Source: a virus
Taxonomy: Duplodnaviria > Caudoviricetes
DNA: 64,000 nt
Virus record (IMG/VR): IMGVR_UViG_3300022601_000013
Direction: 5' to 3' (one strand)
Part shown: positions 1-64,000 of the stretch, piece after piece
How the letters are laid out: the number at the start of each line of letters is the position of its first letter
Numbering within the stretch: position 1 is the stretch's first letter
Made by a program: the position numbers and the translations under genes
The notes under the pieces: generated by a model
What the model was told of the DNA's origin: nothing
Databases searched by the model: none
The model's input: only the letters and a program-made list of their open reading frames with translations

Positions 1-2
1 TT

Positions 3-3000
3 AAGTTAATTGCAAATCCAAAAAACAATCAAGAGAAAATTTACAATGCGTTGATTTCTGGCAATGAGTTAGAGCAAAGCAAAAAAGGAATTGTTAACGG
101 ATATAGTGCCGAAGATAGAACATTAATTGCAAAAGCTATTACAGAAGGTCTTCAGCAAGGTTTAAAGGAAATTAATATTAAATTAGGCAATGGTGGGGAA
201 TTAGCTATTCCAAGCAATGCAGAAATCGCAAGTACAATTCTTAGCAAATTAGGTTTTACTACTAAAACAGATCCGCTGACAGATTTTGTACAAAAACAAT
301 TTAAGAAATCTAATATAGTTGGCGTTGCAAGTTCTGGTGACGACCATTATGTTTCGGATAGTAGCAAGTTTTATAAAGTGCCTCGTAGTATAAACAAATC
401 CGATTTAAACAATGATGACGTACAAATTAGAACTCTTGAATCAATACTTAATTATGTAAATATGTTTTCTGAGGCTACCGAGAAACTTCCAGCAAATGTA
501 AAAGAGTTTAGATACAAAATTGGATCTGGAACAAAAGCAAAGTCAAAATCTATGTATTTGTTTAAAACAGAAGATGGAAAATATATAGCATTAGATAAAT
601 CAAGTTTTGATGATGTTAAAAAAGTATCATCTGATATTATGTATAATCCTAAGTTGTTTGACAAAAATGGTACATATACTGGAGCTGTTTATGGTGTAAA
701 TAATGATAGAGCGTTAACATCTGGACTTTTACCAATAAGTTCAAAAAATGCTGAAGATAATTATAAAAAAGGTATTCCAGTTTCAAAGAGCGTGACTGAA
801 ACGAACAAAAAGCCGTTAGATTTACTTTCAATTCCTGTAAAAGCAATTGAAGCCGAAAATAAAGCTCTTGATAAGCAAGCTGAGAAAACCGAAAATATTA
901 TTGAGAACAATAAGAAACTTACATCTTCATACGAAGGACTTGTTGAAGCAGTTGAGCAGTATGTAAATACAAGTAAAAAGCTTTGGGATGCATATGATAA
1001 CAAAAAAGAAACTAACGAACTTACTAAAGAAAGAAACACAGCAATTGATAAAATTAAAACATTTTTCCCAGTTGATAATACCAACGGTATAAGTGCAAAT
1101 CTTACTCAATCTGGATATGAAATGAACTTGCAAGATGGCAATGTTTCAAGGGAATTTGCAAACAAAGGTGCTGAATTTACATTGCAACACATTGAGTCAA
1201 GCATTAAAGCATCTGAAATAGAACTTGAACAATTAAAAGAAAAAACAGAAGCTGAAGAAAAGCTTGCTCAAAACATAGAAAAAACAACAGAAGCAAAAAA
1301 GAAACAACAAAAGGTAATTAAAGAAACTCCTGTGGTGAACGAAGCACCAAAAGAGCAAACTAATGTTGTCAAAGAAAGTGTAAAGATAGCTGAAAAAGAA
1401 CTTGAAACAAAAAAAGAACAACTTAAGGTTGAAAAAGAGATTACTGCTGAAGAAACAAAAAGAGTAAAAACAAAAAAAACAACTAAAACTAAAACGCAAA
1501 TTAACCTTGATGAAGAGGGTAATAACGAAGATGAAAGAGTTGACATCATACAACAAACTGTAGATAAAGCACTTGAACGACTTAGAAACGCAGAAAACAA
1601 TATTGTTCCAAAACTAAACATTGATTTATCTAAAGTAGAAACTCAAGGCGATTTGCAATATCAGATTGGAAATCTTGTGCAATCATCATTAAATGCCGAT
1701 TTGTCTGTTGGTTCTGTTAATATTGATCACGATATAGCTAAAATTTCTTTGTATAATAAAGAACTTGGTTTAGTAACACAACAAATGTGGCAATTAAAAC
1801 AAGTTGAAGATTCGTTACAGTTAGAATTTCTTGATGCAAGTAAGTTAAATGTAAACTTTGAGCAAGCTGAAAAATACGCAATAGCTCAACAAAAAGCAAT
1901 TGATAGTGCTGAAAATTGGCTTATAAATGCTAACAAGAGATTAAATACTCAAAAAAGAAATTACCAGAAATCTCAAAAAAAGATAGCTGGTTCGACAGAA
2001 TTGATAGATGTCGATGCTACAACATTAGAGGCTCAGGCAGACAAAACAATTGATAGTTTGGTAGCTCATATTCAAGATCGTATAAATAGCAACATGGGCA
2101 AAACTGTTTCAGAGGGACTTAAAAATCAAATTGTAAAAGATTTAAATGCACTTGAGAATGAAATTAAAATACGACAATTAGAACAATATACAAGTACTAC
2201 AATGAGTGCATCTGAAGCAGAGTCTGCAAGACAGGTTATCATTAACACAATAGACTCTATAGCCGCAAACGCAAAACGAAAGAATGTGTTTGACCAAATT
2301 AAAGAAAGTTATGAAAGTTTGCGTTCACGTTTAACAGACAGTTCAATCGAAGGATACATTAGCACTAACTTTACTGATGCTATTAATGAAATGAGAGTTC
2401 TCAGAGCAGATTTATCTAAAAATTCTGCCGAAGAACAAAATCTTAAAAATCTTATTGCCCTTCAAGAAAAATTATATGAAGCAAAAAAGAAGGCAGCAGT
2501 ATTTGATATAAGCGGAGAGTCTAATACTTCTGGTGGAATGAAAGCTCACAGAATTGTTGAAGAATTACAACAACAATATAATGAGTCTGTTAAAGTTTTA
2601 AAAATAGAAGAGCAACGTAATACTATTACTGCACGTCAACAAAAATTACAAGAAGAGTTAAACAAATTTAACTCTGAGCAACGTTCAAAACAACAAGAGA
2701 CAAAAGATAAAGAGCAAGAAACTGCAAACAAAGCAAAACAAGAGCAACCAATAATGCAAACATATGCTTCGTTATTTGATATTACTAAAAACATAAACTC
2801 TATTAATGAGCAAATTATGAAGTATCAAGATAAAAATGATGGTTCGCAAATGTTTGCAAACTATATTTCAAACTTAAAGCTGCAAAGACAAGAGCTTGAA
2901 GTTGAACTTAATACTATAGTTAATGACTTAAGTAATTTTTATGCCAATGGTTATATACAAGGTAATCAAAAAATTAATCCAATTCCTTCAAAGCTTATAG

Positions 3001-6000
3001 ACGGAGAAAGCTATAATTCAATTAGTTCGTTTTTAAATGACATTAAAACACAAGCAGTTTTAAGCGAAAAAGAAATTAATGACTTATTAAATAGCTTTCA
3101 AAAAATGAAAGATATGGATATATCTGGTGGAAATAAGATAGCTGATATAATTAAACCTGTATTTGAAACATCTAATAGACTTGATGGTATTCAAGGATTA
3201 AAGCCAGAAAAAACAGCACCATTAGCTGGAATATCAGATACTATAAAAGCGTATGTTGGCAAAATTAAATCAGGAGAAATGTCATGGGATTCTGATGAAA
3301 TACCATATCTTAAACAGCTTATTGAAATGTATGTTAAATATGGCAATACGCTTGCAGATACAGCTGAAAAAGAACAGAAGTATTTTGCTAACAAACAAAA
3401 ATACACTTCTGGAATGAAACTGTCAGATGTTACTAATGTAAATACAGAAAACGAAAAAGCGTATAGTGATATGAGAAAGAAACTTGAAGATACAGCACGT
3501 AAGATGGCTGAAGAGTCTGGCAAGGGTCAGATTTTTACAACAGGTTTCTCTCAGGGTGCTGACGGCATTGCAAAACTTGATTTCTCTGTGTTTGACTCTG
3601 CTACAAAGTCGTTACAAAACTTTAGGCTTGAGATGGGTAATGTAACTAACAATATGTCTGTTACAGAAACAACTGTATCTAAATCGTTGCGTAATATTAA
3701 CGCAGCACGAAAACAACTTGAATCATCATCAAACTTACTTGGTATTTTAAGTAGTTCGGGTGTAAATGTTGGTGATGGTGCAACAAAATCAGTTTCTAAA
3801 CTTGTTACTCAAATTAGTTTGTTAGATACTGAAATGAGCAAAGGGGATAAGGCAGATCAAAGTAAAATTGCAATGTATACAAAGCAGCTTGGAATTATGT
3901 CTTCTGAAATTGATAAAGCATATAAACAAATGCTTAAGATGGAAGATGGTATTAGCAGCGGAACATTAAAAAACAGAGGTGTTATAGATACAAATAGCAA
4001 TGTGTATACCCAAGCAAAACAACAAATTGAATCTTATGCACAGACTATCCCAAACGCAACAGTAAGTATAGGTGCTTTTAATGAACAGACTGGCAAAATA
4101 CCATTTACTATAAATGTAGCCAATCAAGAAATAAGAAAATGCGAAGCCCAAATAAACTCTTTAAATGGACAAATGACAATTCAAGAAAAGAGCGTTAATC
4201 AGCTTAAAACTAATATTACTCAAGCGGCTGGAGCGTATGACAGGTTTAAGGGTTCATTAGCATCTGTTGGCAAACAGTTGGTTACTGCTGTTATTGGTTA
4301 TAATGCTTTTTATAAAGTTATTAGTATGTTTAGAACTGGTGTAGGCTATGTCAAAGAAATTGATTTAGCAATGACTGAGCTTAAAAAAGTAACTAATGAA
4401 ACATCAGAAACATATGATAAGTTTTTAAACAATGCATACAAATCTGCTGGTCAAGTAGGTGCTACAATATCTGACTTTGTACAGGCAAGTGCTAACTTCG
4501 CAAGACTTGGTTATGACCTTGATCAGACATCAGATATGGCACAAACAGCTATTGTGTATAAAAATGTAGCAGACGGCTTAAACAGTATTGACGATGCTAC
4601 TGAAAGTATTGTTTCTACTATGAAAGCATTTAATGTAGAAGCTGATGCTACAATGACTATAGCTGACAAATTCAACGAAGTTGGTAACTCATACGCTATA
4701 ACTTCAGCAGGCATAGGCGAAGCTTTAAAGCGTTCAGCATCATCATTGGCTGCTGCTGGAAACACATTAGATGAGTCAATTGCTCTTGTAACTGGAGCTA
4801 ATGCAGTAGTTCAAAATCCAGAAGTTGTTGGTACAGCATTAAAAACACTTTCGCTCAGAATCAGAGGTGTTAAGACCGAATTAGAAGAAGCTGGTCTTGA
4901 TGCTGAAAACATGGCTGAAACTACGGCAACATTGCATGAAAAATTATTAGCACTTAGCCACGGAAAAGTTGATATATTAAAAAATGCAGACGAGTTTGAA
5001 TCTACAACTGAAATTTTAAGACAACTTGCGTCAGCATGGGAAGATATGACTGATATGGAACAGGCTGCAGCAATTGAGCTCGTAGCTGGTAAACGTCAGG
5101 CAAACGTTGTGTCATCACTTATGACAAACTTTGATATAGTAGAAGATGCAATACAAACATCAATGAAGTCAGAAGGTTCTGCACTTAAAGAAAATCAAAA
5201 ATATCTTAATTCAATACAAGGTAAAACAGAAGCTCTCACAAGATCAACACAAGAGCTTTGGAATGAATTAATAAGTTCAGAAGTAATTAAATATTTTATT
5301 GATGTAACACAAGGTGTTGTTGATTTTGCTAACGCATTTGGTCCATTAAAAACAACATTGGCTGCAGTATTGACATATTTTATGGCGTTCAAAAAAGTAA
5401 ATCCATTGTTAACAATTCAAGGATTTATAAATCAAATGTCGGCTTATGGAAATGCTTCTACATCGTTGTCAAGCCTTACTGGTTCAATAGGTGTAAGTAA
5501 CTTAGGAACAGCAGAAATAGCTACATACGCAGCAGCTGTACAAAATTTAACGTACCAAAAACAAGCGGCTATACTTGCTACAAACGGTTTAAATCAAGCA
5601 ACTATAAAAGAGATATTACTTGAGAATAAAGCAACAGAAGCTGATATACAATCGGCAATGACACAATCAATTGTTACCAGACAAAAACAAGCTGATACAG
5701 CTGTCAATACAGCTTTAACTATAAGCACAGAAATGGCAAGTAATGCAAAATTAAGCGAGGCTGCAAGCAATTTTCTTTTAGCAAATACTGGGAAAGAGCT
5801 TACAAATCAAATGCTTGCCGAGGCTGTTGGTCGTGGTGCAATTACTAAAGCAACAAAAACAGAAATTGCAGCTAAATTTGGACTTATTGGTGTAAATACT
5901 GGTGTTGCAACATCAATTAAAGGTATTGGAACTGCAATAAGACTCGCCATTAGCTCAAATCCTATAGGGTTTATACTTGCAGTTGTTAGTACTATTGCTA

Positions 6001-9000
6001 TGGCTATTCCACTTTTTGATAGATTTAGTCAATCGGCTGAAGAACTTGCACAAGAAATGGAACAGGTTAAAGATGCATACAAACAAGTGTCTGATGAAAT
6101 TAACAGTAATATATCTAAAATCACTGACGTTGAAGACGAATTTAATCGTCTTTCAAAAGGTGTAAGTGACTTAGGCGAAAATATTTCATTATCGGCAGAC
6201 GATTATGCAAGATATCAAGAAATAGTTCAAGAACTTGTTGGTATATCTCCAAGCCTCATTTCTGGATACGACAAGGAAGGTAAAGCTATTGCGAACAAAA
6301 ATAGTTTAATTGAACGTTCAATTGAGCTTATGGAAAGAGAACAACAACTTGAGGCAAAAAAACTTACTACTGGAGATACAGGCAAAAATGTATTAAAAGA
6401 TATTAAAGACAGATACAATAAAACTGCTGGCAAAAAAAGTAGCGAAACACATGATTTTACAATAAATTACAGTGCAAGCCTTAATGATGAAGTGTGGAAG
6501 CATGTGGGTAAAAATGGTTTTGGCACACCAACAATTATTGAAGAAATTATCGGAGAAGATACATATGGCGGTGACGTAGTAGCGTTCGCAAGAGCGGAAT
6601 ACGAGAAGGTCATAGATGATTTAAGAAATGAAAATAGTGTTATTGAAAAATATCTTGGCACAGAATATGCAAACACCTTAAGAGAACGTGTTGCGGAATA
6701 CGAAGATTCTATGAAAATTTTTGATGCCGAATTAAGTAAAATCAAAAGTGAATACAACGAACAACTTTCTAATACCCTATTAGGTTCAGACGAATACTGG
6801 GATCTTAATAGTGATATGAGAGGTTATGCTCAAAGTTACGTTTTAAATCTTGATGTTAATACTGAAAATATAAATGAAAAAGAAAAGGAAGTAGAAGAAT
6901 TTGTTAAGTTCTTGTCTGAACATCAGGATGATTTTTCAGATACTTTTGAAAAAGGATATGATGCAATATCAAAAACAGACGAAAAAGGTATAGCTATATC
7001 GTACAAAAAGTATATTAAAAATGTTGAAGATTTTAAGAAAGAACTTCAAGATAATACAGTTTATAATGACGAGCAAAAGAACTGGATTCTTTCAACACTT
7101 GGTTTTGATACTATAGATGAAGACTTAGAAAAAAAGGTTGATAAAATAAGAAATACATTAATAACAGACATTGCTGGGCCTACGCATAAAAGCGTTGTTG
7201 GACCGTCAAATGACACTGTAGATAAACAAATTGAAATAGGAAACTTTATTAACAGCCTTTCTACTCAAGATCTTGAAATATTTTACACAATTAGTGCAAG
7301 TCCAAACAGTATGACATTTGATGAAATTATTGCCGCAATACAAAAAGTAAAAGATTCAACTGGTGTAGGCGTTATTGGTATTGAAACACAAAGCTCAATT
7401 GTTGAACAGTTTGAAAAACATAAGGAAATTTTAACTCAAACTCAAGAAATCTTTATGGACAATGTTGCTGTAACAGAAGAGTATAAAACAGCATTAACTG
7501 AACTTGGTATTTCTGCAACAGAATTAAATGAATGTTTCTATGAAGCAAATCCGCTTGTTGTAAAAAATGCTGAAAAACTTAAAGAACTTATAAAGAACAC
7601 AAAAAACAATACAGCAAACAATACAAAATTAGCAAAAAGCCAAGCAATGCTTAAGTACACAAAATTGCAGAAGCAAACTCAAGATTTAGCAAAAAGATAT
7701 AAAACTTTAACATCCGCTGAAAAATCACAGTTAAAGGCAATGTATGAAGAAATGTCAGTTTTGCAGAAAAACATTGCTAAATATTCATTACTTGAACACC
7801 AACTTCTTGGAACAGCTAATGCATATGAAGAGTTTGCGAATGCTCAGGAAATAGACAGTAGCAATACTTATACAGAACAAGCTCAAGATATGGCTAATGC
7901 ACTTGCAGAAGCTTTTAATTCAGCAAAGCTTGGTACAGAAAGTGCTCAAGCCGCAATTAAAGGTCTTGTGCCAGAGAGTGTATATAAGGATATTGACATT
8001 CTTGATGATAAAATGCAAGCTATATACGACTATTTCAACGGTGGCACACTTTCAAAATATATCACAATAGAATACAATGATGATGATCATAGTATTGAAA
8101 GAGTCGAAATAACAATGGAGAATATGAAAAAATTCTTCGAAGATGGCAAAACTAATGGTGTGTTTACTGGAACGTGGGATGAGTTTGATTTAGACCCAAC
8201 AATTAATAGTTTAGACCAGCTTGCCGAAAAGATGAATGTTACAAAAGAAGTGGCATTCGCAGTAATGCAAGAAATGGAAAAATATGATATTAATTGGCTT
8301 GGTGGCGATTTTACTACATTACTTGACAGACTTTCTCCAGATTTTAATAGCCTTGAAAATGAGATTTACAAAACATCTACTGCGATGGCTGAACTTGAAC
8401 AGGAATTCATTAATGGCACTGTCTCGGAAGAAGAGTATGGCGAACAAGTTCAAAAGTTATCTGTTCAAATGAGTGACTTAAACGAAGCGGCAAAAGAAAA
8501 AGCTTTGTCATATATAGAACTTAATAAAGAGATTACTGATGTAACTACAGAATTACAAAATGCACGAAAAGAATTAAACAAAGATCCAGAGAATGAAGAG
8601 GCTTTAAATACTGTTAAAGAGCTATCAGAAAAATACAAAGAGCTTGCAATACGCAAAGCCGAATTGGGCAATTTATCTGAACTTGAAATGGCACAGGCAC
8701 TTGAGGCGGCGAGTATAAATGCAGATAACTTAAATGACTCGTTAAGAGAAGTTGATGGCAATATAGAAACTACAATTGAAGGCTTAGAAAAAACTTATGG
8801 AATTATTGCTAATATAAACTCTGATGGTGGTATTGAACTTTCTATGTCAGGCTCTATGAGCACAGAATTACAAGAACAATTAAAAGGTATAGGAGCTCTT
8901 AAAGATGATGGAACTATTGATATATCTCTGTTCTATAATACTTTAAATGACGAGCAAAAGAAGCAATTTGATTCACTTAATGAGCTTACTGGTAAAAAGA

Positions 9001-12000
9001 ACTTAATCGAATATGCAATGAGCATGGATGGTGAAGACGCAGTGCAAGAGGCTCTTGATGGTATTCTTCAAGTATTAACTAATATCTTTGAGCAACTTCA
9101 ACAGCACCCATCTCTTACTATAAATACTTCTTCAGCAAAAACAAATGTAGATAGTGTTTTAACCTCATTAAAAGACATTGTAAATGGCACATGGGATAAA
9201 TCTGTAACTATTACAAGAACTATAAAAGACCGTGTATCAAGTATATTTGGTTCTGGTCAAGCTAACGGTAATGCAAATGTTAAAGGAAATGCGTATGTTA
9301 ATGGTAAGTTTGGAGCACCAAAAACAGAGGAATCACTTGTTGGCGAACTTGGCCCAGAAATGCGTGTGCGTGGAAACAGATGGGAATTACTTGGAGAAAA
9401 TGGTGCAGAGTTTACAGAAGTTAAAAAAGATGACATAATCTTTAACCATAAACAAACAAAACAACTCCTTGAAAATGGTCATATAAATTCTCGTGGAAAG
9501 GCATATGCTTCTGGAACAGCGTATGCTGGTATTAACACATGGGTAAGTGGCTATCACGATACAAGTGGTAGCGGCAATGGAGATAGTTCATCTTCAGATG
9601 ACGCTAAAGACGAATTCAAAGAAGTCTTCGATTGGTTTGAAGTTAAACTTGAAGAAATCAATGAGTTACTTGATTTATGGGCTGCTCAACTTGAAAATAT
9701 AGTTGATATTTCTGGCAAGGGTGCAAAGATAGATAGTATTATTGACCAAAACAAATATAAGCTTGATATACTTGCACAAGGTCTTAAGCTTTATGAAAAT
9801 TATACAAATCAATTATTAACTGATATTCCTGCACAGTATAGAGAGGCTGCCAAGAACGGAAAAATTGCAATAGAAACATTTGCTGGCGATGCTGGTGAAA
9901 AGACTCTTGAAGCAATAAACAATTATAGAGACTGGGCTCAAAAGGTTGCTGATGTTAAACAGCAAATGGAAGAACTTACTCAGACAATTGCTGATTTAGC
10001 TAAACAGAAATTTGATATTATTGATGAAGGATATGGTAATAAAATAACTCTTATGGAGCTTCAGATTGACAGGTTGAAAGATTCTGTTCAGTTGATAGAA
10101 GATAAGGGTAATATTGCTGCTTCTCAATATTATGATGCAATGACTAATATAACAAATGATAGAATTAGCAAATTACAAGAAGAACATAAGCTGTTACAGA
10201 AGTCGTTAGACGAATCTGTTGAGGCTGGAGATATTGCTAAATATTCTGATAGATGGTATGAAATGGTTGAAGCAATATATACTGTTGACCAAGAAATCAT
10301 GGAATGCACATCAGACCTTGAAGAATTCCAAAATGCAATCAATGAAATTCATTGGAATAATTTTGATGAGTTAGTTAACAGACTTGAGTACTTACAATCA
10401 GAAACTGATAGCTTAATTGACTTAATGGAGCAAACTGGTGAAATTATTGATTATCCAAAAGATAATGAATACTGGGGAGCAAAGGATGTTGCGTGGAGCA
10501 AAGAGGGCATTACATCTTTAGGATTGTATGCTCAAAAAATGGAAATTGCTGAATACACATCTGAACAATATGCTAAGGCAATTGATAATCTTAATAAAGA
10601 TTATAAGGCTGGTAAGTATAGTGTTAGTGAATATCAGGAGAAACTTGATGAATTAAAACAAGCTCAGTATGACTCAATTAAAACCTACTATGATGCTCAA
10701 GATGCAATTGTAGACCTTAATAAAACCAGAGTTGATGCAATAAAAGATGGCATTAATAAGGAAATAGAAGCATACGAAAAACTTATAAACAAAAAGAAAG
10801 AAGAGCTTAGTGTCGAAAAGGATATGTATGACTTCCAGAAAGATATAGCTGAGAAACAAAAAGATATAAGTGCAATTGAAAGAAAAATATCAGCATTATC
10901 TATGGACAATTCCGCTTCAGCAGTAGCACAAAGAAAGAAACTTGAAGCAGAACTTGCAGAAGCTAAAAACACTCTTGATGAAACATATTACGACAGAAGC
11001 ATCACAGACCAACAAAACGCCCTTGATAAGGAACTTGAAAGCTTTAAAGAACAAAAAGATGCTGAAATAGAAAAGTGGGAAGAATATTTAGAAGATGTTC
11101 AAAAAGTTGTAGCAGATAGTCTTGGTATTGTGCAGACAAATGCTATTGGTGTTTATGACACATTATCTGAAAAGGCTTCTGAATATAATTTAACATTGTC
11201 AAATTCCATAACAACTCCTTGGAAGGACGGTATGAATGCCGTTAGTTCATATCAAGAAACATTTAATACTGCTTCAAGCTCTACATATGAACAGCTTGGT
11301 AATATTAAGCAACAGTGGCAAGATATTATTGATTTAATGGTTAAAGCTGCTAATGTTGATATTAGTAATCAAAAAGTTGACAATCAAACTCATGTTGCCG
11401 CTGAAAAGAAACAGCAACCTACAAAACAAACTACTACTACACAACAATCACAATCAACTTCTGCAAAATCTGCTCAACCAAGCACATCTGCAGGAAGTAC
11501 AATTACAGTAAAATCTACAGCAACACATTTTGCTACAGGTCAGCGTATGGCAAGTTTTGTTCCTGGCGGTAGTTATACCGTATATCAGGATAATGGTGAC
11601 AGAGTTCTGATTGGTAGAAATGGTGCTTATACTGGCTGGATTTACAAAAAAGATATTCAAGGATATGCGTCAGGCACAACTGGTGTAAAGAATAATCAAC
11701 TTGCATTGATTGATGAACTCGGTGAGGAGTTAGTTATGCATGCAGATGGAAATGGAAAGCTTACTTTCTTGTCAAAAGGAAGCTCGGTAATTCCACATGA
11801 CATTTCTGAAAACTTAATGAAGATTGGCTCAATTGACCCTCAAGAAGTTTTAGACAGAAATAGAGCATCTATCAGCATTGCACCAAGTGTTGCAAACAAT
11901 AATGTAAATATAAACATTAGTTATGGAGATATTTTACATATTGATAAGTTTGATGGAAACAATCCTGAAGACATAGCTAAACTCGTTGAGGCACGATTTA

Positions 12001-12050
12001 ATGAACACACTAAGAGCTTAAACAACTCGTTGAAAAAGTATGTAAGATAA
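3..12050 (+). CDS. giant phage tail tape measure protein, 5'-truncated by the window
   Basis: Frame is open upstream of the TTG at 51 to the window edge. TP901-type TMP core (VKEIDLAMTELKKVT...FARLGY...KFNEVGN), hydrophobic segments, long coiled coils, GELGPE/DELGEE motifs, SH3-like C-terminal segment; precedes Dit/Tal-like genes. Confidence 0.9.
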   Translation, partial: KLIANPKNNQEKIYNALISGNELEQSKKGIVNGYSAEDRTLIAKAITEGLQQGLKEINIKLGNGGELAIPSNAEIASTILSKLGFTTKTDPLTDFVQKQFKKSNIVGVASSGDDHYVSDSSKFYKVPRSINKSDLNNDDVQIRTLESILNYVNMFSEATEKLPANVKEFRYKIGSGTKAKSKSMYLFKTEDGKYIALDKSSFDDVKKVSSDIMYNPKLFDKNGTYTGAVYGVNNDRALTSGLLPISSKNAEDNYKKGIPVSKSVTETNKKPLDLLSIPVKAIEAENKALDKQAEKTENIIENNKKLTSSYEGLVEAVEQYVNTSKKLWDAYDNKKETNELTKERNTAIDKIKTFFPVDNTNGISANLTQSGYEMNLQDGNVSREFANKGAEFTLQHIESSIKASEIELEQLKEKTEAEEKLAQNIEKTTEAKKKQQKVIKETPVVNEAPKEQTNVVKESVKIAEKELETKKEQLKVEKEITAEETKRVKTKKTTKTKTQINLDEEGNNEDERVDIIQQTVDKALERLRNAENNIVPKLNIDLSKVETQGDLQYQIGNLVQSSLNADLSVGSVNIDHDIAKISLYNKELGLVTQQMWQLKQVEDSLQLEFLDASKLNVNFEQAEKYAIAQQKAIDSAENWLINANKRLNTQKRNYQKSQKKIAGSTELIDVDATTLEAQADKTIDSLVAHIQDRINSNMGKTVSEGLKNQIVKDLNALENEIKIRQLEQYTSTTMSASEAESARQVIINTIDSIAANAKRKNVFDQIKESYESLRSRLTDSSIEGYISTNFTDAINEMRVLRADLSKNSAEEQNLKNLIALQEKLYEAKKKAAVFDISGESNTSGGMKAHRIVEELQQQYNESVKVLKIEEQRNTITARQQKLQEELNKFNSEQRSKQQETKDKEQETANKAKQEQPIMQTYASLFDITKNINSINEQIMKYQDKNDGSQMFANYISNLKLQRQELEVELNTIVNDLSNFYANGYIQGNQKINPIPSKLIDGESYNSISSFLNDIKTQAVLSEKEINDLLNSFQKMKDMDISGGNKIADIIKPVFETSNRLDGIQGLKPEKTAPLAGISDTIKAYVGKIKSGEMSWDSDEIPYLKQLIEMYVKYGNTLADTAEKEQKYFANKQKYTSGMKLSDVTNVNTENEKAYSDMRKKLEDTARKMAEESGKGQIFTTGFSQGADGIAKLDFSVFDSATKSLQNFRLEMGNVTNNMSVTETTVSKSLRNINAARKQLESSSNLLGILSSSGVNVGDGATKSVSKLVTQISLLDTEMSKGDKADQSKIAMYTKQLGIMSSEIDKAYKQMLKMEDGISSGTLKNRGVIDTNSNVYTQAKQQIESYAQTIPNATVSIGAFNEQTGKIPFTINVANQEIRKCEAQINSLNGQMTIQEKSVNQLKTNITQAAGAYDRFKGSLASVGKQLVTAVIGYNAFYKVISMFRTGVGYVKEIDLAMTELKKVTNETSETYDKFLNNAYKSAGQVGATISDFVQASANFARLGYDLDQTSDMAQTAIVYKNVADGLNSIDDATESIVSTMKAFNVEADATMTIADKFNEVGNSYAITSAGIGEALKRSASSLAAAGNTLDESIALVTGANAVVQNPEVVGTALKTLSLRIRGVKTELEEAGLDAENMAETTATLHEKLLALSHGKVDILKNADEFESTTEILRQLASAWEDMTDMEQAAAIELVAGKRQANVVSSLMTNFDIVEDAIQTSMKSEGSALKENQKYLNSIQGKTEALTRSTQELWNELISSEVIKYFIDVTQGVVDFANAFGPLKTTLAAVLTYFMAFKKVNPLLTIQGFINQMSAYGNASTSLSSLTGSIGVSNLGTAEIATYAAAVQNLTYQKQAAILATNGLNQATIKEILLENKATEADIQSAMTQSIVTRQKQADTAVNTALTISTEMASNAKLSEAASNFLLANTGKELTNQMLAEAVGRGAITKATKTEIAAKFGLIGVNTGVATSIKGIGTAIRLAISSNPIGFILAVVSTIAMAIPLFDRFSQSAEELAQEMEQVKDAYKQVSDEINSNISKITDVEDEFNRLSKGVSDLGENISLSADDYARYQEIVQELVGISPSLISGYDKEGKAIANKNSLIERSIELMEREQQLEAKKLTTGDTGKNVLKDIKDRYNKTAGKKSSETHDFTINYSASLNDEVWKHVGKNGFGTPTIIEEIIGEDTYGGDVVAFARAEYEKVIDDLRNENSVIEKYLGTEYANTLRERVAEYEDSMKIFDAELSKIKSEYNEQLSNTLLGSDEYWDLNSDMRGYAQSYVLNLDVNTENINEKEKEVEEFVKFLSEHQDDFSDTFEKGYDAISKTDEKGIAISYKKYIKNVEDFKKELQDNTVYNDEQKNWILSTLGFDTIDEDLEKKVDKIRNTLITDIAGPTHKSVVGPSNDTVDKQIEIGNFINSLSTQDLEIFYTISASPNSMTFDEIIAAIQKVKDSTGVGVIGIETQSSIVEQFEKHKEILTQTQEIFMDNVAVTEEYKTALTELGISATELNECFYEANPLVVKNAEKLKELIKNTKNNTANNTKLAKSQAMLKYTKLQKQTQDLAKRYKTLTSAEKSQLKAMYEEMSVLQKNIAKYSLLEHQLLGTANAYEEFANAQEIDSSNTYTEQAQDMANALAEAFNSAKLGTESAQAAIKGLVPESVYKDIDILDDKMQAIYDYFNGGTLSKYITIEYNDDDHSIERVEITMENMKKFFEDGKTNGVFTGTWDEFDLDPTINSLDQLAEKMNVTKEVAFAVMQEMEKYDINWLGGDFTTLLDRLSPDFNSLENEIYKTSTAMAELEQEFINGTVSEEEYGEQVQKLSVQMSDLNEAAKEKALSYIELNKEITDVTTELQNARKELNKDPENEEALNTVKELSEKYKELAIRKAELGNLSELEMAQALEAASINADNLNDSLREVDGNIETTIEGLEKTYGIIANINSDGGIELSMSGSMSTELQEQLKGIGALKDDGTIDISLFYNTLNDEQKKQFDSLNELTGKKNLIEYAMSMDGEDAVQEALDGILQVLTNIFEQLQQHPSLTINTSSAKTNVDSVLTSLKDIVNGTWDKSVTITRTIKDRVSSIFGSGQANGNANVKGNAYVNGKFGAPKTEESLVGELGPEMRVRGNRWELLGENGAEFTEVKKDDIIFNHKQTKQLLENGHINSRGKAYASGTAYAGINTWVSGYHDTSGSGNGDSSSSDDAKDEFKEVFDWFEVKLEEINELLDLWAAQLENIVDISGKGAKIDSIIDQNKYKLDILAQGLKLYENYTNQLLTDIPAQYREAAKNGKIAIETFAGDAGEKTLEAINNYRDWAQKVADVKQQMEELTQTIADLAKQKFDIIDEGYGNKITLMELQIDRLKDSVQLIEDKGNIAASQYYDAMTNITNDRISKLQEEHKLLQKSLDESVEAGDIAKYSDRWYEMVEAIYTVDQEIMECTSDLEEFQNAINEIHWNNFDELVNRLEYLQSETDSLIDLMEQTGEIIDYPKDNEYWGAKDVAWSKEGITSLGLYAQKMEIAEYTSEQYAKAIDNLNKDYKAGKYSVSEYQEKLDELKQAQYDSIKTYYDAQDAIVDLNKTRVDAIKDGINKEIEAYEKLINKKKEELSVEKDMYDFQKDIAEKQKDISAIERKISALSMDNSASAVAQRKKLEAELAEAKNTLDETYYDRSITDQQNALDKELESFKEQKDAEIEKWEEYLEDVQKVVADSLGIVQTNAIGVYDTLSEKASEYNLTLSNSITTPWKDGMNAVSSYQETFNTASSSTYEQLGNIKQQWQDIIDLMVKAANVDISNQKVDNQTHVAAEKKQQPTKQTTTTQQSQSTSAKSAQPSTSAGSTITVKSTATHFATGQRMASFVPGGSYTVYQDNGDRVLIGRNGAYTGWIYKKDIQGYASGTTGVKNNQLALIDELGEELVMHADGNGKLTFLSKGSSVIPHDISENLMKIGSIDPQEVLDRNRASISIAPSVANNNVNINISYGDILHIDKFDGNNPEDIAKLVEARFNEHTKSLNNSLKKYVR

Positions 12051-12058
12051 ATTTATAT

Positions 12059-12094
12059 TATTAAGAGGGGAAATCTCCCCTCTTAATAGTTTTT
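12059..12094 (+). terminator. intrinsic terminator-like hairpin after TMP
   Basis: attaagagggga-aatc-tcccctcttaat followed by a T-rich tract. Confidence 0.75.
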
Positions 12095-12114
12095 ATAGAA
12101 AGGTGTGATATTTT

Positions 12115-13077
12115 ATGAGCAGCTACCACTCAAGTTTTACTTATCTTGGGAAAAATTCTATGGAAGATTACGGCTTGATTATAACGCATTTAGATAATTA
12201 TGATAATGGCGAAGTAGATAGTTTTTTATCATTAGACCCAGTTTATCGTGATTCTTATAGGGGAACAAAAAGAACATTATATGGAACAAAATACAACAGT
12301 GTAATTTTATTAAACATTACAGTTATAAATATGGACAAAAGCGAATTTACACCAGAACAAACTCGTTCTGTTAATAGATGGCTAACTGGCTCGCAGCAAT
12401 ATACGTGGATGGATTTATATCAAGGTGAAGAAGCACAATATAGATTGCATTGCTATGTAAAAGATGTTAAGCCGTACAAAATGGATTCTCGTATTATAGG
12501 ATTTAATATTTATATAGAATCAAGCTCTCCGTGGTGTTATAGTCAGCCACAAAAAGAAACAATTCAGATTGCTGGTACAACAACATTTGAATTACAATGT
12601 GAAACTGATGATGTTTATAGTTATGTCCCTTTGAGAGCTATATTTAAAAAAAGCACAGCTGCAACTGTATCTGGCAATGGTGACGTGGTAACTGTTAACT
12701 CTGCGTCATTGGTGTATGATGAACCTCAAGATGTTGTTAAGCTTACAGATGGAGAGGTTATATACAATCCAAGTACTGGATATATAACTATAGAAAATAA
12801 TGCATTAAAAATTATAAACAAATCAATAAGCAACGAAACTACAATTGTAAACAATTTATTAGGCGGTGAGATTGTTACTTTAACAGAAAATATGACAATA
12901 CAATCTGATAATAATAATCGTATTTTTGGAGATGATTTCAATTATACATGGCCAAGAATGAGACACGGTGTAAATGAATTTGAAGTGTCAGGAGATGGAG
13001 ATTTAACATTTGAGTATATCGTTCCAATTAAAGTTGTGGATTGTGTTGATAAATATGTTGATAACAATTGCGAATAA
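12115..13077 (+). CDS. distal tail protein (Dit)-like
   Basis: Directly after TMP; N-terminal FTYLGKNSMEDYGL and C-terminal WPRMRHGVNEFEVSG are typical of siphophage Dit. Confidence 0.75.
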   Translation: MSSYHSSFTYLGKNSMEDYGLIITHLDNYDNGEVDSFLSLDPVYRDSYRGTKRTLYGTKYNSVILLNITVINMDKSEFTPEQTRSVNRWLTGSQQYTWMDLYQGEEAQYRLHCYVKDVKPYKMDSRIIGFNIYIESSSPWCYSQPQKETIQIAGTTTFELQCETDDVYSYVPLRAIFKKSTAATVSGNGDVVTVNSASLVYDEPQDVVKLTDGEVIYNPSTGYITIENNALKIINKSISNETTIVNNLLGGEIVTLTENMTIQSDNNNRIFGDDFNYTWPRMRHGVNEFEVSGDGDLTFEYIVPIKVVDCVDKYVDNNCE

Positions 13078-13119
13078 ACAATTAATAACAAATTAATATT
13101 TTAGTTAGGAGGGTGTTAA

Positions 13120-16100
13120 ATGAAACTACCTCGTGATTTATTATCTGGGAAATATATAGCTCCCAGATTTTTTTTATGCGAAACAGATAAAACAAAAATA
13201 TGTCAGTTAGACGTATATAATGCTAACGGCACATTCAAATTTAATTCTTTGTCAGAAATTTCATTTAAAGTTGATAGAACATATAATGATTTTTTGGAAG
13301 GACAAAATAAAGTAAATCCATTTTATAACAAAATAGAAGCACTAAGATTAATTTTTGTAGAGGGTTTTGGGTATTTTGAAATACAAGGGCCAAAAGTATC
13401 GAGTGACGGTATACAAGAAACAAAAGAAATTACAGCATATTCATTAGAGTATACGTTGTCGCAAAAATATCTGTCAAACTTTTATATAAATACTGGAGAA
13501 ATCGGATCTGTTGAAGTAACTTATTCAGAGGAGCATAATACTGGTATAATTCCAGTTACATTATATAATCCTACAATGCCTCAATTAAGTTTGTTAAATT
13601 TAATTTTAGAAAAAGTATACGGTTGGTCAATAGGTCATGTTGATGAGCAATTGAAAACACTTGGTAGAACATTTGAGGTGGATAGGCAATCCATATATGA
13701 TTTTATTATGAATGAAATATGCAGCAAGTTTAACTGCTATGTTGTATTTGATACTATAAATAATACAATAAATTTTTACGCAGAATCTTCTGTTGCCAAA
13801 TTTATTGGAGATGGAGATACAAATACTTTTATTATTTCTCCTCCATTCTATGATGTAGATACTGTTTCTATAGATGGATATAAAACAACGCAATGGAGCT
13901 ACAATGCATCAACTGGTGCTATAACATTTATAAATACTCCATCAGAAGGCTCGCATATTGAAGTTGTAGATAAATCTTTAAAACCTTGGGAAACAGATGT
14001 ATGTGTATCATTTGAAAATCTTTCGGACACGATAGACATATCTTATGACGCAGATGATATAAAAACTGTATTAACAGTAACATATGGAGAAGATAATGAT
14101 ATACGAGAAGCAAATCTTGGTCTGCCATATTTAACTGATATTTCTTATTATTATACAGTTGATTGGATGGGGCAAGAGTTATATGATGCCTATACATTGT
14201 ATTTACAAAAAAGTAACGCTGCTCAATTAACATACACAAAAAACTCAGAAATGATGCAAGACCTTGCAGGATATATTGATTTTGAACAACACAGATTGTC
14301 TTTAGGTTATGCAATTTCTCAAGTTAGTAGTACAACAGTAGGAACGTATTATGTTAAAGGTGGTATTGAGCCACAATATTATTATACAGAAGTATCTTTA
14401 CCATCAGATTATAATGCTAATTTAGAATATTATAGAATTGACACGGCAAATCTTTCAGAAACAAAAGTATCAGATTTATATAATGTTTTTAAAGAATATT
14501 TTTCTGCAGGAACAAACACTGAACTTGAGAAAAAATGGTTAGATGACTATAACGCACTTGCTAATGATTTTAAATTTATGGAAAGTAATTTTGAAGCATT
14601 AAAAGGTGCATTAGTATCTGTACTTCCTAATAACAGAACAAATAATAGAACGGTAGAAGCAGCTATGTCATCATTTTTAAACATAATGTGGAATGAGGTT
14701 GGGAAAGAACCATTAAAATCTTTATACTATGAAACATACAAAAAGGTTCAGGTAACAAACTTGGATGCTGGATGGTCGAATCAAACCAATGAAAACTATC
14801 CTAATTATTATCCAGTTACAATTATGTTAAAGTCAATAGAAAAAGCAATACAGGATAGAGATTTATTAATATCAGAATACCAAAACCAATATAATGATGT
14901 TCAACAAGAAAATATTGAAATATCAAACAGTTTATTATTAAGCAACAACTTTACAGAAAAACAATTAGTAAGATTGAACTCTTTTTTAAGAGAGGACGAA
15001 TTAAAGGTTGAAGATATTGTTGAAACAGAATTAGACAACATATTAGATACATTTAAAAATAAACAACACGCAATGGAAGCTGGTAGAATAGAATTACAAA
15101 AAATATCAGAACCAAAACTGAGCTTTTCTATGACAATGGCAAACATTTATGCTATTCCAGAGTTTGAACCAATTATACATCAGTTCCAGCTTGGAAATGT
15201 TGTAAAGGTTAAACTAAGAGATGATTATATAAAACAATCAAGATTATTACAAGTTGATATTAATTTTGATAATTTGGATGATTTTTCTGCAACTTTTGGA
15301 GACCTTACAAATCTTAGAACACAATCTGATATACACGCAGACTTATTAGCAAGTGCTATAAATGCTGGTAAACAAGTCGCTACCAACTCATCTTACTGGA
15401 CTAAAGGTACAGATAAGGCAAATTCGATTGACTTAAGGTTACAACAAGGCTTGTTAGATACTGTTGAAGCTCTTAAGGCAACAGACGGAACACAAAACTC
15501 TTATATAGATAAATATGGATTGCACTTAGAGTCAGTAGACCCATCAACTGGAGAAGTTAGTCCTAAAAAAGTATGGATGGTAAATGATAAGATTGTTTTT
15601 ACTGATGATGATTTTAGAACATCAAAATCAGTTCTTGGCGAGTATACGATTGATGGAGAAAGCCGTTGGGGACTTATAACTGAATATGTAAATGCTGGTC
15701 TTGTAGAAGGCTCAAAAATGATTGGCGGTACTATTAAAATTGGCGAACAGGCTGATGGCTCGTTTGCTTTTGAGGTACATGAAGATGGTTCTGTTACTAT
15801 GGGAGCAGGAGATCTCGATGGGTATGTTACACAGGATGAGTTTAATTCTGTAGCCGAATTCGAAAAGAGTCTTGGTCAGTATTTAAAATTTGATCCAACG
15901 ACTGGATTAAAAATAGGACAAGATGATGAAAAGTTTTATGTGCTTATAACCGCTGGTGAAATGGGGTTTTACGACAATAGTAATTCAACAAAGCCAAACG
16001 ATAAGGTTGTATCTATTGGTAGTAATTCTGCTACTATTAAAGATCTAAAAGTAGAAGATGAAGCTTCTTTTAATTGCCCTACGTCGTTTGGAGATGAAAT

Positions 16101-16170
16101 AAAACTTTTTGGAAATTTTGTTTTAAAAAAAGAAGATGACGGTGGTATGTCATTAATTATTGCTAAATAA
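13120..16170 (+). CDS. tail-associated (Tal/baseplate hub-like) minor structural protein
   Basis: TMP-Dit-Tal synteny; LGNVVKV...RLLQVDINF...ATFG motif; beta-rich C-terminus. Confidence 0.7.
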   Translation: MKLPRDLLSGKYIAPRFFLCETDKTKICQLDVYNANGTFKFNSLSEISFKVDRTYNDFLEGQNKVNPFYNKIEALRLIFVEGFGYFEIQGPKVSSDGIQETKEITAYSLEYTLSQKYLSNFYINTGEIGSVEVTYSEEHNTGIIPVTLYNPTMPQLSLLNLILEKVYGWSIGHVDEQLKTLGRTFEVDRQSIYDFIMNEICSKFNCYVVFDTINNTINFYAESSVAKFIGDGDTNTFIISPPFYDVDTVSIDGYKTTQWSYNASTGAITFINTPSEGSHIEVVDKSLKPWETDVCVSFENLSDTIDISYDADDIKTVLTVTYGEDNDIREANLGLPYLTDISYYYTVDWMGQELYDAYTLYLQKSNAAQLTYTKNSEMMQDLAGYIDFEQHRLSLGYAISQVSSTTVGTYYVKGGIEPQYYYTEVSLPSDYNANLEYYRIDTANLSETKVSDLYNVFKEYFSAGTNTELEKKWLDDYNALANDFKFMESNFEALKGALVSVLPNNRTNNRTVEAAMSSFLNIMWNEVGKEPLKSLYYETYKKVQVTNLDAGWSNQTNENYPNYYPVTIMLKSIEKAIQDRDLLISEYQNQYNDVQQENIEISNSLLLSNNFTEKQLVRLNSFLREDELKVEDIVETELDNILDTFKNKQHAMEAGRIELQKISEPKLSFSMTMANIYAIPEFEPIIHQFQLGNVVKVKLRDDYIKQSRLLQVDINFDNLDDFSATFGDLTNLRTQSDIHADLLASAINAGKQVATNSSYWTKGTDKANSIDLRLQQGLLDTVEALKATDGTQNSYIDKYGLHLESVDPSTGEVSPKKVWMVNDKIVFTDDDFRTSKSVLGEYTIDGESRWGLITEYVNAGLVEGSKMIGGTIKIGEQADGSFAFEVHEDGSVTMGAGDLDGYVTQDEFNSVAEFEKSLGQYLKFDPTTGLKIGQDDEKFYVLITAGEMGFYDNSNSTKPNDKVVSIGSNSATIKDLKVEDEASFNCPTSFGDEIKLFGNFVLKKEDDGGMSLIIAK

Positions 16171-16186
16171 AAAAGGGGGTAAATAT

Positions 16187-18286
16187 ATGGCATTAAGCGG
16201 AACGTTTTCTAATAAATGGAAAGGATATACATATCAAATTAGTTGGTCTGCAACGCAAAGTGCTGCCAATAATACCAGTACAATTACGTGTGTACACAGA
16301 TTAATTTGTGATTCTACATGGGCATTATATATTGATGGAAGAACTATAACTTGTACTGTTAACTCTGTAAGTAAAACTGTTTCAGCAAGTGCTGTTAGTA
16401 CAGGTGGTGGTTCTACCATAAATCTGGGAACTACTACACATACAGTAACTCATGCATCAAATGGTACTGGTAGTTTTTCTTTAAGCAGTGTGTACCCAAT
16501 ACAGGCAACAATACAGGGTACATATCAAGCGAGCATTTCTGTATCTGGTAGTGCAACACTTAATACGATACCACGAAGCTCAAGTATGACTTTTCCTGAG
16601 TTTACAATGGGGTCTGCGAGCACTATGACAATTAGCGGAGTATCAGGTTTTACTCATACAATTACATATGCTTTTGGAAACAAATCTGGCACTATTGTTA
16701 CCAAAACTTCTAATACAAGTGTAAGCTGGACTCCTCCATTAAATGACTTAGCAGGACAGATTCCAAATAGTACGAGAGGGGCTGGTACATTAACTTTAAT
16801 CACATATTCTGGAAATACAGAAATTGGTAGAAGAAACTATACATTTTATTGTAATGTGCCAAGTAGTGTTGTTCCAACAGTAGGGACAATTACATTAACT
16901 CCAGACACTATTAATGGCAATAAAATATTAGTACAAAATAAAAATAAACTAACTATTAGTGTTGCAGGATCTTCTGCTGGTACAGGTAGTACTATAAAAT
17001 CATATACGTTTACTGGTGCTGGAATATCTACAACTACAACAAGCTCAACCGCAGTTATAAATTCAGTATCAAGTAGTGGAACTTTGACATATACAGTAAA
17101 TGTAACAGATTCAAGAGGCAGAACGGCATCTAAAACATCAACAGTAACATGTTATGGATATAATGTACCATCTTTTAGTACTTTTGAAATTAGTAGAGAT
17201 AGTAGTAATAATATTAAATGTAATTACAAAGTATCATACTCATCTGTTAACAACACTAATAAGATTACAGTAAAATTTTATTATAAAAAAGCATCAAGTA
17301 GTAGTTGGACTGCAGTCACAACTACTTTAGCTGACGCTGAAAAAACTGGATATACAATATTGTCAAATGCAAGCGACGAAGTTTACAATGCATATGCCAC
17401 AGTAACTGATTCTTATGGTGCATCTATTTCTTCAAGCACACAAACTGTTTTTGGTAGTGCAAGAATTATTAATGTCCCTCAAGGTGGTAATGGCGTTTCC
17501 ATTGGAAGAAAGTCAACAATAACAAGCACCACTGCAGCAGGAAAGTTTGAGGTAGGTTGGGATGCAACTTTTGATAAAGATGTTAATATAGGCGAGAATG
17601 CAACTGTCAATGGTAACGCTACTATTAAAGGAACTGCAGCAATTACTGGCAACGTAACAATGAGTGGTATATTAACAACCACTGGTGCAGTTAATATAAA
17701 AAATAATATTAATATGGGTGGTCTTAACGGGCAGACAGGAGAACTACAAATAAAATTTTCTAATCCAGAAACATCTACAAACCCACACAACTCATATTTA
17801 TATGGTGGAAATCCTAAGAGTACAACTGCAATTGGATGTTATGATGGTAAATATGGTAGAACTATTTGGAGCTATAATGACACAAACAATACAATATCTT
17901 TTGGTAATGGTAGTACTAAAATATATTTTAATGGCAATGGTCTTTCAAATTTAATAATCGAAGATGGCTCGCAGGGAGATTGGCAGTATAGAAAATGGTC
18001 TAATGGTAGAGCAGAATGTTGGCGTGTTGTTAGCGTAAATCCAACAAATTTAAATAATGGTGTAAATACTATATCTATGGATCTTCCATTTACATTTGCT
18101 GGTTCGGATTATAGTATTCAAATTACTCCAGCTAAAACTGGACATTATATAAGTGGTGTAGGTGATTGTAACGCAAGTGGAAGTGTTACACATTCAAATA
18201 CTTCTTTTACGATTTGCTACAGATACAATTATAGTACTGCATATACTGTAAGTTTTAATATTACTATTAATGGCAGGTGGAAATAA
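16187..18286 (+). CDS. tail fibre / receptor-binding minor structural protein (DUF859-like)
   Basis: MALSG start after GGGGG RBS; Ser/Thr-rich beta repeats, LNTIPRSS motif, C-terminal WQYRKWSNGRAECW...GRWK domain. Confidence 0.7.
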   Translation: MALSGTFSNKWKGYTYQISWSATQSAANNTSTITCVHRLICDSTWALYIDGRTITCTVNSVSKTVSASAVSTGGGSTINLGTTTHTVTHASNGTGSFSLSSVYPIQATIQGTYQASISVSGSATLNTIPRSSSMTFPEFTMGSASTMTISGVSGFTHTITYAFGNKSGTIVTKTSNTSVSWTPPLNDLAGQIPNSTRGAGTLTLITYSGNTEIGRRNYTFYCNVPSSVVPTVGTITLTPDTINGNKILVQNKNKLTISVAGSSAGTGSTIKSYTFTGAGISTTTTSSTAVINSVSSSGTLTYTVNVTDSRGRTASKTSTVTCYGYNVPSFSTFEISRDSSNNIKCNYKVSYSSVNNTNKITVKFYYKKASSSSWTAVTTTLADAEKTGYTILSNASDEVYNAYATVTDSYGASISSSTQTVFGSARIINVPQGGNGVSIGRKSTITSTTAAGKFEVGWDATFDKDVNIGENATVNGNATIKGTAAITGNVTMSGILTTTGAVNIKNNINMGGLNGQTGELQIKFSNPETSTNPHNSYLYGGNPKSTTAIGCYDGKYGRTIWSYNDTNNTISFGNGSTKIYFNGNGLSNLIIEDGSQGDWQYRKWSNGRAECWRVVSVNPTNLNNGVNTISMDLPFTFAGSDYSIQITPAKTGHYISGVGDCNASGSVTHSNTSFTICYRYNYSTAYTVSFNITINGRWK

Positions 18287-18288
18287 CT

Positions 18289-18324
18289 AAAGGGTTACGT
18301 TTGTTCGTAACCCTTATTTTTTTT
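18289..18324. terminator. bidirectional terminator
   Basis: aagggttacg-tttgtt-cgtaaccctt plus T tract, between convergent genes. Confidence 0.75.
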
Positions 18325-18457
18325 CAATATATTCCATTAGTATTTTGTTAACCAAACTATTGACTGTCCTGCCATCTTTTGTCGCCGCTATTTGTAATTG
18401 CAAATGCAAAGATATTGGAACTCTAATTGTCATTGTTTGTGTTGGCTCTTTTTTCAT
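18314..18457 (-). CDS. 47 aa ribbon-helix-helix (Arc/CopG-like) DNA-binding protein, absent from the ORF track
   Basis: MKKEPTQTMTIRVPISLHLQLQIAATKDGRTVNSLVNKILMEYIEKK; GAGGTGA RBS; own TTGACT-17-TATAAT promoter. Confidence 0.8.
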   Translation of the reverse strand: MKKEPTQTMTIRVPISLHLQLQIAATKDGRTVNSLVNKILMEYIEKK

Positions 18458-18474
18458 AATATCACCTCTGCTTT

Positions 18475-18537
18475 ATTATAATATAAAAATTTTCTTTAGT
18501 CAAAAGTGTTGACATTGAACACAAATGATATTATGAT
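18475..18537. promoter_or_regulatory. back-to-back sigmaA promoters (RHH gene and tubRZ)
   Basis: Minus: TTGACT 18503-18498, 17 bp, TATAAT 18480-18475. Plus: TTGACA 18509-18514, 17 bp, TATGAT 18532-18537. Confidence 0.7.
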
Positions 18538-18582
18538 TATAATAGAAAACGAACACAAACGAATGCAATTGAAAGAAGGGGA

Positions 18583-18843
18583 GTGGTCATAATGACACTT
18601 AATAGAACTCATATAGTTTTATTGTCAATTTTAGGAAAACTGCAAGCAACTTCTGCTGCTACTGCAATTACAACGGAAGAAATTGAAAAATTTTGTCCTT
18701 TAGGGAAAAGCTATACTACCCTACATAGAGCTATACGTGGTTTATGTTTAAATGGATATATAGCACAAGGAATAAAAGACGGAAAGTTTCAAACGCATTA
18801 TATTACAAAAGATGGATTAAAATTATTAGAGGAGGTAAAATAA
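18583..18843 (+). CDS. tubR: TubR-like winged-helix DNA-binding protein (start may be ATG 18592)
   Basis: wHTH pattern ending YITKDGLKLLEE; immediately upstream of tubZ. Confidence 0.65.
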   Translation: MVIMTLNRTHIVLLSILGKLQATSAATAITTEEIEKFCPLGKSYTTLHRAIRGLCLNGYIAQGIKDGKFQTHYITKDGLKLLEEVK

Positions 18844-18844
18844 T

Positions 18845-19861
18845 ATGAAAGAACAATTTGGAGTAATAGGTTTGGGTCAAGCTGGAGGTAATATTGCTAA
18901 TATATTTGAAGGTAAGGGTTATAACACTATATATGTAAATACAAGTTTAGAAGATTTAAACACCATTAAAGGTGTACACAAACTGCACGTAACTGGAGCT
19001 GATGGAGCTGCCAAGGATCGTAAAAAAGTATTGCAACTTGTAATGGAATCATTTGGCGATATAATTCAAAAAATAGAAAATGTAATTACACAAAAATATA
19101 TTATTGTTGTTTACAGCTCTTCTGGTGGTACTGGAAGTGGACTGTCTACTCCAATGCTGAAATACCTTACTCAGATTGGCAAGATATGCATTCCTGTAGT
19201 AATATTACCTGATGATACAGTCGAGTCTGCAAAAGCCTGTGAGAACGCATATAACGCATGTGTAGAATTAATGTCTATTCAAGGACTTGGTGCTACTTTT
19301 TTATTAGATAATTCACGAAACGATAAGTTTACTATCAATAACAAATTTGTATGTGAACTTGATTCTTTTATAAATATAAAAAATTCAAGTGTATATGGTA
19401 ATATAGATATGGCAGAACGCAAACAAATGTTATCTTGCCCAAACGTAGCTGTACTTAGTAAACTAAGCAAAACAAAAAGTACAGCCCCAGAAATTATAGA
19501 ATCATTATATAATGGAATTTATGCAGAGGTAGAAAGCAAAACTGCTTATTATTTAGGGATAAGTACATCTAACAAATCTCTTGATATTAATAGTGTAGTG
19601 TCTGCTATAGGTGGAGTTTATGATACATTTTCTGGTATATCAGAAGCTACAACTGTATCAATAATAACTGGGCTACAATTTCCACAAAAAAGAATTTTAA
19701 AATTTAAGAATAAATTTGAAGCAACTGTCAAGAATATAAATGGTAGCAACTTCATTCAAGACTTGACACCGTTAGAGCCACTAAAGGGGTTATCATTTAC
19801 AAGAGAGCAAGCTACGCCTACTAACCCAAGGGACTTGCTGATGATGTTATTAAATGGATAA
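18845..19861 (+). CDS. tubZ: tubulin/FtsZ-family GTPase TubZ
   Basis: GLGQAGGNIA and tubulin signature SGGTGSG; NIDMAE T7-like loop. Confidence 0.88.
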   Translation: MKEQFGVIGLGQAGGNIANIFEGKGYNTIYVNTSLEDLNTIKGVHKLHVTGADGAAKDRKKVLQLVMESFGDIIQKIENVITQKYIIVVYSSSGGTGSGLSTPMLKYLTQIGKICIPVVILPDDTVESAKACENAYNACVELMSIQGLGATFLLDNSRNDKFTINNKFVCELDSFINIKNSSVYGNIDMAERKQMLSCPNVAVLSKLSKTKSTAPEIIESLYNGIYAEVESKTAYYLGISTSNKSLDINSVVSAIGGVYDTFSGISEATTVSIITGLQFPQKRILKFKNKFEATVKNINGSNFIQDLTPLEPLKGLSFTREQATPTNPRDLLMMLLNG

Positions 19862-19863
19862 AA

Positions 19864-19899
19864 ATAAGGACTATCAATTACGATAGTCCTTATTTTTTT
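19864..19899 (+). terminator. intrinsic terminator after tubZ
   Basis: aataaggactatc-aattac-gatagtccttatt plus T tract. Confidence 0.8.
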
Positions 19900-20001
19900 A
19901 GCTATAATTACTCGCAATAATTATAGTATGCGTAAATAAAAAATACATGAATATTTTTCATATATATGATATCATATTTTATTTTATAATTCAACAAAAA
20001 T

Positions 20002-20022
20002 AAAAGAGCCAAAAGGCTCTTT
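20002..20022 (-). terminator. terminator after serine recombinase
   Basis: aaagagcc-aaaa-ggctcttt with a U-rich tract on the minus strand. Confidence 0.6.
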
Positions 20023-21996
20023 CTAATACTTTTTATATTTAGGTTTTATATCCTTATACCATTTGCATATTTTGTGCAAGAATTGGATAGTCACACTAAG
20101 TTCAACAACCCTTCTGGAGTATGATAGAACCGTGTTATTTTCTACTGCTTGTTTTAAGTTATCAGCATTTACAACAATACAACCTTTACGAGAAGCTATT
20201 TGTTGCAGATACCCAGCAGTTATCATATTGTCGTACAATTTAGAAAATATATGTGTGTCAAATCTAACTCCTTGTGCCCTTATATATGCTTCACACTTCT
20301 TTTTTACGATGGTTTGGTTTGCATGTAATTCTAAATATTGTATCATTTTTTTTACAATCGCTTCTTTGTTTGCATTTTTAAATTGAATGTAATTTGTACA
20401 CAGTTCGTGCAAGTCGCCCTTTAAAAATATGTCCATTCCCTCATCTTCGTGAACAATAATTTTTTCTACTATAGTTTCAATATGTCTACGTTTTAATGTT
20501 TTGTTTGCTATAATTTCATCAAAGATTTGTAATACTGATGTAAGTTCTTTTTTTAAATCAATATCTTGTATAACTTCTTCTTCAATATCGTTTAATCTTG
20601 TTAAAATTGATTGTAATTCGGTATATTTGTCGTTTATCATCTTTAAATATGTTTTATCCATAAATTCTTTCATTGCACGATCTGACATACTTTCGTGCAT
20701 CCTTTGTTCTATTAACATTTCAATTTCTTTTTCTATTCTATTTTTATCTTTGTGTAATATTTCAAAATTATTTTTTTGGTAGTCTTTCATTTTATTTTTT
20801 GATTCAAGCTTTAAATCTGTAATAGCTTCTGATAAATTATTTCTACAATGCTCTAAAAAGTAAATTAAGGCAGTTGTAAGATGCTCATCGTTTGTTGAGT
20901 GACTTGTACAATAGTCCGTGCCCATCATATGATATTTGCGACATACATATCTTTGAGTTTTAGCACTTCTACTTGGTGTTAACCTTGTTCCACAATCTGC
21001 ACAAAATAATTTGCCAGCGAATACAGTTGGTCCTTTTTCTGAGCTTCGATAATTTGAATGAGTTCTTTCTGCTAAAATTTCTTGAGCAAGTTTAAATGTT
21101 TGTTTATCAATAATCGGCTCGTGGACATCTTCGAATCTTATTAAATCTTCTTCTTTTTGTTTTATAACTTTCCCATTTATTGTTCTTCTTTTACTTTTCC
21201 CCAGAGTAAGAACACCTATGTAAAAATCATTTCTGAGTATTTTTAATATAATAGCTTGACTCCAAATGGTATTAGATACATCTTTTTTATAAACACGCCC
21301 AAGCCTCTCCATTTTTAATTTTAAATTTTGAGTGCAAGTTGGGACTTGACGTTCAGTTAATATCCTTGCTATTGCTTTTGCTCCATAGCCGTTTAAATAC
21401 ATATCAAATATTTCTTGAACATAAATTGCACAAGTTTTGTCTACATAATACTTTCCTTTTACAAAAGGATCTAATTCATATCCATATGGAACTTGAGAGA
21501 TATATCTTCCCTCTTTTTGCATTCTTTCAATTGCAGCTCTTATATTTTTACTTGTATCTCTAATATATTTTTCATTTACCCAAGTATTAATACCAACCAT
21601 ATCATGGGTACGCTCGTCGAAAGTATCATAACCATCACTAATTGTTATTACTCTATTTCCATCTTCTTGAATGTTTTCTAAAAATAAATTAACTTTAGAG
21701 CCCCTTCTTCCTATACGTGATAAATGTTTTGCAATAATAACTTTAACCTTGCCGTTATTTAAGTCATTTTTTAATTCGTTAAAACCAGGTCTGTCCATAG
21801 AATATCCGCTATATCCATCATCTATATACCAATTTGTAATTACAAACCCGTTTTTAGATGCCCAATCATCTATAATAGCTCTTTGATTTGTTATCGAAGT
21901 ACTTTCATCTTCTCCATCGTCTTTTGATAAACGCAAGTATCCAACCGCATCTATTAATTCTTGTTGTAATAGTTGTTCTATTTTTTTATTTTTCAT
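20023..21996 (-). CDS. large serine recombinase / integrase
   Basis: YLRLSKDD catalytic Ser, DDGYSG, RPGF, LSRIGR, PYGY, zinc ribbon CADCG...YVC...C, coiled coil. Confidence 0.92.
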   Translation of the reverse strand: MKNKKIEQLLQQELIDAVGYLRLSKDDGEDESTSITNQRAIIDDWASKNGFVITNWYIDDGYSGYSMDRPGFNELKNDLNNGKVKVIIAKHLSRIGRRGSKVNLFLENIQEDGNRVITISDGYDTFDERTHDMVGINTWVNEKYIRDTSKNIRAAIERMQKEGRYISQVPYGYELDPFVKGKYYVDKTCAIYVQEIFDMYLNGYGAKAIARILTERQVPTCTQNLKLKMERLGRVYKKDVSNTIWSQAIILKILRNDFYIGVLTLGKSKRRTINGKVIKQKEEDLIRFEDVHEPIIDKQTFKLAQEILAERTHSNYRSSEKGPTVFAGKLFCADCGTRLTPSRSAKTQRYVCRKYHMMGTDYCTSHSTNDEHLTTALIYFLEHCRNNLSEAITDLKLESKNKMKDYQKNNFEILHKDKNRIEKEIEMLIEQRMHESMSDRAMKEFMDKTYLKMINDKYTELQSILTRLNDIEEEVIQDIDLKKELTSVLQIFDEIIANKTLKRRHIETIVEKIIVHEDEGMDIFLKGDLHELCTNYIQFKNANKEAIVKKMIQYLELHANQTIVKKKCEAYIRAQGVRFDTHIFSKLYDNMITAGYLQQIASRKGCIVVNADNLKQAVENNTVLSYSRRVVELSVTIQFLHKICKWYKDIKPKYKKY

Positions 21997-22054
21997 ATCG
22001 TATACACCTCATTGTTATTTTTCTATATACCTTATTGTAACATGATATATATGA

Positions 22055-22219
22055 CTAATCAACATTTATAAGTTCTTCTAAACAATTTAATATCTTTCCT
22101 TTACCAGATATTATTAAAATCAGAGAAATATCTTTAGAATTAAATTCACTTCTTATTTTTTTTAAATCTTCTTGAGTTGTGTCGTTTGGTAAATATTTTA
22201 TAATTGCATCTTTTGTCAT
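22055..22219 (-). CDS. 54 aa small protein upstream of recombinase, absent from the ORF track
   Basis: MTKDAIIKYLPNDTTQEDLKKIRSEF...EELINVD with GGAGGT RBS. Confidence 0.65.
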   Translation of the reverse strand: MTKDAIIKYLPNDTTQEDLKKIRSEFNSKDISLILIISGKGKILNCLEELINVD

Positions 22220-22302
22220 AATACCTCCAAAAAAAATAAAGACCCTATAAGAAAATTACTCCCATAAGGTCTTTATATAGTTTTAAATTAATTTTGTATT
22301 GT

Positions 22303-22755
22303 TTATTTTACACCAGTTGAGCCGAAACCGCCAAGTCTTTCTGCTGTTGTGTTATCATCATCAGTAGTAAGATAATTGATAAACATGCCCTGTGCAATTC
22401 TGTCTCCTTTTTCAATAATATATGGAGTGTTGCCAAGGTTAAGAAGATTAATTCCGATATTGCCGTCATTATCTGGATTAGAGTAATAATCGCTCTCAAC
22501 CCAACCCTGTGTGTTGGCAAGCATAATAGGTTGTTTGCCCATTGAACTTCTTACGTTAATTAACAAAGCTTCGTTATCGTTAAATTTTGCTTTAACGTCG
22601 GTCCAAATTAACGCAGACTGCATAGGCTTAATTGTAACGTCTGTTGATGAGTAAAAATCATACGCAATAGATGATTTTGTTGCTCTTGTTGGAAGTTTTA
22701 TTTCACCTTTAGTTTTTCTGTAATCATCAGAAACTACTTCAAAATATCTATTCAT
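22303..22755 (-). CDS. dut: trimeric dUTPase
   Basis: AYDF, RSS, G..ESDYY, GDRIAQG, RLGGFGSTG motifs. Confidence 0.95.
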   Translation of the reverse strand: MNRYFEVVSDDYRKTKGEIKLPTRATKSSIAYDFYSSTDVTIKPMQSALIWTDVKAKFNDNEALLINVRSSMGKQPIMLANTQGWVESDYYSNPDNDGNIGINLLNLGNTPYIIEKGDRIAQGMFINYLTTDDDNTTAERLGGFGSTGVK

Positions 22756-22776
22756 TTGTTTATACCTCCTGATATG

Positions 22777-23130
22777 TTAATTACAAAAGAAACAATTAAG
22801 CAAGTCAAGACCATCTTCGTCTTCATCAAACAGATTGATTGCATCAATCCAAGGACAATCTAATTCAGTTGAGAAAGTATCATAGTCATTTAGGTACTTT
22901 TCAAGAAGATCAATTGTCTTATCAATTTGTTCGTTTGTGGCAATAATTGCATCTTCAAGCTCTTTTGTGCGAGCTTCCTGTTCAGACTTCTTTTTTAATT
23001 CTGCAGCCTTAGCTGCATCTTCTTTCTGTTTAGCTACACAATTAGCTTCACACTTACTTCTGTCTACGATTGTGTCATATGTCTTTCCGCAAATGCCGCA
23101 CTTATACATTTTGTTTTCATTAGTTGTCAT
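22777..23130 (-). CDS. hypothetical protein, N-terminal zinc finger and coiled coil
   Basis: YKCGICGK...CEANC; RBS AGGAGAG. Confidence 0.6.
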   Translation of the reverse strand: MTTNENKMYKCGICGKTYDTIVDRSKCEANCVAKQKEDAAKAAELKKKSEQEARTKELEDAIIATNEQIDKTIDLLEKYLNDYDTFSTELDCPWIDAINLFDEDEDGLDLLNCFFCN

Positions 23131-23187
23131 AAAAATCTCTCCTTTAATGCTTGTTTATTTTTATTTTATATTTTTAATATAAAATAA

Positions 23188-23883
23188 TTATCTTTTTAAC
23201 CAATTACTATACTCTGTTAAGAGTTTTGTATACATTTCAGTCTCATTAACCTTTTCAATATCTGCAAATTTTACAAATCCTGTATTATCAATAGGCCTAT
23301 CATCAAAAACATCGAGTGTTTCAAGATATGAAAAATTATCTCTTCCAATACCAACAAACATTATAAAACAATTATCTGTTGACATAGCACGTACAATCTT
23401 GTCAGTTTCTGTCTTATCAAAGTTATCTCCATCTGTAATAAAAATAATAAACTCTGGTATATCGTTAGTAACCTTTGAATGAATTGCATTAAGCACACCA
23501 GCGTAACTTGTGCCACCCATACAGAAAGAACTTCTCATAACGTTTCTACTAATATAATCCTCGTAATTTGATTTCTTGCATGGTTTAATCTCTTTGTAAT
23601 AATCGCTAAATAAATAACATTCCATTTCACCATCGTCATCAAACTTTAACGCAAAAGGGAACAACTTGTTAATTACTTCCTGCATTGTGCCATTTGAATA
23701 TCTGCCTGACATCGAACCAGAATAATCAAGTACAAGTTTAACTTTTGATTTTAAATTTGTAAAATCAACGTTTGTTTCTTTAGTTAAACTTACAGCAACC
23801 TTATCTAACGAAACAATATAATCATCAAGATTTGCTGACTTCTGTTCAGTTTTTGTACTTCTAAATAAATTCATAATACCCAT
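23188..23883 (-). CDS. vWA domain protein (TerF-like)
   Basis: MIDAS DYSGSM, GGTSY, FITDG, FVGIG...LETLD. Confidence 0.8.
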   Translation of the reverse strand: MGIMNLFRSTKTEQKSANLDDYIVSLDKVAVSLTKETNVDFTNLKSKVKLVLDYSGSMSGRYSNGTMQEVINKLFPFALKFDDDGEMECYLFSDYYKEIKPCKKSNYEDYISRNVMRSSFCMGGTSYAGVLNAIHSKVTNDIPEFIIFITDGDNFDKTETDKIVRAMSTDNCFIMFVGIGRDNFSYLETLDVFDDRPIDNTGFVKFADIEKVNETEMYTKLLTEYSNWLKR

Positions 23884-24614
23884 TGCCTTTTTACTCCTTA
23901 TTTTATATAATATCACACACACCTATTTCAAGTGTGTTATCTATAATTACTTTATATCCTCTGAATGTATTATCAGATGTATACATTGCTCTGTGATTTA
24001 TTTTGTCGTTGTTGTGTAGCAACATAAGCGATGTTTCGCTGCATTTAATCACTGGAGTTTTTCCAGTTTGTACAATAAATATTTCGCAATGCCTTGTAAT
24101 CCATTCAGGATCTATGTTAACAAATTTTATCATAATATATTTCTCCACCAACTATATATACCGTTCTGCTCTATTAATACAGTACCCTCAAATACATCTA
24201 CTGTATCGTTAAATTCTGGAGAGTACTCATCAACAAGGAAAATTCCTTTATTAAAAATATCATCATAACACTTTACGTTATATTTTGTTTTATTTGACAC
24301 TTTGTTTTTAAAATGTAAAATACAACACTTGTATCTTTTAGAACCAATTGGGTCTGCACTTACTGGTAAAATAGATGGATGAAACATTGTTGTTTTGTTC
24401 TCTATCATTTGTTACTCCTTTATATACTTGTTTAAGTCTAACGGATTTTCTGCTTTATGTTTAGTTTTTTTAGGTTTATTATTTGTAACTTTATAAAGAT
24501 AATATTCGGTACGGAACATATTTGATGTAATAATGTATATTAATATACCATTAATATCTTTATATTGTAACCATAATATTTCTTCTTTAGGAATGTTTAT
24601 TGTAGTATTCATTA

Positions 24615-24830
24615 TTACTCCTTAACAACACAGTAAAGAGAGCAATGACAATAACCTTCTTCGCCACGTTCAACTTGATCTCTGAACTCCTTACACATAC
24701 ATTTTGTATCAGGTGTTTTTTGAAGTCTACAAGGACAATAGTGGTTATTATCTTCTACTGCTTTGCGTATTCTTTCATATTCTTCTATATCTGGGTTTTT
24801 AATTATCCTTAACATATTTCTCGCCTCCAT
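24615..24830 (-). CDS. ferredoxin-thioredoxin reductase catalytic subunit-like protein
   Basis: CPC...CMC...CHC cysteine motif. Confidence 0.75.
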   Translation of the reverse strand: MEARNMLRIIKNPDIEEYERIRKAVEDNNHYCPCRLQKTPDTKCMCKEFRDQVERGEEGYCHCSLYCVVKE

Positions 24831-25294
24831 ATATGTTGGTTTGTACTTGCAAGCACAACACCTTCTTCTATATGATTTGATGCTACAAGTTTTTCCTTAT
24901 ATTTGCCGTATTTAATGTAATTTACAGATGTATTATTCATTAAATACTGTACATAATCAGAATCCTTATCGTGTCCAGTATACACAATTGTTAACAGGTT
25001 GTTTTCGTGTGCAGCTTTAATTGCAAGTATAAGCTCTTCTAATTGTAAGCTCCATTCTAATCCAGCAAAAATAATACCTTTATGAAATGGGTTGTTTTTA
25101 GCAATATCTATTAACCCTTGAATTGTTATTTGTTTTGTAGGCATTTTTTTTACATGCTGATTAAAACAATTTTTACAATTAAAATTACAATCACAAGCAG
25201 AGATGAGAACCCCTATAAAAGGGGCATCTCCCATTCTCTCTGTTTCAATATATTTATAATTAATCTTTTTCTGGTTCAAGCTGTTTTCTTTCAT
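24809..25294 (-). CDS. nrdG: anaerobic RNR activating radical SAM protein
   Basis: CNFNCKNC (CxxxCxxC), YTG, GKY, STNQ; adjacent to nrdD. Confidence 0.85.
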   Translation of the reverse strand: MKENSLNQKKINYKYIETERMGDAPFIGVLISACDCNFNCKNCFNQHVKKMPTKQITIQGLIDIAKNNPFHKGIIFAGLEWSLQLEELILAIKAAHENNLLTIVYTGHDKDSDYVQYLMNNTSVNYIKYGKYKEKLVASNHIEEGVVLASTNQHIWRREIC

Positions 25295-27032
25295 AGAATT
25301 CCTCTGTCTTTCCATCATTATAATCATCAACACATCTAAGATAGCCTGTAATACGCTGATACATTTTTAACTTTGCCTTACATATTGGACATACATCAAC
25401 CTTATCTGCAATATATCTGTGTTCAGGACAATATCTATTAAGAGGTGAAATACTTACATATGGAACTTCATACTCCGTGCATACTGTACGCACAATCTCT
25501 TTTGCTGTTTCACCACTAATAGCTCCATTACAGAATATGTGAATTACAGTACCACCAGTAAACATTATCTGTAAATCTTCTTGATGGTCGAAAGTTTCTT
25601 TAATACTGTTAATTTTACCTACAGGAATATGACAACTGTTTGTATAATAAGGAGATTTCTTTGTACCTCTTGTTATAATATCTGGGAAGGTTTCTTTGTC
25701 TTTTTTTGCGAGTCTGTAACAGGTTGACTCTGCTGGTGTTGCTTCAAAGTTATAAAGGTTTCCTGTCTCTTCCTGAAACTCTAAAAGCTTTTCTCTGATA
25801 TGATTTCCTACGTCTAACGCAAATTCTTTACCTACATCAGTAAGAATATCAATTCCTTCTCCAAAGAAGTTTTCACACATTTCATTCATTCCAACAATAC
25901 CTATTGTACTAAAATGATTTTTCATTGTGCCTACATAAGTATTAAACGCAGGGATAATATTTGTGCTAATAACATTTTCCTGTAACCATTCACGTTTAAT
26001 TTCAAGGCTTTCCTTAGCAACATTTAAAATTCTATCAAGTTCGGCATAAAACCCTTCTTTGTTGTTCTTATTATTATAAGCAACTCTCGGCAGATTAATT
26101 GTTACAACACCAATAGAACCTGTGCTATCACCACTACCAAAAAGACCACCGTTTCTTTTCTGAAGCTGTGTTAAGTCTAACCTTAAACGACAACACATAC
26201 TTCTTGCATCTTCAGGCTTCATATCGCTATTAAGGAAATTTGCAAAATAAGGATATCCATATTTTCCTGCCATCTCCCAAAGCAACTTGTTGTTAGGATT
26301 GTCCCAGTCAAATCTTTCGTGAATGTTGTATGTTGGGATAGGATAAGCAAAAGGTCTGCCATTACTATCACCCTTAATCATAAGTTCGCAAAAAGCCTTA
26401 TTAAACATATCCATTTCTGCCTGACATTCACCGTATGTAAAGTCTGCTAACTCACCACCAACAAGTGCACATTCTTCGAGCAAATCATTAGGTGGTGTTA
26501 AATCTAATGTAATATTAGAAAATGCAGGTTCTGCACCGCCACGACTATTAGAATTTATACTAAAAATAAAATTCTGTAATGACTGCTTAACTTCTGAATA
26601 CTTTAAGTTGTCAATCTTAATAAAAGGTGCAAGTAATGTGTCAACAGAACTGAACGCAACTGCACCCATTATTTCGTTCTGATATACAGTAATAAGGTTT
26701 GCCATCTGATTAAGGATAGAATCAAAGTGGTTTGCTGGTGCAGATGTTGGAATATTCTGAACACCGTGAACACCTTCCTGTATAAGCTTTCTTAATGAAT
26801 ATCCACAGCAATAAAGGGTAAGTCCTCCAAGGTCGTGAATGTGCATTAAGCCATCAAGATATTCCTTTGATATATAATCAGGATATACCTCTCTAAGCCA
26901 ATAGTCTTTTGAAACTTCTGCAATAATATGTTTACCAAGCCCACCATAAGAGTACGGAGAATTTGAATTCTCTTTTACTCTCCAGTCCTGCTGTTTAAGA
27001 TATCCTTCTACAATACTTTTACTACTCTTCAT
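25260..27032 (-). CDS. nrdD: class III anaerobic ribonucleotide reductase without ATP cone
   Basis: HIHDL, SMCCRL, TPAES, YYTNS, C-terminal zinc site and QRITGYL glycyl-radical loop. Confidence 0.95.
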   Translation of the reverse strand: MKSSKSIVEGYLKQQDWRVKENSNSPYSYGGLGKHIIAEVSKDYWLREVYPDYISKEYLDGLMHIHDLGGLTLYCCGYSLRKLIQEGVHGVQNIPTSAPANHFDSILNQMANLITVYQNEIMGAVAFSSVDTLLAPFIKIDNLKYSEVKQSLQNFIFSINSNSRGGAEPAFSNITLDLTPPNDLLEECALVGGELADFTYGECQAEMDMFNKAFCELMIKGDSNGRPFAYPIPTYNIHERFDWDNPNNKLLWEMAGKYGYPYFANFLNSDMKPEDARSMCCRLRLDLTQLQKRNGGLFGSGDSTGSIGVVTINLPRVAYNNKNNKEGFYAELDRILNVAKESLEIKREWLQENVISTNIIPAFNTYVGTMKNHFSTIGIVGMNEMCENFFGEGIDILTDVGKEFALDVGNHIREKLLEFQEETGNLYNFEATPAESTCYRLAKKDKETFPDIITRGTKKSPYYTNSCHIPVGKINSIKETFDHQEDLQIMFTGGTVIHIFCNGAISGETAKEIVRTVCTEYEVPYVSISPLNRYCPEHRYIADKVDVCPICKAKLKMYQRITGYLRCVDDYNDGKTEEFYERKQLEPEKD

Positions 27033-27238
27033 ATTTTACATCCTCCCTTAATCCATTTAACTGCTTCCATATAATTCATAATTTTATCATCAACTTTAAG
27101 CATAGGCATTGTAGTAAATCCCATTTCAACCATTTTATCAACATCATCAAAGATTTCATAAGAAATACCTAATTTGATTAATTCTTTGTTTAATGTATCG
27201 CACTTCGGACAATGCGATGTAAATAATGTTACATTCAT
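27029..27238 (-). CDS. glutaredoxin/NrdH-like redoxin
   Basis: CPKC and TMP motifs; translationally coupled to nrdD. Confidence 0.8.
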   Translation of the reverse strand: MNVTLFTSHCPKCDTLNKELIKLGISYEIFDDVDKMVEMGFTTMPMLKVDDKIMNYMEAVKWIKGGCKI

Positions 27239-27462
27239 TGTTCTGTCACCCCAAACTCATAAAAAATATTTTTAGCAAGCTCACCATCATTGTTTTCAAA
27301 AATTATATCTATAGGATTACTAAGATTAAGACTGAGTAATCCAAGTAGCGATTTGCCGTCTACTTTGTATTTTCCTGAAACAGCATCAATATTGTTTTGT
27401 GACTTGTTTGCCATAGTGCAAAATTTTTGCACTTTTGGAATTGTATCAAGTAATACTTTCAT
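27235..27462 (-). CDS. HPr-fold protein
   Basis: VDGKSLLGLLSL resembles the Ser46 region; no His in the protein. Confidence 0.75.
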   Translation of the reverse strand: MKVLLDTIPKVQKFCTMANKSQNNIDAVSGKYKVDGKSLLGLLSLNLSNPIDIIFENNDGELAKNIFYEFGVTEQ

Positions 27463-28045
27463 ATGATTCCTCCCCTGTTTTGTTATTATTTATATAATCA
27501 GCAATCTGTTTGACTACTTGATCTATATCTTTGTTAGCATCTATTACTATCATTTTAATATCTCTATCTTCGTTGTTCTTATAATGCCATACTGTTTTGT
27601 TAAGTTTATCTCTCCAACTAAAAGCTTCATCTGTATATAGTCTTGACACTATTGCACTATCAGGTGAATGTCTGTTTCTCATTCTATCTATTCGTGTACA
27701 TATAGATGTATCGAAATAAATAACAACTATCTTCCTGTCTGTTTCATAGCGTTTTAACAACTCATCAATTCCATCTGGGTCAATAGTATAAATATCTGCC
27801 AAATCTATTTGATATTTTGTAGCCGCATATTCATATCCATTATATTTAGTATATGCCATTATTTCTTCAAGCTTAGAAAACTGCTCTTCATTAACAAATA
27901 TATGTGTTGTTTCATCTTCGCTACGCTTAGGTCTTGTTGTGTAACTTATTACAGATGAATATCCACCCACGCTTGTTAATACATTTTCAACAGTTGACTT
28001 TCCACTTGCACTGCGACCACAAAATAAATACAAAGGCTTACTCAT
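27446..28045 (-). CDS. gmk: guanylate kinase
   Basis: GRSASGKST P-loop, SYTTRPKR, YNGYEY. Confidence 0.85.
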   Translation of the reverse strand: MSKPLYLFCGRSASGKSTVENVLTSVGGYSSVISYTTRPKRSEDETTHIFVNEEQFSKLEEIMAYTKYNGYEYAATKYQIDLADIYTIDPDGIDELLKRYETDRKIVVIYFDTSICTRIDRMRNRHSPDSAIVSRLYTDEAFSWRDKLNKTVWHYKNNEDRDIKMIVIDANKDIDQVVKQIADYINNNKTGEESYESIT

Positions 28046-28763
28046 ACCATTCACCTCCAGAAGGTTGTCTTTCCTGTGCTTTAATATAAGCCTTGTAAAC
28101 ATCTGAAAGTTTGGGTGCTAACCCACAACTCTTATATTCTGTACAAAACGGATATCCTAAACACTTCTGACACTTCGGAACTAAAAAACTTGAAAACTTT
28201 TTGCATTCATCGTTATAGCCAGCCACACACGCTTTCATTTTTTTAGCAAGCTTTCTAATTTCCCACTGGGCTCTCGTACAAAGACGCTCGTTACAAAAAT
28301 GAATAAGCTCTCTACCATTCATTTTCACCTCAATAACAGTTTCACAAGCGTTAGGTAAAAGATATCTCGCATCTTCTGCAGGAATACCATATGTATCTGT
28401 TAATGTCTTGTATGCAAGCTGTATATGAGTTATTACATCATTATAAATACTTAATGCCTTATCATCATTGTTTTTTATTGTGTCTGGAATAACATATTTA
28501 AATCCATCCTCTACACAGTACCTCTGTGATCTCTGTGCGTAGCTTGCATGTCTGTGTCTTACTAATTGATGTGTAAGTGCTCTACTTATGCCACTAATGT
28601 GAAATGTAAAATCTGCAAACTCAAGAACGCTATGATGACCACTGTTATAACAATTATTCATAATCTTACCGTTGTCATCTGGTGAGCTATCGTAGCAGTT
28701 AGCGGCAGCTCTTTCAATGCTTTTAACTGGATTTACAGTACATTCTGTTAAAATAACTTCCAT
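28038..28763 (-). CDS. thyX: FAD-dependent thymidylate synthase
   Basis: GHHSVLE, HQLVRHRHASYAQRSQRY, EDARYLLP, AQWEIR. Confidence 0.96.
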   Translation of the reverse strand: MEVILTECTVNPVKSIERAAANCYDSSPDDNGKIMNNCYNSGHHSVLEFADFTFHISGISRALTHQLVRHRHASYAQRSQRYCVEDGFKYVIPDTIKNNDDKALSIYNDVITHIQLAYKTLTDTYGIPAEDARYLLPNACETVIEVKMNGRELIHFCNERLCTRAQWEIRKLAKKMKACVAGYNDECKKFSSFLVPKCQKCLGYPFCTEYKSCGLAPKLSDVYKAYIKAQERQPSGGEWYE

Positions 28764-28781
28764 TAACTTTCCTCCATTAAA

Positions 28782-29051
28782 TTAATTTTGTGCTGTTTCA
28801 TCAACAGGTGTTGTAGTCCCATCTGGGTTTACTTTACGAGATACACCAGTCACACAGAAGCCTCTAATGTCCTTGATAAGTCTTTTCATATCATTGGCAG
28901 TAGGCTTTTCTTTTTTGTATAACTGCGTGATCTTGTTTAAGATTACTGTACAAGCAGCCTGAGCACCTATTAACATGCCTTTATTAAACTCACGCTCAAG
29001 ATGCTGTTTTACCATTGCTTCAAGCTCTTCGTTTTTTACTTTATCATTCAT
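28782..29051 (-). CDS. hypothetical protein
   Basis: ORF with GGAGGT RBS directly after a consensus promoter. Confidence 0.65.
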   Translation of the reverse strand: MNDKVKNEELEAMVKQHLEREFNKGMLIGAQAACTVILNKITQLYKKEKPTANDMKRLIKDIRGFCVTGVSRKVNPDGTTTPVDETAQN

Positions 29052-29083
29052 GTTTTTACACCTCCTCTAAATGAACTATATAT

Positions 29084-29112
29084 ATTATACCACATTAATT
29101 TTGTATTGTCAA
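29084..29112 (-). promoter_or_regulatory. sigmaA promoter with conserved box
   Basis: TTGACA-ATACAAAATTAATGTGG-TATAAT, 17 bp spacer. Confidence 0.85.
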
Positions 29113-29152
29113 GAGGTTGAGTCAACTTTTTTGCCCAACCTCTTTTATTTTT

Positions 29153-32100
29153 TTATTTTAACTTTTTAAGCTGATATTTTTTCTTTAATTTAATTAACCA
29201 ATCCTTATATGGTTTCATTTTATCAACAATCATTTTGTCTTCTCCGTCTTTCTTTCCAAGAATTACAACTTGCTTACCTTTAGAAATTAAATCTTGAAAC
29301 TTCTTTAAAGCATCTGGCCATATAGTAACTTCAATTATGCCGTCACCAGAATAAATATTAGCAAACGCAAACTGCTGTCCTTTCTTGGTTTTCTTTTTCT
29401 GAATTTTAGATACAACACCTGCGATAACGCATTTATCGCCAACATCATAATACGAGAAATCTTCAAGAAACTGGTATGCTTCTGCAAATGGATTTTCTTC
29501 TGTTACAAATATCTGTAACGTTTCAAACTCCCAAAACTTTTCGTCTTGCAAATATTTTTCTTCACATTGTTTAATATACTGTTGATATTTTTCTTGTTCT
29601 TGTCTGTTAAAATCAACTCTGCGTTTGTTATTATATATTTCTAATATTTTTTCTTTGTCCATTTTTCTTTTATTAATCATATATTTAGATGTATCAATAT
29701 CCCATTCTAAAAGCAGTTTTGTTTTTGATGGTAATGTTTTTACATTTTCATATTCTTTAATAGTATATTGTGATTTAAAGTAGTTAATTAAAAATGTTTT
29801 TTTGTTTTTAACTGGTATAGCTCCAGACTTAACAAGGTTAATGATTTGTACTTTTGTAGGCTGTATACGCTGTACAAAGTTATCAAATCCTTCAAACTTG
29901 CCGTTAACATTACGTTCATTGATAATAGAATATGATACTGTTTCTCCTATTCCAGTCACCGCAGATAAGCCAAAAAGAATTTTATCATCTACAACAGAGA
30001 AATTTATTCTTGAATTATTAATGCTTGGTGGAAGAACTGTTACGTCAAATTGTTTTGCATCTAAAATATGTTTATTAATCATACCAGGCTTGCTCTTATT
30101 CATATTAAACAAAGCATTAAAAAAGTGAGTTGTGTAATGCTTTTTTAAGTATGCTGTTTGTAAACAAAGAACTGCGTAGCTATATGAATGTGAGGCATTA
30201 AATAGATATCCACCTTTAGTTGCAAGCTCGTCACTAATTTGTCTTGCCAACTCTTCACTATATCCATTGTCAATTATTTCTTGGTATAATTTAGCAGACT
30301 CTTGTTTTACAAGTTCTACATTCTTTTTACCAATAGCCTTACGAAATAAGTCAGCACCACCATAACTTCTGCCACCAAATTTTCGCACAATATCCAAAAG
30401 TTGTTCTTGATATATCATACAGCCAAATGTACCACCTAATATAGACTCCATATCTGGATGTATATATTTAACTTTTTCTGGATGTTTTGAGCACTCTATA
30501 TATTCCTCAAGTGCCCCCATTGAGTCTGGTCTATATAGAGCAAGTACAGCAGAAATCTGAGACAAGTCTTTAGGCTGTAATCTTAATAATAAGTCTTTCA
30601 TCCCTGCACTTTCTACCTGAAATACTCCGTTGGTCATAGCACTACTTAGCAATTCATACGACTCTTCATCAAATTCAAATTTGTCATTATTAATGTCAAT
30701 TTCCCAATCAGATATATTTGCTCCATTCTGAGTTTCCTGAACAAGACCTAACGAAGCTACACCTAAGATGTCAAATTTTACAATAGATATTTCTTCTACT
30801 ATACGCTTATCTACTTGTATAACGTGCTCTCCCTCTGGGCCAAGCTTCATTGGCATAAAATCTGTAACCTTTCCGTCAACAATACCAACACCACCTGCGT
30901 GGATTGATGTTGTTTTTACACGTCCAGAAAGATGACTTGCGATGTCAAGTAGATCTTTGTACTTAGGGTTGCTTGCAATCTCTGGATTGTTTTCAAGACA
31001 TTCTTCAAATGTAGGATAAACAAAAGTCTTACTTATTTTGTCCATTTCTTTATACGGAAAACCTAATACTTTTCCAACATCTTTTAAGGCTACAACAGGT
31101 GTAATAAATGAAAAATTAATAATCTGACATACTCTATCTTCTCCATATTTTTCTGTAAGATAATTAATTACTGCACTTCTATCATATACGTCTGTGTCAG
31201 TATCAGGCATACTAATTCTTTCTGGGTTTAAAAATCTTTCAAAAATTAGTCCGTATTTAATAGGATTTATATTCGTAATTTCAATTGTAAAACAAATTAA
31301 ACTTCCTGCACAGCTTCCTCTTCCTGCTCCTACTTTATTGCCATTTTCCTTGCACCATTTTACAAAGTCTGCAACGATAAGAAAGTATCCGTCAAATCCC
31401 ATCTGATGAATTACATCTAACTCGTAATCAATACGTGTACGATACTCTTTCTGCTCTTCCTCACTAAGCTTATCAAACTTACGTTTTTTCCAGCCCTCTT
31501 TTATAAGATGTTGAAGATATTCGTAGTTATCACTAAATCCTTCTGGTAAAGGAAATGTAGGCAGTTTAGGAGACTGAAACGGCATATCTACCACGTCACA
31601 CATATCCGCAATCTCATTAGTGTTATTAAGTCCGATATTAACTGCCTCTACTCCGATTTGAGCATCGAGAATGTTATGTATTTCATCTTCTGACATTAGA
31701 TAACAATCATTATAACTTTCTGACATTGTTTCTGTATCATGTGCAACTTGCACTAAACGACCTTGATAGTATAAGTCACTCTTAGTTGCAGCGTGTGAGT
31801 CGGTAGTTATAATCCACTTTGTATTGGTTTCTTTAGCCAGTTTAAGAATTTTATTGTTGTATTCTTCTTGGTCTTGATTGTTGCCGTGTGCCTGTAGTTC
31901 TAAATAAAAGTTAGGAAACAAGCTTTTATACTCTCTTACATATTCTATACATTTATCATAGTCTTTTTCTCGTGAAAGCTTGGAAGCCAAACAAGCAGAT
32001 GTGACAATTAAATCTTTTGCATAAGGTTCAATATCCTTAATTGTTATACGAGGTTTGTAGTATTTTCCGTAAAGCTCTGATAGTGTAATCAGTTCATTTA

Positions 32101-32395
32101 ATGCAATTCTTCCTCGTTCATTTTTAGCAATAGCAATAAGATGAAAATATTTAGTGTCTTTATTTTTTTCGGCTCTGTCAAAGCATTCATAAAATTCCAC
32201 ACCATAAAGCATTTTAATTTCTGGATAATCTTTTTTAATCTTATCAAAATAACACCAAGAATATGCATTTCCGTGCTCTGTTATACAAAACGCTTTGAGG
32301 CCAATTTCTTTAGCTCTATCGAGATATTCTTTTGGTGTGGCATAACCGTCAAGTAAAGAGTACATGCTATGATTATGTAAACTACTATAACTCAC
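29153..32395 (-). CDS. dnaE: DNA polymerase III alpha subunit
   Basis: PHP domain HNHSMYSLLDG/ITEHG, GRGS, FERFLNPERISMPDTDTD, KFDILG. Confidence 0.96.
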   Translation of the reverse strand: MSYSSLHNHSMYSLLDGYATPKEYLDRAKEIGLKAFCITEHGNAYSWCYFDKIKKDYPEIKMLYGVEFYECFDRAEKNKDTKYFHLIAIAKNERGRIALNELITLSELYGKYYKPRITIKDIEPYAKDLIVTSACLASKLSREKDYDKCIEYVREYKSLFPNFYLELQAHGNNQDQEEYNNKILKLAKETNTKWIITTDSHAATKSDLYYQGRLVQVAHDTETMSESYNDCYLMSEDEIHNILDAQIGVEAVNIGLNNTNEIADMCDVVDMPFQSPKLPTFPLPEGFSDNYEYLQHLIKEGWKKRKFDKLSEEEQKEYRTRIDYELDVIHQMGFDGYFLIVADFVKWCKENGNKVGAGRGSCAGSLICFTIEITNINPIKYGLIFERFLNPERISMPDTDTDVYDRSAVINYLTEKYGEDRVCQIINFSFITPVVALKDVGKVLGFPYKEMDKISKTFVYPTFEECLENNPEIASNPKYKDLLDIASHLSGRVKTTSIHAGGVGIVDGKVTDFMPMKLGPEGEHVIQVDKRIVEEISIVKFDILGVASLGLVQETQNGANISDWEIDINNDKFEFDEESYELLSSAMTNGVFQVESAGMKDLLLRLQPKDLSQISAVLALYRPDSMGALEEYIECSKHPEKVKYIHPDMESILGGTFGCMIYQEQLLDIVRKFGGRSYGGADLFRKAIGKKNVELVKQESAKLYQEIIDNGYSEELARQISDELATKGGYLFNASHSYSYAVLCLQTAYLKKHYTTHFFNALFNMNKSKPGMINKHILDAKQFDVTVLPPSINNSRINFSVVDDKILFGLSAVTGIGETVSYSIINERNVNGKFEGFDNFVQRIQPTKVQIINLVKSGAIPVKNKKTFLINYFKSQYTIKEYENVKTLPSKTKLLLEWDIDTSKYMINKRKMDKEKILEIYNNKRRVDFNRQEQEKYQQYIKQCEEKYLQDEKFWEFETLQIFVTEENPFAEAYQFLEDFSYYDVGDKCVIAGVVSKIQKKKTKKGQQFAFANIYSGDGIIEVTIWPDALKKFQDLISKGKQVVILGKKDGEDKMIVDKMKPYKDWLIKLKKKYQLKKLK

Positions 32396-32398
32396 TTA

Positions 32399-32689
32399 TT
32401 ATTCCTCCTCGTAAGTTTTAATCATATTTAACAACTCAATAACAGTTAATATATACTTTTCAAGACCATCACTTCTATATTCCAAATATCTTGTACCTAC
32501 ACTTTTAAAATCCCAATTTGACTCTTTTTTGTCATACTCTATAAACGCTATAACAAAATTTGATTTCCTGCCAGAACACTCTATAGCATATTTATTTTTT
32601 ACTTCAGAGCCATCAATTGTCATAGCAGGTTTTACGCTAAAGTTTTTAAACTCAAACATAATCTCAACTCCTTTGTGTATAATATTCAT
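32399..32689 (-). CDS. hypothetical protein
   Basis: ORF within the minus-strand operon. Confidence 0.55.
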   Translation of the reverse strand: MNIIHKGVEIMFEFKNFSVKPAMTIDGSEVKNKYAIECSGRKSNFVIAFIEYDKKESNWDFKSVGTRYLEYRSDGLEKYILTVIELLNMIKTYEEE

Positions 32690-32976
32690 TCAGGATACTC
32701 ATCAAGAAAATCATATATATATGGGCTATCTAAATAAGAATTTAATGTATTGTATGCTATGTTGATATTGTCACAACAATCTAATACACTTACAAGTTCG
32801 TTCTTAAAATCTTCATAATCATCTTTGTCTTTGATTAAAAAATGAAAAACAACCGAACGTCCATCATTTGTCCAATCAATTCCTAAATGATTATCTTCGT
32901 CTAACATAAATATTTTAACGTATTGTCCATATCCTGCTTTTTCACCTTGTGTTCCATATACAATATCGGTTTTCAT
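32686..32976 (-). CDS. hypothetical protein
   Basis: ORF with AGGAGA RBS. Confidence 0.6.
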   Translation of the reverse strand: MKTDIVYGTQGEKAGYGQYVKIFMLDEDNHLGIDWTNDGRSVVFHFLIKDKDDYEDFKNELVSVLDCCDNINIAYNTLNSYLDSPYIYDFLDEYPE

Positions 32977-33010
32977 AAATATTATCTCCTTAAATTAATT
33001 TTGTATTGTA

Positions 33011-33517
33011 TTACTTTTTTCTTTCTACAGTGACAATAGTATCGTTATGCCAACCTCCGTGAGCAACTAACAATATCTCTACTATTTCAAACCCGTATTT
33101 CTTTCCAATACCACCAGAATTCCATCCGCAAGTAATAACAATACCATTAGGTTTGACAATTCTTGCTATTTGCTCTTTTTGTTTTGACCAATAGCTCGCC
33201 TGTGTTGTTTCCATATTTACTGTCATATTAAACTTTTTATAACACTCTGATACTTGTCGAGGTGAGAATGGAGGGTCATACAACACAACATCAGCAATAT
33301 TATCGTTCATTATTTTTAAAAATTCAGTTGCATCCATATGATATGTAGTGTCATACGATGGGTCTAAGTCGTTTGTAATTGTTCCATATTTATTATTATT
33401 AGCAAAAGGGTCTACAACAATTTTCACGCCATTAACATACTTTTCTACAAGCTCTTTTATTGGTTTGATTTTAAAAGTGTTTTTGTTAGGCATGTGCCAT
33501 ACTCTGTTTACTGTCAT
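33011..33517 (-). CDS. small adenine-specific DNA methyltransferase-like protein
   Basis: VDPFAN SAM-binding-like segment and DPPF motif. Confidence 0.75.
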   Translation of the reverse strand: MTVNRVWHMPNKNTFKIKPIKELVEKYVNGVKIVVDPFANNNKYGTITNDLDPSYDTTYHMDATEFLKIMNDNIADVVLYDPPFSPRQVSECYKKFNMTVNMETTQASYWSKQKEQIARIVKPNGIVITCGWNSGGIGKKYGFEIVEILLVAHGGWHNDTIVTVERKK

Positions 33518-33640
33518 ACATCATCCTCCTCATTTAATTTTGTATTGTTGAACTTTATATGACAATTATATCACTTTATTAATACATTTTCAATTCGCAT
33601 TTTATACAAATTTATATTATAAAATTTGTGTTATTTTTAT

Positions 33641-33676
33641 TAAAAACTCCCAACATATATTGCTGGGAGTTTTTAA
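33641..33676. terminator. terminator hairpin
   Basis: taaaaactccca...tgggagttttta. Confidence 0.7.
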
Positions 33677-33679
33677 TAA

Positions 33680-33904
33680 TTATTCACGCTCTGTTAATAA
33701 TAGCTGTTTTAAAATTTTTTGAAACGTTTTCAACATATCATTATGACCTGACAAGAAATAGTCTTGCATTTCTTGTGTTTTATATAATTTATTAATTTCC
33801 ATTCTCATATCATCATATTTGCAACCAATTTTACAAACCATTATTAATGTTATTGTTAATATAATTAAACACAATATTGCAAATATACACATAAGTACAC
33901 CCAT
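33680..33904 (-). CDS. small membrane-anchored protein
   Basis: N-terminal hydrophobic helix followed by coiled coil. Confidence 0.55.
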   Translation of the reverse strand: MGVLMCIFAILCLIILTITLIMVCKIGCKYDDMRMEINKLYKTQEMQDYFLSGHNDMLKTFQKILKQLLLTERE

Positions 33905-34036
33905 ATATCAACCCACCTTATCAATATTATTTAACTCACTTTCAAGTTGTGCGATATATTGCTTTAACTCTTGAACATAAGCGGCAATTTCAGGTTCTGT
34001 GTACCACTTTCCATCTATAAACATAATATTCACCTC

Positions 34037-34483
34037 TTACAGCTTCCATATTTCTACATTACAGTCTGTAAAAACATTTTCAATCATTTGATATACAACA
34101 TTCCAGTTACCGCCACCTCTACAACAGCTCATCATATAAGGGAAAGCAACTGTGTCAATATTGTTATTAATCATATATTCCTTTACAGTATTTAAACATT
34201 GCCGCAAATTGTCATAGGAAGTATACTGCTTGCCGTCATAACCATACTTTTCCTGACCGCACATATTTGCAATAACTTGATCAGACGTGGCGTTTGCAAA
34301 GTTTACATATCCAAGCTTAAGTAATCCTTTTTCGTAGTCATTACGATACTCGTTATAAACGTGAGGATATCTTTTTTTCACTTCTGCTGCAACTCCGCTA
34401 CCCATTACACCTTGGCAGTTGCATTGATGACAAATAACTTTCGCTGTTGAGTTAAACAAATTTCCTTGAATTAAATTAACCAT
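34037..34483 (-). CDS. macrodomain (ADP-ribose binding/hydrolase) protein
   Basis: GNLF, HQCNCQGVMGSGVA, FPYMMSCCRGGGNW. Confidence 0.88.
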   Translation of the reverse strand: MVNLIQGNLFNSTAKVICHQCNCQGVMGSGVAAEVKKRYPHVYNEYRNDYEKGLLKLGYVNFANATSDQVIANMCGQEKYGYDGKQYTSYDNLRQCLNTVKEYMINNNIDTVAFPYMMSCCRGGGNWNVVYQMIENVFTDCNVEIWKL

Positions 34484-34495
34484 ATTAAACCTCCA

Positions 34496-34610
34496 CTAAT
34501 CATCTTTTGCAGTAAGAATTATTTCATCTAATGTTCTTGGCGTATAATTCATATACTTTAACATAGCTCCCACATTCTATGTGTAAATCTGAAATATAAA
34601 ACTTAGCCAA
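34496..34610 (-). pseudogene. metallophosphoesterase remnant with internal deletion
   Basis: RBS + TTG MAKFYISDLHI joined out of frame to NVGAMLKYMNYTPRTLDEII. Confidence 0.6.
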
Positions 34611-34629
34611 TTAATATCACTCCTTTAAT

Positions 34630-34902
34630 TTAAAAGAAAGCAGTAGTAAAGTCAGATGGCATAGGATAATTGTATTTTTTACAGAACTCAATAAGCATAT
34701 CTACTGTAACATCTATCTTATTACATTTTTTCTCTATATATGTTGGCTTAACACCATACGCCTTTACCCACTTTTTCTGTATTCTCTTTTTTTTGTGTTT
34801 TTTTACTGGCTCGAATTTTCCAGTAGGAACAAGCTCTATGCTGTCAACAGCGAGCTCGTCTGTATGCTTCATAATCTCTTGTATTAATTCTTGCGTTGTC
34901 AT
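34630..34902 (-). CDS. hypothetical protein
   Basis: ORF with GGAGG RBS; basic HKKKRIQKKW motif. Confidence 0.6.
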   Translation of the reverse strand: MTTQELIQEIMKHTDELAVDSIELVPTGKFEPVKKHKKKRIQKKWVKAYGVKPTYIEKKCNKIDVTVDMLIEFCKKYNYPMPSDFTTAFF

Positions 34903-34914
34903 ATTGTTTCCTCC

Positions 34915-35340
34915 TTAACGAAATATTGAGCAGTCACAAATTAATTCATAATCATCTGCCACGAATTTTATTTTATTGTAGTCAAATATATCTTTCTTTG
35001 GAGTTTCATTACTCCAAACGTCAAGTATTTCTACAATAAACTTATCAACAGCTCTATTTAATGCAAGTGTACTAAACATAGGGGCATTAAAATCTTCAAT
35101 AAAACCAAAAGCGTAAGACTTGGTTTTTTTATCATATATACCAATCTTATATTTAATAGACGCTCCACTACCATCGCTGTATGGAAAGACAGTTCTATCT
35201 AACTGTCTTACAACAAATCTTCCCATCCATAGTTCATCTTGTGAAATTGTGCCATTAAGAGTTTTCACAATTTGATTAAATCTTTTTTGTCTTCTTTTAA
35301 TTAATTTTTTTAAATTTGTTTTCTTTATTAGAGAATCCAT
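34915..35340 (-). CDS. hypothetical protein
   Basis: ORF within operon. Confidence 0.6.
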   Translation of the reverse strand: MDSLIKKTNLKKLIKRRQKRFNQIVKTLNGTISQDELWMGRFVVRQLDRTVFPYSDGSGASIKYKIGIYDKKTKSYAFGFIEDFNAPMFSTLALNRAVDKFIVEILDVWSNETPKKDIFDYNKIKFVADDYELICDCSIFR

Positions 35341-35343
35341 ATT

Positions 35344-37044
35344 TTATTCCACCTCACAATTTATAATTTTACATTGCGGAGTTACAACTCCTTTATATTC
35401 GTTTAACTCACATTCAACTATTGCATCGAATATAATTATATCGTCAGTTTCTTCCCAAGAATTCATATAGTCGTATAATAAATCACCATTTGATACTTTA
35501 AATTGCACAAATTTTATTCCATCTATTTCAAAACAAATTGTGTCAAAATTTTTACCACAAATATAAATATCATCCTTATTGACACAAATATTTTTAATTA
35601 TTGTTTTAGGTTCTTTTAGTCCTGTACCAAACAACCATTTGGCATCATCTATGTCCTTAATAAAACCAACATCAAGCTCGTCAATGTTAATATCAAAATC
35701 ACATCTATATATTTTTTCCATATCTACATCTGATAATTTTTCATTAAACCATTTTATAGTTTCGTCAATATCAGAAATTTCAAAACCGTGTGCACTTGGA
35801 TGTCCTTGGCTCATAATACAATATGGACATTGTGCCAGTGTATCTCTTAAATTTTCTACTGGAGAATCATCAAAATTTCTGCCAGAACCACCAAAGTTTC
35901 CATTTTTAACATTTTTACCAAGAAGAACAGGTTTGTTTAATGCGTCACTCATTTTTATTGCAACAAGACCATTTAGAGATTTATCAATTACTTCTGATGT
36001 ATTTAATATAACTATCTTATTATTATATTGCTGTTGAGCTTCTCTCATTAAAATTGGCAACGCCTTATCTCTCATTCTTGTCTGCTTGCCCTGATATGAC
36101 TTACACAATCTAATAGTATGTTCATATATATTTTCTTCAATAGGGAATACTTCTCCACGTTTTGTATATTCAAATACTTCATCATCAATTTCACAAAACG
36201 CTTTCATAAGCAACGCTCTTTCTTCGTAGGTTGCCAATCTAAGAAATGCATTAATCAGTGGGGTTACAGAAAATGATATAGTGTGTGGAATAATAATTCC
36301 TTTTATAGAAAATTCTTGTGCTTTGATTATTTCATTAAACATTATGTTGTTAATGTTTGACAACCCAATATTAATAGTTGCTCTTGTACTCATAGATGTG
36401 ATATTCATATTATCAGATATGTTAGCTAAAGCAACAAGATCAAGACATACTTCATTATACTCTGTCCAGTAATAATTGTCCAGTGCTCTAACAAAATCCC
36501 ATGTTATATGTGCTCCACAGGCATTCTTATTATAATACCTATCAGACGTTTGGTTGTTTAATATAATAGCGGAACTTTCTCTTTTATCACTCTTTTCGTG
36601 ATGGTCAGCAATAATTATATCTATACCATTATCAACCAAACTGTTACATATGTCAATATCGTTTGTTGAACTATCTGGAGTAATAATTAATTTTGTATCG
36701 TCTTCGATATCAAAATCTTCGTCTGCTAATCCGTGCGACTTATTGTTTTTATGTAATATTAAGTACACAGGATATTCAGAGTCAAGATGTTTTATGTATT
36801 TAAACATTATCGTTGCACTACAAACTCCATCAGGGTCGGTATCAACCAATATACCGATTTTATCTTTTTTTTCAAAATGCTTATCAAAGCAACTTACAGC
36901 ATCATCAATATTATCTAAATCACGATAATCTTCAATATCATCTTTTGATAAGTTTAAATATCTATCTGCATCATCAACGCCTCTGTTGTTTAATATAGTT
37001 TTAACTACATTTGATGTATCATTATTTCCTATCAGTTTATACAT
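35344..37044 (-). CDS. recJ: RecJ-like ssDNA exonuclease (DHH family)
   Basis: DTDPDG, TPD, DHH, GSGR, GHPSAHG. Confidence 0.9.
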   Translation of the reverse strand: MYKLIGNNDTSNVVKTILNNRGVDDADRYLNLSKDDIEDYRDLDNIDDAVSCFDKHFEKKDKIGILVDTDPDGVCSATIMFKYIKHLDSEYPVYLILHKNNKSHGLADEDFDIEDDTKLIITPDSSTNDIDICNSLVDNGIDIIIADHHEKSDKRESSAIILNNQTSDRYYNKNACGAHITWDFVRALDNYYWTEYNEVCLDLVALANISDNMNITSMSTRATINIGLSNINNIMFNEIIKAQEFSIKGIIIPHTISFSVTPLINAFLRLATYEERALLMKAFCEIDDEVFEYTKRGEVFPIEENIYEHTIRLCKSYQGKQTRMRDKALPILMREAQQQYNNKIVILNTSEVIDKSLNGLVAIKMSDALNKPVLLGKNVKNGNFGGSGRNFDDSPVENLRDTLAQCPYCIMSQGHPSAHGFEISDIDETIKWFNEKLSDVDMEKIYRCDFDINIDELDVGFIKDIDDAKWLFGTGLKEPKTIIKNICVNKDDIYICGKNFDTICFEIDGIKFVQFKVSNGDLLYDYMNSWEETDDIIIFDAIVECELNEYKGVVTPQCKIINCEVE

Positions 37045-37058
37045 ATATTTTCCTTTCC

Positions 37059-37397
37059 TTAGCTTTCTCTTTTGATATACTTTTCTTTTTCGTATAGCAC
37101 TTCGTTATATAAAACCGTATCTTCTACGTCTTGAGGAAGCTTTCTTCCATCAATATCTATGTCGTTGTATGCTTCTGCAAATGCTTCATCCAACTCTTCT
37201 TTTGTAAGACTACAATATTTGTAATCAGAATAGATAGGAGTAACTGACATAAATTCGTGGTCAAAATGAGTAAACCAATAATGACGTTTTTTTATTCTTG
37301 TTACCAATGCCCTCTTTCTCTTGCTGTCATATTCAGCCCTTTCAAATTGAGTTGTGTATGGGTTTATCCATCCCATTACGAAAAGTTTTTCATTCAT
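37059..37397 (-). CDS. hypothetical protein
   Basis: ORF coupled between primase and recJ. Confidence 0.6.
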   Translation of the reverse strand: MNEKLFVMGWINPYTTQFERAEYDSKRKRALVTRIKKRHYWFTHFDHEFMSVTPIYSDYKYCSLTKEELDEAFAEAYNDIDIDGRKLPQDVEDTVLYNEVLYEKEKYIKRES

Positions 37398-38424
37398 AAA
37401 AATTTTCCTTTCTGAATTTATAAGTATTATTTTTTTTCAACAACTGAAATTTATCCCAGTTGTCTATTGGCGACTCTTTTTCATTCAGTATATTGTCTTT
37501 GTCATAAATATACCAAACAGGAATTTGAGGAAGAAACTTATCACACTCTGCTTCTATATCATCTATAATTCTGTCTTTGTCTAATGCTAAAATTATTTTA
37601 GTATTCAATCTTGTTAAGACATCTACTTGATATTTTGACATTTTACATCCACATATAGATACTGCACCAATGCCGTGTTCGTATGCTAACATTACACTTT
37701 TTTCAGACTCAAATACAACAACATAACCTTGCTGTTGTATCATTGAATATGTTTTATTTAAACCAAACATATATCTTGATTTATTAAAACGTGTCATATA
37801 CAAATATTTTTGCTCTCCACTTTTAAGAGAGTTTGTCATAATCCTACCTTTAATTCCGACAAGATTTTCTAACTCGTCATATAAAGGAAGAATAATCCTA
37901 TTGCTTTGAGGATCATACATTACCCCAAATTCATTTTGTGTTGTTAAACTAATTCCTTCATCACTCCACATCTTATTAGGATATGGCAGGTAATATTTTA
38001 ATACACTTTGATTAATTGGAGTTAATGAAAATTCATTCGTTTCATCACCATCTGATACTGACATAGAATCAAGCAGTTGAATTAACTGTAAGCTTTCTGG
38101 AGGTTTTTCTATTTCTTGATAATACTCTAAATTAAATAAATCGCAAATAAATTGCAACGCTTTAAAGAAAGAACAATCAAGATTATATGCTACTAAATCA
38201 AAAATATCTGTACCACGATTGCTGTTAACCATATTGCGGGTATAATTAACGACTGTTATATTATCGTTTTTATATACTGTAATCGCTGAACAATTATCTC
38301 CGTCTTTGTTACCACACGTATAATAATCACCTTTGTTTTTAATATGGTGACAATCAATTGCAACCAATACTGACTCTATTAAGTCATTATTTACAACAAA
38401 TTCTTTTATGTTCTGAGCATTCAC
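37390..38424 (-). CDS. DnaG-type primase (TOPRIM)
   Basis: RIILP...GIKGR, MFGLN, FESEKS, ALDKD. Confidence 0.85.
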   Translation of the reverse strand: MNAQNIKEFVVNNDLIESVLVAIDCHHIKNKGDYYTCGNKDGDNCSAITVYKNDNITVVNYTRNMVNSNRGTDIFDLVAYNLDCSFFKALQFICDLFNLEYYQEIEKPPESLQLIQLLDSMSVSDGDETNEFSLTPINQSVLKYYLPYPNKMWSDEGISLTTQNEFGVMYDPQSNRIILPLYDELENLVGIKGRIMTNSLKSGEQKYLYMTRFNKSRYMFGLNKTYSMIQQQGYVVVFESEKSVMLAYEHGIGAVSICGCKMSKYQVDVLTRLNTKIILALDKDRIIDDIEAECDKFLPQIPVWYIYDKDNILNEKESPIDNWDKFQLLKKNNTYKFRKENFYE

Positions 38425-38456
38425 GTCTCAGCCACCTTTCTTTTAAAGTTACCCTT

Positions 38457-38485
38457 ATTATATCACATTAATTTTGTACTGTCAA
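38457..38485 (-). promoter_or_regulatory. sigmaA promoter with conserved box
   Basis: TTGACA-GTACAAAATTAATGTGA-TATAAT. Confidence 0.85.
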
Positions 38486-38508
38486 GTGCTTTTAATTTAT
38501 TTTTATAT

Positions 38509-39657
38509 TTAACTATTAGACTTTCTAATTCGCTTAATAACACTAATTATAATATCTGTCGCTTTAATAACATCCTCATGCGACAAATAGTGGCTTAATG
38601 AAATCCTTATAGTAGATAACGCCTGCTCTTCACTTAATCCTATGTTTAATAACGTTTGGCTTGGTTCTGAAGAATACGATTTACACGCTGAACCCTTGGC
38701 TATGATAACGCCGAGCACATCACATAAAGCAACAAGTCTGTCTGCTTCTACATCATCAACGGTTACAGAAATAATATTAGGCAATACATCAAATATTGGG
38801 CCATTTACTTTTATACCATTTATTTTCTGTAAACTGCTAATAATATAATTTCTGTAAAGCTCTATATTATAAATACACTTTCGTCTTGTAATCTCTAAAG
38901 CTTTGCTAAATGCAGCTATTAAAGATGTTGGCTGCGTACCTGCTCGAATACCTTTCTGCTGACTTCCAGATATTAACGGTTCAATTTCTATGCCATTTTT
39001 AACATAGAGAAAACCAATACCCCTTGGAGCACCAAGCTTTTGTCCACTAACACTCATCATATCAATGCCATAATAGTTTACATCTATTTTATACCAAGGA
39101 AAGTATTGCGTAGCATCAACAAGTAAAATACAATTGTATTTATGTACTAATTTAGATATTGATTTAATATCCTGTATAGTGCCAGTTTCAGAATTTGCAA
39201 AAGAAATTGCTACAATAGATCTCGGTTTTAAATCCATCAATTCGATCTCAAGATAATCAAGTTTTATTTTACCTTCGTAATCTACAATTGCATCACCAAC
39301 ATAACATTTGTTTTTGTGTTTGATTTCATTTTTGAGTTCATTTATAGATGTATGCTCTATTGTTGATGAGATAAAGTCTACATTAAAATTATTTTTATTC
39401 AAGTACCCTTTAATAGCTAAACTATTGGCTTCACAAGCACCAGATGTAAAAATTAATTCTTCTGGATTACAGTTAATATCACTTGCGATATATGTTGTTA
39501 CATTATTTATAATCTGTCTGGCATCTACTCCCATTGAATTATCAGATGAGGCGTTCCCCCAATGGTTTTTTAACACATCAACCATAGTGTCAACTACTTG
39601 AGGATGTGTTTTTATTCCAGCTGACGCATCCAAATAAATTTTTTTGTTTTCTTTCAT
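38509..39657 (-). CDS. iscS: cysteine desulfurase (IscS/NifS family)
   Basis: YLDASA, FTSGACEAN, IEH, NSETG, DATQ, SGQKLG PLP lysine, GSAC catalytic Cys. Confidence 0.9.
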   Translation of the reverse strand: MKENKKIYLDASAGIKTHPQVVDTMVDVLKNHWGNASSDNSMGVDARQIINNVTTYIASDINCNPEELIFTSGACEANSLAIKGYLNKNNFNVDFISSTIEHTSINELKNEIKHKNKCYVGDAIVDYEGKIKLDYLEIELMDLKPRSIVAISFANSETGTIQDIKSISKLVHKYNCILLVDATQYFPWYKIDVNYYGIDMMSVSGQKLGAPRGIGFLYVKNGIEIEPLISGSQQKGIRAGTQPTSLIAAFSKALEITRRKCIYNIELYRNYIISSLQKINGIKVNGPIFDVLPNIISVTVDDVEADRLVALCDVLGVIIAKGSACKSYSSEPSQTLLNIGLSEEQALSTIRISLSHYLSHEDVIKATDIIISVIKRIRKSNS

Positions 39658-39688
39658 AAAATCAATTCCTTTCTTTTTTATATATAGT

Positions 39689-39723
39689 TATTGCGGTGAC
39701 TGTAAAAACAAATCACCGCAATA
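39689..39723. terminator. hairpin downstream of the tRNA cluster
   Basis: tattgcggtga...tcaccgcaata. Confidence 0.5.
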
Positions 39724-39811
39724 TAACGAGGAGGTATCCAAAATGGAAATCGAAGATGTTGGTGCTCCTGACCAGACTTGAACTGGTACGGTATCGCTAC
39801 CGAGGGATTTT

Positions 39812-40596
39812 CTTCCCACTCCATGTCGCCATGGCCGAGTTTTATTTCAACTCGTTGTGGGCTGGACTATGTCTTAACCATATCTTTTTTGACTTAGGTT
39901 GACCCTGTATAGTCTCTACGCACTTCCAATATAATTGGATTGGTACGGCGTTCTCAGAATTGTTCGCCGTTTAGGGGTCATTCACGCAAGAAGTTTCCTT
40001 CAAGGTGCTCCTACAAGAAATTTTTAATGTAACAAATTTTCCTTATGTTTTTTAGTGTTTTTGCCTCTGTAATTATCAGTTAAAGCGTGACAATTTGGAC
40101 ATAACAATTCAAGATTTTCTATATCATTGTTGTCTTTGTCTCCATCTTTGTGATGAACCTCAAGAGGTATCGGAACATTATTCCACATTGTATTTAAACA
40201 GCGTTCACAAATATGTTCTTTGAGTCCTTCTCTAAGAAGCTTCTTTCTGATTTTATTTGTTTGGATATGATCACTTTTTACATATTCTTCAAACGGCATA
40301 TATCTATCGCTTTCGTATGTTTTTCCTGAAAGCCATCCTTGCCCTGTAAAATGCGAAGTGTCTAAATCGTATTGCTCTATCATCTGGTGCATTTGAGCAA
40401 CACTACTGCCAGAGTTTTGTTTATATCCACATTTTCTGGACAATTGAGCATAATTAAAACTTTCTCTTACAAATTGTTCAATTTCTTGCCGAGTAAATCT
40501 TTCCCATTTTTTCATACAAATCACCTAATTTTTTAATATTAGACAATTCTTTAAGCGTCTTGTATGAATTTTTTATAAAAGAATTACTTTCTGAAA
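39812..40596 (-). mobile_element. group I intron (IC3-like), 785 nt, inserted after U34
   Basis: Terminal G; GUAGAGACUA (39919-39910) and AAGACAUAGUCC (39875-39864) form P7; UGACCC/GGGUCA P3; CCUAAG...UAUGG tetraloop receptor; ACGGCG/CGCCGU P4. Confidence 0.92.
40024..40524 (-). CDS. intron-encoded HNH homing endonuclease
   Basis: CERC...LEVHHKDGDKDNNDIENLELLCPNCH; lies inside the intron. Confidence 0.9.
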   Translation of the reverse strand: MICMKKWERFTRQEIEQFVRESFNYAQLSRKCGYKQNSGSSVAQMHQMIEQYDLDTSHFTGQGWLSGKTYESDRYMPFEEYVKSDHIQTNKIRKKLLREGLKEHICERCLNTMWNNVPIPLEVHHKDGDKDNNDIENLELLCPNCHALTDNYRGKNTKKHKENLLH

Positions 40597-40638
40597 AAGT
40601 CCCTTGTGTCTGCCTATTCCACCACAGGAGCTTGGGTA

Positions 40639-40699
40639 TCTACGGAGCGTGGCCAAGCAGTGACCACCACATCAAAATTGTGCTGCTTTACTCCGTAGA
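40639..40699 (-). ncRNA. small structured RNA element between tRNA-Lys and tRNA-Leu
   Basis: 9 bp outer stem UCUACGGAG/CUCCGUAGA, inner AAGCAG/CUGCUU, possible GUGGUC/GGCCAC pseudoknot. Confidence 0.5.
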
Positions 40700-40700
40700 G

Positions 40701-40776
40701 TGGTGAGACATGAGGGACTTGAACCCTCGACCTATCGCTTAAAAGGCGATTGCTCTGCCGACTGAGCTAATGTCTC
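40701..40776 (-). tRNA. tRNA-Lys(UUU)
   Basis: 76 nt cloverleaf, AUCGC-CU-UUU-AA-GCGAU, encoded CCA. Confidence 0.96.
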
Positions 40777-40807
40777 ATATATAATATATGTTAATTTCGC
40801 CATTTTA

Positions 40808-41254
40808 GATAGCTGGTTGGTCGAACCAACTATCATTAATGACTCGCTCTCGTTGCCCTTATAATATCAATAATTAATAAACGACCAACTTTACACATTA
40901 TATCTACCAAGTAGGCAACATCAATACTTGAAAAGACTCAACGTGGTCGGCTTGCGAGCGTATGTATAGGCCTGTTGAGTTCTACAATCAACTTTAACCA
41001 ACCTTTGATTGGTACTCCCTCAAACCTCATGCGGTAATTAGGAGCAAAACTAAGGATAGTGGATATCCAACTATCCGTACAAAACACTCGTCAGCGTTTT
41101 AATATATTTTTTAAATATTCCTGTCACTCTTTAAGGTTCTCTGGCAGGCGAACTACGAGATGTTTACAAACTTTTAAGCTACTCGATATCATTTCACTTA
41201 AATTGTCAGATTATAGAGCCCCGCTGCTCAAGGTACTTTCTCACAGGTGCTCTC
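40808..41254 (-). ncRNA. large structured ncRNA candidate between tRNA-Ser and tRNA-Lys
   Basis: No minus-strand ORF of 60 aa or more; at least seven helices and two crossing pairings; most wobble pairs favour the minus strand. Confidence 0.6.
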
Positions 41255-41344
41255 TGGCGGAGAGAGTGGGGTTCGAACCCACGCATCGAATAAACGACCT
41301 AATTGTTTAGCAAACAATCCTCTTAACCGCTTGAGTATCCCTCC
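41255..41344 (-). tRNA. tRNA-Ser(GCU)
   Basis: 90 nt cloverleaf, AUUGU-UU-GCU-AA-ACAAU, long variable arm, G73, CCA. Confidence 0.95.
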
Positions 41345-41350
41345 ACTTAA

Positions 41351-41775
41351 TACTTGTTACAAGCCAGCCTTGAGGACAATCCAAGAGCATTAACCATTAA
41401 CTCTAAAACCTAACATCAAGGATTTTATCAAGCTTTCGTTGGCTATAACAGGCTTACACCGAAGATGCTGTTAGTCTATGCCATATTTACAACTTTAATA
41501 TAATAAACTTTACACACAGTAAAACTTTGAGTCTTGACTTTTAAACTGTAAGATTTGAAATTTAAGCTTTACAGACACACTTACAAATATGTACAAAGCA
41601 GTGTTTGTACATTCTGTTTTATATATCAAATAAAGAAAAATTCTTCTTTCCAATCTTTAAGCTAAAGACTATTAGCATTTACTGCATGTTGTTTTTATTA
41701 TTATTTTACATCATTTTAAAACACGCAAAAACAAACGATGAATAGTTGTTTAGGATTTTCAGCTTGCAACAAGTA
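41351..41775 (-). ncRNA. 425 nt ncRNA candidate closed by a 14 bp terminal helix, with an internal heptamer array
   Basis: UACUUGUUGCAAGC (41775-41762) pairs with GCUUGUAACAAGUA (41364-41351), including a G.U pair; internal helices. Confidence 0.7.
41522..41570 (-). repeat. seven phased degenerate 7-nt repeats
   Basis: AAAGCTT AAATTTC AAATCTT ACAGTTT AAAAGTC AAGACTC AAAGTTT. Confidence 0.7.
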
Positions 41776-41799
41776 GTTGTTAATAAATATTAATTAAAC

Positions 41800-42453
41800 T
41801 TAATATTCAAACTCAATAATTGTAAGAGCATTGCTACAGCTAAGTGCAGCGTCAATCTCTGTTTCAAACTTTGTGATATACTCAGAAAGTTCCTCCATAG
41901 CACTTTTGATTTTGATTGGGTCAATAATATCATAAGTGTTATTTTCAATATAGGTCTTTCTAAGAGCCTTCATTGCTTCATCATCAACAGTCATCTTGCT
42001 GTCCTTTGGCTGCGACTGAATTACTGAAAGGACGTAATTTTCTGCCTTCTTTTCAATAGCCTCACCAGAGTTTCTATTTAAAGTATCCTGTGTAATATTA
42101 TACTGGCTTGTCATATTCATAAGAAGACCCTTAAAGTGATCCATGCCGTGCTGCTTTAAACTGATTGCTTCAGCTACTGTATACTCATCGTTACCAATTG
42201 TAATTTTGGTAGTAGCATTAGAAAGTGTAACTGCCCTTTTTAATGCATTTCTGCGGTTAATTAGATCAGTAGCCTTGTTATAACATGACTTCATATATTC
42301 TTTATAATCATTAATAGACATACCTGCGATTTTTTCATTGGAATGCTTATTAGTAGTTACATAAGAACCTTCACAAATAGCCTTATTAATACGGCTATCT
42401 AAAGTTTTTAATTCAGATAGTGCTCTATGCACGTTCATTGTTTCTTTAGTCAT
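41800..42453 (-). CDS. 217 aa alpha-helical protein of unknown function (possibly DIP1984/DUF6847-like)
   Basis: AGGAGG RBS; VHRALSELKTLDSRI, TVAEAI, EIDAALSCSNALT. Family resemblance is from recall only. Confidence 0.75.
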   Translation of the reverse strand: MTKETMNVHRALSELKTLDSRINKAICEGSYVTTNKHSNEKIAGMSINDYKEYMKSCYNKATDLINRRNALKRAVTLSNATTKITIGNDEYTVAEAISLKQHGMDHFKGLLMNMTSQYNITQDTLNRNSGEAIEKKAENYVLSVIQSQPKDSKMTVDDEAMKALRKTYIENNTYDIIDPIKIKSAMEELSEYITKFETEIDAALSCSNALTIIEFEY

Positions 42454-42511
42454 TTTTTATTCCTCCTAATAAATAAATATTAATTTTCAATATGTTTAAT
42501 TTTATTGACTA

Positions 42512-43151
42512 CTATTTGCTTGTATAGCTCCATTTGAAGCCTCCAGCAGTTCCCTTGTTTGTTCTGCAACATCTGCTTATATTTTGACATGCTATTTCAA
42601 GTTTTTCTGCTGCTTGTTTCATATAATCCCATGTTTTTATAAATGTTCCATCAATGCTATATTGATTTACTTTTTTAGCCTTGGGATTGTTTTCTTTTTT
42701 TCTTGAATCACTAATTTTCTTTTTAGTTTCCTCTGAGTGATGTTTCCCAAACATAGCATTGTTTTCACCACGATGAGTCTCTTTCTGGGTTTTGATTGCG
42801 TTTTATTGCCGCTTTTCTAATATTTGCTCGACTTAATTCTGACGGTCTGCCATGTGATCCACCATCTTGTAAATTATATCCTTCTTTAGGATTGATTGAG
42901 TTGAGCTCTTTAATCAAAACCCTTTCAAAATTGTTGGCTTCATCTTTAGTAAGACCTTGTGCGACAATCTCATGATCAAAGCCATCCCAACCATACTTTT
43001 TTATTGCACGATAAAAATAACTATTTTGTTTATAACCCTGTCCGTTGTTCCATCTTTTTTCTGGCTTTTGGCACGTTTGTCCAACATACTTTTTACCATT
43101 AATTTTATTTGTATGTATATACACACAATAATTATCATTACAATTTCCCAT
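42512..43151 (-). pseudogene. frame-split GIY-YIG/NUMOD homing endonuclease
   Basis: 42765-43151 GIY-YIG (YCVYIHTNKINGKKYVGQT...GYN); NUMOD3/NUMOD1 part (HRGENNAMFGKHHSEETKKKIS...ISRCC...AGGFKW) continues in another frame. Confidence 0.75.
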
Positions 43152-43311
43152 AAATAATCACCCTAAGATACGACTATCTTTTTACATTTGTTTGTTCTAC
43201 ATTATCTCTTTTGTTAATTTTGTATTGTTTGCTTTAAAACACATACGCTTTAGTCATAATAATCTCTCCTTTTTCTCATAAGTTTTAAGCTTTGTTTATA
43301 TCCTTTTGGGA

Positions 43312-43396
43312 TGGTTGGGGTAGCTGGATTCGAACCAGCGTAAAGCTTTCGCTGACGGAGTCAAAGTCCGTTGCCTTACCACTTGGCGATACCCCA
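43312..43396 (-). tRNA. tRNA-Gln(UUG) with atypical long variable arm
   Basis: U1-A72 acceptor UGGGGUA/UACCCCA, ACGGA-CU-UUG-AC-UCCGU, 15 nt variable region, CCA; 85 nt. Confidence 0.9.
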
Positions 43397-43452
43397 ATAT
43401 ATTTAAGGTATCAGAGTGGTTTGTGTTAACCACTCCTTAACCTTATGTACTT

Positions 43453-43481
43453 ATTATATCATATTAATTTTGTATTGTCAA
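43453..43481 (-). promoter_or_regulatory. sigmaA promoter with conserved box, upstream of the RNA island
   Basis: TTGACA-ATACAAAATTAATATGA-TATAAT. Confidence 0.85.
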
Positions 43482-43538
43482 GCCCTTTTTGGAATTTTTT
43501 TCAAGTTTGTGAAAACTGCACAAATAAACAGCTTATAA

Positions 43539-44195
43539 TTATTTTACAATATACACATTTGCGTATGATGTAAGTGCATAGCAATCGCTTACAGTTGCAC
43601 AGAATACGTCAACTACACCCCATTTGCAACCACAATCAAACACGGTATATGTTCCTAAACCTTCAATATAAATCTTATCTCCATATTTAATTCCAAGCTG
43701 CTTTCTCTGGGCATTGTTCATTGCAACACCGCCAACGTAAGGCATAACGCCTGATGCTGTTGGTCTGCCTGTTGCGACATAGCCTGTAATCCTCATATTT
43801 CCAATCAAAGTTTTTGCCTCCTGATTTTCTGTCTGAGTGGTAGTTTCAATAGGTGTATTTTCTGCGACCGTTGTTTCTATTGTGGTTGTAACCTCTGGTT
43901 CTTTCTCGGTTGATACAACTACTGGCTTACTTGTTGTTGTGTTTGTAGTAGTTGTTGTGCTTGTGGTTGAGGGCTCTGTAGTAGTTGTTACAGGCTCTGT
44001 GGTTGTTGTAGTTGTAGTTTCAGAAGTTGACGTTGTTGTAACATCAGTAAATGTTGTCGTAGTCATTAATGTACTATCTCCCTGACTGCTATACGGTCTT
44101 TTAACCGTAGTTCTGTTGCCCACAACTATACAAAATATAACGGCAACCACCGCTATAACTGTGTTTATAATTATTGTTATTTTTTTATTATCCAT
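43539..44195 (-). CDS. membrane-anchored 3D-domain protein with Thr-rich linker
   Basis: N-terminal TM; poly-Thr stalk; ITGY...TASG...YGDKIYIEGLG.Y.V.DCG...VDVF. Confidence 0.8.
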   Translation of the reverse strand: MDNKKITIIINTVIAVVAVIFCIVVGNRTTVKRPYSSQGDSTLMTTTTFTDVTTTSTSETTTTTTTEPVTTTTEPSTTSTTTTTNTTTSKPVVVSTEKEPEVTTTIETTVAENTPIETTTQTENQEAKTLIGNMRITGYVATGRPTASGVMPYVGGVAMNNAQRKQLGIKYGDKIYIEGLGTYTVFDCGCKWGVVDVFCATVSDCYALTSYANVYIVK

Positions 44196-44218
44196 TTTAT
44201 CATTTTCCTTTCTTTGTT

Positions 44219-44428
44219 TTACATTTTCTGTATATAGAAGAATTCTGTATGACTTCCTACATCTATCTTAGTTGTTTTATCATCAATGTTCCAGCGTCTC
44301 TGATAATAAGACTTATAATTGCACTCATCTAAAAAATCAGCCAAAAGCTTATTAGCATGTTCAGGAGTTTCTGCCATATCAATAAGACGCTTTTTACCTC
44401 TTGAATTTTCAAATATTACATTATACAT
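44219..44428 (-). CDS. hypothetical protein
   Basis: Likely start MYNVIFENS; DVGSHTEFF. Confidence 0.6.
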   Translation of the reverse strand: MYNVIFENSRGKKRLIDMAETPEHANKLLADFLDECNYKSYYQRRWNIDDKTTKIDVGSHTEFFYIQKM

Positions 44429-44438
44429 AACAGCATCC

Positions 44439-45053
44439 TCATTTCTTATCACCAAGCAGTCTAAGAAATAGGTTAATAATATCAAGATACAAACCAACCG
44501 CACTATCAACAGCATTATCTAATGTCTTATCTTCTTCCTGAGCATTAGACCAGTCATAACCTATGTATCCACAGAATAATAATGCTACTAACCAATCCCA
44601 CCACTGTGGCTGTGCAAGTCCAAAAAGCATCATTATACATTCAATAACAACCACTCCTGCCAAACATACAAACAATGTAGTGCCTATTGACTCAAATATC
44701 TCTGGTTTAATACTTGAAATTATAATCATTAATATTGTAATTAATGTTGTTAATACAAATGTCTGTGCAATGGTCTGAGCACAATAATCTTTTAATACTA
44801 TGCTTAAAACTACGCCAGCAGGCAAGACTACCAAATTGTAACCAGTAAAGCTGATTGCTGGGTTATCTGAAAATGAACTCATACATATTCCTGCTATTGC
44901 TGATATTAAATATCCAATAACAACCGCTGTAGGATTCCACCCTGCAAACACCTCACTAAAAAATGTGCACATAATAGCGTTTACCGCAAAACCCCACAAT
45001 AAAATTAAACCAATTGCAATATTGTACTGCTTATTACTCAACTCTCTATTCAT
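44439..45053 (-). CDS. Bax inhibitor-1/YccA family membrane protein
   Basis: Seven hydrophobic helices; YIGYD...AVGLYLDIINLFLRLL. Confidence 0.85.
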   Translation of the reverse strand: MNRELSNKQYNIAIGLILLWGFAVNAIMCTFFSEVFAGWNPTAVVIGYLISAIAGICMSSFSDNPAISFTGYNLVVLPAGVVLSIVLKDYCAQTIAQTFVLTTLITILMIIISSIKPEIFESIGTTLFVCLAGVVVIECIMMLFGLAQPQWWDWLVALLFCGYIGYDWSNAQEEDKTLDNAVDSAVGLYLDIINLFLRLLGDKK

Positions 45054-45064
45054 ATTTATTCCTC

Positions 45065-45409
45065 CTATCTTCTATAGCTAACACTACCACCTGCATCAAT
45101 ATCTCCAGATACATTACCACAAGTAATAGAACCGCCAGCATCTATATTGCCGTTTACGTCACCATCAACTACACAACTACCACCACAATCAATAGTTCCA
45201 CTGTTACCATGTACTTCAACAGAACCAGAACAATCAATTTTATTTACATCACCATTTATAACAATCTGTGTATTGTTTCCAATGTCACTATGAACGACCT
45301 TGTCATCAACAATTACATTGCCATTGGAAATTGTAATATTGTTTCCATAACAACTAACTGTCTGTCCGTTGATGGTCACACTACTAAAATTCTTGCTTTT
45401 ACCAAACAT
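45065..45409 (-). CDS. beta-helix repeat protein
   Basis: Repeated G(D/N)(V/I)xGxIDAGGS units. Confidence 0.65.
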   Translation of the reverse strand: MFGKSKNFSSVTINGQTVSCYGNNITISNGNVIVDDKVVHSDIGNNTQIVINGDVNKIDCSGSVEVHGNSGTIDCGGSCVVDGDVNGNIDAGGSITCGNVSGDIDAGGSVSYRR

Positions 45410-45463
45410 TTTTATTTTCCTCCATTTTTAATTATTAATTTATAATAAAGGTATTATAAGTAC

Positions 45464-45714
45464 CTCTGAAAACTAATCTTTTAAAATATACCTTAACACC
45501 TTGTTTCCATATCCTCATCAGGAATAACTGTATTTTCAATCATACCATCGAAATGCTCGCTAATTAATCCAAGCCAATCAATCTCCGAAATAGTGTGTCC
45601 AGAAGCCCATTCAACACCATTTACTTCAAGAATTTGCCAATCCCCTGATTCAGATGTTGTTAGTTTAACAAACTTTTTCATACACATTCACCTCTCTGAA
45701 AACTAATCTTTTAA
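45464..45714. repeat. 21 bp direct repeat flanking ORF 45493-45687
   Basis: ctctgaaaactaatcttttaa at 45464-45484 and 45694-45714. Confidence 0.8.
45493..45687 (-). CDS. hypothetical protein
   Basis: ORF with GAGGTGA RBS. Confidence 0.6.
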   Translation of the reverse strand: MCMKKFVKLTTSESGDWQILEVNGVEWASGHTISEIDWLGLISEHFDGMIENTVIPDEDMETRC

Positions 45715-46088
45715 GTGTTCCATTCTTCGCACTCAAATCCATTCTGTCTTAACCATTCGGCAACCAAGTGTCTGTGGCAGAAGTCCGAAGGCTTTTCATA
45801 ACAGATTAAACAGATTGCCTTATTCGTCTGCCTTGCTGAAATAGTCAAATCTATTAAATTACGAATGACTGTAAGAATATCAAGCTTATCAAGAACCTGT
45901 TCATTGTAACACTTAATATAATAATCATTGTCGTGGTTCTTCTTCCACTCCATAAAGAAATCATATTTTGGTGCTAATTTCTTATACTGCAATCCTTTAT
46001 ACCAATCAGGTGCTTTACCACAGATTGAAATAGGAACAATATTATCTGGAAGTGATTTAAGTTTTGCAAAATAACTTGTGTATATCAT
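45711..46088 (-). CDS. DUF488-like protein
   Basis: IYTSYF, LAP, LICYEKPSDFCHRHLVAEW. Confidence 0.75.
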   Translation of the reverse strand: MIYTSYFAKLKSLPDNIVPISICGKAPDWYKGLQYKKLAPKYDFFMEWKKNHDNDYYIKCYNEQVLDKLDILTVIRNLIDLTISARQTNKAICLICYEKPSDFCHRHLVAEWLRQNGFECEEWNT

Positions 46089-46103
46089 GTTTTTTCACCT
46101 CTA

Positions 46104-46352
46104 TTAATCCATAGCTTCTTTTAGCAGATCATCAGCGTTATCTTTCATATACTGACTTACTTTAATAAAGCCATCAGTATTACTCTGTTCTGAAAATCCT
46201 CTGAACTTAACTCTGGCAGGATACACTTCTAAGATATTACCATTATCGTCATAGTCATACACAAGTGCCCAACCCATAGTATGCAAAATCATATTAATCC
46301 ACCAAAGCATTCCATGTTCTTTAAATTCTTTCCAAGATTTTTTATTTATCAT
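46104..46352 (-). CDS. hypothetical protein
   Basis: ORF coupled to pnuC. Confidence 0.6.
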   Translation of the reverse strand: MINKKSWKEFKEHGMLWWINMILHTMGWALVYDYDDNGNILEVYPARVKFRGFSEQSNTDGFIKVSQYMKDNADDLLKEAMD

Positions 46353-47038
46353 TTTTCATCACTTACCTTATTTAATTTTGTCCAGTTATACCAACCATAA
46401 ATAGCATTAATCGTCCAAGCAATATACATAGCTACCATTGACCACTGCTTAAGAATAACAAACATAATCAAACTTGATACATCAATTACAATCCAAATTG
46501 CCCACTGCTCTCTATATCTCCATACCATTAGAAGCTGTGCAATAATTGCAAGAGCAACTGTAAAAGCATCCAGATAAGAAAGTGTACTACCAAGGATGTT
46601 GTCACCAAAATAACCAAGAGCTATTGTTGTAATTAATGTAACGTCTGCTGTAACACGCCACTGCCAAGGTTTAAATTTCTTTGCGACAACCTGTTCTGTG
46701 CCGTCATTATTTTTATGCATATTCTTTTTCCAAAGAATTACTCCAAAAATACAAGCAATAAAATAAAATATCTGTTCACCGAATTCAAGAAACAGTTTTG
46801 CTTCCCAACAGATAATCATATATGTAATCATCTGAATAAAATTAAACAGATAAGAAGAAATCTTACCCTTTGCTGTAAGTACCACACAGATAACACCTGC
46901 AATGCCACAAACCATTCCAATAGGTGTGTCAGGTGCAATACAATACATAATAACCTGAAGCAGCACCATTGCTACCATGAAAATTCTTTCAAACAAACTG
47001 TATCCATTCCAAAATTCATTTTTAATCCACTTTACCAT
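46349..47038 (-). CDS. pnuC: nicotinamide riboside transporter PnuC
   Basis: Multi-TM; YLDAFT...AQLLM..RYREQWAIWIVID...GWYNW. Confidence 0.9.
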   Translation of the reverse strand: MVKWIKNEFWNGYSLFERIFMVAMVLLQVIMYCIAPDTPIGMVCGIAGVICVVLTAKGKISSYLFNFIQMITYMIICWEAKLFLEFGEQIFYFIACIFGVILWKKNMHKNNDGTEQVVAKKFKPWQWRVTADVTLITTIALGYFGDNILGSTLSYLDAFTVALAIIAQLLMVWRYREQWAIWIVIDVSSLIMFVILKQWSMVAMYIAWTINAIYGWYNWTKLNKVSDEK

Positions 47039-48128
47039 TGTTCATTATCTCCTTTACGTCATTTACTATTTTATTAAAATTATTCCAATATCCACCATCA
47101 AGAATTTCAACCTTGTCCCAATTACCAGATGCCTTAATGTTCTTACAAAGAATATCGAATAGCTCCTGTCTTTCTTTTATTTCACTACAAGCCATATATC
47201 TTGTATGGTCATCTACAAACATTCCATGAGGACAAAGCAAATAAATCTTATCCCAACGACATTTCTTAGTTATTGCGTCGGCTGCCACAGCGATTTCTTC
47301 ATATTCGCTTTCGGTCAACTCAAGCTCAGGATCTTTACTGTAATACTCTGCGTACATTCGTGTTGTCATACTATCAGAGTCAGCAAAGAATATACCTTGA
47401 TTGCTGGGTGAGTTTATAAGTTTTTTATTCATTTGATACTGTCCATCAAGGAAGGCCATATAGTCTGCCCCGTCAAGTTCCCATTCTGAAACATTGCTTT
47501 CCTGCATATAATCTCTTGCGTATTCGTGAGAATATGGAGCATTGAAATACTTACCCAAATCTCTTACAAGTGTTGTCTTGCCCTCACTTGCTGTACCACA
47601 AACTAATATATTGGTGCTAAATACTCTTCTAAACGGATATGTAATTTTATCCCAATGTTTAATAGGATTTTGCCGTATCATTGTTGCTGATATAGGATTT
47701 ACTGTTCTATCAAGCTTTACAGCTTCATATCCTAAATTGATTAAATAAGTGTAATACTCATCTTCACTAACATAGAACACAGGCTTACCTTCAGCTGCAA
47801 AATTAAGTATTCTTTCAGTTTCTGAAATAAATTTACTCCAACCATTTGGATAAGGTTCTATTCCCAATTCTGTTTCATTGATAGGGTATACAGCTACCAA
47901 ATCATCATCGGCAAAGAATTCTCTTACATATCTATAACGTAATTTTAATGGCATTTCTTTGCCACCCCTGTCACCATCTCTGCCGCTTGCGATAACGATA
48001 CATCCACCATCACATTCTTTCTTTGCTCTCATAATTACATCAAGATGACCCTGATGTAATGGAGCAAACGTACCAAAAACTATACCAACCTTTTTGCCTT
48101 TTAATGGCTGTTGATATGTATGTATCAT
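47022..48128 (-). CDS. nadR: NadR-like bifunctional NMN adenylyltransferase / ribosylnicotinamide kinase without HTH
   Basis: FGTFAPLHQGH, ISATMIR, GTASEGKTTL, EYAR, DSD; start after AGGAGTGA. Confidence 0.9.
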   Translation of the reverse strand: MIHTYQQPLKGKKVGIVFGTFAPLHQGHLDVIMRAKKECDGGCIVIASGRDGDRGGKEMPLKLRYRYVREFFADDDLVAVYPINETELGIEPYPNGWSKFISETERILNFAAEGKPVFYVSEDEYYTYLINLGYEAVKLDRTVNPISATMIRQNPIKHWDKITYPFRRVFSTNILVCGTASEGKTTLVRDLGKYFNAPYSHEYARDYMQESNVSEWELDGADYMAFLDGQYQMNKKLINSPSNQGIFFADSDSMTTRMYAEYYSKDPELELTESEYEEIAVAADAITKKCRWDKIYLLCPHGMFVDDHTRYMACSEIKERQELFDILCKNIKASGNWDKVEILDGGYWNNFNKIVNDVKEIMNNGKVD

Positions 48129-48333
48129 TTTTGTTTCACTCCTTTTAAAATTATATTTAATATGTAACAACAACCCTATGCTTTGTTTTTTTTATATTAA
48201 AAGCAAATTTGTCACTCGGTACACTTCCCACGTTAATCTTTTTTGATCGCCTTATTATTGCGTACCCTATTCCCTAATAAGAAAAACCCAACCTATATTT
48301 TATATTTACAGATTGGGCTTTTGCTATGGTCAT

Positions 48334-48362
48334 ATTATATCATATTAATTTTGTACTGTCAA
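48334..48362 (-). promoter_or_regulatory. sigmaA promoter with conserved box
   Basis: TTGACA-GTACAAAATTAATATGA-TATAAT. Confidence 0.85.
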
Positions 48363-48441
48363 TATTGTTTGGATATTTTTGGCGTTTTGTTTAAGCTTTA
48401 CCAATATTTAAAATATCTTTTTGTTAATAAATAACAACTTG

Positions 48442-48744
48442 TTATTTAAAATTCCACACATAATCAATAAATCTATCCCAGTTCATCAACAGTTGCGAAT
48501 AAATATCAATCTTTTCAGTTTCATTTCCATTGCCTCCAACCCAAGCAGAAATAATAATTTCATATTCAGATTTTGAACAAAAATAATAAAACGCTTCTCT
48601 TCTAATTTCCTCAGAAGCTTCATCCTTGTTATTGTATTTATCTAACACCTTACGCACTGCACCTCTAAAGCCACCATGCTGAAAAACATTTAATGCAGTT
48701 ATTGTTTGATGATTGATATTATGATAATATACATTCCATTCCAT
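48442..48744 (-). CDS. hypothetical protein
   Basis: Likely start MEWNVYY; SKSEYE...KIDIYSQL. Confidence 0.6.
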   Translation of the reverse strand: MEWNVYYHNINHQTITALNVFQHGGFRGAVRKVLDKYNNKDEASEEIRREAFYYFCSKSEYEIIISAWVGGNGNETEKIDIYSQLLMNWDRFIDYVWNFK

Positions 48745-49327
48745 TATATTCACCACCTTTATCATTATTATATCTATCAGGATCTCCGTAAACGTCACCT
48801 ACATCGCACATGCTAAAATGAAAATCAATATAATCACTATCATCTATAGTTTTCTTGTCAAAGAAATCTTCAATGGTTTTATTAGCAGAGATTACAATAT
48901 ATAAATGCCCATCGTTACTGATATAATTAGTTTGAGCATCATTTGTCTCATCATCATCCCCTGTCCAATCAACCCAATAATCGTAACACTCTGTGCAATA
49001 AACTGCCCCTTCTTCCATTTCATCTGCGTAGTCATCATACAGTTCAAATTCAATACTTGTAATATCGCTATATTTAACAAGTCTGTCAAATGTCATCTGC
49101 TTCCAGTTTGGTTTATCAATCTGTCCAAACTGGTAACGCTCCTTGTTAGCATCCTTGTGAATTTCAATTGCGAATGTGTCTGCAATATCAATTCTATCTA
49201 TAGCATTGGTTGCTATTCTCCTTATTTCCGTTTTAATATCCTTCACAACAAAGTCTCCAATATACTTGCCGTCTATTGTAATTCTGTCACAATTTTCAAA
49301 ACAAAATGTTATATATTTAAGTTTCAT
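48719..49327 (-). CDS. acidic hypothetical protein
   Basis: ORF with AGGAG RBS. Confidence 0.6.
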   Translation of the reverse strand: MKLKYITFCFENCDRITIDGKYIGDFVVKDIKTEIRRIATNAIDRIDIADTFAIEIHKDANKERYQFGQIDKPNWKQMTFDRLVKYSDITSIEFELYDDYADEMEEGAVYCTECYDYWVDWTGDDDETNDAQTNYISNDGHLYIVISANKTIEDFFDKKTIDDSDYIDFHFSMCDVGDVYGDPDRYNNDKGGEYNGMECILS

Positions 49328-49351
49328 ATCAGCACACTCCTTATTTGTTTT

Positions 49352-49654
49352 TTATTGCTCATAGCAATGTAGAAGATTATAAACAAGATATTTACGCTGT
49401 TTATATGTAATACACCCTTTTTGCTTATATTGATTAAGAATATCTTTTGACACATTATTATTTAAATGTTCACTTGCTATGCTTATAAGATTTTCAATAT
49501 CATTTAAATCGTAGTCATAATAAATCTCAATATAATGAAGCGGATGGATTAAAAGTCCATTGTGCCACATATTACGAGACACAGGTATTATTTCTTTATA
49601 CTTGCTACAAAATCCTGCATTATTATATTTACAACATTTATAACATATTGCCAT
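49352..49654 (-). CDS. hypothetical protein
   Basis: ORF within operon. Confidence 0.5.
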   Translation of the reverse strand: MAICYKCCKYNNAGFCSKYKEIIPVSRNMWHNGLLIHPLHYIEIYYDYDLNDIENLISIASEHLNNNVSKDILNQYKQKGCITYKQRKYLVYNLLHCYEQ

Positions 49655-49655
49655 T

Positions 49656-49862
49656 TTATTTCACCTTATTCTTTGCAATATTTCGTAACCCATTAAAACA
49701 ATCGTCGCACAAATGAATTTTGGTTCTCTTTTTTGTATTACAAGGGTGAGCACCACACTCATCAAAACAAACTGCTATATAAAACTCTTTCATTTTCACA
49801 CCATAAGGGTCTTTAATAATTTTACCGCAACTATCACACTGATATACTCTCATTATAATCAC
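49656..49862 (-). CDS. small zinc-finger protein
   Basis: CDSCG...LCDDC. Confidence 0.6.
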   Translation of the reverse strand: MIIMRVYQCDSCGKIIKDPYGVKMKEFYIAVCFDECGAHPCNTKKRTKIHLCDDCFNGLRNIAKNKVK

Positions 49863-50182
49863 TCCTCAACTTTAACTACATTTCCTTTAAATAGCTCATC
49901 AAGATCAAAGTTACCCTCAACCACAGTTTTATCATCAAGTTCAATTGAACAATTAATAATTATATGTACGCCCTCGGAAAATACTTCTCTCCAGTCGTGG
50001 TAGAAGCGATGAATAATTGTTCCACGCCCGTCACACACATCTGTCGTACAACCTTGAAAATAAAAATTAAGATCTGCATCATTTAAACCAGCAATCTTAA
50101 ATTTAACTTTCTCGTTATTTCTTTCTCCATATTTTTTTTCAAAAACAATACTTTTTATACTTATAACATTCACAACCATCAC
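49859..50182 (-). CDS. hypothetical protein
   Basis: ORF within operon. Confidence 0.5.
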   Translation of the reverse strand: MMVVNVISIKSIVFEKKYGERNNEKVKFKIAGLNDADLNFYFQGCTTDVCDGRGTIIHRFYHDWREVFSEGVHIIINCSIELDDKTVVEGNFDLDELFKGNVVKVEE

Positions 50183-50342
50183 CTCTTGTCTACAAGCTCT
50201 TCAAGTACACCACCAACCTCGGCTACCATAATACCAATAGCAATCGGTATTACAGACTTAGTTACAAGTGTTACAATTGCACCTACCACACGAATTGCTG
50301 ATTTTGCCAAACTAATAATTAAATGTCCCTTACTATTCATAC

Positions 50343-50867
50343 CTAAAACTCCTTTACAATATTATCTACAATCTTCTTGCAATCTTCATCAGAAGATGTT
50401 GTTACTGAGAAATCTATCTTCATAGATTTTAATGTGTTTATAATTTCTTTTCTTATAGAAATTGCCTGTTCTTCATTATGCAGTCTACCTTCGTTTTCAT
50501 ATTTGTGTTTTCTTATAAGCAGATAATTTCTATTATCATAAGAATTAAAAACATTTCTCACTGTTGTATTAAATTCCTTGCCGAGCACTTCATCTTGATT
50601 GTAAACAGCACTAAGAATTAGCGGCGAGTCGGTAACAATTACCTGTACCTTTTCTCTAACTCTACCCATCTTAAATGACTGCTTACCAAATATATATTCC
50701 TGATGCTTAAACACTTCAGAATTTTCTTCGTATACTTTATCTTTAGCGAATTCTGAAACATATTCAGCGTTAATACCCGCACGTTTTAATCGTGCTGTAA
50801 TATCCATTGCTGCCGTACTCTTGCCAGCAGATGGTTCACCAAAAAGATTAATTACTATTGTCTTCAT
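50343..50867 (-). CDS. P-loop kinase (NadR/AAA_28-like)
   Basis: GEPSAGKST, EFAK, TDSPL, GR. Confidence 0.75.
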   Translation of the reverse strand: MKTIVINLFGEPSAGKSTAAMDITARLKRAGINAEYVSEFAKDKVYEENSEVFKHQEYIFGKQSFKMGRVREKVQVIVTDSPLILSAVYNQDEVLGKEFNTTVRNVFNSYDNRNYLLIRKHKYENEGRLHNEEQAISIRKEIINTLKSMKIDFSVTTSSDEDCKKIVDNIVKEF

Positions 50868-50967
50868 ATAGACTACTCCTCCTTTGTTGGTAATAATAAG
50901 TATAATTAGTCATATGTATTATGTAAACATTTCTTACAGCCTGTACATACTTTTGTATCTTCTATTT

Positions 50968-52257
50968 TCATACATCTACCTCATCGTCAGCAACATCTTT
51001 GTCAAACCTGCAATCAACAAAAATCGGAAACTGTAACGATTTTTCTCCATTTTTATTTGTAGTTTCTTCTTTATATTTAATGGTAATAATGTGATTTAAA
51101 ATCTCATTAGGATTCTCTGTATAATATCTCCTCTTTTCATCATTAAAACCAGAACCAATATCAACAGTGAAATCTCCATATTTGCAACTAATAGACCCCA
51201 TTAGTCCTTTATACTTTCCTGATGTAGCAATATTTAAGTTAATACACCTTAAGTCTATTTCTTTAAAAGCCTTAACTTTGATTAGATTTTTAGTACGTTT
51301 ACATTCATAAGGAGCATCTAAAGATAACATCAAACCTTCCATATCATTCTGTTCTGCATAATCTAACCATTTCCATATTTCGGATTGATCACTACCTTCG
51401 TAAAACATATTTACAATTTCAAGATTTTCAGTTTCAAATTCTTTTAGCTTTGATAATTTTAACTTTCTTACCTTGTATGTATCTCTTGAAACACCTTCGT
51501 CAAACTCTTCTCTTGGAAGAACATCAAACAACACTAATTTTAATTCTGCTTTATCATCGCTCTTACTCTGTGCTATTCCTGTTCCTTTCTGAAAAGCCTC
51601 TGAGTCTGATAAGTTTTCACTGTTCTTATAAATAAGCTCACCATCAAATACAAACTTCCTTGCGTTAACAAGACGCTCAAGGTCGTTTTTAATATGTTCT
51701 AATCCAGAATATTTTTTACCCTGTCTTGTGTAAAAATCTCCGTCATAATAAATGCAACGATTTCCGTTTAACTTATGACTTAACGAGAACCAAGCCCCCT
51801 CTGGAATTTTAACCTTTTCAATAGATGTGCCCAACATACAATCGAATGTAGGTATAAGCCCTTTTATGCAAGAATTAACAAGCTTTGCATCAGCACCAAG
51901 CCTAAACTTCTTAGTGATCATTTGTTCGTAAAACTCCCTATCATCTTCGTGGCCACATAAAAATGCTTGAATTTCATATATATCTTCATCTTTACCTGTA
52001 TTATTTTTTATTAAATAATCCATTACATCATCAAATGAACTATTCATACACAGATAATATGGGGCTAATTCAGAGCTTGGTTCTACTTTTTTGTGTATCT
52101 TTTTATTAGATATACCAGTCACAATATTTGGACTGAGTAAAAATACCAAGCATTTTTTAAATAATTCATTATCTTTATTTGCGATAATAATTGCTTTCTT
52201 ATCGTTTAAACTGCTGGTACTTTGTATCTGTTTAAATATATTAATTACATCTGTCAT
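50968..52257 (-). CDS. ATP-dependent DNA ligase
   Basis: KLNGNR adenylation motif, DGEL, FD, EGLM, KVK, GSGF, LQFP. Confidence 0.92.
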   Translation of the reverse strand: MTDVINIFKQIQSTSSLNDKKAIIIANKDNELFKKCLVFLLSPNIVTGISNKKIHKKVEPSSELAPYYLCMNSSFDDVMDYLIKNNTGKDEDIYEIQAFLCGHEDDREFYEQMITKKFRLGADAKLVNSCIKGLIPTFDCMLGTSIEKVKIPEGAWFSLSHKLNGNRCIYYDGDFYTRQGKKYSGLEHIKNDLERLVNARKFVFDGELIYKNSENLSDSEAFQKGTGIAQSKSDDKAELKLVLFDVLPREEFDEGVSRDTYKVRKLKLSKLKEFETENLEIVNMFYEGSDQSEIWKWLDYAEQNDMEGLMLSLDAPYECKRTKNLIKVKAFKEIDLRCINLNIATSGKYKGLMGSISCKYGDFTVDIGSGFNDEKRRYYTENPNEILNHIITIKYKEETTNKNGEKSLQFPIFVDCRFDKDVADDEVDV

Positions 52258-52531
52258 TATCTTGCTCCTTTTCACTGTTTAATTCTAATTGGTTGTCCCA
52301 CTCATCACTGGCATCTTGTGTTTTAAAATAAATTATTACAGCAACTGTATCATTATCAACAGTGCACTTTTCATGTTTGTCGTAGAAATATCCTACTGGA
52401 GTTTCAATATAAACATTATCCCAAATTCCTGCGCTTTTGTTATGAATTTCTATTGTGTCGTAGTCACTATCACACGCTGACAAACTCAAGCAGCTAAGTA
52501 AAGCCAAAACTAATAATAGTATTTTTTTCAT
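52241..52531 (-). CDS. lipoprotein
   Basis: Signal peptide with LSAC lipobox. Confidence 0.7.
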   Translation of the reverse strand: MKKILLLVLALLSCLSLSACDSDYDTIEIHNKSAGIWDNVYIETPVGYFYDKHEKCTVDNDTVAVIIYFKTQDASDEWDNQLELNSEKEQDNDRCN

Positions 52532-53097
52532 TTTACCGCCTCCTTTTTCATTTGATTTTTATATATGTAAATATAAAATATATTATCAACAGCATTTCCT
52601 ACAGTAGCCACCCATAACATTGATATAAAATCAAGCTTTAATATCATAGCTAAAACAGAGCCGATAATAGTTGCTACTGCACTTGCTGAATTATCGCTGT
52701 TGTCGAAATGCTCTCTTGCTGTTTCGGTACTGTATCTTAATGCCCTCAGCTTCACACCGCCGCAACAGATGTTTCTTGTAACAATTGCGAATATCAGCGT
52801 GTCCATTATATAATAAGCCAATATATTATCTGTTGTAACAGCTACAACTGTTGATGATACACTTAACAATGTTTCCAATATACAAAACGTAGGATAAAAT
52901 TTAAATAGTTTGTGTGATAGTTTGTTCCAAACAGAACCAAAGAATACTATAGATATGCAATTTATGATCTGACTCAGTGCGATAACCGTTTCTGATACAT
53001 TTGATATGATTACCTTATGTATAAATGGATATGATGCTGAATAGAATAGTGTTGTTATAAATGTAGCAAGCAACATTCCGTCAAGTTTTCGTTTCAT
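52528..53097 (-). CDS. multi-pass membrane protein (half-MFS-like)
   Basis: About six hydrophobic segments. Confidence 0.6.
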   Translation of the reverse strand: MKRKLDGMLLATFITTLFYSASYPFIHKVIISNVSETVIALSQIINCISIVFFGSVWNKLSHKLFKFYPTFCILETLLSVSSTVVAVTTDNILAYYIMDTLIFAIVTRNICCGGVKLRALRYSTETAREHFDNSDNSASAVATIIGSVLAMILKLDFISMLWVATVGNAVDNIFYIYIYKNQMKKEAVK

Positions 53098-53110
53098 TTT
53101 TTAATTCTCC

Positions 53111-55615
53111 TTATTCAATAAACCTTGGATTGCCTAAACAATATGCATTGCTTTCATATTCAAGATATCCATGTCTTTCTAAGGTCTCAATAGTAATCTT
53201 TAACGCTTCAACATATTCTCTATGTTCTCTACGCTCAGAAGTCTCCCAATGATCATCAACATAATCTTTCGCTTGATTATATTTAAACTTCCAGTATTCA
53301 AGTGCGTTTTTAACTGTCATATAAATCTTCACCTCTCAAGTCAGTATAGTTTTTAATCTGAATGTCACATTCACAACATCCATCGAAGAATAAATTGATT
53401 GTACCTTCTTCTTTTAATTCAACACTTATTGCAGGATGCCTTAATGCCTCCTTTAACACACTAAATAAATGTTCGCTTTTTGTATCATGGTTGTCACCAT
53501 CTTCACTATCATCATCATTACATCCACACAAATCAATTATATCTCCATCTGGTGTGCGGTAATAAAAATGCTGCTTGCCATCATTACCAACGTTATATAT
53601 ATATCTTTTTGTGTCGCTTGTACAATTTTTGTTTCTGTTATTTTTAAAAGTGTCAAACAGTATATATACCACAAGACAAACGAGCAATAATAGCCCAAAT
53701 CCAACCAATGTCCAACCGCTAATCATTATTACTACCAATCCTTTCATTCCAATTAAAGTTTTTCTAATTCGTTTAACAACGCTTCAATTTTTCTTTGTCT
53801 TATATCAGTAAGTGCCTGTAAATCCTCATCTGATAACTCAAATATCAAATCATTTGATTGATAGCCTTTAGGCACACGGAGCACAAAACAAGAGCGATGT
53901 TTTTTTACCCTTTCAAGCAGTCTGCTTATATATCCATATTTTTTATTGCTTTCTTCATACATTTTACGATTTGTTATATATCTCGGAAATTCTTCGATTT
54001 CGTTTTTTAAAGCTTCAATCTGATTTTTGATTTCGGTTGCTTTTAATAGTGTTTTTTCATTCAACTTCTTCACCGCCTGTCATTTCTTTTACAAGGTTGT
54101 CGATGTCTTTGCTATCAATAGTAACAACAACATCTGCAATTTCAAATTTCTCTTTTAGCTTCTCCGCAAACTCTCTGATTGTGTTTCTTTTCAAAATTTC
54201 TTTCGCTTCTTTATATAATTCGTGATATTTTTCTTCTGCTCTTTTGCAAACAATAGAAATATTTTCTTCGTGTTCTTTTAAACTTTCAATCTCCGCTTGC
54301 TGACGTTTGATTAAATCATAAGCTTTCTTTGTAAGCACAGAACGACACATTGATACGTCTTCAAAAGGACAGTTAGGTGTATCAACGGCACAGAGTTGTG
54401 TATTAATACAATACTCCAAAGCCCTAATAATCTCTGCATCGGTCATTTTCTTCTACCTCGCTTTCAAGTTCATTTAACATTTTTAATGCTTCGTGTCTTT
54501 GGTTTTGTAATTTTGTTTGCCAAACACAATCCAAATAATTCATAGTCACTGCTATTAACCACGCTAATGGTATTGCTAATGGTGGTATCATTTCTATCAC
54601 CGTTCAACTCCTTCCCTTTCACTTAACAACTTTCACATTGCTAAAATCAAATTTAGGATGTTCTTCAAGTTGTTGATTACATTTATTAATAGCTTCTGCT
54701 AATGTGTTATCTGCTTCGCTTTCTAACCAGTCTTTAAAACATAAACTGCAATTGTAATCTATATTAGGATATTTACATTCAGCCATTCCGTACATACAAT
54801 CAACACCATAAGCACAGTTGACTTTCATAAGGAATAATGAGAGTTCTTCAATACTCATCGCTTTAATCTTTTCAAAGTTAGTCATCTTTGCAGGAGAATA
54901 ATAAGTGCATTTTTCAAGGTCGTGCTTACATTCCTTTTTACATCGCTGACATAAATTCATTCAATCATCTTTCCTCTTCTTTCTTTTCAATGTAGATTTT
55001 TGGCATACAATCATAATAAGATTGTTTGTTGAGTTCTGTAAAAATCATATTGAGGAACTTATATTCATCTTCTGTTAAGTCAAAGGTGTTACAAGTTTCG
55101 TCATCACATCCGATATTAGTAATTTCGTAAAGACTCATTTATATTCACCTCACATAAAATGTTTATTTAATCTTCCTCATCACAATCAGGGCAATCAGGT
55201 TCTTCAAGTTCCATTCCTAAAATACAGCCAACTTCATAAGCAGCCCAGCTTGTTCCTGAATTATAACCGTCATCAAAACAATCAGCATAATTGCCTTCTG
55301 AACGCTCGTAAGTCCAACCAGTTGTGTACTGTTCGTAGTTATTCTTTACCCACTGTTCAAGTTTTTCTTTAATTTCATTACTCATAATTATATCTCCTTT
55401 TAATCATTTAAAAATTTTTCAATTTCATCGTGTAGTTTATGTTTATAACAAGTGTTATTTTCTAATTCTGACTTATAGCATTTATCAGGAAAATAACAAC
55501 AACTTCTACATTTGTCTTTTCTAACATCTATCAAAAGCTCTTGTATATAAGATTTTGCTTTGTTTAGCTTATCTTCGTAATACTTGATATTGTTAGTATT
55601 TTCCATAAACATCAC
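53111..55615 (-). other. cluster of small hypothetical genes (53111-53332, 53310-53747, 53753-54073, 54057-54446, 54619-54960, 55167-55385, 55400-55615)
   Basis: Tightly packed co-oriented ORFs with RBSs; no recognisable domains. Confidence 0.6.
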
Positions 55616-55638
55616 TTACCTTTCGTTTATTTATAGCA

Positions 55639-57219
55639 TTACCACATTAATTCAGACTTTTTTTTCTTTGAACGTGGTAGCAGTATTCCACCTGGGCTTT
55701 CTTCGTACCATGTATTTAAATTCAAATCACTATTCAATAAATACATATATTTGCCACCTCTTCTATTTTTAATTGTTTTAATACCAGTGTAATGCTGTGT
55801 ATCATCCAAAGCAATTTTTTCATCTTTTGTTTTAATTATGTAGTTATCACAATCTTCTTTTTCAAAATGTTTAAAAACTATCGCTTCGTCTAACAACTGA
55901 AACACATACGAACTAACAGCTATATTAGAGCTGTCTATTTCTTCTAATTGCCTTTCAAGTGCTCCATTGTTTAACTGAAGAGTTAAAATTAAATATTTGT
56001 TAAGGAATTTATTAAGCTCTGACATAATAGATACAGTTCTTAGCATATCTGCAAAATTATCAATTTGTTTATCACTGCTTGTTTTAGCCGTATCATAAGC
56101 CAACACATCGCAGTTTTTACTAAGAGATAGCTGTCTCATAGTTCTTGTTATAATCTGGTCGGTGTATCCAGAGCATAAATCCTTAAATAAAAAATCTCCC
56201 TTACCATTCTTTTTTTTGTCTTCAAACCATTTTAATACACTAATAACACTACGATATTCAGCAGATTCTTTTTCAATTCTTTTTCTAAATTGCTCAACAG
56301 TTTCATCCCAACACCCATTTATATCAGTTTTTCTTTTAATGATTTCTCCATTCGAATCCTTATACCATCCTGAAGTAAAACGTTTTTGTGGCATTGACAA
56401 TTCTTCACCATGAATTTTTTGTATTTTTTTAGAATTAAATGAAGCAGTAAGCACAGCGTTTTTCATACTTTTTTCATTCATTTCGTTTGACATTAAACCA
56501 ACTGTTAAATCTTCGCATGCAAATAAATGTGCCAATATATAACTTAACATTCTTCCTTTACCACTGTTTGAAAGACCACATATTCCAAGGGTATCTCCGT
56601 TACACCCACCAAGAAACTCAGAGTTCATAAAACTAAAACACATATTATATCCTTGTTCTGGTGCGTCAAGATATTCATTTGCAAGACTTGACACATCCGA
56701 TGTAAGTGATACAGGGTCGTCAATGTTACTTAGCGTACTATTACATATAGTATCAACTCTTCCTCTGATTAAGCCAGCCACTTTCTCAGCTGACAACGAA
56801 TCAAATTTAGGATGTGATAGTATCTTTTCAACGTCATATCCGTCCTTGTTTAACGCTCTAAGGACACTCCATTTTTTAAGAATATCAACCTGTCTTTTCA
56901 TTTCATCGGTAGAGTTAACTGAAAATTTCATAAACTCATTAATTGTTTTAAAAAATCCATACTTTTTGTAGCCGCTTAACATTCCTGTGTTTTGGCTTAC
57001 ATACATATTTACTTTTTGTTCTGTTACTTCTGTAGAATATTCATTAACATAGTTGTTTAATAACGCATGAAAAAACTTACATGCTGGATCATGAAAGTCT
57101 TTATTGTTTATAACATCAGCATAATCAAAAGCAAACGTTTCTGTATTGTTCCACAGCGAACCAATAATTATCATTTCTGTTTGCGTATTATATAATTCTA
57201 TTTCCATATTTTCATCCAT
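55639..57219 (-). CDS. DnaB-like SF4 replicative helicase
   Basis: GLSNSGKGR Walker A, SNEM, YD, QLN, KNRRG. Confidence 0.88.
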   Translation of the reverse strand: MDENMEIELYNTQTEMIIIGSLWNNTETFAFDYADVINNKDFHDPACKFFHALLNNYVNEYSTEVTEQKVNMYVSQNTGMLSGYKKYGFFKTINEFMKFSVNSTDEMKRQVDILKKWSVLRALNKDGYDVEKILSHPKFDSLSAEKVAGLIRGRVDTICNSTLSNIDDPVSLTSDVSSLANEYLDAPEQGYNMCFSFMNSEFLGGCNGDTLGICGLSNSGKGRMLSYILAHLFACEDLTVGLMSNEMNEKSMKNAVLTASFNSKKIQKIHGEELSMPQKRFTSGWYKDSNGEIIKRKTDINGCWDETVEQFRKRIEKESAEYRSVISVLKWFEDKKKNGKGDFLFKDLCSGYTDQIITRTMRQLSLSKNCDVLAYDTAKTSSDKQIDNFADMLRTVSIMSELNKFLNKYLILTLQLNNGALERQLEEIDSSNIAVSSYVFQLLDEAIVFKHFEKEDCDNYIIKTKDEKIALDDTQHYTGIKTIKNRRGGKYMYLLNSDLNLNTWYEESPGGILLPRSKKKKSELMW

Positions 57220-57234
57220 AAGCTCGCCTCCATT

Positions 57235-57819
57235 TTAATATATATTTGAAAAATACTCATCTGCTTCACGATTAAACTTATCTGTACTTAGCTGCTCTTC
57301 ATTTACTTGTTTAATATAATCTGGTATTTTTTTTATTAGGATAGCCAAATCATAGAATAACCTATCTGAGTCATTTGTTGGGCCTTTGTTGTTGTTTTTA
57401 TTGTATTTATCTATATTATCTAAATTATGCTGTCCCCATTTCCATACATCTAAAAGCAATTTAGTTTTAACTGGTCTACATACTTTTCCTTTATACTTTC
57501 CTATCGACAGCTCGCTAACAATCATCATAAATCTTTTAGGAACTTCTATAATATTATAATTTGATAACAAATGTATATTTAACTGTTCCTTATATGTTAC
57601 ATCTCTTAAATATGTTATTGTATCTCTTTCTATTACATTAAAACTTTTCAATGCCTGTTCCCATTTTGTTTTTTTGCATCGTTTTGACATTAATTTTGTA
57701 TTGCATAATGCTTTAAAACATAAAGAATGATAGAATTTATCATCATATCTTATTATTCCACAAGTGCTATCAACATTAAATTCTATCAGTTTTCCACATT
57801 GAGCACATTTTCTAAACAT
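57235..57819 (-). CDS. zinc-binding replication-associated protein (possible helicase loader)
   Basis: CAQC...HSLC; directly upstream of helicase. Confidence 0.55.
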   Translation of the reverse strand: MFRKCAQCGKLIEFNVDSTCGIIRYDDKFYHSLCFKALCNTKLMSKRCKKTKWEQALKSFNVIERDTITYLRDVTYKEQLNIHLLSNYNIIEVPKRFMMIVSELSIGKYKGKVCRPVKTKLLLDVWKWGQHNLDNIDKYNKNNNKGPTNDSDRLFYDLAILIKKIPDYIKQVNEEQLSTDKFNREADEYFSNIY

Positions 57820-57850
57820 AACCCTTTCCTCCTGTAAATTATCTGCTTAC

Positions 57851-57879
57851 ATTATACCATATTAATTTTGTATTGTCAA
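57851..57879 (-). promoter_or_regulatory. sigmaA promoter with conserved box
   Basis: TTGACA-ATACAAAATTAATATGG-TATAAT. Confidence 0.85.
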
Positions 57880-57926
57880 TAGCATATGGACATTTTATAA
57901 ATTTTTAACAATATAAGTTAAGAAAA

Positions 57927-57959
57927 TAATAAGGTCAAGATATACTTGACCTTATTATA
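57927..57959 (-). terminator. terminator hairpin
   Basis: ataataaggtcaag-atata-cttgaccttattat. Confidence 0.7.
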
Positions 57960-57973
57960 AACTACTTTATTGT

Positions 57974-59179
57974 TTATGCATTTACGATTTCAAGAACCTT
58001 ATTTAAAACAGAAGTATCTTCAATCTTATTATAAGAAATAGGAAGCCCTGCGTCTGTAAGCTTTTTCTTCATTTCAGCTTTTTCTGGAGGAGTCATAGCC
58101 TTAATTTTTGATGTGATTTCAGCCTTAATATCTGCCAAATCAGAGTCTGCACTGTTATCAAAAGATGTTTCATTTTCATTAGACTTAATCTTTTTAGCTT
58201 CGCTCTTACTTAATGATTTTGATGCGTTGCTCATAACTTCTGCGGCATATATTTCGTTTTCTGTTTCAACTGCACTGTTAAGAGAATTGCTAAGAACAAA
58301 ATCCTTTTTGCCTTTATTGCCATCAATAAGAACTTGCCAATCAAGAAGCTGTGGATCTACAAGAGTTTCTTCAGGATGTACATTAGTTCTATCTTTCTGA
58401 ACATAGGCACACACTTCATTATCTTCGTTTCTAAAGAATCTAATTACAGTATGGAAGTTATACTCAAGACCCTTAAAGCCCATAGGAATAACCTTGCCTG
58501 TAGGCACAGAAACAACAGTTTCCTGTCCGTTTGAAACAATTGTCTTACTTACTGTTTCAGGCTTTTCTCTTGCTGTTAAAATTGTATGAACGCCAGTGCC
58601 AAGAAGAGATAACGAAAGATTTGCACCCTTGTATGAGATTGCACCCCAGTCACGAGTTTCAAGCGAGCTGCCCTCAATACTTACAAGCTTTTCGTCTCCA
58701 ACAAGACCCTTTTTATCAGCTCTTACTCTTGCTCTCTTTTTGCTGAACTCAAGTAGTCCCTGTTGTGCAGCGGTATGAAGAACTGTAGAACCGTCTACAA
58801 TAAGCACGTCAGCTCTAAACGGATTACCATCTGCGTCCATTACCACTTCATCAGTTTCGTTTCCATCATCATCAAGAACGTAAAAATCTTCTCTGTTTTT
58901 AACCTTTTCAATATAGTCAAACACTTCTCCAAGGCTCTGTGTGTATACAATATAGATATTTCTTAAGTCAACCCCATTTGACTCCATTATATCAAGATAA
59001 TTGTCTATACTACCACTTTCTGCATCAATAAACAAAATCTTCATTGGTGAACCATCTTCGTTTTTAAGGTACGCTGCCTGAGAAGCAAACGTACTTTTTC
59101 CCATAAATGATTCTCCATAAAGTAACATATTAATTTTCTTCTTTGCACCACTTGCAATTCTTGCTCTTGCCATAACCAA
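57974..59179 (-). CDS. AAA ATPase (Sak4/AAA_24-like recombination protein)
   Basis: GESFMGKSTF, FIDAESG, IVDG, TAREK, KDRT. Confidence 0.8.
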   Translation of the reverse strand: MVMARARIASGAKKKINMLLYGESFMGKSTFASQAAYLKNEDGSPMKILFIDAESGSIDNYLDIMESNGVDLRNIYIVYTQSLGEVFDYIEKVKNREDFYVLDDDGNETDEVVMDADGNPFRADVLIVDGSTVLHTAAQQGLLEFSKKRARVRADKKGLVGDEKLVSIEGSSLETRDWGAISYKGANLSLSLLGTGVHTILTAREKPETVSKTIVSNGQETVVSVPTGKVIPMGFKGLEYNFHTVIRFFRNEDNEVCAYVQKDRTNVHPEETLVDPQLLDWQVLIDGNKGKKDFVLSNSLNSAVETENEIYAAEVMSNASKSLSKSEAKKIKSNENETSFDNSADSDLADIKAEITSKIKAMTPPEKAEMKKKLTDAGLPISYNKIEDTSVLNKVLEIVNA

Positions 59180-59216
59180 TCATTCTCCTTGTCTATTTTA
59201 TATAATTAATTGTTGT

Positions 59217-60290
59217 TTATTCCCATGGAAGATCATCGTCGTCATCTTCGTCGTCGCCCCAATCATCTTCAGACTGCTTTGTACTACCGCTATTGAAGTT
59301 CTTTTCTGCTGTCTTAGAATTTCTTACTGCCTTAATAGCTTCTTCTACATTTTTTTCTGTATATGTTTCTTTGTCAATAGTAGAAGGCGAAGCACCAGTA
59401 ATAACCATTTCAATTCTTGTTGGAGCTGAAACTCTATTCATAGCGTTTGATTCGCCCCAACCATCATCTTCGATTACTTCCTCAACAACATGTGTAACTT
59501 CTATATGACCGTGAACATCAAGTGAATAGTATGGCTTAAGGTTCTTTTTAAAGAGACTTGCAAGCTTTGTATCCACAATAATAAATTCAGTAGCTACAAC
59601 ATCATTGTATGTCACAATATATGCTGACACTACAAATCTACCAGTTTCTCTGCCATCATTTGTTTCCTTTTCAATGCCATTGAACACGATTGTCTGAGTA
59701 AAATCATTAACAGGTTTAGTATCAATATAATCATACTCATCAAAGTTTACTTCCTTGCAAAGTGAAATCTGTTCAGGAACATACTTAGTTGATCTTCTGA
59801 TATCACCGTTATTGTCAATGTAGCTACTAAAATCAATCTTGCCTTTAATAAATACTGATGCATCATCTTCAAGGTTATTTGCGATATATTCGCAAGCATC
59901 AAATTCTACCATAACCTTTTTATCATTAACTACCTTACCGTCTTCGTCTGTTGTCTTTGTAATTCCAAGACGTGTACCAATCAAATTAAATCCATCTTCT
60001 TCAAATGTATATCTGTTTTTCCATGGAACTGCTTTAGTTTCTGTCTTCTTTGCTTTCTGGTCTCTCTTAGAGAAGTAAACATTCTCTCTTGGCATACCTG
60101 TAAGGTTGACATACATACTCTTCTGCTTGTCAAATTCACAACCAAAGTTTACTGCTCTAAAATCAGAACCTGTTGATGTCTTCTTTTCTGTGTAAAACTT
60201 TTCCTTCTGTGTTCCATTTACAATACCCTTGCACTGAAATTTTCCCTGTGTCTGTGGAAGTTCAATAATTCTGTTTGCCATAATCGTCAT
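59217..60290 (-). CDS. single-stranded DNA-binding protein-like
   Basis: Beta-rich; acidic tail DDEDDDDDLPWE; next to recombination ATPase. Confidence 0.65.
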   Translation of the reverse strand: MTIMANRIIELPQTQGKFQCKGIVNGTQKEKFYTEKKTSTGSDFRAVNFGCEFDKQKSMYVNLTGMPRENVYFSKRDQKAKKTETKAVPWKNRYTFEEDGFNLIGTRLGITKTTDEDGKVVNDKKVMVEFDACEYIANNLEDDASVFIKGKIDFSSYIDNNGDIRRSTKYVPEQISLCKEVNFDEYDYIDTKPVNDFTQTIVFNGIEKETNDGRETGRFVVSAYIVTYNDVVATEFIIVDTKLASLFKKNLKPYYSLDVHGHIEVTHVVEEVIEDDGWGESNAMNRVSAPTRIEMVITGASPSTIDKETYTEKNVEEAIKAVRNSKTAEKNFNSGSTKQSEDDWGDDEDDDDDLPWE

Positions 60291-60333
60291 TTCTCCTTTT
60301 TAAATAAATTAATTTTGTATTGTATATTAATAA

Positions 60334-60543
60334 TTAATAATACCTTGAGTCAAGATTTATATCCATATATATGTACTTATCTTCTTCGTTTTGTCCCAAG
60401 TTTAAATGCGTTGTAGCTTCGCAACAATTAGGACAAAACGATTTCAGATAATCTTTCTCAAATGGAATATAATCATTTATGTAATGTACATTGCCACACT
60501 GTGTGCACTGCACATATGTTTTACAATCTGATTTATTGTACAC
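60334..60543 (-). CDS. zinc-ribbon protein
   Basis: CTQC...CPNC. Confidence 0.6.
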   Translation of the reverse strand: MYNKSDCKTYVQCTQCGNVHYINDYIPFEKDYLKSFCPNCCEATTHLNLGQNEEDKYIYMDINLDSRYY

Positions 60544-60606
60544 ATAGCACCTCTCCTTTCTACGAAATTAACATTGGTTTAACTGCCTATGCTTTAATCT
60601 ATATAC

Positions 60607-60635
60607 ATTATACCATATTAATTTTGTATTGTCAA
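60607..60635 (-). promoter_or_regulatory. sigmaA promoter with conserved box
   Basis: TTGACA-ATACAAAATTAATATGG-TATAAT. Confidence 0.85.
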
Positions 60636-60669
60636 GAGGTTTAAAAAAATTTATTTTTTTAACTAAAAG

Positions 60670-60954
60670 TTAAATTTTTGTAATTGTAATTGTCATAACG
60701 TCGTCTGCAAAATAATATTTATTTTTATTTATACCACATTTAACAATTTTATCTTTTTTTATATACACTTTATGTTCTTCAATCTCAAAACCCAATTCGC
60801 TTTTACTGTTAATAAGATTTAAATTGCATCTTATTTTTTGTGGACCATACAGAAGGTGTGTGATGTCAACTTGCACACACTTTCCACTTAATTCCACTAA
60901 TGCATTTGTTAACTCTTTTGTACTTAGATTCAATTTAATATATCCCCCTAACAT
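60670..60954 (-). CDS. hypothetical protein
   Basis: ORF downstream of the recombinase-like genes. Confidence 0.5.
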   Translation of the reverse strand: MLGGYIKLNLSTKELTNALVELSGKCVQVDITHLLYGPQKIRCNLNLINSKSELGFEIEEHKVYIKKDKIVKCGINKNKYYFADDVMTITITKI

Positions 60955-60977
60955 ATAAATTTATTTTGCAGCATTAA

Positions 60978-61895
60978 TTATATATACATCTTGTATGTTT
61001 GAATAACGTTTCCAACTCTATATTTAGATGTATATCCATATCTGTCCATTAAATTGCACCCTTTATCAGTAAGTAGAAATTCTTTTATTCCTAACCCAGA
61101 TTCTTTAAGACCTTGTTTTAGATAGTGTAGAAATCCAGCAGAAGATATCCCCTTCATTGTTAGTTCTTCTATTCCAAGATAATCACGAATTACTTGAATT
61201 TTTCTATAACAAGCTCTAAATTTCTTGTCGTCAGTATCAAGTGAGCCTATACAATTATCTCGTTCTTTAAAGAGCTTTCCTTTTCCTATAAGTTTTTTAA
61301 CTCTCATAGTTGAACCATAAGTAGCATATGTTTCTTCATTAAATGCCTTTTCTAATAAATGAACAAGTCTGTCATCAATATCAAAAACTCTTCCATCTGG
61401 GAACATTAAACATTTATTTTTTTTATCAAGCATATTTTCATCTAAACCTGTCAAGTCTATCATAGATGGACCATTTATGCCGCTAAACAAAGCGTGAATT
61501 ATTGCAGCGTCCGTATAATTTAACAAGCTATCCTCTATTTCGAAAATCTCTTCTGCGGACATTATGCGGCTTGCATTTTTATCTACACACAATTTAACCT
61601 CGTCAAATGTAATATTGTTATATGCATTCTCAATTGCAAGTTTGTTATAATATTTGTTCCATTCACAATATGCTTTTAGGATAACATTATTGTTTAATAA
61701 TGAAATTGCTGATCTTGATTTAAATGATTCATACATTTGAAGAATTTCGTCTTTAGTAAAATAGCAGGCATCTTTTGCCAATTTTCTTTCAAACTGCTCA
61801 ATCTTTCTAAACAAACCATATATTGATGTTTTTGCAACAACACGACTTCTCATGTAATCCTCTATAAATCTTTCTTTTAAATCACCTTCATACAT
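60978..61895 (-). CDS. degenerate tyrosine-recombinase-fold protein, MrpR/YopR-like repressor candidate
   Basis: Integrase-like architecture, but LFSGING replaces GxR and LTMKGISSAG replaces HxLR; position resembles SPbeta. Confidence 0.65.
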   Translation of the reverse strand: MYEGDLKERFIEDYMRSRVVAKTSIYGLFRKIEQFERKLAKDACYFTKDEILQMYESFKSRSAISLLNNNVILKAYCEWNKYYNKLAIENAYNNITFDEVKLCVDKNASRIMSAEEIFEIEDSLLNYTDAAIIHALFSGINGPSMIDLTGLDENMLDKKNKCLMFPDGRVFDIDDRLVHLLEKAFNEETYATYGSTMRVKKLIGKGKLFKERDNCIGSLDTDDKKFRACYRKIQVIRDYLGIEELTMKGISSAGFLHYLKQGLKESGLGIKEFLLTDKGCNLMDRYGYTSKYRVGNVIQTYKMYI

Positions 61896-61930
61896 TTTAT
61901 TATTTATTCCTCCTTGTTTTTATAATTAAT

Positions 61931-62905
61931 TTATAGCATAGAATCGAGTATATTTGCAGCTTTTGTTTTGTTTTCATCGTAAGCTTTTGTATATCTTTGT
62001 GTAGTTGTAACATTTTCATGTCCAAGTATTGAAGCTATAGTAAGAATATCAACTCCCGCACCATATAAGTTCATAGCAGCAGAGCTTCTTAATTTGTGTG
62101 GTGTTATTTTTTTAGGAAGATGGTCTGTATATTTTTTTACTAAGTGTTCAACGCTGTCAACCGAAATTCTTTGTAATCTACTACTATAAAACAACGGGCC
62201 AGTCTCATCTCCATTATAATACAGTTCTCTATCTTTTAGCCATACTAATATTAAATTTTTAAGCTTTTCTGCAAATTTTACTTCTTTAGTCTTTCTTCCT
62301 TTTTCTACAACTTTAATTGTGTTTGCTACGAAATTAATATCTTCCACATTTATATTTACTATTGCGGACACTCGCAACCCTGTACCAAGTCCAAGTGCAA
62401 CAATACACATATCTCTGTTTTTGTATTTTTTAGTTGCTTCTGATGATATTCTTTCAAACACAGATTCCACTTCTTTTTGATCCATATATGTTATTTCGTG
62501 AGACGTTCTGATTCTTGGTCTTTCTGTTAATAACATTGGATTATTATCTATATATCTTTTTTGTGCTAAAAATTTAAAAAACGTATTAAGAGAAGACCAT
62601 TTTGCTGCACGAATATCATCTCCGATATTTACATCTACACCATTAATATTTTTTGTTCTTAATGATGTAATGTATCTTTCTATATCTACGTCTCTTACCT
62701 TTTTATAAAAATGATTATCTTTCTTGCCTTTTGTAAAAAATGTCATAAACTCTACAACATGATTTATATAATTTCTCATAGTTGTATAAGTTTTATCCCT
62801 TGCGTCCATCCAGTAATAAAAATCTGAAATTACTTCTGGAAGCCCAGCAAGCCTTTTTAACATTTTGTCTTTTGCATTATTTTCTTTTTCTATACGACCA
62901 CTCAT
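61931..62905 (-). CDS. tyrosine recombinase with intact catalytic residues
   Basis: GLRVSA, KG, TPHKLRSS, LGHENVTTTQRY. Confidence 0.92.
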   Translation of the reverse strand: MSGRIEKENNAKDKMLKRLAGLPEVISDFYYWMDARDKTYTTMRNYINHVVEFMTFFTKGKKDNHFYKKVRDVDIERYITSLRTKNINGVDVNIGDDIRAAKWSSLNTFFKFLAQKRYIDNNPMLLTERPRIRTSHEITYMDQKEVESVFERISSEATKKYKNRDMCIVALGLGTGLRVSAIVNINVEDINFVANTIKVVEKGRKTKEVKFAEKLKNLILVWLKDRELYYNGDETGPLFYSSRLQRISVDSVEHLVKKYTDHLPKKITPHKLRSSAAMNLYGAGVDILTIASILGHENVTTTQRYTKAYDENKTKAANILDSML

Positions 62906-63086
62906 AATAGCCTCCTTAATTATTTAATTCTATAATAATCTTCTCGTGGAAGGTGTAACATTAATTCATTTACTGTGCTATATTTATTGCAATAATATCC
63001 TGTCTCCGATAAAATAAAATTCCTTAATGCTTCTTTGTTGCTAAATTTATACATTTCTAATGTAGCCATTTTAAAAATTTTAATAA

Positions 63087-63620
63087 TCATTTATTTATAA
63101 AGTCACTCCTCCATGCATTAAATATCAAAAGTTCAATAACCCATAAAACAGGAAATCCCTTGATTACCATAGATGCAATCATAATTATGATTAAAATTCC
63201 CCATGCCCTCATCATGCCAGGAATTTTCCAATCTTTTTGCATACATCGAAATTCTGGTGTGTTTACGTCATATACAACATCTCTAATATATTCTTCTATA
63301 GCGTAATCAAGCTCTGATGGGCAAATAAAAATGTCTGGATTGCCTTTATAAAATTTGTTCATTTCACTAAAATTATTATTAAACGTTCTGTTTTTAATTG
63401 GGTTTAAACATTTGTAAAACACATAACAAAATTCACCATCAGCATTATAAATATGACTAAACTCAGCATAATCATAAATATTTTCTCCACGAGTTTTACG
63501 ACTCTCAATGTATTTCTGACTTAACTTTACAACTGTTCCTTTTGCATGTATTTTTGTCATTCCACTATTAGGCTCATAAAAATATTCACCATATTTAAGC
63601 CCGTAATCTGTAGGTGTCAT
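63087..63620 (-). CDS. hypothetical protein with C-terminal membrane hairpin
   Basis: Hydrophobic C-terminus. Confidence 0.6.
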   Translation of the reverse strand: MTPTDYGLKYGEYFYEPNSGMTKIHAKGTVVKLSQKYIESRKTRGENIYDYAEFSHIYNADGEFCYVFYKCLNPIKNRTFNNNFSEMNKFYKGNPDIFICPSELDYAIEEYIRDVVYDVNTPEFRCMQKDWKIPGMMRAWGILIIIMIASMVIKGFPVLWVIELLIFNAWRSDFINK

Positions 63621-63869
63621 TTATGCATACACCCCTTTTTCAACAATTGCATCAATATTTTGCTTTCTCGCTTTTCTTTTTTCTTTTGTTTTTTCTCTCT
63701 GTTTCCACCAATTGTGCTCCTCATTTTTTTGTAAATGAAAACACTCCTTTTTTAAACAGTCGTGCTGTCTTAACTGTTTTACTGTAAGAAAACACAAATG
63801 GTGACGGCAGTATCCACAAGCTTTGTTTTCTTCAAATTCACTTCCATATAATCCTTTTACTATTTTCAT
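63621..63869 (-). CDS. small Cys/His-rich basic protein
   Basis: CGYCRHH...HDCLKKECFH; first gene after the promoter. Confidence 0.6.
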   Translation of the reverse strand: MKIVKGLYGSEFEENKACGYCRHHLCFLTVKQLRQHDCLKKECFHLQKNEEHNWWKQREKTKEKRKARKQNIDAIVEKGVYA

Positions 63870-63902
63870 TTTTTATATTTCATCCTTTCTACCATATGGT
63901 TC

Positions 63903-63931
63903 ATTATATCATATTAATTTTGTATTGTCAA
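63903..63931 (-). promoter_or_regulatory. sigmaA promoter with conserved box
   Basis: TTGACA-ATACAAAATTAATATGA-TATAAT. Confidence 0.85.
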
Positions 63932-64000
63932 TAGTTAATTTCTATTATTATGAAACTTTTTTCAATCTCTTTTCAAATGACTTTCTGTAAGGTTCAAATG

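Follow-up and report, generated by a model that had tools for sequence, protein, structure and literature searches.

A split tRNA-Leu(UAA) gene in a phage tRNA cluster

The tRNA-Leu(UAA) gene at positions 40631–39760 of the window (the whole 64,000-nt stretch of phage DNA analysed here, IMG/VR record IMGVR_UViG_3300022601_000013) lies on the minus strand and is interrupted by a 785-nt intron (40596–39812) inserted between U34 and A35 of the anticodon loop (Table 1). When its two exons were joined, ARAGORN folded them into a canonical 87-nt tRNA-Leu(UAA) cloverleaf whose variable arm is long and whose CCA is encoded; on the unjoined DNA, the same program run with introns enabled called tRNA-Leu(taa) i(36,785). 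An earlier note, made from the letters alone, had joined two tRNA halves 785 nt apart into a complete tRNA-Leu with the anticodon split U|AA, had placed the insertion at the classic trnL site, and had proposed an intron-enabled ARAGORN run; the two calls bear out both readings. The same division of the loop was found in the 38 bacterial tRNA-Leu introns that were fetched. Under default settings, ARAGORN and the Rfam tRNA model missed the split gene and reported only the neighbouring tRNA-Lys, tRNA-Ser and tRNA-Gln.

Several features were observed around this gene. The spacer between tRNA-Lys and tRNA-Leu (40640–40699, minus strand) adopts a stable Y-shaped fold with a 10-bp closing stem (-26.6 kcal/mol, z = -3.4), which may be a processing signal. 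A promoter-like site of the sigma-70 type, matching at 10 of 12 positions, is located at 40924–40897, upstream of tRNA-Lys and tRNA-Leu, and a perfect sigma-70-type promoter (12/12) with an extended -10 TG is situated at 43453–43481 (minus strand), directly upstream of tRNA-Gln. The tRNA-Gln(UUG) gene itself (43312–43396, minus strand; 85 nt) is atypical of a class I tRNA in that its variable region contains a 12-nt insert. At the other end of the window, a frame (3–12050, plus strand) stays open for at least 4015 aa and runs off the 5' edge.

Table 1. Features of the intron-split tRNA-Leu(UAA) gene, listed in the direction of transcription. R1 is the covariance model of bacterial tRNA-Leu(UAA) introns described in the text; L019 is a related phage intron.
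Feature	Position	Strand	Description	Basis
tRNA-Leu(UAA) exon 1	40597..40631 (35 nt)	-	Acceptor 5' strand, D arm, anticodon stem 5' strand, loop to U34	ARAGORN
Group I intron	39812..40596 (785 nt)	-	Terminal G at 39812	ARAGORN i(36,785); RF00028 29.5 bits (gathering score 50); R1 79 bits
P1 5' strand	40586..40599	-	Last 3 exon and first 11 intron bases	Read from sequence
Conserved 8–10 bp hairpin in P1-loop leader	40545..40585	-		Consensus fold; compensatory changes in L019
Hairpin with 3' strand overlapping the HNH Shine-Dalgarno sequence (40526–40521)	40523..40544	-		Consensus fold; three pairs change on both sides
Predicted HNH homing-endonuclease gene	40024..40515	-	163 aa from ATG, stop included	ORF list; Pfam; phrog_10822, E 1.6e-39; dN/dS
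Internal guide sequence (P1 3' strand)	40008..40021	-	Pairs with 40599–40586	R1 aligns 40011–40007 to the bacterial guide
P2 with GAAA tetraloop L2 (39997–39994)	39984..40006	-		R1 alignment; 9/9 P2 pairs covary across phage introns
P3 (39979–39975 with 39905–39901)	39901..39979	-	Encloses P4, P5, P6/P6a and the P7 5' strand	R1 alignment; single-sequence fold; covariation
P4	39970–39965 with 39950–39945	-		R1 alignment; single-sequence fold; covariation
P6/P6a	39944–39922	-		R1 alignment; single-sequence fold; covariation
P8 with 11-nt GAAA-tetraloop receptor (39898–39893 with 39882–39878)	39876..39900	-		Sequence; R1 alignment
P7 3' strand (guanosine-binding helix)	39865..39870	-	6 bp with 39914–39909	Read from sequence; block conserved in all homologs
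P9 three-way junction	39815..39861	-	P9, P9a, P9b; GNRA loop on P9b	Eight homologs fold alike, with compensatory changes
tRNA-Leu(UAA) exon 2	39760..39811 (52 nt)	-	A35 onward, variable arm, T arm, acceptor 3' strand, CCA	ARAGORN

The ribozyme core and its bacterial relatives

Prokaryote genomes were scanned for the P7/P3'/P8 block, which recovered mostly ORF-less introns of 200–260 nt at U34|A35 of tRNA-Leu(UAA) from Proteobacteria, Acidobacteriota and other groups, as well as introns in tRNA-Arg(CCU) genes and in genes with a CAU anticodon (called tRNA-Met by ARAGORN). From 28 of the ORF-less tRNA-Leu(UAA) introns, with the window excluded, we built a covariance model, R1, that extends from the guide to the 3' strand of P7. 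R1 matched the window once in 64 kb, at 40011–39858, over its full length and with 79 bits (E 2e-22). Thus, the window intron is a diverged member of the bacterial tRNA-intron lineage classed as IC3, its score standing against 140–185 bits for bacterial tRNA-Leu introns and 108–122 bits for bacterial introns of tRNA-Arg(CCU) and of CAU-anticodon genes, the Azoarcus-type setting (about 109 bits in, for example, a Rhodocyclaceae MAG). The IC3 label proposed earlier holds in the sense that the core is homologous to bacterial tRNA introns so classed, GISSD assigning all four classical types of bacterial tRNA group I intron to IC3 (Williams 2020 preprint, 10.1101/2020.01.27.920355). A cmsearch with group I models had also been suggested; while R1 gave the clear match above, Rfam Intron_gpI (RF00028) aligned at 40027–39845 with 29.5 bits (E 3e-5), short of the gathering score of 50. 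Among the 12 seeds of that Rfam model there is no bacterial sequence, and 18–20 bits have been used for tRNA introns (Williams 2020, 10.1101/2020.01.27.920355).

The helices P3 to P9 are present, including the P3/P7 pseudoknot, as judged from the R1 match, folding and covariation, and an energy fold of 40030–39812 recovered most of them (P3, P4, P6, P8 and P9; z = -2.5). The compact periphery of the lineage (Leu.3Ug) is likewise in place: P2 is there, P5abc is lacking, and the L2 tetraloop has its 11-nt receptor in P8; P5 is minimal, even smaller than in the bacterial members. Both splice signals are intact, with U40597 (-1) opposite G40010 in P1, the U.G pair that the earlier note had described, and G39812 preceding exon 2. 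The terminal G, P3, P4, P7 and the tetraloop receptor that it had listed were all recovered in the R1 alignment and the sequence.

A pattern scan of IMG/VR yielded 45 loci, about 34 of which are real introns inside phage tRNA genes, most of them in tRNA-Leu(UAA) and others in Lys, Ser and Arg tRNA genes; R1 matches about 30–34 of the phage tRNA introns. In the alignment of these introns, fitted to R1 and hence favouring the structure, 89% of cells pair, compared with 33–41% when the partners are slid, and both sides change in 30 of 37 pairs, with P2, P3, P4, P5, P6 and P8 covarying. The P7 block is invariant in all homologs and therefore offers no covariation test. Chance is excluded as a source of the match, given the E-values and the compensatory changes seen in homologs. 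When 68 introns were placed in an approximate tree over 151 columns, without support values, most phage introns fell into one cluster, which also held three gut or rumen MAG contigs, and an intron of the GenBank record LR756511.1 was placed among the bacterial introns; this grouping of phage versus bacterial sequences is no more than suggestive. Some phage tRNA clusters, among them those of L010 (two) and L040 (three), hold several R1 matches inside a few kb, so intron-split tRNA genes can be multiple per phage.

Shared by cyanobacteria and chloroplasts, the intron of tRNA-Leu(UAA) is the textbook example of an 'ancient' one, treated as ORF-less and with its lateral movement debated. This bacterial and plastid intron, known since 1990 (Kuhsel et al. 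1990, via PMC3984707; Williams 2020), shares with the phage intron the U34|A35 site, a homologous guide, P2–P9 and the junction sequences. Likewise, the phage intron has the L2 GAAA loop with its receptor in P8 and the three-way junction of P9 that the bacterial tRNA-Leu introns possess. The two differ in size and content: the bacterial introns have 200–260 nt and no ORF (38 of the 38 fetched, in line with the earlier statement that this intron type normally lacks one), whereas the phage intron has 785 nt, an HNH gene in its P1 loop and a much reduced P5. The Azoarcus-type intron of pre-tRNA-Ile(CAU), also IC3, resembles the phage intron in its compact core, its P7/P3/P8 block and its tetraloop-receptor clamp, as far as the cited accounts describe it (PMC3984707, PMC13168695), but resides in another tRNA, after position 36, without an ORF and in a bacterial host.

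The P1 pairing and the HNH gene in its loop

Since the guide aligned by R1 lies 3' of the ORF, directly before P2, and the 5' splice site lies 5' of it, the HNH ORF is located in the P1 loop by topology, between the 5' splice site and the guide as had been proposed. The guide starts 3 nt past the HNH stop codon. The resulting long-range P1 contains only three exon pairs, is A/U-rich and is not thermodynamically preferred in duplex and cofold predictions. In another intron with an ORF in the P1 loop, L003, the exon carries U instead of C at -3 and the guide A instead of G, a compensatory change that supports pairing across the ORF. We reject a placement of the ORF in P2 or in the P1/P2 junction in view of the R1 alignment and this covariation.

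A consensus fold of four homologous leaders predicted, besides the two leader hairpins of Table 1, a 6-bp hairpin at the 5' splice site (40600–40595 with 40591–40586), which can sequester that site; neither this hairpin nor the one over the Shine-Dalgarno sequence figured in the earlier note. Were this hairpin the catalytic P1, the ORF would lie between P1 and P2; such an arrangement would be more local, is predicted in all four close homologs and would sit easily with cofolding that does not favour the long-range pairing. We nevertheless regard it as very improbable, because it sets U(-1) opposite an A rather than the conserved G, because R1 aligns 40011–40007, just 5' of P2, with the bacterial guide, and because of the exon/guide change in L003. 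Moreover, the distal P1 strand is invariant in the window and in its relatives L001 and L091, although the surroundings differ. With the long-range P1 preferred, the buried Shine-Dalgarno sequence and a stop codon 3 nt from the guide suggest that translation and P1 formation compete; on these predicted folds, HNH translation and P1 formation probably exclude each other.

The ORF encodes 166 aa from the listed GTG start and 163 aa from the ATG at 40515, the latter being the more likely start because it follows a Shine-Dalgarno sequence. The product matched Pfam HNH_3 with 32.3 bits (cut-off 24.8) and HNH with 26.6 bits (cut-off 21.4), and its HNH catalytic motif with paired Cys-x-x-Cys zinc ligands is conserved in seven of seven intron-borne homologs; a PDB sequence search with the protein returned nothing significant. 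Across the window, L001, L091 and L019, the HNH gene showed dN/dS values of 0.13–0.25, computed with saturated synonymous sites (dS above 1). These values indicate purifying selection and point to a working nuclease.

The ORF occupies the P1 loop in the window, L001, L091, L019 and L003, and the P6 loop in L004 and LR756511.1. In the latter, an unannotated 595-kb record of an uncultured phage in GenBank, a tRNA-Leu(UAA) gene (L212 1228–2014, about 409.2–410.0 kb) contains a 700-nt group I intron with an HNH gene of the same family. A further tRNA-Leu(UAA) intron was observed in a Bacteroidales MAG contig from Hadza gut (L146, 4741–5521), where the HNH frame is already open at the 5' splice site and may start at a TTG codon that spans the exon-intron boundary; this contig may be a phage binned into the MAG.

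Free-standing HNH genes of the same family occur outside any intron among the tRNA genes of T5-like phages (for example T5 ORF070, beside tRNA-Met), in contrast to the intron-borne gene of the window, with 33–40% identity over about 90% of the length; we take these to be the published F-Tfl enzymes. I-Ssp6803I is a PD-(D/E)XK nuclease of a cyanobacterial chromosome, whereas the enzyme described here is an HNH protein in a phage tRNA-Leu gene. The Synechocystis tRNA-fMet intron that encodes it is, like the phage element, an anticodon-loop group I intron that carries a homing endonuclease of its own, directed at the anticodon region according to the review through which it is cited here (Bonocora and Shub 2001, via PMC3984707). 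Group I introns with HNH homing (nicking) enzymes in a peripheral loop are likewise known from the Bacillota phages SPO1 (I-HmuI), Bastille (I-BasI) and Twort (I-TwoI), in protein-coding genes and not, as here, in a tRNA gene (PMC3984707, PMC3943268).

Spread, proposed mobility and meaning

The IMG/VR phages L001, L091 and L019 have close copies of the intron at the same site, likewise with a P1-loop ORF. Between the window and L001 or L091, the intron core is 89–91% identical in nucleotides and the HNH protein 68–73% in amino acids; L019 is a more distant copy whose HNH is 48% identical to that of the window. By comparison, the DNA polymerases of these intron-bearing phages are only 25–40% identical to the polymerase of the window, far below the 68–91% of intron and HNH, which points to horizontal spread. 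The flanks of L001 share nothing else with the window, and its tRNA-Leu has different acceptor and anticodon stems. Its tRNA cluster also holds a tRNA with an 8-nt anticodon loop and a four-base anticodon, tttt (L001 5690–5766; ARAGORN). G001, the genome that carries L091, is a distant relative in which the element is syntenic and adjoins a homolog of the 41800–42453 gene; therefore, part of the distribution could be vertical.

The tRNA-Leu of L091 (1495–1529 and 2298–2349 in IMG/VR 3300045988_132810) has a non-canonical T loop and was not called by ARAGORN even with introns allowed, and it may be decaying while its intron and HNH gene are intact. This aberrant homolog, the reduced P5 and the Rfam score below gathering are what could be cited for the window locus being a relic, a tRNA pseudogene with a dead, non-splicing intron. 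That reading is the least credible of those considered: in the window, the core helices, the junctions, the U-G pair, the terminal G and the canonical tRNA are all intact, and the core is about 90% conserved while the synonymous sites of the ORF are saturated (dS above 1).

The carrier is a gut-type phage. Its best polymerase matches, at about 30%, are to phages of Brevibacillus, Bacillus and Alicyclobacillus and to human faecal contigs; the host group named in the earlier note, a Bacillota phage, is no more than consistent with these matches. No close relative of the region was found in the INPHARED phage collection, where the core alone gave only 44-nt matches in or near helicase genes of Staphylococcus Silviavirus phages, and the neighbouring 382-aa protein, used as a query, found no viral-contig relative.

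A survey of related phages for empty alleles, which had been proposed as a further check, succeeded in part. It yielded 41 IMG/VR contigs with an intronless tRNA-Leu(UAA) gene identical over 30 nt around the insertion site, which are candidate targets, but neither these 41 contigs nor one scanned metagenome yielded a near-isogenic phage whose site is empty. The nearest intronless allele, L055, has seven differences and belongs to a phage that shares nothing else with the window; the metagenome contained one intronless tRNA-Leu, with a different anticodon stem.

With a probability of roughly 0.8, we consider the element to be a genuine group I intron of the bacterial tRNA lineage (IC3), located at the classic U34|A35 site in a phage and carrying an HNH gene inserted in its P1 loop, for which we propose both splicing and homing. 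The tRNA cluster would be transcribed, possibly from the promoter-like site at 40924–40897. The core 3' of the ORF (P2–P9) would fold, held by docking of the L2 GAAA loop in the P8 receptor, and the guide (40021–40008), reaching back over about 570 nt, would pair with the 5' splice site to give P1 and its U-G wobble. Guanosine-initiated splicing would then join the exons into a functional tRNA-Leu. The HNH protein would be translated from the precursor or from the excised intron RNA, and would cut or nick intronless tRNA-Leu(UAA) genes near the anticodon, whereupon repair would copy the intron in, for example during co-infection. That the element is still mobile, as the earlier note had supposed, is suggested by near-identical elements in phages with divergent polymerases and by the purifying selection on the HNH gene.

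Alternatively, the intron could be a real ribozyme that is now immobile and vertically inherited, its HNH protein being inactive in homing or otherwise useful, for instance by cutting the tRNA regions of competitor phages or by assisting splicing. The syntenic element of G001 beside the homolog of the 41800–42453 gene, the lack of an empty allele in a close relative and the free-standing occurrence of the same HNH family in the T5 tRNA region would all agree with such a resident. We judge it distinctly unlikely, given the 68–91% identity of intron and HNH against 25–40% for the polymerases, the fact that L001 bears the element in unrelated surroundings, within a tRNA-Leu whose acceptor and anticodon stems differ, and the purifying selection on the nuclease gene.

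A spliced and mobile intron at this locus remains our preferred reading, and what is new in it is a classic tRNA-Leu intron in a phage, with an HNH gene in the P1 loop. Its location contradicts the summary of a 2014 review, according to which the phage introns known by then were all located in protein-coding genes, even though phage tRNA genes are numerous (PMC3984707). The tRNA introns of Lak megaphages from gut metagenomes, the first phage tRNA introns known to their authors, were described as 'enigmatic' and include tRNA-like inserts (Devoto et al. 2019, PMC6784885); those introns are unclassified, whereas the window intron is demonstrably group I. The bacterial tRNA group I introns have been catalogued (Williams 2020, 10.1101/2020.01.27.920355), and in the full-text literature, as far as its incomplete coverage extends, we found no account of phage tRNA genes with group I introns.

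As default tRNA finders miss such split genes, phage tRNA inventories and the inferences on codon supply drawn from them are undercounted. At 785 nt, the element is small enough for direct in vitro tests of splicing, of nuclease specificity and of the proposed competition of splicing with translation. The same intron type has passed between phages that can barely be aligned in their core genes, which makes phages a plausible vehicle for its spread. Two further ideas are doubtful though conceivable: that the P1-loop nuclease constitutes a built-in translation/splicing switch and, separately, that phage HNH-bearing tRNA-Leu(UAA) introns form a mobile reservoir seeding the ORF-less bacterial ones. 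Such a reservoir, if it existed, would bear on the long-running question of whether the intron of cyanobacteria and plastids is ancient or has spread laterally.

Follow-up and report, generated by a model that had tools for sequence, protein, structure and literature searches.

Comparative evidence for a structured RNA coupled to an upstream protein gene in phage tRNA operons, a candidate ribonucleoprotein module

What is encoded by the 425 nt that lie between a 217-aa protein gene and tRNA-Ser in the tRNA operon of a gut phage? Current annotations leave an empty gap at this position. A preliminary description of the window (the whole stretch of viral DNA that was analysed, 64,000 nt) read the segment as a structured, strand-specific non-coding RNA that would form a two-part system with the protein encoded next to it. 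Its sequences and coordinates were all exact when checked by script. The main features of the locus are given below in window coordinates, where position p of the RNA corresponds to 41776 - p.

41351-41775, minus strand: whole structured RNA, 425 nt; its ends are those of the closing helix in 12 + 66 loci, and it is drawn from alignment A2, pair counts and the MFE z-score
41800-42453, minus strand: gene for the 217-aa helical protein (ORF; phrog_1491, E 1e-50), with its stop codon 24 nt before the RNA
41255-41344, minus strand: tRNA-Ser(GCU), found by ARAGORN and Rfam, 6 nt past the RNA
43453-43481, minus strand: consensus sigma-70 promoter from a pattern scan (12/12 matches plus extended TG)

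Taken alone, the window makes a modest case for an RNA gene, and it is the comparison with relatives that decides. The fold of the window RNA beats its shuffles (MFE z-score -5.43; 0 of 100 shuffles equal it), and the 14-nt inverted repeat formed by its ends is one of 93 inverted pairs within 3.2 kb. In 37 non-redundant homologues, 91.4% of the proposed pair cells are paired, against 70.3% in shuffled controls (0/500) and 35-43% in slid controls. The helices P1, PK1, PK2, P2, Pa, Pa2 and Pb (listed below) were each recovered by unbiased covariation scans. The pairing, the covariation and a conserved G.U pair across the 37 homologues support the strand-specific, structured RNA proposed at first, and on this comparative evidence the minus strand of 41351-41775 is a conserved structured RNA, from a family whose members range from 280 to 490 nt.

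The same data bear on whether the segment holds an RNA gene at all; it might instead be a mobile element of the miniature inverted-repeat type, a mini array of repeats or a coding stretch that uses an alternative genetic code. The terminal inverted repeat would suit the first of these, and a loose repeat-based DNA pattern also matched CRISPR arrays by chance: this first pattern, TGUAAAGCUUA...TGUAAAGUU, returned mostly chance matches from viral contigs, including two CRISPR arrays (L006 and L007), and was dropped. We give such explanations almost no weight. A covariance model of the 3' domain (R1) scores 81.8 bits at the locus and 16 bits (E 0.93) at the next-best match, which leaves one credible copy in the 64-kb window, and the position behind one gene is fixed in every relative. 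The compensatory changes include the conserved G.U, a pair that is workable on one strand only. Stops, many of them TAA, crowd all six frames of the segment; its period is 7 nt and not 3 nt, and its repeats are contiguous and free of spacers. Covariation and synteny thus refute a MITE, an alternative genetic code and a mini CRISPR array.

The fold drawn from the alignment is listed here from the 5' end to the 3' end of the RNA.

41761-41775, minus strand: 5' strand of P1, the 15-bp closing helix (pair counts in 37 homologues)
41748-41760, minus strand: conserved leader GAAAAUCCUAAAC, in which AAUCC (41757-41753) is the 5' strand of PK1
41741-41747, minus strand: 5' strand of PK2, AACUAUU (unbiased covariation scan)
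41709-41740, minus strand: P2 hairpin CAUCGUUU...AAAUGAUG, with a loop (41728-41720) that is the 5' strand of PK3
41682-41690, minus strand: 3' strand of PK3, AACAUGCAG, which pairs with the P2 loop; the sole helix that Rfam annotates for RAGATH-27
41575-41681, minus strand: variable region with lineage-specific hairpins, unalignable in alignment A2
41522-41570, minus strand: seven contiguous heptamers, consensus AAAGUUY (sequence plus 37 homologues)
41511-41505 and 41496-41490, minus strand: two further, isolated AAAGUU units (sequence plus alignment A2)
41441-41482, minus strand: GGC...GCC hairpin (sequence plus alignment A2), UUCG-type at its tip and shared by about half of the relatives
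41366-41436, minus strand: 3' domain, starting with an invariant AAAG.UU unit and AUAAAAUCC and holding Pa, Pa2 and Pb
41421-41417 with 41372-41368, minus strand: Pa, 100% paired, covarying
41411-41409 with 41375-41373, minus strand: Pa2, 96.3% paired, covarying
41404-41400 with 41388-41384, minus strand: Pb, 86.8% paired, covarying
41392-41398, minus strand: 3' strand of PK2, AAUGGUU, which is the loop of hairpin Pb
41378-41382, minus strand: 3' strand of PK1, GGAUU, between Pb and Pa in the 3' domain
41351-41365, minus strand: 3' strand of P1, with an invariant GGCUGG just before it (alignment A2 and pair counts)

The closing helix was first drawn with 14 pairs (41775-41762 with 41364-41351), one of them G.U; all of these hold, and a U.G pair lengthens the helix to 15 bp. 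Every P1 cell is paired in the 37 homologues (100%), and 12 of the 15 pairs have changed on both sides in a compensatory manner. The G.U is conserved in 30 of the 37, and thus the minus strand is fixed as the RNA strand. The GAAAA of the leader is invariant in 37 sequences (alignment A2). The CCUUGA/UCAAGG helix of the preliminary description is likewise present, with its CCUUG/CAAGG portion 100% paired and two covarying pairs in the same homologues. The core inside these helices is redrawn by the unbiased covariation scan with three pseudoknots, none of which is the one drawn before. That pairing, of UUAGGUUUU (41413-41405) with AAAAUCCUAA (41759-41750), is complementary, but comparison lends it little support: its duplex energy is -4.15 for the RNA's own strands and -3.60 for swapped ones, and 33 of 2000 permutations do as well. 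The AGG of UUAGGUUUU pairs instead with CCU at 41375-41373 in a covarying 3-bp helix, and the 5' leader pairs elsewhere, 41757-41753 with 41382-41378 (PK1) and 41747-41741 with 41398-41392 (PK2). PK1 is 94.9% paired with three covarying pairs, and its own duplex reaches -5.84 versus -2.85 for swapped strands, with 0 of 2000 permutations as good. PK2 is 93% paired, with compensatory change in all seven pairs (37 homologues for both). The outer pairs of P2, CAUC/GAUG, are 91% paired and covary in four of four; the four inner pairs come from sequence reading only. PK3 is only 36.5% paired in the MAFFT alignment because the region is misaligned, and an alignment-free test supports it (own -9.21 versus swapped -4.45 kcal/mol; the own duplex wins in all 37 RNAs, and none of 2000 permutations does as well).

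The middle of the RNA holds the heptamer tract. The seven heptamers reported at 41570-41522 are present as described, their 7-nt periodicity is kept among relatives, and the tract is exactly 49 nt long in 30 of the 37 homologues. By position, the units carry A1 in 100%, A2 in 92%, a purine at 3 in 94%, G4 in 73%, U6 in 98% and a pyrimidine at 7 in 87%. The whole-alignment covariation scan found no covarying partner for the tract. Judged from the aligned sequences, the phased tract is the most conserved single-stranded feature of the RNA, and its fixed length, near-invariant A1 and U6 and lack of a partner are what a single strand read by a protein would be expected to look like. Contiguous heptamers number 7 in the window clade, 11 in KKP_3711, 5 in T5 and 4 in Jenst and are irregular in BCP8-2; because their number and regularity vary among lineages, a fixed ring stoichiometry is unlikely.

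Oligomeric proteins that recognise brief, evenly spaced motifs along a single strand are known from Bacillus subtilis, where HutP acts on the hut terminator and TRAP on the trp leader. HutP recognises UAG triplets at 7-nt intervals, and for TRAP the target is a set of 11 (G/U)AG triplets. The spacing of the phage tract (seven units in exact 7-nt steps, 30 of 37) is of this type, as a working resemblance only. HutP and TRAP are small, beta-rich ring proteins that control termination on leader RNAs; the phage protein, in contrast, is an all-helical, 217-aa predicted dimer, and the tract belongs to a closed, knotted RNA that follows the gene. Neither HutP nor TRAP is among the fold-search matches listed, an absence that still leaves room for such a fold.

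The heptamers can also be read as look-alikes of an anticodon loop that serve as decoys for, or recruit, an anticodon nuclease of the host or a tRNA-directed enzyme. Taken in the order 5-6-7-1-2-3-4, a unit gives pyrimidine-32, U33, YAA, purine-37 and N38, which is the loop of tRNA-Leu(UAA/CAA); position '32' is a pyrimidine in 78% of units, '33' is U in 98%, '35' and '36' are A in 100% and 92%, and '37' is a purine in 94%. The module also sits within tRNA operons, where relatives have tRNA-Leu(UAA/CAA) genes downstream of it. Nevertheless, the units are not carried on stems, and anticodon-loop enzymes generally require a stem-loop; '38' is G in 73% of units, and G is unusual at tRNA position 38; and an A/U-rich pattern may fit a loose loop consensus by chance. 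We regard mimicry of this kind as very improbable.

The linkage between the RNA and the gene upstream can be followed from both sides. From the RNA side, a search with the 3'-domain pattern, using the RNA only, returned 97 viral stretches, 52 of which could be tested for an upstream gene. The protein gene lies directly upstream on the same strand in all 52, at a gap of 6-125 nt; many of these loci are close relatives, and they amount to about 26 distinct RNAs at 92% identity. The distance from stop codon to RNA is 6-37 nt in most relatives, with a single one at 125 nt. From the protein side, the structured RNA follows the gene in 12 of 12 close relatives, in 31 of 35 loci in bacterial genomes and in seven of seven named phages (BCP8-2, Xoo-sp15, phiCD211, RsoM2USA, Jenst, the T5-like KKP_3711 and T5). 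The T5 homologue is gene T5.085 and was reached by tblastn; megablast from the T5-like locus gave only the self-match. In the T5 record AY543070.1 the predicted RNA occupies about 43145-43491 on the complement strand, immediately past T5.085. A homologue of the protein is present in about 700 deposited phage genomes, and its relatives form 3269 clusters at 50% identity. Lineages in which the RNA has been verified behind the gene include T5, the Bastille-like phages of Bacillus, the Clostridioides difficile phage phiCD211 and a Ralstonia jumbo phage. The two-part pairing proposed at the outset is therefore borne out at the genetic level: the RNA is coupled to the adjacent 217-aa gene.

Such coupling can also be expected if the RNA is a cis-acting 3' UTR that belongs to the mRNA for the protein or to the tRNA operon and serves stability, processing or translation control, possibly with feedback by the protein. 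The short distance past the stop codon and the constant strand fit this explanation, as do two transcription features. The pattern scan found no convincing promoter belonging to the RNA alone, and in several phages an intrinsic terminator stands directly after the RNA. In the window, the promoter at 43481-43453 likely starts an operon of tRNA-Gln, a homing endonuclease, the protein, the RNA and tRNA-Ser, and no terminator-like sites occur from 40400 to 43700. On the other hand, known 3' stabilisers do with far less than a 15-bp clamp, a phased tract of 49 nt and three pseudoknots, and the closing helix bounds a self-contained unit that leaves the mRNA out. Moreover, the variable region of some relatives contains a tRNA or tRNA-like insert (a tRNA model matches inside the RNA of one of them, L010), and processing of an internal tRNA would sever the RNA from the mRNA. 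A role confined to the 3' UTR is, in our judgement, improbable. Release of the RNA by tRNA processing, which had been suggested for the 3' end, fits the window locus with its tRNA-Ser 6 nt away; among relatives, a tRNA stands within 40 nt of the 3' end in about one-third, and others have a promoter or an intrinsic terminator after it. Some relatives carry a DUF2828/DUF7788 gene beyond the downstream tRNAs.

The protein itself is annotated "hypothetical" or, through the phrog_1491 label 'tail fiber', mis-annotated. Sequence searches of Pfam, NCBIfam and the PDB with the 217-aa protein gave no match and no recognisable RNA-binding domain, and the protein is mildly acidic (mean pI 5.9, net charge -3.7). 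It shows no similarity to the other ORF of about 218 aa in the operon (43539-44195) that would suggest paralogy. An alignment-based AF2 model is confident and helical (pLDDT 84.9) and was used in place of a single-sequence fold, which was discarded (pLDDT 50.7). Modelled as a pair, the protein scores 0.65, versus 0.00 for the best of three controls; the mark for a homodimer is reached by 20 of 30 proteins solved as one-chain pairs and by 1 of 23 solved as single chains. The runs agree in at least 98% of contacts with a partner pLDDT of at least 87, and the protein is thus predicted to be a symmetric homodimer. This pass could lean on a likeness to PDB 3KDQ, a Corynebacterium diphtheriae protein of unknown function, though sequence identity is only 11-14% and the PDB sequence search did not return 3KDQ. 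Two structural methods rank 3KDQ first for the protein model. Foldseek gives it E 0.015 at probability 1.0; VIA-align places 151 of 152 residues at Z 11.2 and rmsd 6.2 (next match 7.7), and a Z below about 13 between helical proteins may mean a shared arrangement only. An ESM Atlas cluster bearing DUF6847 (PF20935) also matches the model (TM 0.58/0.70), whereas the PF20935 profile does not match the 217-aa protein even at E up to 10. Of the proteins compared, that of the phage is the longer by about 65 residues, and since neither 3KDQ nor DUF6847 has a known function the likeness explains nothing yet.

The preliminary description could assign the RNA to no known class, and this has to be corrected for its 5' end, whose first ~86 nt are the counterpart of the orphan Rfam motif RAGATH-27 (RF03100), a candidate sRNA of 86 positions with one annotated hairpin. 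An Rfam covariance search places the motif at 41684-41773 with 32.1 bits, far below the gathering score of 76.1. Relatives score 77.2 (Dulem virus 39), 43.7 (L001), 42.5 (L015) and 35.4 bits (L011) against the same threshold. The window RNA is thus a divergent homologue of RAGATH-27 by alignment A2 and a non-member by Rfam's rule. The model runs in register with the first ~86-90 nt, covering the 5' strand of P1, the GAAAAC..AAAC leader, the PK2 strand, P2 and PK3. Its conserved 5' CGAAAAC..AAAC reads UGAAAAUCCUAAAC in the window, and its annotated hairpin corresponds to the P2 loop (41728-41720) pairing with 41690-41682 after an A-rich linker. The motif amounts to about a fifth of the full molecule, and the Rfam entry has neither the heptamer tract nor the 3' domain nor the partner gene. 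Its 45 conserved 5' nucleotides, 'unpaired' in Rfam, pair with the 3' domain 330-400 nt downstream through P1, PK1 and PK2. As judged from these alignments, RAGATH-27 represents the 5' fifth of an RNA that is much larger. Searches of the literature for RAGATH-27, T5.085, DUF6847 and T5 non-coding RNA found no paper on the motif, the RNA or the protein, and the word RAGATH is absent from the main text of PMC5737381.

Large RNAs of this kind may act mainly alone, either by self-assembly as in ROOL and GOLLD or as an AAAGUUY sponge that titrates a host factor binding single-stranded RNA; the protein would then chaperone or stabilise the RNA or act separately in the same pathway. To our knowledge, neither ROOL nor GOLLD has a dedicated protein partner. 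Both (RF03087 and RF01998) are large, ornate, pseudoknotted RNAs of phages and prophages found beside tRNA genes, their function unknown, and the window RNA shares this setting; both form RNA-only cages (10.1101/2024.12.08.627333). GOLLD can hold an internal tRNA, and inserts of this sort are likewise tolerated in some members of the present family. Further points in favour of an RNA acting alone are the partial self-complementarity of the tract units (AAA with UUU) and an acidic protein devoid of a known RNA-binding domain. Conversely, no ROOL, GOLLD or other large-RNA model of Rfam matches over 41340-41800 and 40500-43600, even at E up to 10, which rejects identity with either class. The window-type RNA is also smaller, carries the 7-nt phased single-stranded tract and always has one gene upstream, a linkage (52 of 52) tighter than an RNA acting alone would predict. 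In 42% of units, C stands where the invariant A1 would need its partner, which leaves a conserved Watson-Crick register of self-pairing unsupported. Overall, we consider an RNA working mainly by itself unlikely.

Among RNAs with a protein partner, tmRNA with SmpB offers a close parallel: it is several hundred nt long with several pseudoknots and paired ends, is found among tRNA genes and has one small dedicated protein. The window RNA differs in that it lacks both a tag reading frame and a tRNA-like end with acceptor stem and T-arm. Neither ARAGORN nor Rfam (E up to 10) finds a tmRNA in the window; the same tools detect a true tmRNA (114.9 bits) in the relative phage L001, which carries it in addition to the window-type RNA. 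The Rfam models of Y RNA and YrlA-like RNAs, the partners of the TROVE-domain protein Ro60/Rsr, likewise gave no match. The genomic logic is that of RAGATH-18, an orphan motif found in stable association with a protein gene upstream of it and that, in the account of PMC11061315, proved to be the RNA partner of the IS607 TnpB. Both components differ here: TnpB is a guide-RNA nuclease, and neither a guide segment nor a nuclease domain is seen at the phage locus.

By a modest measure, then, the gene and the RNA probably form one dedicated module, most likely an undescribed ribonucleoprotein. The strict linkage of gene and RNA, the structure, the phased tract with no pairing partner, the confident helical model of the protein with its predicted homodimer, the operon promoter with no terminator behind it and the RAGATH-18 precedent all favour this reading. 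Set against it are the acidic protein with no recognisable RNA-binding domain, a nearest fold (3KDQ) of no known function at a Z of 11.2, below the safe level for helical matches, the awkward fit of seven units to a dimer, and the fact that co-transcription and tight linkage are also expected of a cis-acting 3' UTR. In the proposed module, gene and RNA would be transcribed together from the tRNA-operon promoter at 43481-43453, and in the window phage an RNase P cut at tRNA-Ser would free the 3' end of the RNA. The RNA would then form a compact core in which P1 joins the ends and PK1 and PK2 lock the 5' leader to the 3' domain, while the third pseudoknot, PK3, would form as an H-type in the 5' domain. 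This scaffold would present a single-stranded row of seven AAAGUUY units along with three isolated ones. The DIP1984-like helical protein, a predicted homodimer, may bind the row in a 7-nt register, several copies per RNA. The evidence tips slightly towards physical binding of the RNA by the protein; one protein subunit per repeat, as first imagined, is doubtful.

The placement of the module within phage tRNA operons may point to a role in tRNA biology or translation. One specific version has the ribonucleoprotein act on the tRNA pool: the scaffolded units would mimic the tRNA-Leu anticodon loop, dimers would load onto the row or guard it, and the complex would lure away or bring in an enzyme that acts on tRNA, such as an anticodon nuclease that the host uses against phages. 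We offer this version as a long shot. The folding intricacy of the RNA is comparable to that of riboswitch-class or ROOL-class RNAs, and in contrast to those orphan RNAs its protein neighbour is obligate and its single-stranded track strikingly regular. As T5 and Bacillus phages carry the module, its function is directly testable by ordinary genetics and biochemistry, and what it does might turn out to be a novel means by which phages manage tRNA, translation or host defence.

The gene for the 217-aa helical protein and the 425-nt RNA lie within a tRNA operon on the minus strand of a large tailed phage. The window is AT-rich (G+C 32%) and encodes a tape measure protein (4015 aa), DNA polymerase, anaerobic ribonucleotide reductase, RecJ, DnaB, and several homing endonucleases. 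Relatives come from gut-metagenome contigs (100-230 kb) and from gut Clostridia assemblies. No terminator-like site was found across the operon stretch from the promoter to tRNA-Ser.

Features of the tRNA operon
43481-43453, minus: consensus sigma-70 promoter, heading the operon
43312-43396, minus: tRNA-Gln, second in the operon, after the promoter
42512-43151, minus: GIY-YIG/NUMOD homing endonuclease, two ORFs, between tRNA-Gln and the 217-aa protein gene
42765-43151, minus: GIY-YIG catalytic ORF, part of the apparently split endonuclease
42512-42754, minus: NUMOD1/NUMOD3 DNA-binding ORF, separate from the GIY-YIG ORF
42453-41800, minus: 217-aa protein gene, directly before the 425-nt gap
41775-41351, minus: RNA-bearing gap, 425 nt, between the 217-aa protein gene and tRNA-Ser
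41344-41255, minus: tRNA-Ser, last in this order, 6 nt after P1 (the closing helix of the RNA)

The GIY-YIG and NUMOD1/NUMOD3 ORFs look like one homing endonuclease split over two frames. It is absent in the closest relative, L011, where tRNA-Gln directly precedes the 217-aa protein gene; thus, the endonuclease is a recent insertion into the operon. Counting an HNH homing endonuclease ORF immediately downstream of tRNA-Lys (40024-40524, minus), the tRNA operon carries three homing-endonuclease ORFs inside 3.2 kb. A 478-nt ORF-poor spacer (40777-41254, minus) without an Rfam match separates tRNA-Ser from tRNA-Lys and may represent either a second RNA or what is left of a mobile insertion. Locus L012 has tRNA-Ser and the spacer before tRNA-Lys as in the window, the shorter L013 has the first ~280 nt of the spacer, and L011 is without both, with tRNA-Lys directly 3' of the RNA. 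The tRNA-Gln(UUG) is 85 nt long, with a 12-nt variable-region insertion potentially capable of folding into a small extra arm (AGC-GAAA-GCU); its L011 equivalent is 77 nt. A tRNA-Gln with a long variable arm is unusual. The tape measure ORF (3-12050, plus) is exceptionally long: it runs past the window start, encodes at least 4015 aa, and is recognisable (by tape measure protein families) only at residues ~1200-2670, with ~1200 unassigned residues on each side.

Homologous loci were gathered in two independent ways, via the protein and via the RNA alone. Close homologues of the protein (63-84% identity) are abundant, and 12 loci were assembled from their contigs, two IMG/VR loci, and two GenBank phage records. 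The structured RNA that the preliminary description led one to expect behind such homologues was present at all 12: a 280-464-nt stretch begins a few bases past the stop codon, and its opening strand, followed by GAAAAY, pairs with a far-end strand after an invariant GGCUGG. From the RNA side, the 3'-domain pattern matches 97 viral stretches; of the 72 with an upstream GAAAAY anchor, 66 have a 12-20-bp closing helix, whose sequence takes about twenty different forms. Wherever enough upstream sequence was available (52/52 loci), the protein gene lies directly upstream on the same strand, 6-125 nt away, at 34-64% protein identity.

A covariance model of the RNA 3' domain (R1) scored 81.8 bits at the RNA, with no other credible match in the window (next best 16 bits, E 0.93). 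Right after the homologous gene, R1 also had matches in Bacillus phage BCP8-2 (39.3 bits), Xoo-sp15 (38.4 bits), C. difficile phage phiCD211 (35.4 bits), Ralstonia jumbo phage RsoM2USA (35.1 bits), Brevibacillus phage Jenst (33.5 bits), and T5-like KKP_3711 (23.4 bits, E 0.036). In T5, the homologue is T5.085; although the R1 score there is low (16.7 bits, E 0.031), the 440-nt unannotated gap visibly has a closing helix of 15 bp, a GAAAGCCCAAGC leader, the CCCUAG/CUAGG and GGCUG elements, and AAAG units in phase. In bacterial assemblies, which are mostly of gut Clostridia and probably contribute prophages or binned phage contigs, the RNA follows 31 of 35 testable protein loci, the four without a match having the most divergent proteins (30-33% identity). 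Judged from these comparisons, the linkage between the RNA and the gene upstream of it is obligate. The RNA might be read as a cis-acting 3' UTR of that gene, which we consider improbable.

Several relatives carry further elements nearby. L001 (IMGVR_UViG_3300006217_000010) has, some 2 kb upstream of its own copy of the module and within the same tRNA island, a full tmRNA (960-1369, 114.9 bits). A ~510-aa gene carrying Pfam DUF2828 and DUF7788 follows the post-RNA tRNA block in several loci (L015:4667-5654; L017:4457-4654; L019:4149-4654; L022:3858-4654); none was seen among the window ORFs scanned. Dulem virus 39 has a truncated type II hammerhead ribozyme match (L009, 1-47; 37.3 bits against a threshold of 37) about 3.5 kb upstream of the module.

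The sequences and coordinates in the preliminary description proved exact by script, and the gap is non-coding, with stops closing all six frames. The 14-nt inverted repeat by itself is unremarkable (1 of 93 inverted pairs within 3.2 kb); the whole 425-nt stretch folds far better than shuffles (z-score -5.43). The structure was derived from 37 RNAs (alignment A2, after sequences >92% identical were dropped) by an unbiased scan for stacked covarying columns and by pair counting, which agree.

Helices (P) and pseudoknots (PK) of the RNA
41775-41761 / 41365-41351, minus: P1, closing helix, 15 bp; 100% of cells paired, 12/15 pairs covarying
41757-41753 / 41382-41378, minus: PK1, AAUCC with GGAUU; 94.9% paired, 3/5 covarying
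41747-41741 / 41398-41392, minus: PK2, AACUAUU with AAUGGUU (loop of Pb); 93% paired, 7/7 covarying
41740-41737 / 41712-41709, minus: P2, four outer pairs counted; 91% paired, 4/4 covarying
41421-41417 / 41372-41368, minus: Pa; 100% paired, 2/5 covarying
41411-41409 / 41375-41373, minus: Pa2; 96.3% paired, 3/3 covarying
41404-41400 / 41388-41384, minus: Pb; 86.8% paired, 4/4 covarying
41728-41720 / 41690-41682, minus: PK3, P2 loop with the stretch after the A-rich linker; alignment-free test

Over the full structure, 91.4% of cells are paired versus 70.3% after shuffling (0/500 shuffles come as high), and the share is 35-43% when the partners are slid by 1-3 columns. The closing helix proposed earlier recurs among the homologues with covariation, and its G.U pair, retained in 30/37 sequences, would be an A.C mismatch on the opposite strand, which places the RNA on the minus strand. 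The pseudoknot proposed with it fared poorly: own segments scored -4.15 against -3.60 when swapped, 33/2000 permutations were as good, and its AGG belongs to Pa2. PK3 was misaligned by MAFFT but stands out clearly when tested without alignment; own segments gave -9.21 versus -4.45 kcal/mol for swapped ones and were better in 37/37, with 0/2000 permutations as good. The RNA is genuine, with an architecture that is now well defined. In one clade (L010, L028, L029, L035, L051, and L080), the variable region contains a complete tRNA-like gene (L010:4333-4405; 48.7 bits, tRNA model); if this inner tRNA were cut out, the knotted RNA would be left as two pieces joined by P1, PK1, and PK2. Variable regions of other relatives (L073, L047) have T-arm-like GGUUCGAAUCC segments, in L073 in an order resembling a permuted tRNA.

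The preliminary description could not assign the RNA to a known class. No Rfam match to tmRNA, ROOL, GOLLD, Y-RNA-like, or other families was found, and the window copy (32.1 bits) falls under the 76.1-bit threshold of the orphan motif RAGATH-27 (RF03100), passed only by Dulem virus 39 (77.2). RAGATH-27 aligns in register with the first ~86 nt of the RNA family. Its 45 conserved "unpaired" nucleotides are strands of P1, PK1, and PK2 and have their partners hundreds of bases further downstream; thus, the catalogued motif is a fragment of this RNA. No publication on RAGATH-27, T5.085, or DUF6847 turned up in a literature search. A useful precedent for an orphan motif beside a gene is RAGATH-18, which turned out to be the RNA partner of IS607 TnpB (PMC11061315).

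The phased tract of seven heptamers holds up across the family: it measures exactly 49 nt in 30/37 RNAs, the others having a 1-nt insertion (four), a 2-nt insertion (two), or an eighth unit (one).

Conservation within the heptamer (41570-41522, minus)
Position 1: A 100%
Position 2: A 92%
Position 3: purine 94%
Position 4: G 73%
Position 5: U 51%, C 27%
Position 6: U 98%
Position 7: pyrimidine 87%

Three further isolated AAAG.UU units lie 3' of the tract, the last of them invariant and opening the 3' domain. Phasing is kept in other lineages with a varying number of contiguous units (11 in KKP_3711, 5 in T5, 4 in Jenst), and the heptamers of BCP8-2 are irregularly spaced. No tract column covaries with any other column in a scan of the alignment; thus, the tract is conserved as a fixed-phase sequence and not as a helix. 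Such a sequence might serve as an anticodon-loop decoy, which is very unlikely, or the RNA might act by itself or as a sponge, an explanation to which we give some, still minor, weight.

Release of the RNA by tRNA processing, as first suggested, is plausible in the window phage, where tRNA-Ser follows so closely that RNase P could free it. It is not a general feature, because a tRNA lies within 40 nt on the same strand for only 10 to 12 of the 37 RNAs; after other RNAs comes a consensus promoter, and an intrinsic terminator comes next in BCP8-2, Jenst, and RsoM2USA.

The protein matches phrog_1491 and has no sequence match in Pfam, NCBIfam, or PDB. The "tail fiber" label of phrog_1491 seems to be a guess that has been passed on. 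A profile search recovered 3269 clusters of relatives, nearly all of 205-220 aa. AlphaFold2 with an alignment of 27 homologues confidently predicts long helices (pLDDT 84.9), with small terminal beta elements. For the model of this mildly acidic protein, two methods place 3KDQ, a C. diphtheriae protein whose function is unknown, first among solved structures (Foldseek E 0.015, probability 1.0; VIA-align Z 11.2 over 151/152 residues, next match 7.7); among named Atlas clusters, the nearest carries DUF6847. A two-copy model scored 0.65 (best of three controls 0.00), a mark reached by 20/30 proteins solved as one-chain pairs versus 1/23 solved as single chains, with at least 98% contact agreement between runs and partner pLDDT of at least 87. 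The modeling supports, and does not prove, a symmetric homodimer.

The likeliest working interpretation, which we favor somewhat over even odds, is that gene product and RNA would make up a dedicated ribonucleoprotein, with dimers of the protein reading the 7-nt track. Since phage T5 carries the module, it offers a direct experimental route to function, binding, and transcript ends.
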